A stretch of 64,000 bases of DNA, from contig JAYWIR010000049.1 in the NCBI GenBank assembly GCA_036172245.1, positions 682,001 through 746,000 on the forward strand, read 5' to 3'. The position numbers and the translations under genes are program-made. A model generated the notes under the pieces. It saw only the letters and a program-made list of their open reading frames with translations. It did no database searches and was not told the DNA's origin. Shown here in pieces: positions 1-64,000 of the stretch (position 1 is the stretch's first letter; every line of letters begins with the position of its first letter). Origin of the DNA: Raillietiella orientalis (lineage: Eukaryota).

Positions 1-1083
1 TTTACGATTCACATCGGTATCACCCACCTCATGACCGTTGCTGTTTCTCAAAAGTATTATCAAAGGAATGAAAGAAATCAGTAGAAAATCTACTGATTAC
101 CTTTTTAGAATGCTTCTGAACATTTTGCGAAATTTTCGTATAATTCTAAGCAGAACGTCCTCGGGATTGTTTTCGATCTTTATCCTGCCGCCATAGTTTT
201 CAATGGTAGCAAATCATGAAATTATCCTCTTGAAACAAACAAATCTTTAGATAAAACTGCTTCTTTGCGTTATCCGTTTGCATCGTGTAGGATGCTGATC
301 GAGAGTTTGTGCTGATTTCTCATGATGAAATTAAACATTAAATATCCTTTAATGTGCTAAAACATTCCAAAAATAAATGTTGCCTGTCTCATATCATGCG
401 GGCAAGTATTTTGCTTGAGTGTCCACAGATTCGTTTCATGGTAAACTCATCTGTACAAAGGTACTAGCCAGTTGTATGTTCTTTACACGTGCTTGATCTC
501 CTAGTAAAGGAAGAAAGAAAGAAATGTGGAGATGTGCAGCTGATTCTCGAATCGTGTTCTACTTTCCAAAAGGTTTTTTACGTTTTCTATTTTTATGAAG
601 CTACCTGCGAACTTTGAAAACCTCTTTTGCACTTTATCCCTCGCAGCTTATTAAGTGGCGTTGGGGGGATCTTAAAGTGGCAGGGTTTCGTTCTCACGTT
701 TGATGTGCATCTGAGTTTCAGTGCCTCTAAGCATCAAGTCACTTTAGATCTTCGAGTTTTTTTTTTTTTCCCAAAAAAAGCTGACACGCGCTCGTCCGGA
801 TTCACGAAAATTTAATGTTTGAGAAAGGACACGAATGCCGTGTTCTGTACGAAAAACTCCCTGTCGACTTTTTTTCTTCGTAGGCCCGCGAAATGTTCTT
901 CCGCAACCCACCGCGAACCTCTGAAAGACAAACTTCGTGTTTTTCGAGCGGCTCGGATGATTAGATGTTTGGATCTTTGAAGGAGAAAGTTCGATCTTTA
1001 TCCTTTCAGTAGAATTTGGTTTGTTTCGGCGATGGAATCTATCCTCCTTCGGAACACCTGCCTACAGAAGCCAGTTTTTCCCA

Positions 1084-1118
<35 letters not shown>

Positions 1119-3413
1119 CGCTTCCAGCTGTTGTACACGATTCCGGCGACCTGGAGTCGACTATTTTATTTTATTTTTTTCCCCATCTGACAATTACAGA
1201 CGCTACACACCGATATGTGTACACGTGTACAAACTTCGAAACACCAAGTGTGTGCTGCAGGTAAACCTTCAAGTGGATTCGTTTTTTGTTTGTGCCTCAA
1301 GGAGATACGACGCAGATGGTGATGCGAAAGTCCTCACCAAGGTTTAGGTATATATTTTTCAAGATTCGTATCGGCATTAAGTTCACGATTGCTACCCCGC
1401 AGAAGGGTTTTCTTCCTTCAGAGGAATGTTTGCCTACCGGAATGCCCAGAAGTTTCGCTTTATCTTTGCGTTCCGATCTATTTCCCCCCCCCCCCTTTTT
1501 TTCCTCTCTCCCCCCCCTTTTTTTTTTTTTTCTGTTGGTACGGTTCTGGATTTCGTGAACAAGAGGTTCCCATTCTGTCACACAATTCACATGGTACTTG
1601 ACTTGATGCTTATCATGACTGCGGCTTAAATGAAAGTGAAAGCAAAATCCATCGGGTGGCGCGTGAAAAACTGCGTGGAAAAGGAGTCCATCATTTTTCC
1701 TTCGAGTAAACAGTGAAAGCAAGTAGCAAACTTCCTGGGACGTCTTCCAGAAGTTGTAATGGCATCTCACCATTTCCCTGAAAGCACCTCTCAGAAGGGG
1801 GGGGGGGGAGGGAACCGACAACAAAAACCTTGAGGATCTCTCGTCTTTCATATAATAATTTCGTCAAAGTGGACATGAAATGAAATGGGAGAGTCAACCG
1901 CTTATCCGCTTAATCCATCGGCAGAAATATTTAGCAATGCATTGAACCTCTACGTGCGCGCAATTACGTACGTTTGTGTCACCTGCTATCGGTGTACATA
2001 TTCAAAGACAAGGCTTCCCGAATTCTGATAAGTTTCCTGTATAATGATCGAGAAGGTGCAAGTCGCCGACTGCACTGTCTCACCCATTTTTAGGGGAATT
2101 CATTCATAGAAGTTCTTGAGGCTTCCATTAAACCGAACGCTTGGTTTCCAAGGAAAATTCCACGCCAGCTGCAGCACGGATGACCCGAACAGTGATTTCG
2201 ATTCAATATTCACGTTTTCCCTCTACATATTGAAATTCGAACTGAACTCAATTTACGGTATGAAATAAACATTTCCGGAACAGCATCGATTTCTTATGTA
2301 GTCACGAACCTATGAAAGGCTCCAATATCTAGGTCCAGGTTTTCGTTGAGAAGTTTCAGGGGAGTCAAAAAAAAAAAAAAAAAACCTTCGTGTTCCGTTG
2401 TCGGATTTTAAGAGGTCATAATTTGTCCAGAGTCAGCCAAATCTCTCAAGTGTTTCTCTCCCTGTTTAAGTCATGGTTTCACGCGAACTCTCCTTTTGTC
2501 ATTGTGCATCATCCATGCGGGAAATGCAAAACAAATCGTGGTCTCCCGTGCTTTTTTGAATGCTGCCAGAATTTGAGATTCGGCGCTGCTGGTGGACAAG
2601 AGCCGTTTCCATCTCCTTATAGGTTGCAACTACTCTAAGAACGAAGATTGCACGCTGGGAAGGACCAAAAGCAGAGGCGATACCACGGAAGCGAACAAAA
2701 GCAGGGGCTTTGTGCACCTAGATGTATGTATGTGCTTTTGTTTTTGTGGACTTGCATATGGATTTTTTCAAACTCTGGATCCATCGAGCACTGTCATTCT
2801 AAGTTCCTCGTGAGGACGAACCGCACGGCAAAAAGAAGATGACATGGGGAGGGAATTGGGAGGGGAGGGGGGTAACACGACGACCTTATCGACGGTTACC
2901 GTCTCCGTTTCGGCTGCAACCGCTGCTTTTTGGGTTCAGGGAGACGTTGGGCAGCCGAGGAGCTCCATCCACTTATTTGTGCGTCCACTGTCACGCAGCT
3001 GTTATCAGTGAACCACTGAAAGTGGAATCTGCCCAGAGTGGAATCCCTTGCTCCGATGTACGAGTCCTTGGGCGAGTGGTCTGCTGCCAAGTATTTTTAT
3101 AACACTGCCGTCGTTCTGTCTGCTTCGTGCTACGTTAAAGTTATTTTATTTTATTTTTTCCTTCTTCTTAGGAAGCGAAAATAAAGTTTTCAGCGGACAA
3201 CTGAAATTATAAAAAAAAAAAAAAATTGCAAATTTCAATCCATAAATAATAAGTGTGATAAATGGAATTCTAAACATAAACATATATTTAATGAACAGAA
3301 AAACTGCTTTGCGGGGAAACGGTCAAGAGTTGTAATAAATTTCTGATTTGGCTGCAGAAACGACGATCTAAGGGAATCAGCTTAACGTGCAAAATAAATA
3401 AGCACCGAAGAGA

Positions 3414-3870
3414 TCATTTGCCCTGTTGGTAAAGTGCAAGTATTTGGGCGTATTCTTCGGCAAAGTCTTTTTGCATCTTCCGTATAAACTTGGAAGCGTT
3501 CTCTTTCTGCCCAGCTGTGCACCTACAGCATTTGTTCTCCAAGATTTCGGGTAGGATCGTATCTGAAATATGGGAATGCGGACGGCATACCCCCGAAAAC
3601 ACCCAATGCAACTGCCACCTCACCTTTGATTTTCCTGCCTAGCGTGTTGCACCTGCTCTTTCCCACGATGCAGTCCAGAATCCGCACGGTTTCCTCCCGA
3701 TCGGCGTCTTCTATCATCTGCGCGACTTTCTCGTCGTCTTCCAAAAGCTGTATGTCATCCTGGTCCAGTGCTTCTGTGTTTTTCGCATTCGGTGGACACG
3801 CCGACCTCGAGAGCACTGCGCTGAAAACGAGGACAGAGTTGAAGACAAAAAACAACGTATCACATCTCAT
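3414..3870 (-). CDS. Chemosensory protein (CSP / OS-D / A10 family), 2 exons, 131 aa
   Basis: Exon 1 3870-3624 (ATG, hydrophobic signal peptide MRCDTLFFVFNSVLVFSAVLS), 61-nt GT-AG intron 3623-3563, exon 2 3562-3414 (TGA). The spliced product reads DCIVGKSRCNTLGRKIKDTILPEILENKCCRCTAGQKENASKFIRKMQKDFAEEY, the four-cysteine CSP pattern C-x6-C-x19-C-x2-C. The phase-1 intron after the conserved Lys is typical of CSP genes. Confidence 0.92.
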
Positions 3871-3961
3871 GGTGGTGGTGTCGGAAGGAGTTGTCGGAAC
3901 GTCCGCCGAAATTGCTTTCAACTACGTGCAGCGAGAACACGCAATTTCAAGATGCCGTAAC

Positions 3962-3968
3962 ATATATA
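3962..3968 (-). promoter_or_regulatory. Candidate TATA box of the CSP gene
   Basis: TATATAT on the minus strand about 90 nt upstream of the CSP ATG. Position and sequence only. Confidence 0.3.
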
Positions 3969-6900
3969 CCACAGATGATGGCCTTGAAACGAATACGAAA
4001 TTATAGGGCTCAATCAGAATTGCAAGTGACAGCAAAATCAGGCATGAAAATGGCTTTAGGATATAATAAAAATCGCGGGTCATCCTGTGAGATCGTTGGT
4101 TTACATTCCATCTTTCCTTTTTACAACTTTCTGCTTAAATTGGGCAGAGGTTTCTGTTCGTACCGTCAGAATTAATCAATTCTTCGCGTAATGACATGCA
4201 CACGCGTCATTTCTTTCCAAAAAGAGGACGTCGGAAATTCCGAGTGACGCACGCGTTGGTCCGAAGCCATCCTCTCGCGAAACGGGACGAGCCTTGTGCT
4301 CATCTCATCTCCGACGTACAACGGAGAAGCGGACAAACAGCGTACAGCTGTGTTCGTCCGACTTCGCCATTGTACACACGGCTGTGTCACGCCGGCATTG
4401 GCGTGGTGCACGTGTTTCGTCTCTCACGGGCTTTTTTTCCTTTTTTTTTTTTTTTCTTTTCTACCTGCCGAATCGGAAAACAGCTCTCGGGAAAATGGTG
4501 ATTTCGATGCAAATGCTCTCTCTCTTCCGCCTCATATACGAAAAAACCTCGGTTCTAAGAGCAGTCGGATTTCTACAGTACTCTTTCGGCTCGTGAGAGC
4601 CAACTGCTAAGGTGATGTTGCACACGAACATTGCACAATCGCCACCTTGAAACTAGGCAATACGTCAAAGAGTAGAGCGACCTTATCTTAACGTTAAAGG
4701 GTATGACTTCTGACATGGGAAATGCTAAAAGTTGAATCGGCAGCGATGCGCAAAGGGAGGGTCGTAAGTGTCGAACCATTCAGCTGTATTTATAAAAAAA
4801 AAAAAGAAAAGAAAAAAAGACACATTTCTTACTTCGGACAGGAAGAAAAAAGAGAAGGCACTTGAGATAGCTGCACATTTTCAATCCGTGGAAGCCTCGT
4901 GATTTTTCAAGTAGATCGATGATTTAAATGTGCGGGGCCCTCAAAGCATCGCAAGCCGAATTTCAAAATTCTTTTCCGTACACTTGCGCGTATTTTTTAT
5001 TAAAGAAAGAAAAGAAATGACGCAGGGATCATTTCCTGAAAGGGCACTGCATAAATAATGGTTTCCCATGCCTGAGGTTCGAGGCAAACATTACGGCTAG
5101 CTCGGATTAGACGAGGTCTTTCTACAACGTCTTGCTTGTGTACACTCCGTGCTGCCGGTCTTAAAAGTCATTCTCCCGATGATTTCCTTGTGAAGCCCCT
5201 ACCCACCTGGGGGCACGTTTGGTGTCCTTGTTCCTTGTACCCCAGTCTCGCAATGCACTGTTCCACTTACCTTCCTCGGTTCACCTGTTTCACTCATCGC
5301 AGAGGAAAGTACCGCGAGTGCCACATACGCGTCACGCCATCCACCCGACCACCTGAGTACGTGATGAGGTCGTCATGTGCACTTTGCAATGCTCGACCCA
5401 GGACAGCGAGATGAAATTCAAGGTTCCGACTGGCGATGGAACGCGTGAACTCTTGCCTGCTATTCTGATGACCACCCAGACGTATGTCAGATGGAATCCA
5501 TTGAGGGTGGGTTGGACCCACCTTCATCACCTGCGAAACGCTCTGGGTTCCATGCAACTCTACAAACTGAACAGGTTGGCATGACTGCCACTCCGAGAGG
5601 AACGAACACGAAACTGACCTGGGCAAATAGATTATAGAATACCCATATTTTTTTTTAGGAAAGTTCAGCAGAGTCACACTAAGCGAAGCCCACAGTAACC
5701 CGAGGGTGAGAAATAGAAACCAATAAAGCTAAAAATGCTTAGGGAGAAAAATACAGTTCATGAAAGGATTTCAAAGAAAATCAAAGAAAATTTCCTGTAC
5801 TTTCTTCATCGAAATTCCTATTCTCATAATTCTGCCAATCTACTAATCCAGTAGATGATTACCTTTTCAGAGCACCTTCATCAGACGAATCCTTTTCGAG
5901 ATAAGATGAATCTCGAAAAATAAGCATCTCTCTGCTCTCCTTTTAGAAATGTATGACTATTCTGTTCTAAATGTTTCAAAACGCTTTCAAGACCAGTAGT
6001 AGCACAAACGGCAATTTCGTATTATTTTAAGCTTTCCCTCTTCTGCTTTTGGTATACAATATTCTCTGTCTAAGAACAATTCTGCACGAATTTGACAGCC
6101 TTCCTTTCCGAATTGCTTTCCATTTCACTGTTTTTCTTTCTTTCTTCTCCTTCTTGCATGCACAATTTGTTATGCAAACACTTTTTTGCTTGGGAAAGTC
6201 CAAACATTGAAGTGAATTCCAAAGAATCCCGTAAAGGGCCCCTCTTTTAAAATGGAAAACTGACAAAATGACGTTTTCTACCATGCACCTTTTTTTTTTT
6301 TTTTTTAAAAAAAAATTGTTGTGAAAGCAAAATTTGGAGATTTTCTTTACTTCTATGAAGTATTCTAATTTTTTTTTTATTAGCAACTCCCAAGAGACTC
6401 ACTCCTTAGCCATCGTCCTCTGAATACGTGCACATCACTGATTTTACAAAGAGGCCCACAAATGCCGCCTGCTTACAACAAATTGGTTCTCCTGAAAGAC
6501 AAAGTGAATTTCGACAACGGGAATTAGAGATCCTTCCAATCATCTTGAACCGAGGCTGCAGGAGCGCAGCCGGCGAGAATGCTGGCGAAAATGCTTTCTT
6601 GAAGACTTTCCGGGAACTTCGATCTTCCTGGGTGTGCGGTTCTCCACTCTCCCCTTTTCTTACTCATTGACCACCAGCTGGAAAGATTGCGTTTGGGCTT
6701 CCGTTCCTGATTTGATTGAATATAGGTCCCATTCCAAACATCCTTGTCCCATGAGACATCGCTCGATCGGAAGCATTGATCTGTATAAATACAAAATCAA
6801 ATGGGGCTGCCTCACACTGCTGCCACTTCAACGCGACACGCACGAAATAAAACGCGACCATTACTGACCTCTCATCTCGATTCTGCTCACATTAGCCGAT

Positions 6901-8845
6901 TTTTTCATTACGAACGTGTCTCGGAATTAAGCGAAATTCCAACTACCCCCGTTGACATGTTTCGCTGAGCTTCCGTAAGACTTTGAGGAAGCGAAACCGC
7001 ACGCTGCATCCTAGCAATGCAGCTGGTTGGTGCATTGATGCTGCAGACGACTGAGCAACTGACTGGCACATTTTCAGGGAAGTTCGCTGCAGCTGATCGA
7101 TATAAGTAAATATGTAATGGATGCATCTGCTCCATCCGACCAGGTCTTTAAGAAGTCCAAGAAGTTTCGATGTCTTACAATAGACTGACTTTGGCAAGTC
7201 ACGATCTCTCGCGAAAAGTTTCTGAAAGTGTGAAACATTTTCATAGTAATAAGTGCTACAAAGTGTTGATTTATTCGTTCGCCTTTGCTACGTGCCTGAA
7301 TTTTCAGCTCAGGAATCACACTGCTTTTAAAGCGAGCTCGTGTTTTCATATTATGTATGACGATTCAGAGCATGCCGTTGTCAGCATCACTGCTTTTCTG
7401 TTCATGAACACAAGGAATACATGTAAACAGACTTGGAATTTCCATGAATTGCAATACGTATTTTGCAGTTTTCTTACCTACCATCCCCTCAGTGTGCACC
7501 CAGTAAACGCGTAACGGCCCGAACTGGTGAAGGCGAGTAGGTCCAGTAGGCCCCAGCCTTCTCCAGAAATCTCGTTCTCTCCATGGAGTGATTTCCACCT
7601 TCCATACGTCCTATGTAATATATGAAATGGATTTTACGTAGGTGTCACATATCGTGATATGCTGAATTGCACGTCTCAATCATGGCAGATGTGTTGAGTA
7701 TTTTCCTTCGAACCTCGTCCTCATCACCCAAGATGAAAAGACACCAAGCCTGCTATGTAGACATTCCATCGATCCGGAAGAAAAAAATGGCAGAATTCGA
7801 AATCACGAGCCCCTAAATTGGAAGTCAGTTGCGTTGTTCATACGCATTGCAGAGGATAAAAAAAATTGGCATTACTGCTTTATGTCCCTGGGAATCGCCT
7901 TTATGTCTTTTTTCGCGGGGTTTTCCTTTTTTTTTTTTTTCCTCCCCCCCCAAGTTCCAGTTAACAGGGATTTCAGTCTTGCAGCATAGTTTGCTTACTG
8001 TATGGTCAAGCAATTTAGAATGGCAGAGCTCTCTTACCTTTGGGTGCTGAAATTTGAACCCAAATAATTGGGCCTCAATTTTATGCTACCAAATAATTTC
8101 TTTATACTGAGGTTGTTCTCGAAGCATTGCATAAATCCTCTTCAACTTCCGACACCAAAAGATGTTCAGATTCGGGTAATTTAAGAACGAAAGGGGTTCG
8201 AGTTTCATGGATTTCACCAATTAGCTTGGCTCGATTAAAGAATCATCGAAAAGCCAAAAAAAAAAAAATACTCGTTGATAATGTTTTCACGAACCTTAAT
8301 GATCTCGCCTGCTTCAATATTCTAATCTGTGTTTTCTACCCGACACGATGTTATTAGCAATTCCATTCTATGACATTTTTTGTTCTCTGATTACGCATCA
8401 AATTCTAATCTCAATTCATTCATTGCACTTTATAAAGTTTTGTGAGCATTTGATCGCGGAGTCATTGTACCCCATTTTTTTCTCTTTTTTTTTTTCTTTT
8501 TTACCCATGACCGTTTAGAAAGTTCGTTTTTCCAAGTAGAGGAAATTGATACATCAATGGAAGTGACAGAAATAAATAGGAAAACGACGAGAAGTTGAGG
8601 ATATGAGAAGACTTCTTCATACGGAGAGAAAGTACGGGGGAAGAAGAGAGACGAAACTAGTTTCCCACGTGAGAAAAAAATCAGAATAGGAGAAACCCCA
8701 AAAGAAAATGTGAATCGGAAAATGAACACTGGTTGAAGGACACTGAATACAAAAGCGGTCAGAGGTAGTGAGTGCCTTTTTTTTTTTTTTTTTTTTCCAT
8801 AACCGGAAAAGTAATCGAGGAAAGTCCTGTTGTTCTCACAGCTAG

Positions 8846-9600
8846 AAAATAGATGGAAGATTTAGCGTTAATGGTACTGACCTTTTAAATCATCATCATC
8901 ATACATTTGGCTCAGACAAAGTGCTTTTTTTGAAACTAGATAATGATTTGCTGTTGTTATCAGATAGAGGGGCATTATCACTATGGGATTATTATTCTTC
9001 TGTTCACAAAAATTGGGATTTATCTATAGAGTTGAGCGACAAAATTATGGAACCAGGAGAATGTGAAGAAAGAGCTGATGACTTTAGTTCTTTCAGGTAT
9101 TACAGACCAGATGAGCAAGGGTTGCAGATTTATCATAATCAGCCTATTAATAAGAATGATATTGGTTTAGTTGATCTGAAAGATAAGCCTATATTAGATT
9201 TCAATATAAAAGTCATTAGTGATTAGATATTATCACCAACCCTTGCTTTATCAGGATCACCAAATGCTACAAAAGAAAGGTCTTTGTCAGCTTTGATCTG
9301 AAGCACAGCACGATTAGTTTTTGCACCACCAAAACCACCACGTCTATCGCTAGAATTCAAGTCAGATGACAAAGTCCTAAAAACATCGCCTAACAAGATA
9401 TAAAGTTGAAATTTAGGTACACTCTTCATCGATCAGGGTGTGATATAACACACAGTAAGATCATGGTAAGTTTGGAGGCTCGGTCGGGTATCAAACAGCG
9501 ATCTTATCTTAATTATGTGCATGCATTTAAAAACTGAAAAAATCAAACAATCTATCGAATCCCTGGAGTTCTACTTGGGTGTGGAGCGTAAGATTCCTTA
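8846..9600 (+). other. Decayed intronless coding-like segment, possibly an endogenous viral element
   Basis: Frame open 8846-9226 and continuing with scattered stops to about 9600 (STARLVFAPPKPPRLSLEFKSDDK...SIESLEFYLGVERKIP). It lacks the homopolymer runs common in flanking DNA. No family recognised. Confidence 0.25.
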
Positions 9601-11289
9601 TGTATATATAAATATATATATTCCCTACTGAAACAAAATTATAGTCACAAACGAATTCAGAATGTTCTGATCGTTTGCTTCTTTAGGATTGTTTAAATTT
9701 CTTAGAAGTAATTTTAGAATGATTCCAAATGCACTGAGCAGCCACTCCTCTTTGGATAACCAAGTCACAGGGTCCCCCCCCCTTTCCTCCCCAATGTGTG
9801 TGCCGAAGGAAAAAACTCGATCAGAAAGTGTCAACTGACCGTGTCTAATAAGCCGCTATCCGAGAAAATTCGATTTCCATCGTATAACCTCATTTACAGT
9901 TCTTCCAGAGAGCCCATGGTCAGCACTGCTTTTTTTTCTCATGCGAACCCTCCAGAACAATTCACAAAAATTGAAGTGTCTCCATTTCTTCTTGGAGGAC
10001 AGCGAGGCTTCCTGCCGTGCCCCTTTGGGTCATGAAAATATGTATGATGCTTAAAGATTAATCTTTTATATTATTTTTTTCTAAATTATTTTATTAATTT
10101 CGGTAAATGGATGAAGTAATTGACGTCATCCTTTCCTGGTTTTAAATAAAGTTCTCAGAGAAAAAGAATCCTTATTCCCCCTTCTATTCGTTTCTGCAAA
10201 GCAGAATACTTACATAAGGCGAGTACGATCATAGTACATAATGAGAGTACTCACAATACAACTAAATGAACATGTAGTACTCTACAAATGCTTCTTAGAA
10301 AAAGTGCTCTTGATCTGTAGATTATACGAAACCCTCCGGGATTGAAAACAATCATGCCCCAATTATTTTTTATCCAGCTTAATAGACATGGATGAGTACA
10401 TAAGCACCTGTTTCATTAAACCCCAGAACAGTCTAGATCTATTCCAGGACTCAAATGAGCACACAGCAATTCCAAAACGAAAGTTTTATTATGTATAATA
10501 GATAACGGCATTGCAGTTTTTTCACTAAGCAATCATCACCGTATGATCTTATCATGAAATATACTGTTTTATTCATTTTATTCGTTTTCATTCTATAGGT
10601 GCTTCAAACGTGAAGCAAAATGAGATGAGAACTATATTTAAATGGAAGACAGCAAACAATTTCAACAGACAAAAAATATTTTTGCCAAACTATGTGATGA
10701 TTTTTTTTTTTTACACAAATGCTTAACAGAATTTTCTGTAAATTCACATTTGGGATAAGCTAATACATGCTCTGATAAGTTTGAATTCTGACGGATTCCT
10801 AAAAAGTGGAAATGTTGCATTTTTTCTTCCAACGCCTGAGGATTCGTTTTCCGTGTGACGCAAGTCAAAAGAAATAGAAGCAAAAAAGCAGCTATGAGGT
10901 CGTCTTCTATGCATTGAATAAGAATATATATATTTTTATTACAAAGATCACAATGACAGAGAATATTATAGAGGAAACTTTTCAGAAAAAGTACAAACAG
11001 CAACTAAATATTAAAAAACAGAATGCTTAAGAAGCAGAATATAAAGTCGTGTAAGTTTGTGTGGTACGCCCAAATTTGTTCCGATAGATAATTGGTCCAA
11101 CACGTAAGGATGCACAGAGGAAAACGCAAAGTGAAAGATGCTTGATAGAAGAACTGTGATCAGTGATATGTGAACTGCAGCTGTCTTTTCAGCAACTCTT
11201 TTTCTAAGTGCATTGGAGTTACACCTGCACACTTCCCAATTATCTGTTGATAAATTACTCGTATTACAGATTACACCTTAAGAACCAAC

Positions 11290-11830
11290 CAATCTTGGTT
11301 CACATCAGCATGCAGATGAAAGGGAGTTTCAGCTGCAGAACACGGGAGCTTTGGGAACAGCTACCGCAGCAGGCGCGGCTGCTGATGACCAAAGCCAATT
11401 TCAAGGAAGCAACCATGAAGAAACACCAAGACGAGGAGGATGCCCTCGAGCCGCGACGGACTTGCGCACGCAAAGGTGCAAGAGGTGGGGGATACACTCT
11501 GGAGCAGCGACCTTCCCTCGGACACCCAGGACGAACTCTTGTTAGCCTTTCACGGAGGAATCCTGAGTGGTTCCAGACTGCAACACTGGACTGGGAACCT
11601 CCAGGTCGGACTCTGCAAGGCGTGTGGGGCGAAAGAAAAGCAGCTCCATGTGTTCACCGGTCCCCCACGCTCCGACTTCATTGATGACCGGCCTCCAGAC
11701 AAGAAAGAAAATGGAAATTTTGTCGGGTCTGTTCCAGGGGAATGGAAACGTACCCCTGTTCAACCCGATGGTGCGAGCCACGCTTGCTCTGTTCATCACA
11801 GCAGCAGTGACAGTTGCCTACCGGCGAGAT
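11290..11830 (+). mobile_element. Non-LTR retrotransposon 3' fragment (L1/Tx1-like, CCHC zinc-finger region), frameshifted
   Basis: ELLLAFHGGILSGSRLQHWTGNLQVGLCKACGAKEKQLHVFTG resembles the C-x2-C...H...C knuckle downstream of LINE RT. A diverged paralog lies at about 19060-19540. Confidence 0.6.
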
Positions 11831-12690
11831 GGGAGGTCGCTTGTACCATCGCAGGAGCAACCCGACTCATGGGCGGCTGGAGGACTAGCAAGCTGGCAGA
11901 CGCCGCCACGCCTCGCAACGTCGCGAAGGGACTCCTTCGGTGGAGCGAACATTTGAGTGTGCCCCCCGAAGAACTTGTGGTCCCTCCCTCCTGCTTGAAC
12001 ACTTCCGTGTTCCCCCTTTCTTGGAAGCAGGACGTCATCATGCTGGTGCATTGAGGCTATCATTCCAACCAGCGGACGAACCGTGTTTCCGGGGGAGTTG
12101 ACTCCCCGAACTGCAAAAGGTATGGGGAAGCAGAAACGCTCCCGCACCTGCTCTTGGACTGCGGTGTCCTCCAAGGACTGTGGAGGAGGCTGGCCTCAGC
12201 TCTCCTGCTCCAGGGGGACACCGCAAGGGATTTGATGCGCCGCTTCTTCACGCCAGTCGGCCCGTCCTTAGGTGCGGTGGTCGCAACGGTCTGTTGCACG
12301 CGCGCCATCGACAAGGCCCACCGAGAGCTGGAGAAGCTGGCCATCCTTCGTCAGCCCACCGGACTAGCCGACGAGAACATGACGTCGGTTGCCAAGTGGG
12401 CCCATCTTCCAGAGGGCGTTAGGAGCGAGATCTCCGGCATCCACCGCCGGATCTGAAGGAAAGGAACGGCCCAAACCAAAGACCGTTGTCCCCTCCCCTA
12501 CCCATATCTTTATTTATATATTTTTTAGATGTCTGTTTGTGGTCCGCTTCCTCCCGCTCCGGAGTTTCGGTTTACCGACCTGCGTGTCGGGGATCCTCCC
12601 CTTCGTTTTTCTGTGTCCCTTGTGCGGGAACCCTGTTCCCGGATAGTTTAGCAATAAACAGCCCGGAGCACCCGGGTGGGAAATATCAGC
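11831..12690 (+). mobile_element. Second non-LTR retrotransposon 3' end (L1/Tx1-like) with 3' UTR
   Basis: SPNCKRYGEAETLPHLLLDCGVLQGLWRRL is a degenerate CxxC-GE-ETxxHLLxxC motif. The ORF ends at 12456 and is followed by a T-rich 3' UTR with AATAAA near 12653. Confidence 0.6.
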
Positions 12691-13157
12691 AGTGATAAGA
12701 AGGGAAAAGATACAAAACACCCAACAAGGAACACCAGTAATAGAAATTCTTAGAGGATACTACAAAAAGAAATTGGGATCAGGAACTTTGGAAATATCCC
12801 GGCATGGACCTACCGGCATTTTAGAGAAAATTGATGAATACGTTCAGGCAGACGAAAGTATCTCTGACCCACCAGTAAAGAGAATGCAAACGATAAAGCT
12901 CTTCAGAATTGTAAAAGACTGATAATAAATACACTACCCCGCCTGTCGGACCTGGGCACAATCTTGGTTGCCTATTTCTAATAGGCGCGCTTAGTATCAT
13001 TATAAATGCCAATTTTTCGTCATACGTGAAGTGAATAAAACATTTTTCGTGGATTGAAAATACTAATCTTCGTTCAATAAGATTCTATTCAATGAATATG
13101 CTTCTATGCAAGAATCTTGGTTTCGATTTGTTTCCTATAAAACACAGAATTGCCCGC

Positions 13158-13915
13158 GTCGGAGGCTGCGTGGTCAAGGCTTCCGCGTGTGGCACCGTGC
13201 GTCGCGGGTTCGAATACTTCGGCAGATAACTGACGCCACTGCGTCGTTTGGGTTCCGAGTTTCTCCTGCGATGGCGCTGGTTGGCCGAGACATTCGGACG
13301 TGGCACCGGCGTTGGATTAAGCCGGAAGCCCCCGATGAAGGCCAGAACAATGGGGGTCGACCTTCGGGTCCTTCCAGGAATCAAGGAGTGGGGAGTTCCC
13401 CATCCGGTCATACAACGGAGAGCGGACCCCCCCCACCGGGGGACCCCTCCGGTTTCAAGATGGAGCAGGAGCCCTCACGGGCACCTCTCCAGTTGTTCAA
13501 AGGAGCGGACCCTCTCCGTTGCGGGGGGGACCCTCTGAGTCGTTGCCTCTTCACAGAGTGCAAGGAAGCAAGCGAGAGCGATTCCCCTGCGGGAAGCTGC
13601 AGCGCCCCTTCTGAGTTTCGGAAGCTCCCTTCGGGTTCTCTTCAGAGGAGTGAACAGGAGCGGTTCCCTTGCGTGTTCCCTCCGGAGAAGAAATTCCTAC
13701 TAGCGGATCCTTTCCGGGTCCCCTTAGGAGAAGTTGAAATGGAGAGGACCCCCCAGGGGGTGTCCCTCCGGAGAGAATGAGGAAGGAGATTCCCTTCGGG
13801 GTTCCCCTTCGGAGGCAACCAGGGTGGGAGGTGCGATCCCTCCCCAAGCGTGAGAGGAACGGACTCCGAGCCCTTCCTGGGTTCATAGGGCGGACCCCCA
13901 TCCCGGGGTGCCCCC
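13158..13915 (+). mobile_element. tRNA-headed SINE-like element, long copy with internal hairpin repeats
   Basis: tRNA-like head: GTCGGAG (13158) can pair with CTTCGGC (13217), and B-box GGGTTCGAAT lies at 13206. Body and tail are homologous to 42240-41876 (-) and 17881-18106 (+). Confidence 0.6.
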
Positions 13916-16857
13916 TATCCTGAAGAATTACACGCTCCCCTGCGGGTTGCCGCTGGAGGAGAGGAGTGGAAACAAAACAGTGTTGTGTTTAATGTAAAAG
14001 AGCCACGTGCGCCGCGAGGCACGCGACCGGCTCTTGAGGTTACTTTAGCGAACCAGGAAAAAAGAGGAAACTCTTTAAAAAAAAGGCTAAAAAAATAAAA
14101 AAATAAAAAACAGAAAGTGGAAATTGAAAAATGTGAGTGTTTTCGTTTTACGAAAACCGTCGCATTCAAAACGAAGTCATCCCTGACCCCAAAATGATGC
14201 CAAGTTTTTAGAAACTGGAGAGTATGCAAGCGAGACTTGATTTTCTGGAAACCACTGATATGTATTTGTTTCTTTAGATTAGACAACTTTGGCTAAAAAA
14301 AAAAAAAAAAAATGTGTTTCAAATGTGAAATGAACCCTGTTGACATTAATTATGATATAATAATGGATGCTCCGAATACAGAAATGAAGCAAAAATTTGT
14401 CATTCACCGTGTGAGCTGCAGATCCGTTCGGCTGAGAGTGGAAATCAAATGCTTTCAGTGTGTATGTGCTCTTAATACGAAAACTCAGGTTAATCATTTC
14501 TCATGCATCACCGAGGAACGGCCTCTGAGAGTTGTCATTATGCTCGCCTCATAATGATACAATTAATTTCCTTTTCGTTGGAAAACTGTAGCTTCACTCG
14601 ATTTTCATTCATTTTTCCTCGTTGTCTATACGGTCTTTGTGTACAGAACTGTTTCTTGGAATCGGTCATTCGAAGGGTTAAAGACCTTAAAAGTAATGCA
14701 AGCCATATTATCTTTCCTTTTGAACACACGAATCTCCTTTCAGCAAATGTGCATGGTGTTCAGTCACCGATTGTGACAGAATTATTGGTGCTTTTCAGGA
14801 CATCCTTAAACAGCTCCTCCAGCTTTGTTTCCAGCATAGGTGTATACGAGGTTCTTGCAGTGAAAACTTCAGTGGTGCTGGGTTACAATTTGCGGATATA
14901 AATGTGGCTGGCTTTGCTTACTCCCTGAAAAAGCTTTGTGCACTCTCTAAAGTGGTTCCTATTGATGACCATCAGCGATTCACCATCTTGTAAATGTTTC
15001 CCTATTTTGTCGTCATCGGGAAAACATCATCGCTCTCGGGGAAAGCGATGATGGGCACTTAATTGTGAGCAATTAAGTTCTGTGCAATCCATTTCTAGGG
15101 TGTGTAAACGATTTCTAGGGTGTTCTAGCGAAAACGATGAATTGGGATTCCTTGAAATCACGTTGAAGGGAAGAGAGAATGTTTTGAACTCCTTCCTGAT
15201 CTTGTTCCATTTCCGTACTTCGCTTAAGGATGATTTGTGAAACGGAAAAAACAAATAAGTACAAATCAACAGCAGTAAACGAAGACATCAAAATACGAAC
15301 CAATCGAACAGAGAAGTGATAAGAGGCCAATGTCCCGCCGATGGCCGATTGAGCACGGAACGGACTCCGTCCTTTGCATCACTCAAGTCAGTTCATTGAA
15401 ATGATGCTATCGAAAAAGTCTTCTGGCCACGATGATGCTTGGCCAGTTTTTTTTTGGTGTATTCCCGAGCTCGGCCTGCGATCTCGTGCATCCCATAAAC
15501 CGCAGGAAACGCCAAAGGGTAGACACAGATCACGAAGCCATTAAGAATGATCATTCGCTCCGCCTAATTTCCTCTGACTTCATTGCTTCGTTGCTATGAG
15601 GCCAGAAAGACGATGACACCTAATGGTTCAGGAAAACATTTATTCATCTTCATCGGTATCATACAATGAGATCCGCAAAACACACAAACGTTACCGTAAT
15701 GAGAAATTGCACGAAGCTCGCTCGGATGCTGAATTTTTTGAGGAGCTGCATGCAAACCTTTACATTTCCAGGAAGAGAGGGTGAGGTCAAGTAAGAGCTG
15801 TTCATAAATGCAAACGTCAGTACAAACAGAGCTGTTGTAATTCCTTTGGAGCTCATAGTAAATAAGCGAAGATTCAAAAATAAATGCAGTTTACTCAAAG
15901 TGGATATGACTTTTTGAGAATCTCTTTTCCATTTTCAAGTTTATGGTTCAATCAGGAAGATGGATAGAAGCCTGGCAAAAAGCATTCTCGCTTTTAAAAC
16001 AGCTGCGAATTCCCTTTTCCGTATTTTACTTAATCGAAAGAGAACACTACATGTTGGAGGTGACAAGATCTAAGATTTGTTTATAAGGAGCATTCCTTTT
16101 TGGGCATTTCCTTGTTCATAGATCATAAGAGACTCAGCATACATAGATTTTTTTTTTTTTTTTGTCTGGACGCAGTTGCGATTCGAGATTTCTTGCTGCA
16201 TGTTAGAACATGGACCAATAGTTGTATTTCCAATAAGTTCTCTTCAGTGTAACAGGAGTAAATTTTCTATATTCTCACTCTAATTGCCATATCCAAATTG
16301 TTCAAAGGTCGTGATGATCCACTATTTGTTTTGATGAATCACATCGGAAGAAGTTTGGTCAGCTAGGATATGAATTAGAATTTTCATTCAATTACTTTGA
16401 TAGTTTACTGAGGACGCAATTTCAAAATAATAAACCGTCTATACTGAAGTCCTGCCCTAATCCCTACTATTCCCTCGGATTCCCAGCAAATCATAGGGGC
16501 ATAAGAAGCATTCATTTGCTTTTGAACAATATTCTGAAAATGTGTCTTCCTTAATGTGATTTACTGCTTCCGTTTCTTGCAAGCATAATGCTGTCTTTCC
16601 TATTTTCCCAGATCAGTAGTACTTCAACTTGTTTCAACTTATTACAAGCTCTAAATCACTGCTGCAGAATTTAAAGCACTCGTTTTACTAAGGCAATAAT
16701 TTTGGTTGAAATTATGTAAAAGTTCGTCTTCAATAAAACGGAATTTACTGCATCCACGTCAGCTATGTGTTGTACTGTAAAGTATGTACGAGAAAACTTC
16801 TGTTGTTTCTCCTGTGCATGCCTTCTGGTTTCAATCCTTCTTTATAGCTCTTTCCCA

Positions 16858-16938
16858 AATAATTTTACTAATGTTCTTTCTTTCTACCAATACTACTCTA
16901 CAACGAAATCTCTCAAGTTCAGTTTTGCGAAATATTTC
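16858..16938 (+). repeat. 81-bp direct repeat, left copy flanking the composite insertion
   Basis: aataattttactaatgtt...gttttgcgaaatatttc matches 18107-18187 with 4 mismatches. Confidence 0.9.
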
Positions 16939-17875
16939 TTGAGCATTTGGGTTATTACAATAACTATTGCTGGAATGGCTCTGGAGAACCTTCCACGAAT
17001 GATGTTTCCTCCGTGTTCTTCACGGTTCCTCGGTGCTCTCTTCCGGGGTGAGAGCAGAGCACGGTCCAGATCATCTGGTTGGGCTGCATTTTTCCTTCTT
17101 ACATGCGCTGCATAGATGCTACTTGAGAAGCAGGTGGCTACCATCCGCTGCCGTATCCTTATCAGCTTCTTCTTCGGAATTCCTAGGTATTGTAGAATGT
17201 TGTCGTTTTCCGGATCCCATGCTTCAAGTGGGCCGACAAGGATCGCCTGCACTTTAGTTATTTTCCCAGTGTTTCCGAGTTGCATGGCGACATCCTGGTA
17301 TCTCTGGCTTCCTTTATTTTCCTAGATGTGGCGAACGCCTCCTTTCCGTTTTCAAATGGGCAGGAGATGTCCAGCACACCTATTCGATTGCTTTTTTCTA
17401 AAACCAGATCTGGTTTTAGGGTGGAGGTGGTTCCTGGCACTCTGCGATTACTCGATACCAGAGTCCACTTGGCTTCATCCATTGCGGCCTTCTTGTTAAT
17501 TTCCAGGATAGCATCATGGCGCTGCATCGTGGCCTTCAGAGGCACGTGCTTTTTACGTCTGTTGAGCACGTGTGATAAAGTCTCATCCTCGGTTCCGCAA
17601 CGCCGACATATCCTTTCATGAACCTTCTTCATTGGTCCAGTGTTTAGTGGCAGAAGGTTCAGTCCTGCCCATGGATGAAGCTGTAGTCTTGGTATCTTTG
17701 GTGGATTCCGTTTGTCTGGAAGAAGCTTGAAGAGTGATGCATGCCCACACACTGCATGGCCTTCCCTTGACTAACGTGGTTTTCAATAAGGGATTGCCAT
17801 GCGTGTTCTCTCTGCAATGCTCTTGCGCCGGAGGCGAGCAGTCTTCTTGCACTGCTGGTGAATGGGTCGGGTCCT
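16939..17875 (-). mobile_element. RLE-type non-LTR retrotransposon 3' fragment (NeSL/Utopia-like), pseudogenised
   Basis: Across frameshifts: SQGKAMQCV...YSFIH.AGLNLLPLN...ICRRCGTEDETLSHVL...QRHDAIL...LKPDLVL...LDISCPFENGKEAF...ILVGPLEAWDPENDNILQYLGI. This is the CCHC finger, RHD and PD-D-K restriction-like endonuclease of R2/NeSL-group elements. Confidence 0.85.
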
Positions 17876-17880
17876 CCCGG

Positions 17881-18106
17881 GAAGAAGTTGAAATGGAGAG
17901 GACCATCCCCCTCCCAGAGGGTGTCCCCCCGGAGAGAATGAGGAAGGAGATTCCGATCGGGGTTCCACTTCGGAGACGACCAGGGTAGGAGGTGCGATCC
18001 CCCCCCATCCGGAGGGGATCCCTCTCCAAGAGTGAGAGGAACAAACTCCTAGCCCTTCCTGGATTCATAGGGAGGACTCCCATCCCAGAGGGTCTCTTCA
18101 GAGGAG
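17881..18106 (+). mobile_element. Partial copy (3' part) of the SINE-like family at 13158-13915
   Basis: Highly similar to about 13728-13905 (agaagttgaaatggagaggacc...aggaaggagattcc...gtgagaggaac...cccttcctgg.ttcataggg). Confidence 0.8.
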
Positions 18107-18187
18107 AATAATTTTACTAATGTTTTTTCTTTCTACCAATACTACTCTACAACGTTATCTCTGAAGTTCAGTTTTGCGAAATATTTC
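18107..18187 (+). repeat. 81-bp direct repeat, right copy
   Basis: Matches 16858-16938 with 4 mismatches. Confidence 0.9.
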
Positions 18188-18624
18188 AAATGCAGAATAA
18201 CTATGTTCTCTCCATAATGAATGAAAAAGACTATCAAAAATGTACCATTTGTAAGAAACGTTAACTGCATTCGTAGTTCTTGTGTGCATTTGTAATAATT
18301 AGTCCTCCGAAATGCCACCAAGAAATATTTTTCTCATTAAATGTTAAAGTTCAGCAGAATAATCTACGCAAACCTATATAAATGAGAGTTATGATGTCAG
18401 TTATCTACCTTGACAATTAAATAAGCAATTAATAATAGTTATAAAAAACTGTTAATGGAGTAATACAGAACATGTACCTTTGCCCACCAGTGCTATAGTT
18501 TTCAACAAAGCACAAAGTTATGTTGCATACTGTTGCTAAGATGCACAAGTTTTTTTTAATAAACTGACTTTTAAAAAATGGCTTTTTCCATTATCATTGT
18601 ATTTCGAGATCGAATTATTAGATA

Positions 18625-19690
18625 CAGGAGTGAAGTCACTGCCCGGGCCGTCGAGCATGTAAATGCGCGACAGCTCTGGTTCTCGCAGCCGATTGGGAAC
18701 AGTGGCCCCATGCAGCCCACAGGGCCTAATCGAGGCTGGTCAACCACTCGGGTGGCCCGATGTCGGCGCTCATAGACAAACGCGGAGAGTGGGGCAGCAT
18801 CGACCCACGTGGAAAAGGATGCAGGAACTGGTGGCCAAACACCGCTTCAAGGTAGTGCCTCCGAGCAAGGAGCTGTGGAACGAAAAACTGGCCATGGTTA
18901 TCCCAGACTTTGTACCCGTACCCAGGGACACCTGGAAGTGGATATTCCAGAGGCCAGAGATGGCCGTCCGCAACTGCGAACAGTTTGCAGCCAGTGGTAA
19001 CGTCCACGAGATGCAACTGCTTCGCTACGTACAACGCATGAGAGGGAGATTCACCTGAAAGGCGAGGGAGCTTTGGAAGCCTCACACATCCAACGCTTGG
19101 ATCCTGGTGACCAAAGCCAACATCCATGACGTGATGAAGAACAGCTATGCGTAAGAACAAGACGTTCTTGCCAGGGCTGCCTACCGCTACGGGACCCGGA
19201 CGGTGAACCTGCAAGCAGTTGGAACCACAGTCTTCAGGAGCGAACTCCTCCTGCTTTACCACGGAGGCATCCTGAGTGGGAGCAGGACAGCACGCTGGAC
19301 TGGCAACATCCAAGACGAGCTCTGCAAGGCGTTGGCAGCAGGGAGATCCATCTCCACGTTTTCACCACTCTGCGCCAGGACTGGAGCGCTCTGAAGGCGG
19401 TGATCGGCCTGCAGAAGACCACAAGAGTGAGCACCTTAGTGCGAATATTCGACTGGAACGCAAATGTCCCGCGCTACAATCCCATAGTTCGGACCATCAT
19501 CGCCTCCTTCATCACGATCGTCGTGATCAGAAGTGCAAAGATGAGGATCACGGGAGCTACAGAGCCCGCCATCGACATACTACAGGGACTTATCAAACGA
19601 TAGATTGGAATCAGGAACTGAGGCAGGATACCCTCCTGGACGTACCGCTACATCTTGCAGAAGATGGCGGACGCGGTTCGAGAGAGTGAA
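18625..19690 (+). mobile_element. Non-LTR retrotransposon 3' fragment (L1/Tx1-like), paralog of 11290-11830
   Basis: GC-richer island in AT-rich DNA. ELLLLYHGGILSGSRTARWTGNIQDELCKA aligns with the 11.5-kb copy. Several frameshifts and stops. Confidence 0.6.
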
Positions 19691-21405
19691 CTTCCCTCCA
19701 GCTCCCAGGGACCCTATTCCGAGGAAACCACCCCAATGGTGACACTGCAAACACTACGTGTGCAAAGCAGCGAACTGCGGAAACCCACATAGGAGACGTG
19801 AGAGAATGATGCAATCAGTTGATATTGTTGCCATTTTGACATTTGTTGTGATCAATAAACTTACCCCACCGCTTGTCAGGCCTGGGGAAAAATTATCAGA
19901 TACAGTTTTTATGATAAGGCAATGGGACCAACAAAGTGTTCATTATTATTGCATTTTCAGTTTCTTACATCAGCCCAAACTTACGTCACATAAACTCAAA
20001 CGAGAATTGTAAAATGTTTTTCATTCATTTTAATATTAAAACTCATTTGTTCGTTGTTACTTAAATTCAAATAAAGCTACATAAAAGAGAGCAACATGAA
20101 ATTTCTGATTCCTATTTCAATTTATTCATTAAGAAAAGTGTACAATGTAGTAATATCAGGAATCCAAGTATAAATCAAATGATAAATGCAAAGGAAGGAA
20201 GAATATTTGATTTTCATTTGATATTTGATGCGTTAAGATAGTCTAAATATACAAATCTTTTACTCCTTCCCAACACTACTGGACTGTTCACAGATAAGCT
20301 GAACCGTTTCATTTCAAAATTTGAAAAACACTCAGGACTTTGGACAAGCTTTAGAAAGAATTCTCCAAAAAGTAAAGAATTGTTTACAAAGAATTCTCCA
20401 ATTCATCGTTAAAGAGAGAGAAGATGCGATGTAGGTTATTTACCGAGTGATAGGATGGAATTCTCATGCGCAGATGCAATATCTGTTTTATTCATGAATG
20501 ATCAGTTGATGACAGGACACAAGAAACATTAAAAAAGATGGTTTTGAAATCGAATTAAAATACCAAATTGTTTTGACTCTTTTACCCGCACAAGTATTCT
20601 TTTAACTTCCAACTTAATTGTTCACTGAATTTTTTATTCATAATTGCTGAAACGGTGCCAATTTTCTTGAAAATCTGCACCCAGAATTAATCAAGAAATT
20701 GATAAAATTTCAACCCTCATATGAATCCTTTGCTTTGTATATCGAAGAATTTTGCTTCATATCAAAGCTTCAGGGGAGATGATTTCCATCTTCAACCATT
20801 GTCTTTGTGGTTGATAGCGCTGAGCATATAACTAATCTATCTATATAAACTGCAATTAATTAATCATTATTTGATTTATAAATAAGTATAAATGTTATAA
20901 ATAATTTGTTTAACTTTCTAAGGCTGCAACAATTGCTCACTGGAATCCTGTTTTGTATTTTCATTAGCTTGCCTTCTCATTTGTAAAGATATAGTTTTGG
21001 CAATGCTTTAGCGGGAAAATGTGAACATTTAGCTACAATCAGCTGTTAAAGAGCATGTGTTTGGTATTCTGTAGTAGCGCCGCTCAAATTGAGAGAATGA
21101 GGAAATTTCTCAAATTTTAACTCTTTACCTATTGTTTGTACAGTTATTATGATGAAATTTGTAACAAGATGTCTTATGACGGTAAAAGTTTTTGAGTTCA
21201 CTAAATCTCTACTGTCTCTACTCCTTGTATTGTTTATTAAAACTGTGTATTTTATTATGTATGTTTGTATTATTGCATTAGTCACAATTATTATAGAACT
21301 TAATTGCCATTTCTTTATCGCTTTATTCATTTTCATGTTTTAGATCCAATATTTTCTGCATTCATAAAAGTGTTGTGGATAATCCCCATGTGAATCCTTG
21401 TTAAG

Positions 21406-22626
21406 ATGGTTGGGTATTTCAACAAACCAATAGACCGAAAAACCGCTTCCATAACGAAATTTAAGGAAACTAAGTATGGGCTTTATTATACTATATCGTT
21501 TCAATGAATGTATTGATATTTTATTGGCACTCCAAGATTTGTGATCTCTAATTTTCATTGCTTATTTCTAGTTGATAAAGAATTTACTTATTTATAGTTT
21601 ATGTAAATTTATTAGGAAGGAAGATTCCTCAGAATTCAGATTTCAAGAGGCTTCTGAAAGTAATGCGGTGTATACAAAATATGGATTTGTTGAATGCCCT
21701 GATCTGCAGTGGAGAGTGGGATGGCTTTTGAATATGCATCCTGTAAGTCATCAAGAATTCTGTTTCAATATTAGCTGCAAACATTATCTGTTAGACCGAA
21801 ATTTTGGATGAAAATGGAAGTTTTGTTAGTGCAGTTGATTACTACTTCATTCAGGAAGATGGAAAGAGATTTAAGGTGTCACTTCCATTTCATCCTTATT
21901 TCTATGTGCTTGCTGAATCCGAATATCATCAAGAACTCCAATCCTACTTGCTTAAGAAATTTGTTGGTTGCATTGCAAAGATTGAATCAGTTTTGAAGGA
22001 AGATTTAGATTTGGTGGGAACATTAGTAATTTGCAAATATGAATTTCAAATTTCAGCCTAATCATTTGATTGGTATTAAAAGGAATTGCTTGAAGTTATC
22101 ATTTTTTACAATTAGTGGCTTATTAAAAGCCAGAAAGGAACTACTTCCATATGCTAAAAGAAATAAAGAACATAGAAAAACACATTCTGTATATGTGAAA
22201 ATGCTAAAGGAAAGTATAACAGAAAAATCCAGCAGTTCAGAAATTTGTAAAGAGCCTCTGGAAAATATCCTTGACCTCAGGTGCTTATTGCATTTTTTTT
22301 CTTTTTGCTTCATATCATATTTTAGGGAATATGATGTACCATATCTCATAAGAGTATCCATTGACTTAAAGGTCTTTGTTGGTCATTGGTACAGTGTGAA
22401 AGCTAGTCAAACTGCAATTCCGGAAATAATACCCAGGAAGGATCTGATCGAAAATCCTGATTGCATTGTCTTAGCATTTGACATAGAAACTACTAAATTA
22501 CCTTTAAAATTTCCTGACCCAGGGACAGATCAAATAATGATGATTTCATACATGATTGATGGACAGGTAAACAGAAATATCTCGGAAATTGTATTTGATG
22601 TTATGTCTGCGGTTTCTTCTTCCTTT

Positions 22627-22657
<31 letters not shown>

Positions 22658-25600
22658 TTTCTTTTTTTTGCCAAAATATATACTGGCACAATTTGATAAA
22701 GTCACTGTAATGAAAGTTTGCTGAAATGAAAGGATTCTAATTCATGTTTATTTTTCTTAATGAATTTTTAGGGATTTCTGATTATTAATAGAGAAATTGT
22801 GTTGTCTGATATAGAGGATTTTGAATATACACCTAAACCAGAGTTTGAAGGACCTTTTACAATCTTCAATGAATCTAATGAAATGTGCCTGCTTCAGCGA
22901 TTCTTTGATCATATTTTGGAATTTCGACCCCATATATTTGTGACATACAATGGTGACTTCTTTGATTGGCCCTTTATAGAAGTTCGTGCATCATTTCATG
23001 GATTAGATTTATTAAAGGAAATTGGCTTTTCAAAAAATAAAGATGATGTTTATTGTTGTCAGTCTGCAATACATATGGATTGCATTAAGTAAGTTGAAGC
23101 ATGATTTTGTTCCTGGTTCTGAACTTGTAATTAAATACTTAAGAACTTTAGAGCTATCCTATTTTCCTCCATGTAGCAGGATGTTATTTGGGTAGTATGA
23201 ATAAATTTTGTGTAAATTCCAAACAGCTGCTGTTTGGATCCGAGAAGTTGATTGATTGATTGTCCGTAATTTGTGTTTTCCCCTTATAACATAAACTGGC
23301 GATAGTTACTGTTGAGTGCATCTCATAGTTTGAATTCAAATTTTGTGCCCTTGCTGTTCAGTAATCCAATTCAAACTGGATTTCATAATCTTGTGCATCT
23401 TATAGAAACATTTTTTTTTTTTTTCAGAGAACTGCTAGTTTTCACAAACCATGTGTAAAAGAATTACGAAAACAATCTATCAGTAGTATAATTCAAATAT
23501 TGCTAATTGTAGTATGATTCAAATCTTTAAAAAAATTAAAGTATTTCGTGAGTTATCATCAATAAAGTTCCACAGAAGAAGCAATTTAGGTTATCCCCAA
23601 ATTGAGTAATTGGTTAATCAGGGTATACTTTGAAAATAAGTTTTGTCACTTATGTCCTGTATAATTGTTTTAGCATTGTTTTGGTTGTATGTAGAGCAAA
23701 CAACTATCATTTATTGTGTCAACCTTTGCAAACGATTAAAAGCATAAAAATATTTAAAAAATCCTTGCATCAAAATGAAACAGTTAAGAGATTGTGATTT
23801 TCAATTTAAGAACATTGGGGAATTTTGTTAATTATATGTACATATACTTGTGATAACCATAGCAAGATATGCATGAGGTTAAACATAGCATCAAAATAGA
23901 CTAATACATCCAAAAATGATTTCATTTTCATTAAAAACAATTCAAGCTTGTAAATTTAGCTCCAATTGTCTATGCATTCTCAAGGGAAGCAGAAGGTGAA
24001 TTTGTCATCCTAAAGTTCAGAAATGTTTCCTTGCGAATTGATAATTTCCAAAATATCAGGCCTGGTGATCGTAGAATCAGGTCATTAGGAGAAATTTCAC
24101 ATCAACAGTGTATCTAAATCCTATCTACAGAGAAGTGCTGCCTATTTCTTTAGAGTATTTATGTACCCTTTGTAAACGATAAGTCCAGATACTACTGTAT
24201 AATAGTGAAGAAGCTGGAAGTTTCGTTTTGAAAATGGTGCATAAGCAATTTAAGCACATTACGTAGTGTTCTTTAGTGTAAAAACAAAAGCAACTAATAA
24301 GAGGTTTCCCATTGTTTTCTCATTGCTTTTTTCATACTTTGTGCATATTGTATGTGTAGGACATTCAGAGTGCATTCTGAAAAAAAAAAGTGATGGTATG
24401 CCATGTAAAGTGCTAGTTTAAAGAAACATTACAGTTTTTCTTGTTTCACATCTCTAAGTTTTTATAAGGAGCATAGTGGCAAATGTATGTTCAACTAAAC
24501 TCAGATATGTTTCCTTCAGTTTTGTGCTTTTATAACTTTGTCACGTTTTGTGATTAAATGCATTAGAAAGCAATTTGTATATTTAATTTAGCATATTTGT
24601 GCAGATTTTTCATTTCTAATAAATTATGTATCACTTTATGAACAACTAAAAGGATTGTATTTATTTTCTAATTGATCAGAACCCATGTTTTTTCTTGCAG
24701 ATGTTTTGTAATACATTTCCAGTGTCTTTAAAAATGAAATTTCGATCATATGGAAGTTCTGTGCATCATTTAAAAAATAAAATATGAATCCAAAAGGCTG
24801 TATCTCATCTTCAATCTTTTAAAATTGAAGGAATTCAATTTAAGAAAGTAAATTATTTTTTACATTATATCATTCCACATTTTTGCAATTAGAAAGCATT
24901 ATTTGCTTAAGGATTGAAGATGAGATAGGTTTTTGGATTCAGATTAAATTCTTTAGAGGAAGCACGGATAATTTTGTATATATACCAGAATTATCTAATG
25001 TTTTCTTGGGCAATTAGAATTATTATTATCTGATGTTTTGTTGGGTAATTAGAATTATATTATCTGATGTTTTCTTGGGCAATCATGGACTTGATACATG
25101 AAATGTTTTTGTCCTTATTCAATGTAGAGTACATATTACAATATTGAATAAAGTGTATCTAATTTAGAAACTGTAAAGCAGAAAAATGTTGAACACCAAT
25201 GCTTGTTTTTGTAGTTGGTGTATATCAATATTTGTGTTTGAAATTGTAGTTGGGTGAAGCGTGATTCGTATCTTCCTGTTGGTTCCCATGGATTAAAGGC
25301 TGTGACAAAAGCAAAACTGTGTTATGATCCTGTGGAATTGGATCCAGAGGATATGTGTCGCATGGCTGTAGAAAATCCTCAAGTATTAGCTAGCTATTCA
25401 GTTTCTGATGCTGTTGCAACATATTATTTATATATGAAATATGTTCATCCCTTTATTTTTGCACTCTGCACAATAATCCCCATGGAACCTAATGAGGTGA
25501 ATAATTTCTTGACTTTTTCGAATGGAGGCTTTTTAACAGAATTGATAAAGGTTCTAAGAAAAGGATCTGGTACTCTTTGTGAAGCTTTGCTTATGGTCCA

Positions 25601-28600
25601 GGCTTTTCATGCTAACATCATCTTCCCAAATAAACAAGAAACGATATTAAATAAACTAACTGATGATGGCCATGTTTTGGATCAGGAAACATATGTAGGA
25701 GGTCATGTAGAAGCACTGGAATCAGGTGTATTTCGTGCTGATATACCTTGTAGATTTCGACTGGTAGATTGTAGATTTTCAATTACCGTTTTCCTATATT
25801 TTTTAATTCCAGAATCCCGAGGCATATTCTCAACTTATTGCTGATGCAGAAAGAACCTTAAAGCATGCTATAGAAGTCGAAGAAAAAATATCAGTTGATG
25901 ATGTAGTCAATTTTGATGTAGTGCTTAATGACATTGTTGGGAAACTTGAGAATTTCCAGCAAATTCCAAATCGCATTGAAAATCCCATTATTTATCATCT
26001 GGATGTTGGTATGAAATTTGTGGCAAATTATTCATTGTATATTTTCTTTTTTCTTGTGTTCAGCTGCCATGTATCCAAACATTATTTTGACGAATCGTCT
26101 TCAGCCATCAGCTGTGGTAGATGAAGCAGTTTGTGCTTCCTGTGATTTTAATCGACCAAATGCACAGTGTCAGCGCAATTTATCATGGACATGGCGCGGA
26201 GAATTTAGTATGTGAGACTTTAACCAATTTTTTTTAGTTGTTTTTGGGCAGTGCCTGCTAGTAAAAGTGAATTCTGGCATATAAAGCAACAGTTGGAGAC
26301 AGAAAGGTTTCCTCCTCTTATACCTGGTGGAGCATATAGGGCATTCCATCAGTTGCCTGCTGAAGAGCAAGCATCTATAGAAAAAAAAAGATTATCAAAC
26401 TATTGTAGGAAAGCTTACAAGAAAATTCATGTTACAAGAACAGAAATCAAGCAAACAACTATTTGCCAAAGAGAAAATAGTTTTTATGTGGATACTGTAA
26501 GAGCTTTTCGTAATAGAAGGAATGAATATAAAAGCATTCTTAAAGTAGGTCTGAATAGTGGTTGTTGCATATTCTATTCTGTTTTCTTTCTGATATTTAG
26601 AATGCCAAGAAAGATGTGCAGAAAGCTATGGAAAAGGGTGATGCTAGTGAAATAAAATCTGCAAAGAATCGTGAAGTTTTATATGACTCTCTTCAGTTGG
26701 CACATAAATGTATATTGAATTCATTTTATGGATATGTTATGAGAAAAGGGTGAGTACAGATCGAATTCCTTTATTATAGTTAATTTTCCTATCAGTGCTC
26801 GATGGTATAGCATGGAGATGGCTGGTATTACCTGTCAGTTAGGAGCAGAAATCATTACACAAGCAAGACAAGTGGTAGAACAAATAGGGCGGCCTTTAGA
26901 ACTGGATACAGATGGGATCTGGTGTATCCTTCCAGCCTCCTTTCCTGAAAACTATGAACTTGTAATAAAAAATAGTAATAAATCACATGTTACTATCACC
27001 TACCCAGGAGCAATGCTGAATGTAATGGTTAAAGTAAGATAGCATTTCGTAATCATAAAACATTTAAGTTTTGCAAGTGATGGACATTTTTATAGTAAAT
27101 TGTTCTTATTACTTGTTTATTTATGTTAAGGATTTGTTTACCAACCACCAATATCATGAATTGGTAGATTCTGAAAACCTAGTCTACGAAATAAGAAAGG
27201 AAAATTCCATTTCTTTTGAAGTGGATGGACCCTACTTAGCTATGGTTCTGCCTGCTTCTAAAGAAGAAGGGAAGAAATTGAAAAAAAGATATGCAGTATT
27301 CAATTTCGATGGCTCTCTTGCAGAACTGAAGGGGTAATCTTCTATTCTTTCTTGATTCATAGATACGTATCCTCTGTAAACTTTTGATTTCATATGTCAC
27401 TTTTAGTTTTGAAGTTAAAAGAAGAGGTGAGCTGCAGCTAATCAAAATATTTCAGTCTTCAGTCTTTGAAGCCTTTTTAAAAGGCGATACTTTGGAATCC
27501 TGTTACCAGGCAGTTGCTAAAATTGCTAACTATTGGCTTGATGTATTGTACAGCAAAGTATACTTTGAAATATTACGAATGCTCGAGTGTCCGTATAATT
27601 TAGGCCTCAAATTTGCCAGATGTGGAGTTATTTGAGCTGATCTCTGAAAATCGATCAATGGCACGCAAATTGGAAGATTATGGTTCTCAAAAATCTACAT
27701 CCATTAATACTGCCAAGCGTTTAGCCGAATTTCTTGGAGATCAGATGGTCAAAGATGCTGGTTTATCATGTAAATACATTATCAGCAAGAAACCTGAGAA
27801 TGCACCAGTTACTGAAAGGTCAGAGGTGTAGTTAACGTAATTAACTAACAGCTAACCTAATTATTTGGGGCATGTTTACATCATTTGCAGTGTTTGCAAA
27901 TGAAGTTTTTGCACATGCGTACATAAAATAGACTTGAAAAATAAATAAAATAGCAGTTTACAGTTTATGTTGCATTAGCATTTGTTTGTTTGGTGCTTCT
28001 GGATGTAACATGAGAGTTTAGGAATCTATTGCTATCCAAATTTGGTTATGAAACCTCCTTGTATTAGTACTTGATAAAGTCCGCTGAGTAAAGCATGAAA
28101 GAGCATATGCAAAATAGCAAAAATGCCTTTGTGATTCAAGTTGTAGACTGTAATGCATATTTTCTTAATCTGAGATAGCCAGTGCATTTCTTGAGTGTTT
28201 AAGCTATTTGGGAAACATCGTTGTCTCAATCATTATTGTGCATATTTAAAACCATACAAGTTCGCCGCTTTCAACTTATTGGAGTAAATAAGAAAAGCGT
28301 TTATTTTCAGAGCGATTCCCCTAGCCATATTTCATGCTGAGGACAGTGTGAAAAGATATTACTTAAGAAAATGGCTGAAAGATTCTGCAATGGAAGATTT
28401 TGATATACGAAATATTTTGGATTGGAGATATTATATAGAGAGATTAGGAGGTGCAATTCAGAAAATTATCACAATCCCAGCAGCATTGCAAGGGGTACTA
28501 TCTATTATTCTGTCATAAATATGTATACGTTCACAACTATCAGCTTGCCAATCCAGTACCAAGAGTTTCTCATCCAGAATGGCTGCATAAAAAGATTCTT

Positions 28601-31600
28601 GAGAAACATGACAGTGCAAAACAGAAACGTATATCAGATATTTTTAAAAAAAGTGCACCTCGGGAAAAAACTAGTGAAAAATGTGAACCTGCAAATACTG
28701 AAATTCCAGAAACGAGAGATCTGGAAGATATCTTGGAAAAATCAAATAAAAAGGATCTATTGCCTATTAAGCGGAAAGCAACTGTTCAATTAAGACGCAA
28801 AGTTTCTGCAACCAAAAATTGGAGAGATGTTCTAGGAATGGCTCCCATTCTAAATGATGATTATGTGAGCAATATTAGAATGGGTGATTCTGTTTATTGC
28901 AATGTTTTATAGAGTAACTTCCATAAGTGGCTGGAATTTCATAAACAGAAATGGAAATATCAGTTGGAACAGCGAGCTGCAAAAAAGAAGTGTCTAAAGA
29001 CTTCAGATTCACAAGTTTCTTCAAAACGTTTGCCATCAGCAACCATGGAGTATTTTCTTCAAAAAACTCAAAAATCTCTTTATCAAACACCATGGCAGAT
29101 CATCCAGGTATATGTAATTGTAATGCAAGGAGACTGTCAATATAATATATTTACAGATTTGCAAAACAAGTAATATTGGAATATTTAAATTTTGGGTGTT
29201 AGTTGGATCGGAACTTCATCAAATCAAAGTATATGTGCCCAGAATATTCTTTGTAAATCAGCGATTTCCAAAGCCAGCTAAAGAAGGAAATGTTTGGAAA
29301 AAATGTAGCAAAATTCTGCCTCGATCTCATCCTACTTATTTCTTATATGAGTATCGTATTCCGGAAGAGCTATTTCAGCAACATTATGGGTAAGCAGAAA
29401 AAAGCATTTGGGAACTAATTTGGGAAAATATCTAGAGAACTAGCAGCGGATTTATCTACTCCTGATATAGAAGGCATTTATGAAACTCAAGTCCCATTGG
29501 AATTTAGACTTTTAGTCCAGTTAGGCTGCATCTGTAAAGTGAATACCAAAGCAGACCATTCAGACTGCGACATGTTTGAGTTGGAACAACTTGAGTTCTG
29601 TCCAGTTGCACATCAGCCTTACTTAGCAGATGATATTTTGAAATATATCTATTTATACCAATATTCATCAGGGTCCAAAGCAATGTGGGGACTTTTTGTT
29701 TTGCCCAAATTTATTGCTCATGTTTTTGTGCTGGATACAGTACGAAGTAATCAAATGCCCAATTTAAAAACCATGCTTAGTGCTGAAATCAAATCCAGGT
29801 TTGCTTGTTCTTTGTTTGTATAAACTAATATACCAGTTACTATAGGAAAGAGAATATATCAGCAACAAATGGCAACATGCATATCAAACAATTTGAAGTT
29901 CATCTAGAAACTGAAGTCAAGCAAGTCCATCAAACTATACAGAAGATTTTGTTGCAGTATAAAGATGATAAAAGAGGTCCAACTGCAATTGCTGTCCAGT
30001 CAGTATTTGGTGCGTTAGAGCACTTAATGCTAGTCAGATCACTAATTTTCCTTCATCTTTAAGGATTTCCCGCCTTGTTAGAATCCATCTCTGGGATCGG
30101 AGATTTCCCTTTGATACCAATTTATGTCACAGATGCAGATAATTTGTATAATGTTTTGGATTGGCAAAGAGTTGGCTCCAAAATTATGATTCGTCATTTT
30201 TTGAACTTTCATCTGATATTACAAACAACTATAGAACAGTGTCGGTATTTTCAAATTCCTATTGGAAATCTCCCTTCTGATCCAACATTGTTTGGTGCTG
30301 ACCTTTTTTTTGCACGCCATCTTCAAAGGAGTAACCATATTTTATGGTGTTCCACTAGTGAAAAACCTGACTTTGGGGGCAAAGAATGGGATGATAGTCG
30401 GTAGATATTTGAAAGCATTAAATGTCCCATTTTAACTCTATTGTTGTAAAGATTAATGTTAGACTTTGATGACAATACTGGCATTGCAGTTAATTACAGT
30501 GGTTCTTACTCAAGTGCTTGTGTGGAGTTGGAAGTAGATGGCTTAGCAGTCAATGCATTATTACAAGCACATAACATCAATGACCTTGAAGGTAAAGAAT
30601 GACGATATAGGCAAACATTGTCAAAATATCTCATGAATGTTGAGTATTTGTGATAATTTCATACTTTTTAATCAAAAATCCCGTGTGATGCCCTGGATCA
30701 TGTGACAGTCTCTGTATCTAGGCACCTGCAACAACATAGCATTTGATGCACAACCAAAAATTTCATTGGAGAGTTTGATTGGGGGACAACAGGACAAAAG
30801 GTTTTTCAGCAGCTATGATGAGACAACTGCTTGTAGTGGAGCTTTCCGCATATTGCGTAACATGGTTACCTGCTGGTTACGAGATGTATCTGCACATGGG
30901 AATGTCTTTGCTGATTTCCAGATCATGCATTTTTACAGGTAACAATGCTATACAAATCTAAATCTAAGACGGATTTGCTTTGTAAAGGTGGTTGCATTCA
31001 CCACTTGCTCTGCTTTATGATCCTGCCTTTAAAAAAATTCTTCATAATTTAATGCGAAAATTATTTTTCCAGGTAAGTTTTTCCTTTCACTTTCCAAATG
31101 AATTCTAAATGCATTGTATTTTATTAGCTCATTGCAGAATTGCAGCGACTAGGTTCTATGCTCATTTTTGGAGATTTTACAAAGGTAATCATCTGCACAA
31201 AAAAGCATGATCTGGAAGCTGCAACTGCTTATGTAGAATATGTACTTGAGAGAATAAGAAATAAGGACTTCTTTCACAGTCTGGAAATCCGTGTAGAACA
31301 GTGGTGGGAGTATCTTTTATGGTTAGATGCGGTGAGTTTGGAAGAATGTACCTGAAAACTTTGTCAATATCTTCAGAACAATCACGGAGGTGTTCTGGGA
31401 GTAAATGCTTCTGAACAAGCTGTTAATGCAATTACTTTGGGAGAAGAAGAATTTTGTGAGGTTGTGCCTGCCTAATTGTCTAATAATTATTCATCCTATT
31501 AGCCTGTAGTTGAAATGAATTGGAATCTTGTTCAGTTTTTGCCTGAAGATGGTGACATTCAAACATATTTCAATTCCATCATAGCAACATATATTAGTAC

Positions 31601-33307
31601 TGTCCATGAAAAGCTGAAGGAACTAGGATTAGTGAACACTCCCCAGTACAAACGTCTCAGCATTAGTCAAACTGCATTTCAGAGAAAATATGCTGGAAGA
31701 GAATCGCAGCAGTTGACAGATTTCTGTCGCCAGCTTGTTTCTGGAGAAATGGCACAGAGATTATTTCAGTAAGGTTTTTGTTCGAAATTCCGTCATCTGA
31801 AAATTCATAGGGTAACTGAGAAAATTTACAAAAAACTTGGACCAAAAGCAGCTGTCAATGTTTTTCCATGCTTACCCGGATCCCATTTGCAAATGAAAAA
31901 TCCTTCATTAGAATTTATCAAAGCAATTTGCAAGGTACATCAGATAATTTTCTTAAAAGATAATGCCACATATCAGATTGTAGTGTATGTTGTGATTTTT
32001 TTTTTTTTCCTAATATTGCTTCCAATTAAATGGGTATTGAATGTTTATTTACGAATGTTTGCAAATGTTGAATTCATGGAATTGGAAGTTTCCTGTGTTC
32101 TGTTTTTGTACAGTTTATTCTTTGTACTTTGGAATTTATGCAAAATGCAAATTTGAGTTCTGTAGCTGCAGAAACTTTTCCCATAATAGTATTAGGAGAT
32201 TGAATACCATTCTTGTTTTTCATTTTAAGTTTGTTTAAAAGTAAATTAAATTTTCATTTTCTACACATTCATTTTTTTTGTGTGTGTGTTTCTTTCTCCA
32301 TTTTTGTGGCCTTGCATGGCAAAATTTTTGTAACTTAACATTTGTCAATAAGAACATTGGTATTTTACTGATTTACAATATTTAAAAATCGGCTTGCTTT
32401 AGAATTTGTTTACTTTTAAAGGGTTATAGAGAGGAATTAAATCTGCAATCTGAAAAAACAGTCCATTGCTCTTAACTTTTGTATTATTCACTTTTATTGT
32501 GAAATGATTGTTCTTTGTGATCTCAAGAATTTTGTAGTTTACAAAATCTTTGGCAAATAGAAATTCATATTTAGATACATAATTGTTGTGTATGTCTGAT
32601 TAGTGCTTTTATTTTTCACTATTTGCTTTTAACACAATACGTAGTTGGACTTTTTAAGTACGACTATTCTTCAGGTATTATCACTTGATTCCTCCATTGA
32701 AGAAGAAGTTTCCCAGTTGAAACGTAACCTTCTTCGTCTCATTGGAATCGGAGAATTCAACGAGGAGTCTGAATGGAAAGATCCTTGCACTAGTCAGGTT
32801 TTACCAGAAATAATTTGTAAAACATGCAATCACTGCCGAAATTTAGACCTCTGTAAAGACCCAGAGATTTCTGAAGAGAACGGAATGTTTGTATTTGGCT
32901 GCAACATTTAACAAATTCATGTTATGTATGTATTTTGCAGGCCTGTATGGAGGTGTGTTCTTTGTAAAAGTTGTTATGATACTCTAGAGATTGAAGGTCT
33001 GTTGCTTAATTTGGTTCATCGAAAGATTATGGCTACAATCCTCCAAGATCTTCAATGTACGAAATGTCAAGAGGTGAGTTTTCAGGATTTAATTATTTTT
33101 CCCATGTACCTTGATCTTTAGGTGAAACAAGCCAATATGGGTCATTATTGTTCATGTGGTGGTAGTTTCTCGTTAATGCTGTCTCAGACGGATTTTATGA
33201 AGACTCTGACAACATTTCAAAATGTTGCAAGTTACTTTCATATGCCTTTGCTGCTGGAAACAGTAAAATGGGTCCTTTCTACTATGTCAATTAAATGTGA
33301 TAATTAA
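21406..33307 (+). CDS. POLE: DNA polymerase epsilon catalytic subunit A, 33 exons, 2230 aa
   Basis: Exons: 21406-21473 (least certain), 21616-21742, 21795-22013, 22057-22280, 22326-22566, 22772-23088, 25250-25496, 25551-25763, 25813-26008, 26064-26207, 26252-26544, 26601-26749, 26796-27033, 27131-27333, 27407-27557, 27604-27818, 28311-28494, 28544-28864, 28913-29107, 29157-29389, 29436-29798, 29846-30009, 30064-30400, 30452-30591, 30722-30938, 30988-31072, 31128-31331, 31377-31460, 31503-31768, 31811-31934, 32675-32886, 32941-33073, 33122-33307. Total 6693 nt, all GT-AG and phase-consistent. Motifs: Exo[71 protein letters not shown], CysX CASCDF...C, and C-terminal CysA/CysB. Confidence 0.97.
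24785..24941. repeat. Inverted repeat (MITE-like fold-back) in POLE intron 6
   Basis: tgaatccaaaaggctgtatctcatcttcaatc (24785-24816) is nearly the reverse complement of gattgaagatgagataggtttttggattca (24912-24941). Weaker complementarity extends about 25 nt outward. Confidence 0.7.
24990..25083. repeat. Minisatellite, about 35-bp unit x3, in POLE intron 6
   Basis: Unit approximately attatctgatgttttcttgggcaattagaatt, repeated three times. Confidence 0.8.
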
Positions 33308-33423
33308 ATTGTAAAATTCTTTTTAGCGTTTAAATTCAAGGTGGTAAGCAAATCTGTGCTGTCATTTTAAACCACCATTTTGCCGTAATATTTCTGTGTA
33401 AAGTACTAATTAGGAATAATCAG

Positions 33424-36400
33424 ATGCTTTATCTTATTGGACTGGGTCTTAGTGGAGTTGATGATGTAACAGTCAAAGGACTGAAGATAATTAAGAAATG
33501 TAAAAAGGTTTATTTGGAATCTTATACATCTATTTTAGGAGTCGACCAGAAATCCCTTGTAAGTACAATCATTAAACAATATTTAAGCAATTATGGGGTC
33601 CCTATTTCCTATCGTATGCGTAAAATTTTCCGAAAGTGAAAGAGATGAACGTGACATTGCCTGATTTAAAATTGCCGATATTTTATTATGTCGTGACGCC
33701 CATTCCTTGATGATAAAATGAAAGGCATATGACAACTATAAAAGCATGTAGCATGATTATTGTTCGTTGTTTTAGGCACGAGTTTCTTTTTTTTTTTTTA
33801 AAGCAATCTTTGTTTCGAATAAAATGGTGCTGTGTTAGGTTTGACTATAGCTACATTGGATAATTAGTAGGCAAGTCATATGGCAAGGCTCTGATAATGT
33901 TTAGTTTCCAACGTAAACTTTTGTATTATTAATGTGCTTATGCGCATGAATTGTACCTTTACTTTACTTTAGAGGAAGCAAGCAGTGAGATCTTGGTTAT
34001 TTTCATGAAAGAAAAGCGCTCAAAATTTGGAATCCCTATTTATGAAATTCGTTTGAATGTCATCAATCCGAATTCAGAGGTTTTACAATAATAATATAAT
34101 ATAATTTTTTGCATATTTTAGTGGGCACTCAAAAGCGTTGCTCGCCTTGAGTAAAGAGTTGTTTTGGGATTCGTGTGTTCTCACAGGGTGCAAATAATCA
34201 CAACGTGCTTAGTAAATAATTGTTAAATTGATGTTCATGAACGGAGCACAGCAATCACAAGTTTGCATGATGTGTAGGAAAATTATCTCCAAAGCATCAG
34301 GAATTTAACTTCAACGGACATTGTGTTTACGATTTCCCTAGTTCAGATGTGTCGTCACTCAAATAACTCACTTTTTCTGAGGTGTGTATCCTCACATCAG
34401 AGTCCTCCGGTAAACGGAGGAAAAGGGAACCGATTCGAGTGCTGCCAGGACCGTAGACAGTAAAGAAGCAAGTATTCCAAGTGACTTACCTTAAGTCTTT
34501 GTAGACAGCTGTCGTTGATGGAATGAAAACTAACCAATAATTCACTGTGCACATCATTTTGCTAATATCATTTCGAAATTGCATCAGTCAAAGCAAGACG
34601 GAAGTGGAGATGGTAAGATGGTGGCTTCCCAACAAGTTGCAGGTGGTCAAAGATACGTTTTGTTTCCCCAAGACTTTGTTTAGTCTTGAAAAATGAGTTC
34701 TGTCTGGGTTCAAAACACACACACACAAAAAAAGGACTCGTGGTTTATGTTTTCGCTATTTTTGAAATAGCAGGGACTCGTGTGCATTTGAAAGTTCTGT
34801 TCATAAATTCGGATTTATTGGAATGATGTAATATTGTTTTATAAAGTGCGTTTTATGTCAGAAAACGTTGTAAGGATGTTTGGGGAGGGAGGCAAAGAAA
34901 AGCAGTTCGTGGTATTCAGGGTAGTGAACAGTAAAAGCGATCCAAAAAGCACTATTGAAAAACACAAGTGCTGATTGATGCTCTTCAAAAATGAAGGGCA
35001 AGGTGGCCGAAAGAATTCGTCTAGCATCCGAAACGAAATTCGATCTTTGCCAGAAAAGAGAGTATTGCATACGCTCTTGGAAAAAAAAAAAAAAACAGAG
35101 CAGAAGATCCTCACTATTGAAGGAGTGCATGAGTGCATACTTCCCGATTTCAGGAATGGACTTTGGAAGCTGAAGATAATACGCAGCTGAAGTAACCATC
35201 CAAGTTGAAAGGGCAAAAAGAAAGATCAGAGGTCAAGGAAGAGCATCTATTTTCATACAAATGAAGCATGAAACACGACGAATCAGGGGACGAAAGAAGT
35301 AAAATTAATTAATCTAGAAATAATTGTGTATCACTGAAAATGTCCCGGAGGGAAAAAAGTGTGTGTTGGGAGGAGGGGACTTCTAATCTTGTACTTGAAA
35401 GAACTGAAGGTTGGAGCTGGACAGACAAAAGTTTCATTCCTAGAAATACGCTGACTTGGAGGACACATTTTATGCGTATTACATTTATTATAAAGATGGG
35501 ACATAAATTGTCAAAGCGAAAGTCACCGAGCTTTTGAGTCTAATGCCAAGCGGGGCTCAAGGAGCTTACAGAACTCATAAAAAATCGCATTTTACATGAA
35601 ATGATGTGAAGTAAAGGTATTCTAAAACAACGTTTAAACAACGTCTCACTTTATAAAACCAAGAGGTCCTCTTATACGATACATTTAGGAATGGTTTCAG
35701 TACTCCTTTCTGGGGCTTTTGCGGCGGGGGAAGTAGAATCAATCAAATTCACATCATTTAAGCATTTGAAAAGCGTACATTACATTCCGAGAACGCGATG
35801 CACTCAGCACTGTGTTGTATTTCCCGAGTTGGAGTTTTATCATGCGGAAAGCTCGGGAAACATCGTAGGATTGTGAACTGTACTATCAGGAGGTATCCCA
35901 CAAGTCTGAAAATTTGTGGTCAGTACGTGTCATTATGTTCCCTAATTGCACGCATTCTGCTGATCTATTTCCACGGGGCTGTAACATCAGTGTTAATCCC
36001 TTAATGCCACGCATTTGCGGTGATGGTCAGTGGAATGTGTGGCACTAGGGAATATAACGTTGATGTTATTGCTCCGACCTTATACTTTTGTCTGTTTGTA
36101 AACGTGCTGGCTTTTGAATACGATGAATTAACATTTGCTGATGATTGTACTGGTGGCCGGACTCGCAACTCTGCTTCTTGAAGGCCCGGTCTTTCAAGCA
36201 CCTCCCACTGCCGCCCACAAACTTAAATACTAGTGAAATTATCTCATCAGGTATAGGATCGTGAAATGTATCTATGTAGAGAAAACGAAAAGTAAGCGGC
36301 AGAGAATCATGCGACAAAAAAAAAAAAAAAAGTGCAGTATTCGTAAGTCTTTTATGATCAGGTGAACGCTTGGTAACACTTGGTAGTGGGACGAGAACAA

Positions 36401-39400
36401 GCAGTATATTAAGAGGAAAGTAAAGACTAAAGTCTTAAGAGGCATCATGGTGAATTGTATTATAGATTTTCGTTATTTCTTTGTGAATTGCTTGTATAAG
36501 ACTTCAAAGGCAAAGTAATCAATCCGTTGCGACCATCTTTGAAAACTAACTAACATAAGTTTTTCTATGGTTTTCTTCTATGGTCTTTATGATCTTGGAG
36601 ATCAGAATTGTTCCATCGGTTGTTGTGTATTCTCACGGGTACCAGACCAGCGTTACTTTGCGTCCCTGGCCAAATGAAGACGCGTTCCTTTTTCAATCAA
36701 GGACTTTTCTCTGATAGCGTTTTTCTTTTTTTGCTAAAGTTGCTGTCTGCTTGCATCGGAAGCCCTCTTTTCCTCGTCTGCTGCTAAACGTGACAAGTCT
36801 ACCGCCGCATTCTTCGTATTCAGAGTTACAAAAGCTGGATGTGGCATTCAGAATATCAGCTGCAAGTTATTAGTTTTATTTTCTTTGAAGTCTCACAGTT
36901 CGAATCCCGCGTAGAATCAGTTTCAATCTGAATCCCGCGGAACAGGATTTTAAAACTTCGGGTTTTTCGAGAAAATTCGATTCTTACAGGGAAACCTGTG
37001 CTGGAGAAACTGCGCACACATTCTGTACCAACGCAGACTCTTCCAAAAATGTGTAGTGGCTTGTTAAACATTAAAAAGAAGCTTAAGTTGTTTTTTCTTT
37101 TTCCCTCCGTGAGTTGTCGAGAACAAACCTTTCTATGATGTCTGATCGCACATTTTTCATGCTCTTCCTTCCAGCACTCCCGTATAGGACTAGACAACGG
37201 ACAAGGGAAATTCTTTTCCTTTACTGTCAGCAAACACCGAGACCCACGGGTCTTTTGAGGACGCTTTGTAACACCACTTACAATTTGAGGATACTTTTGG
37301 GTGAACAAGCCCCCTCCCCCTCAAAAAAAAAAAAGAGAGGTGTTCCCTGCAAACAGAGGAATATAAAGAAAGTTGCCTGTAGAGCTAGTTGATTCTGAAA
37401 AACTGTGGTTGCAATTTTGTACACAGTGATCATTCCAAAGTCCTCACCATTGCCGTTGAAAACCCCGTGTTCACAATATGCCTTTCTTTAATGGAATCTG
37501 CTTCCATCCATCTGCATTCGGCACATTACTCCTCTGCTTGGAAATCGGTAACCTCAATTCTTCCACTCTTCATCACATTGCTATTTTCATGTACTTCAGA
37601 AAACCCAAAGCCTATTTTTCGAAGTCAGAAACCAAAGCTGCGGATGGAGGAGCTTTTAGTGCCTACTCAAGCGCTTTGAATGGCTTTATTTCTTATCCCA
37701 ATTTCGGAATCGACACATTTCCGTACTTTCCCCCGATAATTGCATAAGTGTAAATACTATCTTTTCCGATGTCTTAGGAAGCGTTTTATGAGCGTCCAAT
37801 TTCTTTGGCTGACCGTCTCTTCGTGGAAGAGGAAAGTGACTGCATTCTTGAAGAAGCTCGGAATGACGATGTCGCCATGCTTGTGGTCGGGGATCCTCTT
37901 TGTGCCACAACTCATTTAGATTTATTGGCACAAGCGGATGCCAAGAAAGTCAATTATTCTATTGTGCATAATGCATCTGTGCTGACAGCTGTAGGATGCT
38001 GTGGTCTGCAGCTCTACAGATTTGGAGAAGTCGTTTCCATCCCTTTTTGGACGGAATCGTGGAAACCGTTCAGCTTCCTGGACAAGATCGAAGGAAATTT
38101 GTCTCGTAGTCTTCATACTCTTTGCCTCCTTGGTAAGAATATTTTACCACTCTTATTTGCACCAAAACCGTCATTACTTTTCGAATTACGCATTATCCTT
38201 GCACGACTTCCGAGAAATCTTTCTGCACGCATTTTTTTTTTTTTTTTCCCTGTGATTTCCCTTTGTTTCGTCTCACCGGATTTCTCAAAGTCACCCAAAA
38301 GTTCTTTCATACCGATCAGTAAACTTGACGGTGTGCACTCCGAGTTGCAGATCTCTACCGTATAAGCTTATTTGAAAGCAAAAGGCAAAAAACGTGTGAT
38401 AGTTTCTGCATTATTATTTATTTCGCATGTGCGATGGATTAGTTTTCTTGCTTCGTCTACTGGACTGTTTTTCGGGTGGTTTCATCAGGATATTTCCTGT
38501 GAAGATTTTCAGTTTGGCGGTACTTTGAGAACTTCACCGACATTACCTGCACACATGCCTTCAGTTTCTTCTTGTTCATTAATTTCATGACTTTTTTTTT
38601 TTTTTTCTCTCCTACTTTTGCTGTTAAATCGCAACTTCCTGTGGAAGCAGAGAGAAGTTCAGTGAACACGGTGTGCCGAGTGCGTTGTCCGTCAGCCGTG
38701 ACGTCACGCAACGAAGTTGAGAAAAGCAGGGATGCCGCGGGTTCCATTTTCTACCCGTACAGAAGTTTCACTTACCATTCTGACGGTTTAGAGACAATTC
38801 AAAACCGTCAGTGACATGCCCCGAAACTGTCTGTGTTTGAACTTCCATTGATTATTGATTTTCCAATGGATGTTACTTATTTTATGTTTGTTTTTGCTGA
38901 TTCGGGTCCAATTAGGGCGATGTTTGCCATTCACTCACTGAAAAGCGTTCGTTATGATGGGAGAGTGAGTTGGCGTTGGAAATCTACGTGTGAATTGTGG
39001 AGGTTTCTCGAAGGAAGGATAGGGTGAAATCGACTATTAAAGTTGGGATTTCATCCTTTTACACGGGATAGTAGAAACTTGCCAGCGTCCGTGGTGGCAC
39101 TGCGTTTCTTCTAGTTTACGAAGTAGCTAATTTTTTTTTTTTCCTGTGATCAAAGCTGGAATCAAGGCACATTCGATGCGAGAGTAGTAATTGGGGAACG
39201 AAAATACACACCAATCGGTGATTCGTCCCTGTGAAATAGAAACTCAAGAAATCCAGCGGTCGCTTTTTTATTTGATCCTTCAGGCTAAATTGCTATGTTG
39301 AGTTTCATTTGATCAAAGAACAAAGTGTTGGCAACCCTTCTGTTTGAGTGCCTCTGTTTCAAAGTTCAGAGGGGCGCACTTACCTTGCTTTCAAGATGCA

Positions 39401-40869
39401 ACTGAATAAGAGCATTTCATCGATTTTACTCAATTCTCTTGCGTGAATTGCTGCTTCACGTATCATGCAAATTTTTTCAAGCTGTGATTTGATCTACAAA
39501 TCGCATTCGGCAAATCAATGAGCGGTGTGGGGTCAGGTTTGCCCTACGCACGGTTCATCAGGTAGATGATCTTTTTTGTTTGGGAGGAATAGCTGCGACC
39601 CGGAGCTCGAGAGCAAGGATTAGAGCACACCGGAAGCAGCACAGGCTTGAAAAGAAGGAGGAAGCATCAGTAACAATTTGTCTGGACCAATACCTTCGAT
39701 ACTATTTGTCAGATTTCCGGTTTCGCTCGCGGTGAGGATCGTTCCGTGTACCATATGTAATACCATGGACGTGGACCACACAAAGTTGTTTGAAGGTTCC
39801 ACCACTCGGTACAGAACTTCTCATTAACGAAGCGGCGAGTGTGCTTTTTTCTTTCTCCTTTCCTTTCACGAGCAGTTGGTATATGGTAGGAGATTTGCTT
39901 TTCGAGAGATTCACCTGATTCCGTATCTTTTCGATTACCGATGTCCATAAATATTATTCGATCTTCAGCCGATTTTTTCTGAATCAATACAATACATGCA
40001 TACATATATTAGTAATTAGGGGATGGAGCACTAGGTAAGGAGGTAACGAGGACATTATGTCTGCGATTCGCAACATGAAATTAGAATTATAGAAGCATTG
40101 CAGTTTCAGTTTTGGAACACTTGGAGGTTCTCCATTGCCATAACTGGCGGTTTGTTGTTATACCGTCGGTCAGTTTCAAAGTTATCGGAATGGGAGGTAA
40201 TTGGGACAAAGTGCTTTGGCTTCTTCGGAGTAGTTTGCTACTCTCACCTACTGCTGCAAATTGTACAACACCTTGCGAATGCGGAGATTCGTGTCCGCGC
40301 GGTCCAGCAGACCTCGCGTTGTTAGGAGGACACTCGGAGTGACGCACCGGTTGAATTGATTTCGCGAGTAAATCACAGTTTGAAGCGTTTCGAGTCGACC
40401 CTCAAGTCGAAGTTGATTGATGGCCCTGCGAATATTACTTCAAGCAGCTGCTTTCGTTTGGAATGTACTAATTGGTGCTTCTCTAGATATCCGTATGAAA
40501 GAACTTTCTCAAGAACATTTAATGAGAGGCAAAAAAGTTTACGAGCCAGCCAAGTTGATGACTGTTCGTGAAGCGGTGGAGCAATTGCTCTACATCGTAG
40601 AAAGGAAACCGTCCGTTTGTACAGCTGGTAAGAAATGATTTTTCATCTTTTAATGCTTTTGCATCATTTCCTGATCAAAAATGTGGTCAGATTCCTTGGC
40701 CGTCGGGATCGCTCGCTTGGGCAGCGATTCCCAGCAAATAGTCGCCTCGACGTTATCGAATCTCACGAACGTCGATTTTGGTGCTCCTCTGCATTGTCTG
40801 GTGATCCCAGGGGAGCTGCATCCTTTGGAAAGGGAGTTTTTGTCGAAATTTCAGTGGCCGCTTCAATAA
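33424..40869 (+). CDS. DPH5: Diphthine methyl ester synthase (diphthamide biosynthesis 5), 4 coding exons, 269 aa
   Basis: Exons 33424-33558, 37778-38132, 40487-40627, 40691-40869 (810 nt, GT-AG, phase-consistent). Motifs MLYLIGLGL...[96 protein letters not shown]. Confidence 0.95.
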
Positions 40870-40870
40870 A
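40865..40870 (+). terminator. Candidate polyadenylation signal AATAAA overlapping the DPH5 stop codon
   Basis: ctt caa TAA a contains AATAAA. Confidence 0.45.
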
Positions 40871-41365
40871 TCCCTGTTTGAAGGAAAAGGAGGGGGGGGG
40901 GGAGTCCAAGACGGAGATTTGCTCTTTGTTTTGCTCTGAGGTTTCGGCTCCCACAAAGCATCCGCAAACAACAAGCACTTTGCTCGCGTGCATCATCTTA
41001 CACTGTCGTGTCTCGAGACGTCGGAGACGTTGGAGGGTTTTTACGCAACCGTGACCCACGATTTTTCGTTTTTTATGCACCCAGAGGCATCCCATTGGCT
41101 GCGTGGAAGCTTTCTCTTTCGAGTCGTATCTTAATGTATGTAATGTAAGGACTTTTTTATGGGCAACTTTTCTAGAGGGATTGTACCGAGTACCAGTACT
41201 TACAATGTTTACTACCATCTTCAGTTGTTCTCTGCTCCACGTCACAGGTTTGGAGAGCAAGGAGGACCCCCTTATGGGCGTCTCAAAGTCTTATGTGTGG
41301 CGAACAAATCTCGCGTGAAACAAATAAGCATGTGAGGCGAATAAAGGAGCGATGAAGATGTCTCC

Positions 41366-41461
41366 GTTTCCGTGGTGTAGTGGGGTCGTTAATTATTTCT
41401 GACCTCGCCTCACAGTACAGTGCGAACCTGGATTGAAATTCTCGATCGGGGGGGGGGAGAC
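41366..41461 (+). pseudogene. tRNA-Val(CAC)-derived pseudogene
   Basis: Starts GTTTCCGTGGTGTAGTGG (tRNA-Val 5' end and A box), contains TCGCCTCACA...GCGA (anticodon arm CAC), ends GGAGAC followed by TTTT. D arm and anticodon loop carry insertions and the T arm is degenerate. Confidence 0.55.
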
Positions 41462-41875
41462 CTTTTCTTGCATTCCCTTTAGGTCCTCACGAACTCATGC
41501 TGCTTGTCTGTCGCTCCGCGCCAGCCTTGGAGAGCACCAGGATGAAGCGAGGATAGAACGGCAGCAGATCTGGGGATGCTCTGGCCAACGCGTTAGGACT
41601 CAAAGAGAGCAAGGAGATGGAAGGACGATTGCTAAATTGCTTCGAGAGGTCATCCCGCGGATTTGTGGGAACAAGCATCCGATCACACTAGTGTTTATTA
41701 TTATTATTTTCAAGGCCAGTAGCGACTCACGAGAAGATCGCTACTGTTAGCCTAGGATGATGGAAATCCTTTTGGGGTTCGCTAGGATACTCAAGAACCA
41801 TCTCCTTTTCGAAGCGTCTCTCGGCAATGTCACCATTTATGGGAGCTGTCAACGCCACCCTAGGGTGTGTGGAAC

Positions 41876-42240
41876 TCGGGCAACCCCTTACGGAACCACC
41901 CTAATGAATGCAGTCTGTTCCTCTCTGACTCTTGAGAGGGAACCTTCTTCCTGGTTGTGTCCGAAGGGAACCGGCTCTGTGATTCCTAGAAGTACCCCGG
42001 AAGGTCACTTCCAATCCCGGCCAGTGGACGGGGTCATCTGGTTTCCGACGCGCACGCGCGTCACACCACTGCTGCACCCGAAACCCGTAGGTCAACCAGC
42101 GTCATCCCGCGGAAAGGACTCGAAACCCACGACGCATCTGTTTTCGGCATCGACCCTTTACGGGGGAGATTCGAACCCGCAACCTTAGTGCCACGCGTGC
42201 CGTCGTAGCCACATGCCCGCCAACGCGAGCCACGGTGCTG
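41876..42240 (-). mobile_element. tRNA-headed SINE-like element, short copy
   Basis: Minus strand has A-box-like TGGCTCGCGTTGG and B-box GGGTTCGAATC. Then come tgcgtcgtgggtttcgagt...gacgctggttgacc, gaccttccggggtacttctaggaatca and ccctctcaagagt..gagaggaacagact, all collinear with 13158-13915. Confidence 0.6.
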
Positions 42241-44899
42241 CCTCTGTTGACTTTCTCTGCTCAGCGTTCTCGTCAAGTCTCCTGAATGCTCTCCCCTTGC
42301 TCGACCGGAGTCTGGTCCACGCGAGCTCCCGGCTCCAGCTCATTGGGAATTGGTTGTTGTCGGGCGTCATCCAGCTGACATGGATCAGTCAGCAGCTTCA
42401 CTTACGGAGAAAGTGTGTCCTTCCATGGCGATGCTTTTCTTCTTCCTCCTTTTCCTGTTTTTCTCGGAAAGCTCGCTTCGGTGCTTTGATCGATCGGTGC
42501 CATTATGAAGTCCGCTTGTTCCTTTCGTCCAGTTCCCATGCATCGGCTCGAGATCCGTGGACCGACCGGTTCTGACCAAGCGCTTCACGAACGGAACTCG
42601 AGGAGAAATCCCTGACGGCGGATTCATCGCCGCCCGCCGCATTTTAGTGACACGCTGTCGTCTGCATCCCTCGTTTCTTGTTTCAGTGAGTCTGGAGTCG
42701 GTCGACGGGATGTTGGCTCCAGAGTTAGAAGAACGTGGAGCCCGTTGATGCCATCCCGCGGGAAAGCGAACCTTCAGTCCAGGAAAGGGAGGCGACGAGT
42801 TTGTCTCTCTTCCTCGTCCACATGCCGCCGTCGCTGCCTCGCGCGCCCACGCCCTCTCCAATCCCTACCGCGACATTTGCACGCAGCTCTGCAGTTTGCA
42901 TGCCTGACGAGGGCGATCCATGCATCTCGTGAGAGGAGCGGGAAAGTCCGCGGGAGCGATTAGAGATTCCAACTCGGCTGCCGCCGTGCTGGCGAGCAGG
43001 AATTTTCCCGAGTAGCTCGATGGGAAGCCGGCGCATGCTCGTCGTCGTAGATCCCGTCATCCTATCGCGGTTGCTTTCGGCAACTGGCGCACCTGCAACC
43101 GAGCAAAGGACATCTTGGGGGAAAATATGTGTGGGGCCGTTTGCGCCACAGCTTCCGTTCTGAAGATTCCTCGGAACCGGCGCGCGCGCGCAGCCCACCA
43201 TTACCGAGGAGAGGTGGAAGGCTGACAGAGCGCGGCGCAGCAGTTTCTGGTCACGAGGCGGTGCCAACACAGGAGCCTCCCTGAATCTTGAGCGCGCTGA
43301 AAAAGTGAACTCGAGCTGGTGCCGATGTTCCTTTCCTCTTCCCCGTTGCGTTGTGCCGTTCTCGGTCTTCTTGCTTGTCCGAGGAGCTCGTGAGCTGCAG
43401 GCGATCTCTCCGGGCCTTGGGATCGAGCGGGCTGCGCTCGGAGGGGCCGTTAGTACCTCCCCTTCCCCTCAAGCTATCGGAGCGTTGGCTGCTGCAATGC
43501 TGCTGGCAGCGGCGGCTCCAGAAGTACTGGCGCCTGCCTCTTCCATTCGTCAGGACATGGAGGAAGCACCCCTGCGGTCCCCGAGAGCCTCCTGTCTTCG
43601 GGTCCGGTTGCCTTTGCAAGCGAGTCACTGAGCATGTTCCGCGGCCCTGTCTTGCACAGCCCGGAGAAGCCGCGAGTGCCCCGTGAAGCCGTGGTTGCCC
43701 GCCTACTCGGCTCCCCTCGGCAGCCAGGTTCCTCTCGTGGGGTCCGAATAGGGAAGTGCCAGTAACACCGGGCGTTCGGTCCCAGTTCCATGTACCAAGG
43801 CCGACTCTCCAATTCAATTCTCCGGACACCAATTCCTTCGGAACCCAGTGCGTTTACCTTTTTTTTTTTTTTTTTTTTTGTTGCGTTTACAATCTGCTCC
43901 TCCGGGAAGATTTGATGCATGGCCGTTTGGAACGCTCAACCAAGGAAAGGAGACAGGAACAAACTTGAGCCTCCTCCCTCCCTTATCCACCCATCTTTCA
44001 TCCGTTTTGGTCGTTCATGCTGTCAGTCGATTATGAAGTTTGATGCCATCACTCAGAGGCAGGTTCATCCAACAGGATTGGAACCACGGAGAGGAATGCG
44101 ATACGCCTTCCACCGTTTCTCCGGCCTTTCCAGCTTCCTCGTTCTGGAAGGAGGGCTGGAGCAGGATGAATGCTAAGGGCGGAGGTAATTCTTTGGTAAG
44201 GGCCCTCCCTTCACAGAGTCAGCGCCAATCGACACTGCTTGCTTGAATTCTGAGATGAGATGATGTGATAGGAGACCAGCCGCCTTCCGAAGGCGGCAGG
44301 TCTGTTCTCCGTCGTTGGGGCTGTCATGGTTGGAGGGTCTAGTAGGTCCATGTTGGACGCTGGCCGACAGCATCACCTTGCTGAGGTCGTTCGCATGCGT
44401 TCTTGGGATTCGCCGATAGAAAATCATTGAGAAAAGCCAATGCTTCGTTATTCCTCACTTCAGAGGAATGTAGCAGATTTTCTGATCACAGTTGTATCCG
44501 TGCTTCCCGGCTAAGCGTCCATCCGGTCGGGGATGGGAGGGGAGGAGGGTTGTATGTCGCAAAGAAGATCGTAGCCCCCCAAAAATGCCGATGACTCTTG
44601 TGCTCACACGCTGTTTCCATAACTCTCCGGTATGTTCAGCAGTCTTGATGCAACGATGGAATGTGGCCGTTAAGGGAGCTGGGAAGTGGTTTCCTGCAAT
44701 GTGTTCATCCCTAAAGTTGACCCCTCCCCTCCCCGTTCAGATCTGCTATTGCGCAGAGGGAGAAAAACGCTTATCCTGGACCCTGTCCGTCCTTTTGAGA
44801 GCCCTCTGACGCGTCCAGAAGTGTGCTCGAGGAAGAAAAGAGAACCAATAGAAGGATTTGGCTGCCCCCTTGTCGACTAAAGATGTTCGGGTGACCGTC

Positions 44900-46450
44900 C
44901 GAACCCTGATAGTCGGCTCTCTGGGATCTTGGGTTCCCCCAGGTGAAGAGGTAGCTGGACAGAATGGTTGTCTCTAGCTCCAATTTATCCTCGATATTCA
45001 CTGGACCAATAGACTGGGACATCATTACTGTGAAGGAATCTTCCGGTACCTTGACGTCCAAGAAGAACTGGAACCAACCGACGCAGGTGCGGACGGAGGT
45101 TCTTTGGAAGAGATTTCATTACATTACACGGATAGAAAAAGGCGGTGGGCAGAACATGGAGATGGAAACGGTGAAGATTATCAAGAACTGGCATGCTATG
45201 TGATCCTTCTGTTTATTCAATTACCAGAGATCTTTCCGCGTCTAAATTTCAGCTCTTGGAGGACATCGTCGTTTGGGGATCCCAATGGGCCGACAATGAT
45301 TGCTCGAGCTAATGCTTGGGTTACTGAGGTCCAATGGGAGGAGGCGTGGCTCCCACATTTTCTTTCTTTTCTTTCATTGATGGCCTTATGCAGAATACAA
45401 CATCATGGGACGCTCACTAGACCCCCGCCTGTGGCAACCCCGACGACCGAGAGCGGGACTGTAGAGCTGCGTCTTTGGAAGGCACTTTGTTTCATCTCAT
45501 CTCCACTCGGAATTCAACCAAGGAGACGCGGCGTAGCAGCGGGAAGCTCGCAGTGTCGAACTCCCAGCAGATGGTGGGGACTCCGTGAAGCAGCGCTCCT
45601 CCCTTCTGGGACGCTTCCGGTGTGCTTTCAACTGGCAGAGTGCCTCCAGGACGATGCCACGACCCCTTTTTCTCCGGACGGGAGCAGGTCGTAGCGAAGG
45701 CTCCATTGATGAAGTCCTCTGTCGGCTGTCTTAGATCTCCTCCCATCGTTCCCGCTTGGCGATTTTGGACATGACCTCCCAAACCTTGTAAGACATCCCA
45801 CCTGGGTGGGAATCAGGACTTTTGTGTTTCGGCAACGAAAGAATCCCAGTGTAGGGGACGTGTTCGCTTCCAGGAAAAATACCAGAGTGGCTGCTGGAGT
45901 CCTGGCAGAGTAACGTGGAGGGAAGCGATCTAACGCGAAGCTTCGAAGTGTTGCCGCAAGGGAAATTCCAGGAAGCGCCGAACACTGCGTGTACGGACGT
46001 GTCATTAGGTCAACCGTCCGACTGTATGAGACTGACCTTTCCTTTCCCACCAACTGGCGGCTTTCAGCTTCGGAATCACGTGGGAGGCTCCTCAAGCACT
46101 TTGGCTCAAGGACAGAAGACGCGAGGCTGCATGAAGTGCAGGGGAAGATTGAAGGATTTTCCGCAGCTCCTGCCATTCTCTCAACCTGCGAGTTTCGGGA
46201 TTGTCGGCTGGCCCGCGACGAATGTTCAAGGGCAGCCAACGAAACCAACCGGGAAGCAGCAGCAGCGGCAACAGGGTGTGATGTGCTGACTGCTGGTCAT
46301 CAAAGCATCGGAAGGATGAAGGAGTGCTCGGATGACTTCCGCATTGCCAGAAAGAAGAAGCTGAAGAAGGTGCTGCCACAGCATGAGGTCTCTCTCTTCA
46401 ACCTTGCCCTTGACCTTGGCCTTATCTCCGCATTTGCCGCGGGAATCACA
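44900..46450 (+). mobile_element. Highly decayed L1/Tx1-like retrotransposon 3' half
   Basis: VLWKRFHYITRIEKGGGQ...IIKNW resembles the LW...GGL segment after LINE RT. A frameshifted CMKCRG.IE..PQLL resembles the zinc finger. Confidence 0.35.
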
Positions 46451-49400
46451 GATCCGGAGATTTCTTTGCGGTTTTCCAACCTCAGAAAATCCCGAAGCCT
46501 TGCAGTCGCAACGACTTCGATTCTCAGCAAAGTCCTCTACCGCTATGGGTGGTCCACCTGTTGCACCACCCATGGTGACACCCATGGAGTCGCCGCTGGT
46601 TCGAAAGCCGGTCTGCCGATGAAACTCGCCCCCCTTCCTAGAGCCATCGAGGACCGAAACCAGCGTCTATCGATTCCCCCTAGGCTTTGGTGTCATCCCG
46701 TGTTTACTTCATGTTTAACACCACGAAGTTTAAACTTTTCGCGAGTAGTTAAGAGGCTCGCGTTTCCGGAAGTACGTGAGAACGGGTTCCCTTGCCAACT
46801 GATCCTCACGTAACTCGGTGAAAAAGTTCGGGACGTTCTTCACGAATGCTGGCGAGCGAGACGAACGGGACGATGCGTTCTTCACGAGCACGGGTAGGGT
46901 CTGTCCCTGTTCGCATCGCGTGTCGACTGGTAAACTGAAGAAGGAGGGGGGAGGGGAACGGACGTGGGAACGGAAAATGCTTGATGGTTCAGATGCACGC
47001 TATCCCGGAGGGAACATCTGCTAGTTGGGGCAGCACAACGACGGCCCAAACCGCCGCAACATCCCTTCCGGCTACGCTGCCATATGACGGCGCCTCCGCC
47101 TGGGGGAGGGTCGTCAGTTCCCCGCTCCAGGATTTGGACGTTCAAGATCAGCGTTCCACGGATACATTTTCGAGAAAAAAGAGCAGATGGCGTTTTCACC
47201 GCGATTACGGAATCGCCTTGGCTGCTAGCAAGAAGACGCTGTCAGTTGGTGCAGGCAACGGCAGAGTGACTCGCATTCCTTTTTTTTTTTTTTTTGTGCC
47301 CTCGCTACTGAAAACAGCTCAGGTCACTCCCTCGGAGCAGCCTCCGTTCTCCTGCAGCACCGAAAAAAAAAAAAGAGCACCATCTCCTCGTGTGTTTACA
47401 AGAGCGCCACAAGAAGATCGATGGACTGCATCGGCCGATGCTTGCATGCCTACTCCGTCTCTTACGGTTCGGAGAGAGGAGGAGAGAAGCGAGGGATGTA
47501 GAAATATCGAGTAATCGAATCCGTGACAATGTGATGCGTGCCTTTTTTTTCTCACTTTTTTTTTTTTTTTAGAAAAAAAAAAACATCTTTCCTATTTTCG
47601 GAATTTTGACCTCCGCTTCCGGTTTTCGGCTTGTTTGCCATCTTCCGTCTCATAGCAAGAACGAGCGCTGTCATCAAGACGATCTTCCGGAATGGATGCG
47701 AGGAAGGAAATTCAAAGCTCGAACACCGCAGCAACGACCAGGAGATCCTCCGGATCGCGCGGATGGTGCGGGCGCTTCCTCGACGAGTACTCCTCTTGCT
47801 CTGCCGTGCCGCGGTCGCTCTTCTCCGAATCTGGCTCCATCCTTCCGGGCGAGCAGTGCGGAAAGGAAGCCAGGAAAGGCGAGAAGCGGAAATTTTTCGA
47901 GCAGCGGTTCCTTCGATTCCTCGAGGTTGTGGCACTGGACCAACCCGATCCATTTTCTTTTTACAGAAGTGGGAGCCCTGTCGGCACCGCAGTTTATAAG
48001 ACCGTGGCTTTCCATACCCCACTGGAATCCCCTCCCGAGTTCGCAGGGGGGCTGACCGTGATCGATTATCATCATTAATCGCCAATTTCGTCATTAATTT
48101 TCAATCCGGTTATCCACTTGCGTCTTCGCAGCCTCCCGTGTTTCGTTCGGCCTAGTCAGGTATCTCCGAAAGCCAGGGGCAGCGAGCAAGTTGCGTTCCA
48201 GAAATCCCAGGGAACTCATAAATGCAGGAGGCTCAGACGAGGACTCGTTTGAGGATTTCCACACGTGCCGCAAGCCAGTGAAGTTTTCTCTTTGCTTTCG
48301 TCTGAGCAGATCAAAAAGAGCTTGCTCCATAGATCGCAGATTTTCAAAGCAGCTTTCGTCTCTTGCTCGCTCCTCTCTTTTTAGTACGCGAGAGTTGAGG
48401 GGAGAGGGGGGAGGGGGAGGGAAGGGGATGTTCGCGGAAAGGCGAAAAGAGGCTCGCCTTCAGAATTGGAAGAGAAAGAAAGTTGCCTGCCACATGATGA
48501 ATATTCGAAAGAGATCGGAGGAGGCAAGCATATCTCTCTAGTCCCCAGATACGATCGCAACCTGCAAGGCTGAATTTGCACAACAATGGCGGATATAACA
48601 ATGAATATTTTCGCGGATATGACCAAGATTAGATAACAATGAGCAAATCATAACAATGAATTCACGCGACAATGAATTTTGCGCAGCCTGCAATCACCAA
48701 GTTTTAGGGGAGGGGCACCCGATAGATGTGTTTTATACGTTCCTGTCAGCTGTCGTAGACTTCAGCGGCTCTTTTCCTGCGGCGGTTCGGCGGTTCTTAC
48801 GGAAGCGTTTCCGCACTGTTGCTGAGCACTAACACGAGTAAGGAAAGAACGGAAACATTGCGCACTTTGAAACCAGGACTCCTCGAGTCGTAGCAAGGGG
48901 CGCCCTTCGCAACCGGCGCGTGGGCGTCATGACAGCTCGCGTCTGAGACCGTGGGGCTCTCTTCCTCCAGATGTGGGAGCAGCCATGCTGGGAGCGCAGT
49001 GCTCCACCCCTCCACGCTTCCGATTTCGACCGGATCTTCTGCATCCGGATCCAGCCGTCCCCGTTCTCGGAAAGGCAGGAGCAAAGTGCAAAATCATTGG
49101 ACTGCACTGCGCAAGATCCATCGCTTGGAGCCTCCGGAGGGTGCGGAGAGACCAGGATGAGGGAGAGAAAGGAATAAGATGGACATGCGCTGAGAACGGG
49201 TGCTCCCGGCCAACTGCTTCGAAGGAAGCCGATGAGATGCCGGTGAAAGAAGTGCAGGCACGCGGTTTCACGGTGGCACACCGTTGACTGGTTCCCGCGA
49301 GGGGCAGGGCAGCAGGTTGCCATCGCAGCCCGCACGCTTCCTGATTGCAGAAGCTCCGTTAAGAAGAAACGACCCTCTGTCCAGCAGTATGAAATGAAAG

Positions 49401-52400
49401 CAAGGAGGATGGCGATCAACTCACCCCTCTCCGTCGCATGAAAGTCGAGCTCCGGGGACGTCTATCCTGTCGACCCAGGGCTTTCCCGTCGGCGGACAAC
49501 CGGAGTGCGCCAGGTGCACCAGCCCCCTATTGAGCAGGCGGCCCTCAGAGCTGGTCTCTTCCCTGCCAGATGCCGTAAACTTCAGCTCTTTTTCTGCAGC
49601 GACTGTTCTGCCACGCCTAGGTCATCCAGGAGTCCTCCCGCTGTTTGCGGGGAGGAACCCGAGGTGTGCACAGACACGCGCGGGGTGCTCGTGCAAGCTA
49701 CCCGTACGAGCAGGAACGAGAGAACATTACGGTAGAGCCGGTGTAAACATTAATCTGATCCCCGAACTTCGGGATTTCGGGATTGCACGCGCTTCGCATC
49801 TCGGGAGAGGAGCTCCCGGTTCGTTTCATCTTTTCCCCGTCTGGAAGAGGAGGAGCAGCGCAAGAGGCGGCGCGGACGACCTCACTCGGGAGGGGGATTT
49901 CCTCCTGTCCGTGCTCACCAGGGTCCTGTGGCAATCCCTCCCCACGCGTGCGCGCGAATGCTGACCCCGCAGTTCCGCCCCGCCCCGCCCCGCCCCTCCT
50001 TCCCCTCCCGAGTTTCTCACTTTCGGTCTCAGAAACCCGACTCCCCGGTCCCTTTTTTTTTTTTTTTTTTCTCCCTTCCGGGATGATGACTCTTCTTCCC
50101 TAATGGACAAGGATCCAGGAAAGAATCTGCCGCAGATGGCGAGGCTCGATGGTGGCGTGGGAGGGGCTCTAGAGGTGTAGCCCAAGAGGGGCAAGGGGAA
50201 GGCAAGCTCGGGCGACGGTTGCTCCCGTGCCTGCCAGACGACTGGCAAGTGGGACGCGCGTGGGAGAGCAGCTGCTGCTGACATTAGCACACAGCAGTGC
50301 TCTCTAGGAATCTCGCCCGCTGTCTTTTGTCACGTGAGACCACCTCCTGGAATCTTTTTCCGAGTTCCGGGAACGATCTTCTTGGAAGGTCACTTCCGGA
50401 AGGTCATCGTCTGAAAAGGTCGAGCTGTTTCTTCTTGCATCCAACGATTCTCCAGGTGGTTCTTCTACCGAGATGAGTCAACCAGGAAAGACCCCCTTCC
50501 AGCTGTGCCTCCCGAAACGCCATCTGCGTGCCTTCCAGAGTCGATTTTCTAATCACAAGACGACGGTGATGCCTCGAGAAGTGGCTCCTGGATGAATTCA
50601 CGCCTTTTCCGCATCAGGGATTTCTCGGACGCTTCGGCTGTCAACAGAGCCACCCTTCCGCTCCCTCCTGCTGAGGACCGCCTACACGCACCCATAGGGA
50701 GGAGACCATCGCTCGGAAGGGACTTTCTGGTGATGGCGCTGAGGCTGAGATTTCACCCAGTAGCATGACATCAGTTGGTCTTCGAACTTCCCGGTGGTCC
50801 TTCCTGCTTCTTACCTCCCCCCTTCCCTTTTTCCCTTTCTCCTTCCCAACGCGAAGCTTCAATTTTTTTTCCTCTCAGAAAGCGGCAAGCCGTTGCGTTA
50901 CCCTCTGACTTGCCCCTATTCCCAGACAGGACCGCTTCTATTCCCCATCGGAGACGCATTCATCCTTTCTTACCTCCTTTCCTTTCCTGTCCTTCCCGGT
51001 CGTCCACGAGATGTGCCTGCAGCGTTGTCAGCCCCTGGTCACCTTATTCTGGCAACTTCCCCCAAGTCTCGGGTTCCTGGATTTCCCTGGGATGGGGAGG
51101 AAACCTAGCAGCCGAGAATCCGAGAAAAGCAACCTCTGGTAGGTAGAAGGCATCGGAGGGCCCCGATCCTCAAATCCCTCCCTCCAAATTTTTTCCTGCC
51201 GCTTCAGAGCAACTTCCCTTTCCTGATTCGACCCTCCTCCTTGCCCCCTTTTTTTCGTACTTTAACGAACCCGGAATGAGGGGAAGCAGTACCGGGATGA
51301 TAGCGAAAAACGCGCAGGGAATGCACCTCCACCCTGGAAGATCAAGTGCGCGGCAGCAGGCGCCCGCTTCCTTAGAGAAGAGCGAATGTATGTGCCAGGG
51401 GGAACACCCTTCGCGGCACCACGTGCGCGAAGTCAGGTCAGGGGTCTCGAGTCAAGTGGCACTTCTTCCCCCCCTTCATGCTGGTCCTCTTCGGAGCTTG
51501 GTGCTGTTGTCGCCTGCAGGTGGCAGCTGGGTCGAGCTGTCTCAACGGAGAGTTGCGGGTTCACCTCACCCCCGCGGTGCTCCGTGGCGCTCGAATCGCG
51601 CCGGAGTCGAGGAGACGCGCGCTCGGGTCCCCAAAGGGTCTCAGGAGCGATGCGAATCCCATCTCCCGGAACCTGGAGTTGACGCACGTCCTGAGGTCCT
51701 CCTGAGTTTCTCTCGAAGCGCTTCCCCGGTCGGCAGCATCCGCCAGTCGCACGGCGTCGAAAGAAAGGGCGTTCGGGATTGCCGTTCTTGGCGTTCGGAT
51801 GCATCCGGGAGCCGAGGATTCCCCTCTTCCTTCCCTCTTTCCGCCCTCAAGGGTGGTGGTTGCCAAGAACGAGTTACGATAACTGCCGCATTCTGGTTCC
51901 CGGTACTTCCCTCCGGAACGGGTGTTATTCGAGCTGCGAACCGACCGCCTTGCGACCGTTCGGAAAGAAGTCGTCCGTTCCCCCTTCCCCAGAGGTCGCT
52001 GAAGCAAGAGGGCGCAGGAACGCCAAGTCTAAATTTCGACCCGTTTATTCACCCTTTGGTTCCAGCCTTTCCGGCCTTTTCGTCCTCCCTTCCTGGTTTC
52101 CGAAGCGGACGGTGCCTCGGATAATCATCCGGAACGAGCCGAATTTTTTCGGTTTTTGAACCGGCGGGAAGAGGAAATTTTTTCCATCACGATCACTCAG
52201 CAAAGCAAACGGGGGATCCGGGAGCGTCATGAGGCGGATTCTCAAGAACTGTCAATATTTGTGTTCTTTGGCCTCCTCTCCCGTCCATGGATTTCCGGCA
52301 CGGGAGAAGTTTCCCCAAACTCACTCTGATACCGGGATAATCAAACTGGACGTCATTTTTTTTTTTTTTTTTTTTTTGCACCTCCTCCTCCCCCCCTCCT

Positions 52401-53298
52401 TCCCTTCTCCCGTCAGCTGTATTTATTAGCAATGATGATCCCATCTGCACATAATGGACGAAACCTTACTCCCGCTATCCCGATACTTCACCTCCGAGCT
52501 TCAGGGGGAAGCGTACGCAACAATGAAGCGACGGAAACGCGTCAGTTGCAGGGGTGCCATGATGAGCGTAATGGGCTCTTTGCAAAAGGGTAGCGCAAAT
52601 GCCACGCGGGTGCGCAGGAAGAACGCTCCGGGGGCAGCAACTGGCCGGAGCACGAATCGTTCCAGCCTCAGGAAACACCTACTAAGCAGAAAATGAAAGA
52701 GTCTCCTCCCAACGGAGGCAAGAGCAGGACTGCCGAATAATGCAATCGCGTAGGGATGGATGGATGTTCAACAAACATTCATCTTAGCGTCCGAGAAGAA
52801 TGACTGATGCTCTTAATAGCTGTAGTTTCTTCCACGCTATTACCGAGACGCTTCTGGAGGGGAGCCGACCCTAAAAGGCTAACCCTGGAAGAGAGTTTGC
52901 TAAACTTCCTGTTGATATATATAAGCTTTCATAAGTGCGTCGTAAACCAAACGGGACGCATGGGAAATATCGGGAGGGAGAAGTGGAGGAAAACCTGCAA
53001 AATTAAAAAACAAAAACAAAAACAAAAGATGAGGAATTCAATTTGCAGTTCCAATCTGGGATCGATCTCCACACTTGGATCCGGCATCTGTTTCCTTGTG
53101 AATGCCTGCCTCCGCACCGGTCACAGGCACGACAGTCCGGCACGCCGTAGCCAAGCAGAGCTCGCAATTCCATCCTCATCTGCGAGTGGCAGAAGAACCG
53201 CTGCGTCCCAAGAGTTTCCATCAGTACGTCGTCGATACGAAATTAAAAAGAATCGACAAACAAGAATCTCCTTAATGATTATCGATCCAGCCAATAAA

Positions 53299-53305
<7 letters not shown>

Positions 53306-53338
<33 letters not shown>
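53306..53338. repeat. (GA)n microsatellite
   Basis: Perfect AG dinucleotide run following a poly-A tract. Confidence 0.9.
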
Positions 53339-53341
<3 letters not shown>

Positions 53342-56300
53342 AAAAGGAAGGAAAAAAGGCAGAACATGTGCAATCATCGCGGGAAAATAGGTTTCCCGGC
53401 TTGCTGGAGGAAGCGTAGGGAAGCGGCGGCATTCAAATGGGAAGGTTCCTAGCAAACACCTTGACACCACGCCGTCGCGAGGAACATCGTAAAAACGGGC
53501 TTTTTACATCGTTACCACCGCTACGGGCCGCTCGTAACTATCGATTGCGCACGGTCGCACGGCACGTCGCACATTCGCGTACGCCGCCCGTCCGGTCCGC
53601 GACGCTCGCGGAAATCCCTCGTTGGGCTCGGGAAGAGAGAGGGAGGAAGGAAGGAATTTCGTTCGTGAATCGCCGCGGAGAGTTCGCGAAGGACGGAGCG
53701 GGCGGGAGAAGGGGGGGGGGGGGGCGCCTGGCTTCCGCGGCACTTGTTCCCTGACCTGATACAGGACATGCTCAAATTAGCGAGGAGAAGGCCAGCATAA
53801 ATCTTCCCAACTTTTCCACGGTTAAGTCCCGGGAAGGGATCCCTCGCAGATCATCTGCACGGCCGTCCGTGGAGGGGCGCGCGCTCGGGGGCGGAGGAGC
53901 CGCAGCGAGATCCGGGGAGCGGTGCTGCTGTGAACGTGGGTGAAGCCCTGCCAGCAGTCTTCCGGAAGGGAAGGGGGGGGGGGGGTTCGCAGGCGAACCG
54001 ACGGCGGACCTCTCGGGACACGGTCACAAAAGCAACAGCGACGACGGCACACCGTTTTGCGGGAGGGTTGCGTGTACATCCCGTTTCGGACGGCTAAACT
54101 TCCCGGCCTTTCCTTCTGCTCCTCCGAGCAGAATGGAGGGCCATTGTGTTTCCCAATCCCATCTTATTTTCATCTGCTGTGTTTTGACTTTGTCACGGAA
54201 TTATCCGGTACCCATTCTCCGGCGCAATTACTAGTTCTTGCGCATCTCCCCGACGATTATCGGCATTCTTGGAAATGCACTTAAGCCGGGACCTCGGTTC
54301 ATTTTTCACGTGGCACGTTCACTTCAGTCGAGAAAGACAACTCGTGTCGTTAATCATTGGGTGCTGAAGAGGCACGCATTTTTTTTTTTTTTTTTTTTTT
54401 CTTTTTCTTTTTCTTTGCCGACGTGATCATGCACTCCGCACCGCGCAGATGAACAGCCGAGCGTTTTAATTATTTCATAGGGTCGGTCTCTTCCGATGAC
54501 GTCACAGCCGCAATTCTCTCCCTTCCTCCTGCTCCTCCCTGCTTTCTTTCCGATGTCGATGCTGGGAACACGATTTAAAACAAAGATTGGTTCGCAAATC
54601 ATATTACTGGTTATCATATTATCTCGTGCGTGCTACAGGAATGTTATTTTTATTTGAAGAATCTCTCCCGGGAAGCACCGTGCCTTTGCACATTCCTGGA
54701 GAACTCGCAGGCAGAGCCGACTGCAGGGGGCGGACCGGATCATCTCTGCCTACTTTGAGGGAGGGTCGAGGGGTGCCCAGTCGGCTGAAAACCAAACCAT
54801 TCGGGTGCTTCCGGCGAGGAAAGGGAACGAGGAGAAAGAGGATCCAGGAAACGAGCGAAGCGGAAACAATGATAGCCGTCGCTTCCCTACAACACGATCC
54901 GCACGTGCCTTTCTTCATTCCGGGATATCTGCGACTACGCGATGTGGGCAGTCGGCAGCAAGGAAAGAGAGGGAAAAAAATAATAATTCTTGCGCTGTGT
55001 CCTAGACTTTCCCCTTCCTTGCTTTTTTATTGTTTCCTTCTTTCCTAGTTCTCCCTTGACATCTTGGACTTTCTGTAGGCGGTCTGCACACTGCACGCAG
55101 CACGTGTCCTCCGCTGCTGCAACACGCTGGCGAACAACAGATGCGACACCGCACCCCTCCTAACGGAAATGGATGTGTTCCCCCTCCTCCTCCCTTTCTG
55201 TCCGGGGAAAGCGGGGGGAGTAGGAGGCTCGATTTGAAACCAGGGGTTGCGGGTTTGAGGGGAGGGAGGGAAGCGCACCTACGGTTCGCGAGCTGCTCCC
55301 TTGAAGTCCCGGCCTTCCGGTGGGAGCAGGAGGGCTCGCTTCCCACGAATGGCTGTTTCATCCGCAGCTTCTTTCTGAGTCCAGTCCTCTGGCACAGCAC
55401 GGGCCGAATTCCCGTCTCGCCCTGACCGCGCGACCGCCGCCTGCCCCCAGCGCTCCTCGGTCTCGGCGAGGAAGAGGGTGTTCGAACCATCGGGGTGGCC
55501 TTCCGGGGAGAATGGGAGGCTGCAGTGCTTCCTCTGTGCACGTCTCTGGCCTGGGCGCACTTGGAACACGCGGCTGAGGAAGGCGCGCGCATCATTCGGA
55601 ATTGTCACGCGAGCCGCGAGCCAGTCGGGAGGAAAAGACACTGACCTCCTCTCCTTCCCCCTCTTTGGGATGCTGCTTCGAGCAGAACCATCACCCTCTC
55701 TTCTTGCTCCGTCTTCGGGAGACATTGCTCCTGGCGACGCCGTTCCGAGAGAGTCGCCGCCGCGAGCAAACCCTTCCGGATCGACTGGACGCCAGCCGGC
55801 TCGGCTCCTCAATAGACGCGCGCGGCGGCGTCCCCTGGGATACGCGCGAGCCCCCCCCCCCCCCTCCCCGAGTTACAGCGGCCTCTGAGAAAGATGGCGG
55901 TAACCCCGCACGCGGAGGAAGGAGGTCTCTCTTCGCTGCTGCCCCCTGGGGCCAGAGGCTGCTGAAATGGACGAAGGTGGACGTCACGCAGTCGAGTGCG
56001 CCGCGACCCCTCCTCGGGAGCGCCGCCGAGAGGCGGGCGGCGACCTAGCACGAGGGAAAGAGGCAGCGTCCCCGTGCAGTGCTAGCGGGGACTGCGAATC
56101 GACCGGATGCCAGCCGGCCGGCTCCTGAACGAACGTGCGCGTCGTCTTCCTCCGGGGGAGAAATCACTCCTTTCCGCTCCCCAGGAGACTCGAGAGGCCG
56201 TGAAATGGGATCATGGGGTACTATCCTGGGAGACGTCAGGGTGGGTAGATGGTGGATTTCGCAATCTTCTCGCTGGGAAATGGCCTCCGGGTGAGGCTGC

Positions 56301-57096
56301 CGGGAGGTGAGCCATCGCTCGACCTCTTCTTCGCTATGGCTGTCTTCGGGTGCGCGCCTGCAGTCCCCCCTCCTCTCCCGCTCCCCGTGAACCTCCCCCC
56401 CCTTCCTCACACTCGAGGTTCCCGCTTAGGGAACGGAGAGTTCGGGGGAGAAGTCGGAGACCAGGCTGGTCTTCGCCAGCCCTCCTTTCCCCGGAAGCTG
56501 CCATGTCCGTTGTCTCGGAAAACCCTCGCCCCTCCACCAGGGACGGTCAGGAAGGAGGGAAGGAAGGGAGGTGTTCTCCCTGCTCTGCTCCCCCTCCTCC
56601 GCTGGAAGGGAGCGTCATCCTCCCTCGCCAGTGGTTTCCGGGTCGCCCCAGCGGCTGCTTCCTCTCCCGGAACCTTGAAAGAAGACGAGGAAGGTGGGGA
56701 AAAGGAATGTGGGTAGTCCTCGGCTACCCACATCCCTTTTCCCCACGAAGAATGGGAAGGCCGCTGCTCTCGTCTCCCCCCGGGAAGAGACGCTCCTTGA
56801 GCGTGCAGCTCCTGATCGTCTCTTCGCGTGCAGATGCCGCAGCACCTGAGGTCTCCCTCGCCGTCCTCTCGAGGTGTCCTCCTGGAATGGTAGGAGAGTC
56901 TCCTTCCCCCCCCCCCCTTTCCTAGCGGGGAAGGGGAAGAGTGGGGTTCTGTTTCAACTTCCCGTGCGCTCCCGGATACTCCTTTTCTTCCCAGAGGAGA
57001 GGGGCAGGAGAAAGGGGGGGTGCCTTGGGGTGCCGCCTTCCCCTCCAACCCCGCTCAAGGACATGAGCCTCGGGGGGCCGCTTTTCTTAAGCAAAC

Positions 57097-57102
57097 TTTA
57101 TT
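57097..57102 (-). terminator. Candidate proximal poly(A) signal of complexin
   Basis: AATAAA on the minus strand in a local AT-rich patch about 1.6 kb downstream of the complexin stop. Confidence 0.4.
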
Positions 57103-58740
57103 GTTCTCTATGGTTTAATCTTGCACAAAGTTTAGCCTGGTTACTGGTCTGGCGGAATGACGTCACGCCGCTCCAACACGCCTAGCGCTCCTCTCTCGTG
57201 GACAACAACACAACAACGCAACAACAATGGCGGCAACAACAACAACCATTTACGGAGTCTGAGGTCCTTTTAGCTGTCCGCATCTATTTACAAACAACAA
57301 TTGGAACAAAGATCTACTTCGTCTTCTTCCTGTTTTTCTATTCCTCCCCACTCCCGCCTCCTCCATCCCCCACGAAAGCGCAGCGAGAAAAGCTAAGAAA
57401 GAGGGGGGGAGGAAATGCCGCGTGGAAAAGGGGAGGAAAGAAGGAAGTAAAGAAGGAAGCAGCGGAGATTCGGAGGGGGGGGGGGGAAGTGGGTCAACGA
57501 TAGTGGCAGCAACGGCGCCTCCGCACGGAAGGACCTGCCACGGCCGTCGGCAAGCGTTTGGCGAGGCTGCTGACGCCTCTCCTTGGCCCGACTGGCAGGC
57601 AAGCGAGGAGGGGGGGCTGCCTTTCGGCAGCTCCGAAATCTCCAGCATCCTCGAGATGGATGCCTTCGTCCCCTCAAGGGTAGTCCGGAGCCCCCGATCG
57701 GAGACGCTGCATCCCGATCGGAGCGGCTGCCTCCTTCTGCTCCTTGCGTCGCTTTCCTTCCGAACGGATGCGGAGAAAGAGGACAGCCGCCGCGGGCGGA
57801 TGAATGTGGAAGGCGCCCGCCAGGAGACGGGAAGGAGGGAAGAGTGGCTACGGGGCTGATTCCGAGCCTGCAACAGGGCAGGCCGGAAGGAACGCCCCAC
57901 AGTCCTTACACCAGAAGGAGGGAGCAGCAGAAAGGAAAAGGATAAACGTACCCGTGTACCATCATCGTCATCATCATCGGTGAGCCGGCAGGAACTGCTC
58001 TCTGCTCCCGACTACCCGCGCGGTCAGAGAACAAACGAATCGAAAAAAAAAAAAAAATGGGGATGGATGGATGGATGGAGGAGGAGTAAAAAAAAAAAAA
58101 AAAAAAGAGTAAGTGGTGGGGGGAGGGGAAGGAGGAAGGAGCAGCCCTCCTCGCCCGTGTCTCCTTGTTCGAGCACGTATTCTTCTTCTTCCTTGTTCCT
58201 TTCCGTCTTCTGGAACCGCTCCTTGCTTCCCGCCTCCTCCCGAGCTGCGGTCGACCCGAAGGTCCCGGGTGAACTCACGCGGGATTAGAAGGGGGAGGCG
58301 GCGCCGTAGGCCGTGGCCGTGACGACTGCCGAGGAAGAACGGCGAAGACGCCAACAGGATGATGGATTTCGCGCCGCTGCGGGCTGGCGCAGCCGTTTAT
58401 AACGGAAGTGCCGCCGCGGGGCGCCTCCGCAGATGCGAGGAGGAGCTGCCCGTCCGAGCACCTTTGTGGGAAGAGGAGGGAGGGAGGTCTCTTTCGGTTC
58501 TTATTCTCGGGGACAGGGGGGAGAACGGGGGCCTGGCTTCTGCGTATCTGTTTCTTCCGAGGCCCTGGGAGCGGCGGCGACCCGCTCTAGCGGGGGAGCA
58601 ACTACTTCTAAAAAAAAAAAAAAAAAGGGCGAATCCCAGATCTCAAGTTCCGGCACTGCAGATCTCGAGGGAAGAGGAGGAAAGAAAGGGGAGCGGAGGG
58701 TGCCAGGGGAACCCGAGGGGATTCGCTGCCTGTGGGCGCG

Positions 58741-61700
58741 TTACTGGACGCAGCACCGGCCTTCGATCTGCTGCCGTAGCTCGGCGACCTGGTTCTGTAT
58801 AATTCGCTTCAGACCTGGAACAGAGGAGGCACATCTTAGTACACCAGGGACCGCCCCTGCCGCAGGGAACGAAAGTAGGACGCGGTCCGATCAGAAGGAG
58901 GAGACGGACGAAAGGTGGCTCTTCTCCGAGAGGGGATGTGCCTCCGGGGACGCCACCCAGAGGCGCATCTCCGGGATATCGAGACGCCGCGACGCCCGTG
59001 GGACAGGCAGAACCATCCAGGTGCCACGCGAGGGGGGCTGCCCCATGCAGGAAGTCTCTTCCTCCCGGCACAGGAACCGTTTTCGCTTCCACGTTCCAGT
59101 CACTCCTGGGCGACAGATCCTCCGGGCCCTCCTTGTCTCTCTCCTCCTCCCCCTCCTTTCCAGTTCCTTGTCTCCGAGCATTCCAGGTTCTGAAAGGCCA
59201 ACTCCCCTCGTCCGGTTAGCACGAGATCCGGGCAAACTACAATCCGGATGCTGCATCCGACTCCGATCGCACGCGAAGAGAAACAGAGGCGCCGCCAAGC
59301 CGCGCTGCTGAAGCGCCTCGCAGAAAGACCTGCAAACCAAAGATTGATTCGTCGACCTCCCAGGGCTCTCTGGAGCCATCGCGCCAGACCCCTCAGAGTG
59401 CTCTCTTGAGAGAGTGTGGTTGGCGCCTTCCCCCCCGCTGAAAAGGGGGTGATGGGAGGCTCCCGAAGAGAAGAGCAGTGTCTTCTCCCTTCGGTCGCAC
59501 TCCTCCCCTCGGGCGAAACTCCTCTCCCCAAGGTTCCAGGATTTCAGGACGCTCCCCACTCTCCCCCGAGTGACTAGCTCTTCCTCTCGGGGCGTACTGG
59601 AGATTTCCCGGCAACTTTGAGCCCTAAGGGAGAATGGGAGGGGGATTCAGACCCTTTCCCCACTGCGGATCAAGGCGCCTTCTCGGGCCGTGCGGCGGCA
59701 AATGGGCCACGGCCTGCTTGCACCTTTGCATGTGGAGAGGGTCGATCGCTCTCTAGGGTACTCCTCTCCCCGAGTGAGTCGCGTCACCTTTGCCACGGAG
59801 GCACCGCCCGCAAAAATGTGGCGAGGAAGATGCGAGGGTGGCGATCCCGCGCGCGTGCAAACAGGGAAGACGGGGACACATGCGCGCTGACTCCCTCCCT
59901 CCTCAGCTCCCTGTTTGCGAGCAGGCGCGTGCCACGATCCATGCCCCTCCCCTCATCTCCTTCTCGCCGGAAGTGCTACGGCATCTCCTCTAGGAGGCCG
60001 CGCCCTCAACGCCCTCTCTCCCCAGCGGCAGCTGTGTCGACCCCCTCGATCCCCTAAAGAGGGACGCGAGAATGCAGCAAGGAGGTTTCCCTCCCTGCTG
60101 AGGATTTTGCCTGCCGCGCGGTCGGCCGGCGCAGGGCTGCACGCACTCCTTCTGGCCCTCCCGGGGAACTGCCACCAGGCCTACGCGCAGCTCTCCCGCG
60201 GCCGGCACACTCGCAATGGCGTCTCCCGGATGCTGCAGGGGTGGCGGCACCGAGGATGAGAGTTCCTGTTAAGGATGTCGCACGGGAGGGAAGTGGGTGC
60301 CGCTGGCAAAAGGAGGGGACCCCCGACGACGGGCGTCAGGGAGGCGGTCGCCTAGCGGCCCGAGCGGGAAGCTGCCCCCTGGCTCTGGTATGCTGATGTG
60401 AGCAGAGGCCGCATCGCAGGAGCCTCTGAGGTCAGGGATGCAACCTCAGGAACTCTTTTCCCCTTTCCCTCGTCGGCTTCCCTCCGAAGCCCGCGAGGAA
60501 GGTCAGGAGGGCTCGCCCTTGCGGTGAAGGCCTCCTCGTCCGCTCTTCCACCTTCGAGTCCTCGGCTTCCCGCGAGGCGCTCAGGGTGGGCCACGGCTGA
60601 GGTGCCCTCCGCACGAGTCACGAGGGAGGCAAGAAAACGGTTCTGGTTCCCGCCCTCCATGATGCTGAGTCTCATGAGGCAGTTAGGTCGGGCGCGCTTC
60701 GCTCCGCGGAGGCGGATGCAGCACTCAAGCACCCGGAGGCAACACTCCTCACGGGAACTCGAAGGAACGGAAGAGCTGCCTCCCTCTCCGTTTCTTCTCG
60801 TCTTCCCTGCGTCCCCTTTCGGTCGATGAGATCATCTTCCTCTTTCCTCCTCGCGAGCGACAGGCCAGGGAGGAGGAGGTTTCTCCCGTAACGCCGGGAT
60901 GGGAGAGCTTCCGGAAGCTCTGTGTCTCCTCCTCTGCTCCGTCCACGGCGCCACCTCAAGTCGGTCGAGCGCAAGAGGGGAGCAGGGAGACGGCGTTCCA
61001 GGATGGAAGGGGGGAAGGCAGGAAGGAGGGGAAGGGAGCCATCTTTCTGTCCGTCGAGAAGGCTCCGAGCGGACGCGGAAAGGGCATCCCAGAAAAGGAA
61101 AGGAAGGCCTGGCAACCCATAAATCAAACGGGAATCCATCGCCCGGGAACGCTGATGGCGCGCGCGGTTTCCTCGTGGAGCCGGAAACAATCGATGGAGG
61201 GGAACGCGGGCGAAGATTCCGGGACTCCCCGGCGACGGCGGCAAGTTTTCGGGGATGCTCGGAAGAAGGCGATCAGGAATGCCGGGTGAGCCGCAATCGG
61301 TCCAGGGGATCGATCGGAGGAGGGGGCATCCCGGAGATGCCGGGATAGGAGAACCTCCTATCGAGGGCACCAGAAGGGGGGTGGGGTGGGAGAAGACCCG
61401 TCGCGCGGGGGAAGCCGCGAGTCAAGTCCACTCCCACTCGGTCCGGCTGCGAGTGGGAGTGGGGACGAATCCCGGATGCTGGCGCCAGGTCGATGGGCAC
61501 GAGTTGAGCCGGAGTGTTGCCGTCCCTCTCTTCCCCTTTTTCCTTTCCTTCCTCCGGCGAGGGAGTGCGCTGGAAGTCCTCAGAGAGGGTCCCTCAGCAC
61601 TTTTCATCACCAGAAGGAGGAAGGGAGAAAGAGGGTACGCTTACGTATGTCCGTGGGAACAAGAGAGGGAGGAGCACTCAGTAGAAGCGCGCAGAGCGCC

Positions 61701-62023
61701 AACGGGGCGTGCGGAGAAGGCTCTCGCTGTCACTGGCCGCCGGCTTCGCCGGCGCCCTCTTGACGGGAGAGGCACCTATCCCGTCCCCTTCCGGCGGCGG
61801 GTCCCACAGAGGGAGGGAGGGAGCGCTCTGCCTCCCGGCGGACGGAGTCGGGGAACCCGGTCGCCTCTTTTCCCTAGCGAGGGCTACAAGTGCGCGCGCA
61901 CTCACGCGTGAAGTCGTCCTCTTCCTCGGTGGCCTCCCTTGCCATCTCCTCGTTCGTCTTCCTCTTCCGGTTCAAGGAGTTGTCCGAGAACTCCGGGTTC
62001 TCCTCTCTCTTCTTGATGTGGTA
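58741..62023 (-). CDS. cpx: Complexin (synaphin), last two coding exons; 5' exons lie beyond the right edge of the window
   Basis: Exon 62023-61906 (ttgcag|...|gtgagt) encodes YHIKKREENPEFSDNSLNRKRKTNEEMAREATEEEDDFT. Phase-1 intron 61905-58815. Exon 58814-58741 (ttccag|) encodes RLKRIIQNQVAELRQQIEGRCCVQ*. This matches the recalled insect complexin C-terminus YNIKKKEE...RKKKTPEELAAEAEQEELDDFTKLKNQIETQVNELKTQIEGKCVMQ. Missed by the ORF track. Confidence 0.9.
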
Positions 62024-64000
62024 CTGCAAAGAGAGGGGAGGGGACAGGACCCCGGGTGAGTCTCTTGAAGGTCAAATCCGGAGTGCGCGCGCGCGCGCGC
62101 GCTCCGCCTGAGAGAGGCCCGGCAGGCTCAGCCAGCCGAGGGCGGGAAAGGAGGGGGGAAGCGCACAGACTTTCCTGAAAGACCAAGCGGTCGTGGGCGG
62201 TCTGCGAGTTCTTTCCGGAAGCAACCGGGAGGAACTCGCGAGGCAACTAGGTGGCGGGAAGCGCCCTTCCCTGATCGGAAGGTTCCTCTCTGATTTGCAG
62301 TGCGGGAAGGGATGAAGTGGGAGAGGACGAGAGGGCAGAAGGGGGATTGGGGAAGGTCAATCCTACGATCCCGGTAAGGAAGAACGGCGCGCCGTTTCCG
62401 TTTCAGGCAAGGACAGTGCCATCCCTCTTCTTCCTCTGAAACTCGTGGTGCTTAGGGTTCGGCAGGAGCGGCCGGGCACTCCACTGCTACTCTCCCGGAC
62501 CCTCCGATGAGACACGGCCAGAAACTGAGCGCGCCAGAGAACAGCCTCCCCGCCTCCGAGACGACCTTCCTCGCCGCGCGGGAAAGGCAAGCGTGTAGGC
62601 GGGCGATCCCTGGGCGCCGCACGCCCCATGCAAGATCCTTCCGCGCGATCCGGAAGAATGCGAAGAGCTGCTTCGTCAGATCACAGCTACGCAAGGGCCT
62701 CTTCTGGGGTGCGGAGGGAAAAAAGGGTCGTTCCCGCTGCCCTCCGTTGGCGTCTTTTCCGTATTCCCAGGCGCTCCCCTCGTCGAAGAGGTTTCCACGA
62801 TTGTGAGCGCGCTTCCTGCAGACGGAGGCCGCTACTGTGAAGGGAAAGCGAGAAAGAAAGGAGAGAGGAAGGCGGAGGGGAAATCGCAGTGGACATCGGC
62901 TCCCCCGTCAGTCCATCCCACTCCATCTGAACGCGGAGGGGGAGCGAGTGATGGGAACATCAAAAGAACGGGGAGGAAAGGAAACTCGCGAGGGAGGAAG
63001 AAGTCGCCTGGAAACGGGCCGGGAGAGGCTGCCCCGTCCCTGGCTCCCGAGTCAAACCCCCAAGCGAAATTTCCGGAGAGAGGCAGTCGCAGGAGAATGG
63101 ACTACGGGTCGGCGGCATTTCTCCTGCAATCCCCAGGGAGGCGGACCGTGAGTTCTGTGGAACGACCGGCTCCTCGCTGGTCCACGTGGGACCTCTGGGG
63201 AACTCCGCAGCCTTAAAAGTGCGCCATCCAAGCTTCCGCGTCCGAGGATGCTGCCTCATGGAGCACCGCCATTTGTAAGCAGCGGTCTGATGGCTGTAAT
63301 CCGCTGCATCCTTCTCCCCTACTCTCCCTATGACATCCATCTCGACTCGGAGCGCTCCCCGATTCATCCTACAGGGTAGAGGGGGTGGTGATCTCTCAGA
63401 AAGATCGTGAAGGTGGGGATAGGGGATGAAGGGATGTCCTTTAGTGGGATGTGGCCCAGCCCGTCGTCTCTTCCAGAATCCTCGGTCGCGGAGCGCAGCT
63501 ACCCCCTCCCTTGTCTCCGGGAGGTCGTTCCCTTGCGCCCTTGTACTCCTCAGGCCAGACGTCTGAATTAAACGTTGCGCGCACGGCGGAGATGTGCTCT
63601 CTCTGCGCGTCACTTCTGGAAGGCTCCGGACTCCTAGATGGTAAAAGGAGTCATGCATGGCTCGCGCGTGCCTTTCTCCTGGACGCTTCGATCCATTTCC
63701 GCCCGTCGCCGCTCGCCCTCCAACGGGCGCCGCGCCTGCTTCTGCACAGACCGAAAAGGCGTGCGCGACGACTTTTCGCGGAGACCAGAAGCCCCCACCT
63801 CCAACCCTCCTCAAAAAAAAAAACGAAAAAAAAAGAATAAATAAATAGGTGAGTAATGGACATGCAGGAGTGGCTGGATGATGCAGGAACGATGCCGACT
63901 CGGGTACGCCAAGAAGACTCAGAGCTCGAGAGGAGTGAACCATCCCGCTCGACCAGATGATTCCCTGCGCACTCCATCGCGTTTTCCGCCCGAGGAGGAG

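What the first reader, a model, noticed from the sequence alone, without database searches (positions are those of the whole stretch)
33305..33426. POLE and DPH5 are 116 nt apart with an orphan splice acceptor: candidate operon, trans-splicing site or shared-promoter locus
Seen: the POLE stop (33307) and DPH5 ATG (33424) are on the same strand with 116 nt between them. The gap has no AATAAA, only ATTAAA overlapping the POLE stop. It is filled with splice signals: a pyrimidine-rich acceptor ttctttttAG (33325-26), a 17-nt segment, a strong donor GTAAGC (33344), a branch-like TACTAAT (33404-10) and CAG directly before the ATG. Inference: DPH5 has an 80-nt 5' UTR intron plus an upstream acceptor with no local donor, leaving almost no room for its own promoter. 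Established: about 100-nt spacing with a poly(A) site followed by an unpaired acceptor is the layout of nematode and tunicate operons resolved by spliced-leader trans-splicing, and SL trans-splicing is known in some crustaceans. Alternatives are a dicistronic mRNA, a first exon shared with POLE, or a promoter inside the last POLE exons.
Basis: partly seen in the sequence, partly recalled or inferred. Interest (0 to 1): 0.75.

Follow-up and report, generated by a model that had tools for sequence, protein, structure and literature searches.

The report
Tight POLE-DPH5 pair, possible operon
Two unrelated housekeeping genes of an arthropod-like animal lie head to tail only 116 bases apart, and the spacer holds a real-looking small intron; this fits one shared transcript cut up by leader splicing, but no RNA data could be obtained to prove it.

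Summary
A complete POLE gene ends at TAA 33305-07. A complete four-exon DPH5 starts at ATG 33424 on the same strand, 116 nt later. The window holds no other DPH5 first exon, so DPH5 transcripts must begin in or upstream of this spacer.

Splice matrices built from 32 introns of these two genes gave these results:
- The donor at 33344 is the best non-annotated GT of 750 in the 14-kb AT-rich block. Chance of such a donor in 116 nt is about 0.9%.
- An acceptor abutting the ATG has a chance of about 1.4%. The 80-nt 5'UTR intron (33344-33423) is therefore probably real.
- The "orphan" acceptor at 33326 is not above chance (about 25%).
- The TACTAAT branch motif is not typical here (CTAAY in 4 of 32 introns).

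No RNA run was listed, no genome is held, and no close relative was found. How the short upstream exon gets its 5' end therefore stays open.

My best reading (about 0.5) is co-transcription with POLE and leader trans-splicing at 33326, 18 nt after the ATTAAA. The main rival (about 0.3) is a DPH5 promoter inside the POLE 3' end.

The scan found the same layout before on other DNA of this genome. One of those cases is reported with RNA support; I did not check it.

The parts
21406..33307 (+). POLE (DNA polymerase epsilon catalytic subunit) gene, upstream member of the pair. About 35 exons, mostly with introns of about 50 nt. The probable first coding exon is 21406-21473.
   Evidence: Pfam hits on exon ORFs: DNA_pol_B_exo1, POL2_thumb, DUF1744, zf_DPOE_2 and zf-DPOE. 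tblastn and my own spliced alignment with 5 homologs. Exon 1 joins 21616 in frame without stops; this is inferred, and its donor is weak (3.05 bits).
33122..33307 (+). Last POLE exon, with the C-terminal zinc finger and the stop TAA at 33305-07.
   Evidence: zf-DPOE, E 5.9e-12, profile positions 13-57 of 58. Homologs end within 2-4 residues of the alignment end at 33274-33280.
33303..33308 (+). ATTAAA poly(A) hexamer overlapping the POLE stop. A second ATTAAA lies at 33290-95.
   Evidence: Hexamer scan. Function is inferred. DPH5 shows the same habit, with AATAAA 40865-70 overlapping its stop.
33309..33326 (+). Pyrimidine-rich acceptor ttctttttAG with no donor between it and the last POLE intron. 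It is the candidate trans-splice site, 18 nt after the ATTAAA.
   Evidence: 5.42 bits, about the median of true acceptors (18 of 32 score lower or equal). 54 of 807 decoys score as high, and 25% of simulated spacers hold one, so it is not significant on its own.
33327..33343 (+). 17-nt segment between the acceptor and the donor: candidate mini-exon, or the 3' end of a longer first exon of DPH5.
   Evidence: Read from the sequence. It contains no ATG.
33344..33423 (+). Probable 80-nt 5'UTR intron of DPH5: donor GTG|GTAAGC, TACTAAT at 33404-10, and acceptor CAG abutting the ATG.
   Evidence: Donor 9.30 bits, rank 1 of 750 non-annotated GTs. Acceptor 4.36 bits (111 of 807 decoys score as high). 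Joint chance is 0.01% with the acceptor abutting the ATG and 0.075% with it within 10 nt. The length lies within the observed range of 42-4219 nt.
33424..33558 (+). DPH5 exon 1 (45 codons, starts MLYLIGLGL). It is the only DPH5 N-terminal exon in the window.
   Evidence: Five of 5 homologs align from their residue 1 here. tblastn with 7 homologs finds no second copy at E below 1. Pfam TP_methylase E 8.8e-6. Named homologs are diphthine methyl ester synthases.
37778..40869 (+). DPH5 exons 2-4 (37778-38132, 40487-40627, 40691-40869). Stop TAA at 40867-69.
   Evidence: Spliced alignment, identical in 5 of 5 homologs. Sequence read. Total 810 nt, or 269 codons plus the stop.

Best explanation
POLE and DPH5 form one transcription unit driven from upstream of POLE.

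Proposed steps:
1. RNA polymerase II reads through the POLE 3' end.
2. POLE mRNA is cut and polyadenylated about 15-25 nt after the ATTAAA that overlaps its stop.
3. The DPH5 mRNA gets its capped 5' end by trans-splicing of a spliced leader. The acceptor is AG 33326, the first acceptor after the last POLE intron that has no upstream donor to pair with.
4. The 80-nt intron 33344-33423 is then removed in cis. The mature 5'UTR is the leader plus 17 nt, directly followed by the ATG.

Shown here: the gene models, the 116-nt spacing, the lack of another DPH5 first exon, and statistical support for the donor and intron.

Inferred: co-transcription, use of the ATTAAA, leader addition, and which acceptor takes the leader (33326, or less likely 33340 or 33423).
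For: 1. DPH5 must start here. Five of 5 homologs place residue 1 at 33424, and no other N-terminal exon exists in the window.
2. A near-certain donor at 33344 (rank 1 of 750; 0.9% by chance) needs an exon upstream of it. That exon has only 36 nt between the POLE stop and the donor.
3. AG 33326 lies 18 nt after the ATTAAA, the usual hexamer-to-cleavage distance. No donor lies between the last POLE intron (33074-33121) and it, apart from a weak GT at 33311 (2.74 bits). So it is unpaired on a read-through transcript. Unpaired acceptors are the ones that get trans-spliced (Satou 2006, PMC1488885, passage read).
4. The pair is not squeezed by general compaction. No Pfam-detectable gene lies within at least 13 kb upstream or 23 kb downstream, and DPH5's own introns are 4.2 and 2.35 kb.
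5. No ATG occurs in the spacer.
6. Leads, not tested here: earlier notes of this scan list at least 10 other same-strand pairs 36-240 nt apart in the same genome. One of them (e1-7631493) reports RNA with a leader spliced on just before the downstream ATG.
7. SL trans-splicing exists in copepods and amphipods.
Against: - No RNA evidence exists for this locus.
- The acceptor at 33326 is no better than chance (25% of simulated spacers).
- No SL RNA gene is known to me for this organism. Rfam finds nothing in the window.
- Operons have not been reported for any SL-using arthropod (PMC7986045 passage), so the prior is low.
- The strong donor is explained equally well by an ordinary non-coding first exon that starts inside the POLE 3' end.
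- A 5' splice site 36 nt behind the poly(A) hexamer could hinder POLE 3' end formation (general knowledge, recalled).
- The supporting notes from other windows are AI notes that I could not check.
Confidence: 0.5

Rival explanations
1. DPH5 is an independent gene with an embedded promoter. Transcription starts inside the last POLE exon or its short 3'UTR, roughly 33150-33315. This gives a short non-coding first exon that ends at 33343 and is spliced to the ATG exon. The acceptor at 33326 is then a chance match inside that exon.
For: The donor and the 80-nt intron are explained just as well. The 33326 acceptor is at chance level. This is the default arrangement for animal genes, and arthropod operons are unreported.
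Against: The core promoter would have to lie within conserved zinc-finger coding sequence (zf-DPOE). By eye I found no exact TCAKTY initiator (consensus recalled) in 33122-33343 (sequence). The POLE poly(A) hexamers would lie inside the DPH5 first exon. The tight spacing contrasts with more than 13 kb and more than 23 kb of gene-free flanks. This reading does not explain why many other pairs in this genome are 36-100 nt apart (notes, unchecked).
Confidence: 0.3
2. A cis-spliced dicistronic mRNA. Read-through POLE transcripts use the donor at 33344 as an extension of the last POLE exon. They splice to 33424 and give one mRNA with POLE, a 36-nt spacer and DPH5. DPH5 is then translated by reinitiation or internal entry.
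For: Donor and acceptor are both present, and the POLE stop lies upstream of the donor. Dicistronic genes are known in Drosophila (recalled; also named in note e1-7632416).
Against: Reinitiation after an ORF of about 6.8 kb is expected to be very inefficient (general knowledge). Two ATTAAA hexamers at the POLE stop argue for POLE mRNAs ending there. DPH5 is an essential housekeeping enzyme that needs dependable translation.
Confidence: 0.07
3. A shared first exon. A non-coding exon upstream of POLE is spliced either to the POLE acceptor (21343) or, skipping all of POLE, to 33326. This would resemble loci in which one gene is nested in the first intron of another.
For: A very strong acceptor without a coding exon upstream lies at 21343 (9.02 bits; 4 of 807 decoys score as high, itself included). 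So POLE probably has an upstream non-coding exon or a leader of its own.
Against: It needs a 12-kb intron in genes where 22 of 32 introns are 42-56 nt. It would also have to skip about 35 good acceptors. No outstanding donor lies upstream of 21343 (best 5.69 bits).
Confidence: 0.05

Closest known systems
Caenorhabditis elegans SL2-type operons
   Same: Unrelated housekeeping genes on one strand. The spacer is about 100 nt (Satou 2006 passage, gives about 100 nt as typical). A poly(A) signal of the upstream gene is followed by an unpaired acceptor for the downstream gene.
   Different: No leader, polycistronic RNA or SL2-like specialised leader is shown here. The candidate acceptor lies right at the predicted poly(A) site and not about 100 nt after it. 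The rest of the spacer is a cis intron. No Ur element was identified.
Operons with little or no intercistronic DNA: Ciona intestinalis (Satou et al. 2006, PMC1488885), Oikopleura (23-30 nt), and C. elegans SL1-type operons
   Same: If 33326 is the trans-splice site, the upstream 3' end and the downstream acceptor nearly coincide (ATTAAA, then 18 nt, then AG), as in Ciona. There the acceptor AG abuts the poly(A) site (passages read).
   Different: Here a 17-nt mini-exon and an 80-nt cis intron lie between that acceptor and the ATG. The organism is arthropod-like. All RNA-level features are untested.
SL trans-splicing of copepods and amphipods (Yang et al. 2015, PMC4664967; Douris et al. 2009 as cited in PMC5111886)
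   Same: Crustacean lineages in which mRNAs receive a spliced leader. This shows the machinery can exist in this part of the tree.
   Different: No operons or polycistronic mRNAs have been reported in them (PMC7986045 passage). The Yang paper has 0 occurrences of 'operon' or 'polycistron'. The window's DPH5 is single-length, unlike the roughly 560-625-aa DPH5 of malacostracans including amphipods. So the organism is probably not an amphipod.
Drosophila-type dicistronic or overlapping gene pairs
   Same: Two ORFs on one strand with a tiny spacer in an arthropod.
   Different: In those pairs one mature mRNA carries both ORFs. Here poly(A) hexamers lie at the end of the first ORF, and a splice donor follows. 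This comparison is recalled, not tested.

Membership tests
SL-resolved operon (nematode, tunicate, chaetognath type) | Two or more genes on the same strand, separated by roughly 0 to a few hundred nt | tested here: met
   116 nt from stop to ATG, same strand. Both gene models are complete.
SL-resolved operon (nematode, tunicate, chaetognath type) | An unpaired splice acceptor upstream of the downstream ORF, behind the 3'-end signal of the upstream gene | tested here: inconclusive
   AG 33326 lies 18 nt after the ATTAAA, with no good donor between it and the last POLE intron. Acceptors of this strength arise by chance in 25% of simulated spacers.
SL-resolved operon (nematode, tunicate, chaetognath type) | The downstream mRNA carries a non-genomic spliced leader | not testable with these tools
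No same-species protein or transcript turned up in the protein searches (best identity 74-76% for exon 1 and 66-67% for exon 2).
SL-resolved operon (nematode, tunicate, chaetognath type) | A polycistronic precursor RNA spans both genes | not testable with these tools
   No reads available.
SL-resolved operon (nematode, tunicate, chaetognath type) | The organism has SL RNA genes (leader exon, donor, Sm site) | not tested
   No whole genome is held. The Rfam gathering scan of the 64-kb window gave 0 matches, which says nothing about the rest of the genome.
Ordinary gene with a non-coding first exon and a 5'UTR intron | Donor and acceptor of genome-typical strength, and an intron of typical size, upstream of the ATG | tested here: met
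   Donor 9.30 bits (rank 1 of 750). Acceptor 4.36 bits (15 of 32 true acceptors score lower or equal). Length 80 nt, within the range 42-4219.
Ordinary gene with a non-coding first exon and a 5'UTR intron | Its own transcription start and core promoter upstream of the first exon | not testable with these tools
   No CAGE or RNA data. Only a by-eye look for an initiator motif in 33122-33343, which found none. The tool's promoter scan is bacterial and was not used.
Dicistronic mRNA (Drosophila type) | One mature mRNA holds both ORFs, with no 3'-end signal used between them | tested here: inconclusive
   ATTAAA hexamers at 33290 and 33303 lie at the end of the first ORF. Whether they are used is unknown.

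The most novel reading that the evidence does not exclude
This locus is one of many true operons in an arthropod-like (by earlier notes, ostracod-like) crustacean. The polycistronic POLE-DPH5 precursor is resolved by spliced-leader trans-splicing at an acceptor that coincides with the upstream poly(A) site. The rest of the spacer is a cis intron, so the leader ends up 17 nt from the start codon. This would be the first operon organisation described in Arthropoda and a further independent origin of the operon-plus-leader system.
Probability: 0.45. Interest if true: 0.8.

Novelty: new member of a known kind. Interest (0 to 1): 0.5.

Why it matters
Operons resolved by leader splicing are known from nematodes, tunicates, flatworms, chaetognaths and some protists. 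For the arthropods that use spliced leaders (copepods, amphipods), no operon has been reported (PMC7986045 passage). My searches for ostracod plus trans-splicing or spliced leader gave only incidental mentions. The 2021-onward search for arthropod operons listed 15 of 37 matching papers, none of them on an arthropod operon by title or abstract start.

If POLE-DPH5 and the other tight pairs of this genome are co-transcribed, this animal would give a new, independent case for asking why leader splicing and operons evolve together. The locus offers a clean test: one 116-nt spacer, one candidate leader site, and one small intron.

If DPH5 instead has its own promoter inside the POLE zinc-finger exon, the locus is an ordinary, if extreme, case of gene crowding.

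Tried and rejected
- RNA evidence: the look-up of sequencing runs (kind rna, window 31100-33600) listed no RNA holder. None was listed, which is not the same as none existing.
- Whole genome: not held. No genome-wide spacing histogram or SL RNA search was possible.
- Relatives: the protein searches with DPH5 exon 1 and exon 2 found nothing closer than 74-76% and 66-67% identity. The N-termini of 12 top unnamed hits showed no informative 5' extension; they are distant relatives.
- Metagenome contigs: the last POLE exon gave 0 relatives. An exact 32-mer of DPH5 exon 1 gave 0 matches.
- Rfam: 0 matches in the window.
- RNA fold of the spacer: z-score -0.07, no special structure.
- Branch-point argument rejected: CTAAY occurs in only 4 of 32 true introns, against about 7% expected by chance per 38 nt.
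- A second DPH5 first exon, or a chimeric assembly, rejected. There is one N-terminal exon only, exon phases fit, and GC3 rises smoothly from exon 1 to exon 4 with the regional GC gradient.
- A POLE C-terminal extension beyond 33307 rejected.
- Earlier notes by sequence likeness to the spacer: none. By place near the finding: none.
Full report
**What is there.**
A script confirms it:
- TAA at 33305-07 and ATG at 33424-26.
- A spacer of exactly 116 nt (33308-33423), 30% GC, with no ATG.
- The acceptor-like ttctttttAG ends at 33326.
- 17 nt follow, at 33327-33343.
- GTAAGC starts at 33344.
- TACTAAT is at 33404-10.
- CAG at 33421-23 abuts the ATG.
- The only poly(A) hexamers in 33250-33600 are ATTAAA at 33290, 33303 (overlapping the stop) and 33571. 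There is no AATAAA.

**The two genes are real and complete.**

POLE:
- Pfam finds DNA_pol_B_exo1, POL2_thumb and DUF1744 on POLE exon ORFs.
- It finds zf_DPOE_2 and zf-DPOE on the last exons. The zf-DPOE match covers profile positions 13-57 of 58 within the final exon.
- Full-length POLE homologs came from a library search.
- By tblastn they align to residue 2249 of 2253, 2137 of 2140 and 2342 of 2344, ending at 33274-33280. The stop at 33305 is therefore the true end.

DPH5:
- A spliced aligner that I wrote gave the same four exons with 5 of 5 homologs. They are 33424-33558, 37778-38132, 40487-40627 and 40691 to the stop at 40867-69.
- Each alignment starts at homolog residue 1 at 33424 (sequence read).
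- tblastn with 7 homologs found the N-terminal 45 residues nowhere else in the window at E below 1.

DPH5 transcripts must therefore include 33424. They must start within 116 nt of the POLE stop or inside POLE.

**Are the splice signals more than chance?**

How the matrices were built:
- The five POLE alignments gave 51 candidate introns.
- I kept the 29 supported by at least 3 of 5 homologs and dropped 22. Two real introns, near 29800 and 31464, were probably lost because their borders were ambiguous.
- I added the 3 DPH5 introns.
- Of these 32 introns, 22 are 42-56 nt long. The rest are 63-4219 nt.
- Decoys were all other GT and AG dinucleotides in 20020-33990.

The donor:
- The donor at 33344 scores 9.30 bits.
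- It is the best of 750 non-annotated GTs, and only 2 of 32 true donors score as high in leave-one-out scoring.
- Only four non-annotated GTs in the block reach 7 bits.

The acceptors:
- AG 33326 scores 5.42 bits. 54 of 807 decoys are as good, and 18 of 32 true acceptors score lower or equal.
- AG 33340 scores 5.09 bits.
- AG 33423 scores 4.36 bits. 111 of 807 decoys are as good.

Simulation of 20,000 spacers from a first-order model of local non-coding DNA:
- 0.9% hold a donor as strong as the one at 33344.
- 1.4% have an acceptor of at least 4.36 bits abutting the ATG, and 11% have one within 10 nt.
- 0.01% show both with the acceptor abutting the ATG, and 0.075% with it within 10 nt.
- 25% have an acceptor of at least 5.42 bits in the first 10-60 nt.

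CTAAY branch motifs occur in only 4 of 32 true introns.

I conclude that the 80-nt intron 33344-33423 is very probably real. The 'orphan' acceptor and the branch motif carry no statistical weight of their own. The matrices rest on only 32 introns of two genes, so the scores are rough.

**What follows from a real donor at 33344.**
A donor needs an exon upstream of it. That exon can begin in one of four ways:
- (a) At a trans-splice acceptor. AG 33326 gives a 17-nt genomic piece behind a leader.
- (b) At a transcription start inside the POLE 3' end.
- (c) As a continuation of the last POLE exon on a read-through RNA.
- (d) At AG 33326, joined to a far upstream shared exon.

Points in favour of (a):
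- AG 33326 lies 18 nt after the ATTAAA, where POLE cleavage is expected.
- On a read-through RNA it has no upstream donor to pair with. That is the condition for trans-splicing stated by Satou et al. 2006 (PMC1488885, passages read).
- The same passages give spacer sizes of about 100 nt in Caenorhabditis, 23-30 nt in Oikopleura and none in Ciona. The layout fits the known range.
- The tight spacing is not due to general compaction. Of 226 stop-to-stop ORFs of at least 90 aa, plus 28 shorter ones inside the long introns and upstream of POLE, none outside POLE and DPH5 hits Pfam. The one exception is a weak DUF3223 match at 7152-7511.
- DPH5's own introns are 4.2 and 2.35 kb.

Points against (a):
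- No RNA run was listed.
- No genome is held.
- Rfam finds nothing in the window.
- Operons are unreported in SL-using arthropods.

**Context from the scan.**
These are leads that I did not test.
- Earlier notes on other pieces of this genome describe at least ten same-strand pairs 36-240 nt apart, with the same poly(A)-then-acceptor layout.
- One note (e1-7631493) states that RNA shows a leader spliced on just before the downstream start codon.
- Other notes point to an ostracod-like crustacean.
- My own data say only this: DPH5 exon 2 is at most 66-67% identical to anything in the protein collection. Its best named matches by identity are water fleas and mites. It is single-length, unlike the roughly 560-625-aa malacostracan forms.

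These notes raise my estimate for reading (a) to about 0.5. Without them I would put it near 0.3.

**Literature.**
- PMC7986045: one passage read. It lists copepods and amphipods among SL users without reported operons.
- PMC4664967: search listing and the start of the abstract seen. A term search found 0 occurrences of operon or polycistron.
- PMC5111886: passages read. The authors trim amphipod leaders. The only 'polycistronic' mention concerns a miRNA cluster.
- Ostracod plus trans-splicing found 3 papers, and ostracod plus spliced leader found 3 papers. None has the terms in title or abstract; I saw the listings only.
- Searches for crustacean or arthropod operons since 2019 and 2021 matched 72 and 37 papers, of which 15 each were listed. 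None of the listed ones concerns an arthropod operon by title or abstract start.
- I did not open any supplements.

**Verdict.**
Whether this is an operon or an embedded promoter stays open, with co-transcription plus leader splicing the best single reading (0.5). It is a further example of a pattern the scan already flagged in this genome, so its added novelty is moderate. The phenomenon itself, if proven, would be new for arthropods.

Noticed in passing
window 19950-42000: There is a sharp fall in GC from 47-56% to 30% at about 19950-20000. An AT-rich block (30-36% GC) holds all of POLE and DPH5 exon 1. GC then rises smoothly to 60% by 42000. DPH5 third-position GC follows the gradient: 0.27, 0.42, 0.43 and 0.61 for exons 1-4.
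   Followed up: partly
proteins P0121-P0140: DPH5 homologs of malacostracan crustaceans (crabs, lobster, shrimps, krill, mantis shrimp, amphipods) are about 430-625 aa. That is roughly twice the usual 275 aa, and they score about double. This suggests a tandem-duplicated or fused DPH5 in that clade. The window's DPH5 is single-length (269 aa).
   Followed up: no
window 33303-33308 and 40865-40870: In both genes the poly(A) hexamer overlaps the stop codon (ATTAAA with TAA 33305-07; AATAAA with TAA 40867-69). This implies 3'UTRs of only about 5-25 nt.
   Followed up: partly
window 21343-21616: Two of the six strongest non-annotated acceptors of the 14-kb block lie just upstream of the POLE coding start: 21343 (9.02 bits) and 21571 (8.50 bits). 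The likely first coding exon (ATG 21406 to 21473, weak donor of 3.05 bits) joins 21616 in frame. The acceptor at 21343 has no coding exon upstream, so POLE itself may take a leader or have a non-coding first exon.
   Followed up: partly
window 33339-33376: GGTGGT at the donor (33339-44) can pair with ACCACC (33371-76) inside the intron, forming a 6-bp stem over the 5' splice site in the minimum-energy fold. The spacer as a whole folds no better than shuffles (z = -0.07).
   Followed up: no
window 33340-33345: The acceptor-like AAG (33340, 5.09 bits) abuts GT 33341 (4.34 bits) and lies 3 nt before the strong donor. This is an acceptor-next-to-donor arrangement like a recursive splice site.
   Followed up: no
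window 1-20000 and 41000-64000: The GC-rich flanks (41-65% GC) have many long ORFs on both strands. None hits Pfam except a weak DUF3223 match at 7152-7511 (E 2.5e-4; 22 bits, cutoff 21). I did not determine what the flanks are: repeats, decayed elements or unrecognised genes.
   Followed up: partly
window 23089-25249, 31935-32674, 33559-37777, 38133-40486: A few long introns (2161, 740, 4219 and 2354 nt) stand among introns of mostly 42-56 nt. No Pfam-detectable ORF lies inside those I scanned.
   Followed up: partly
window 40893-40905: A run of about 13 G follows some 25 nt after the DPH5 stop and poly(A) hexamer.
   Followed up: no
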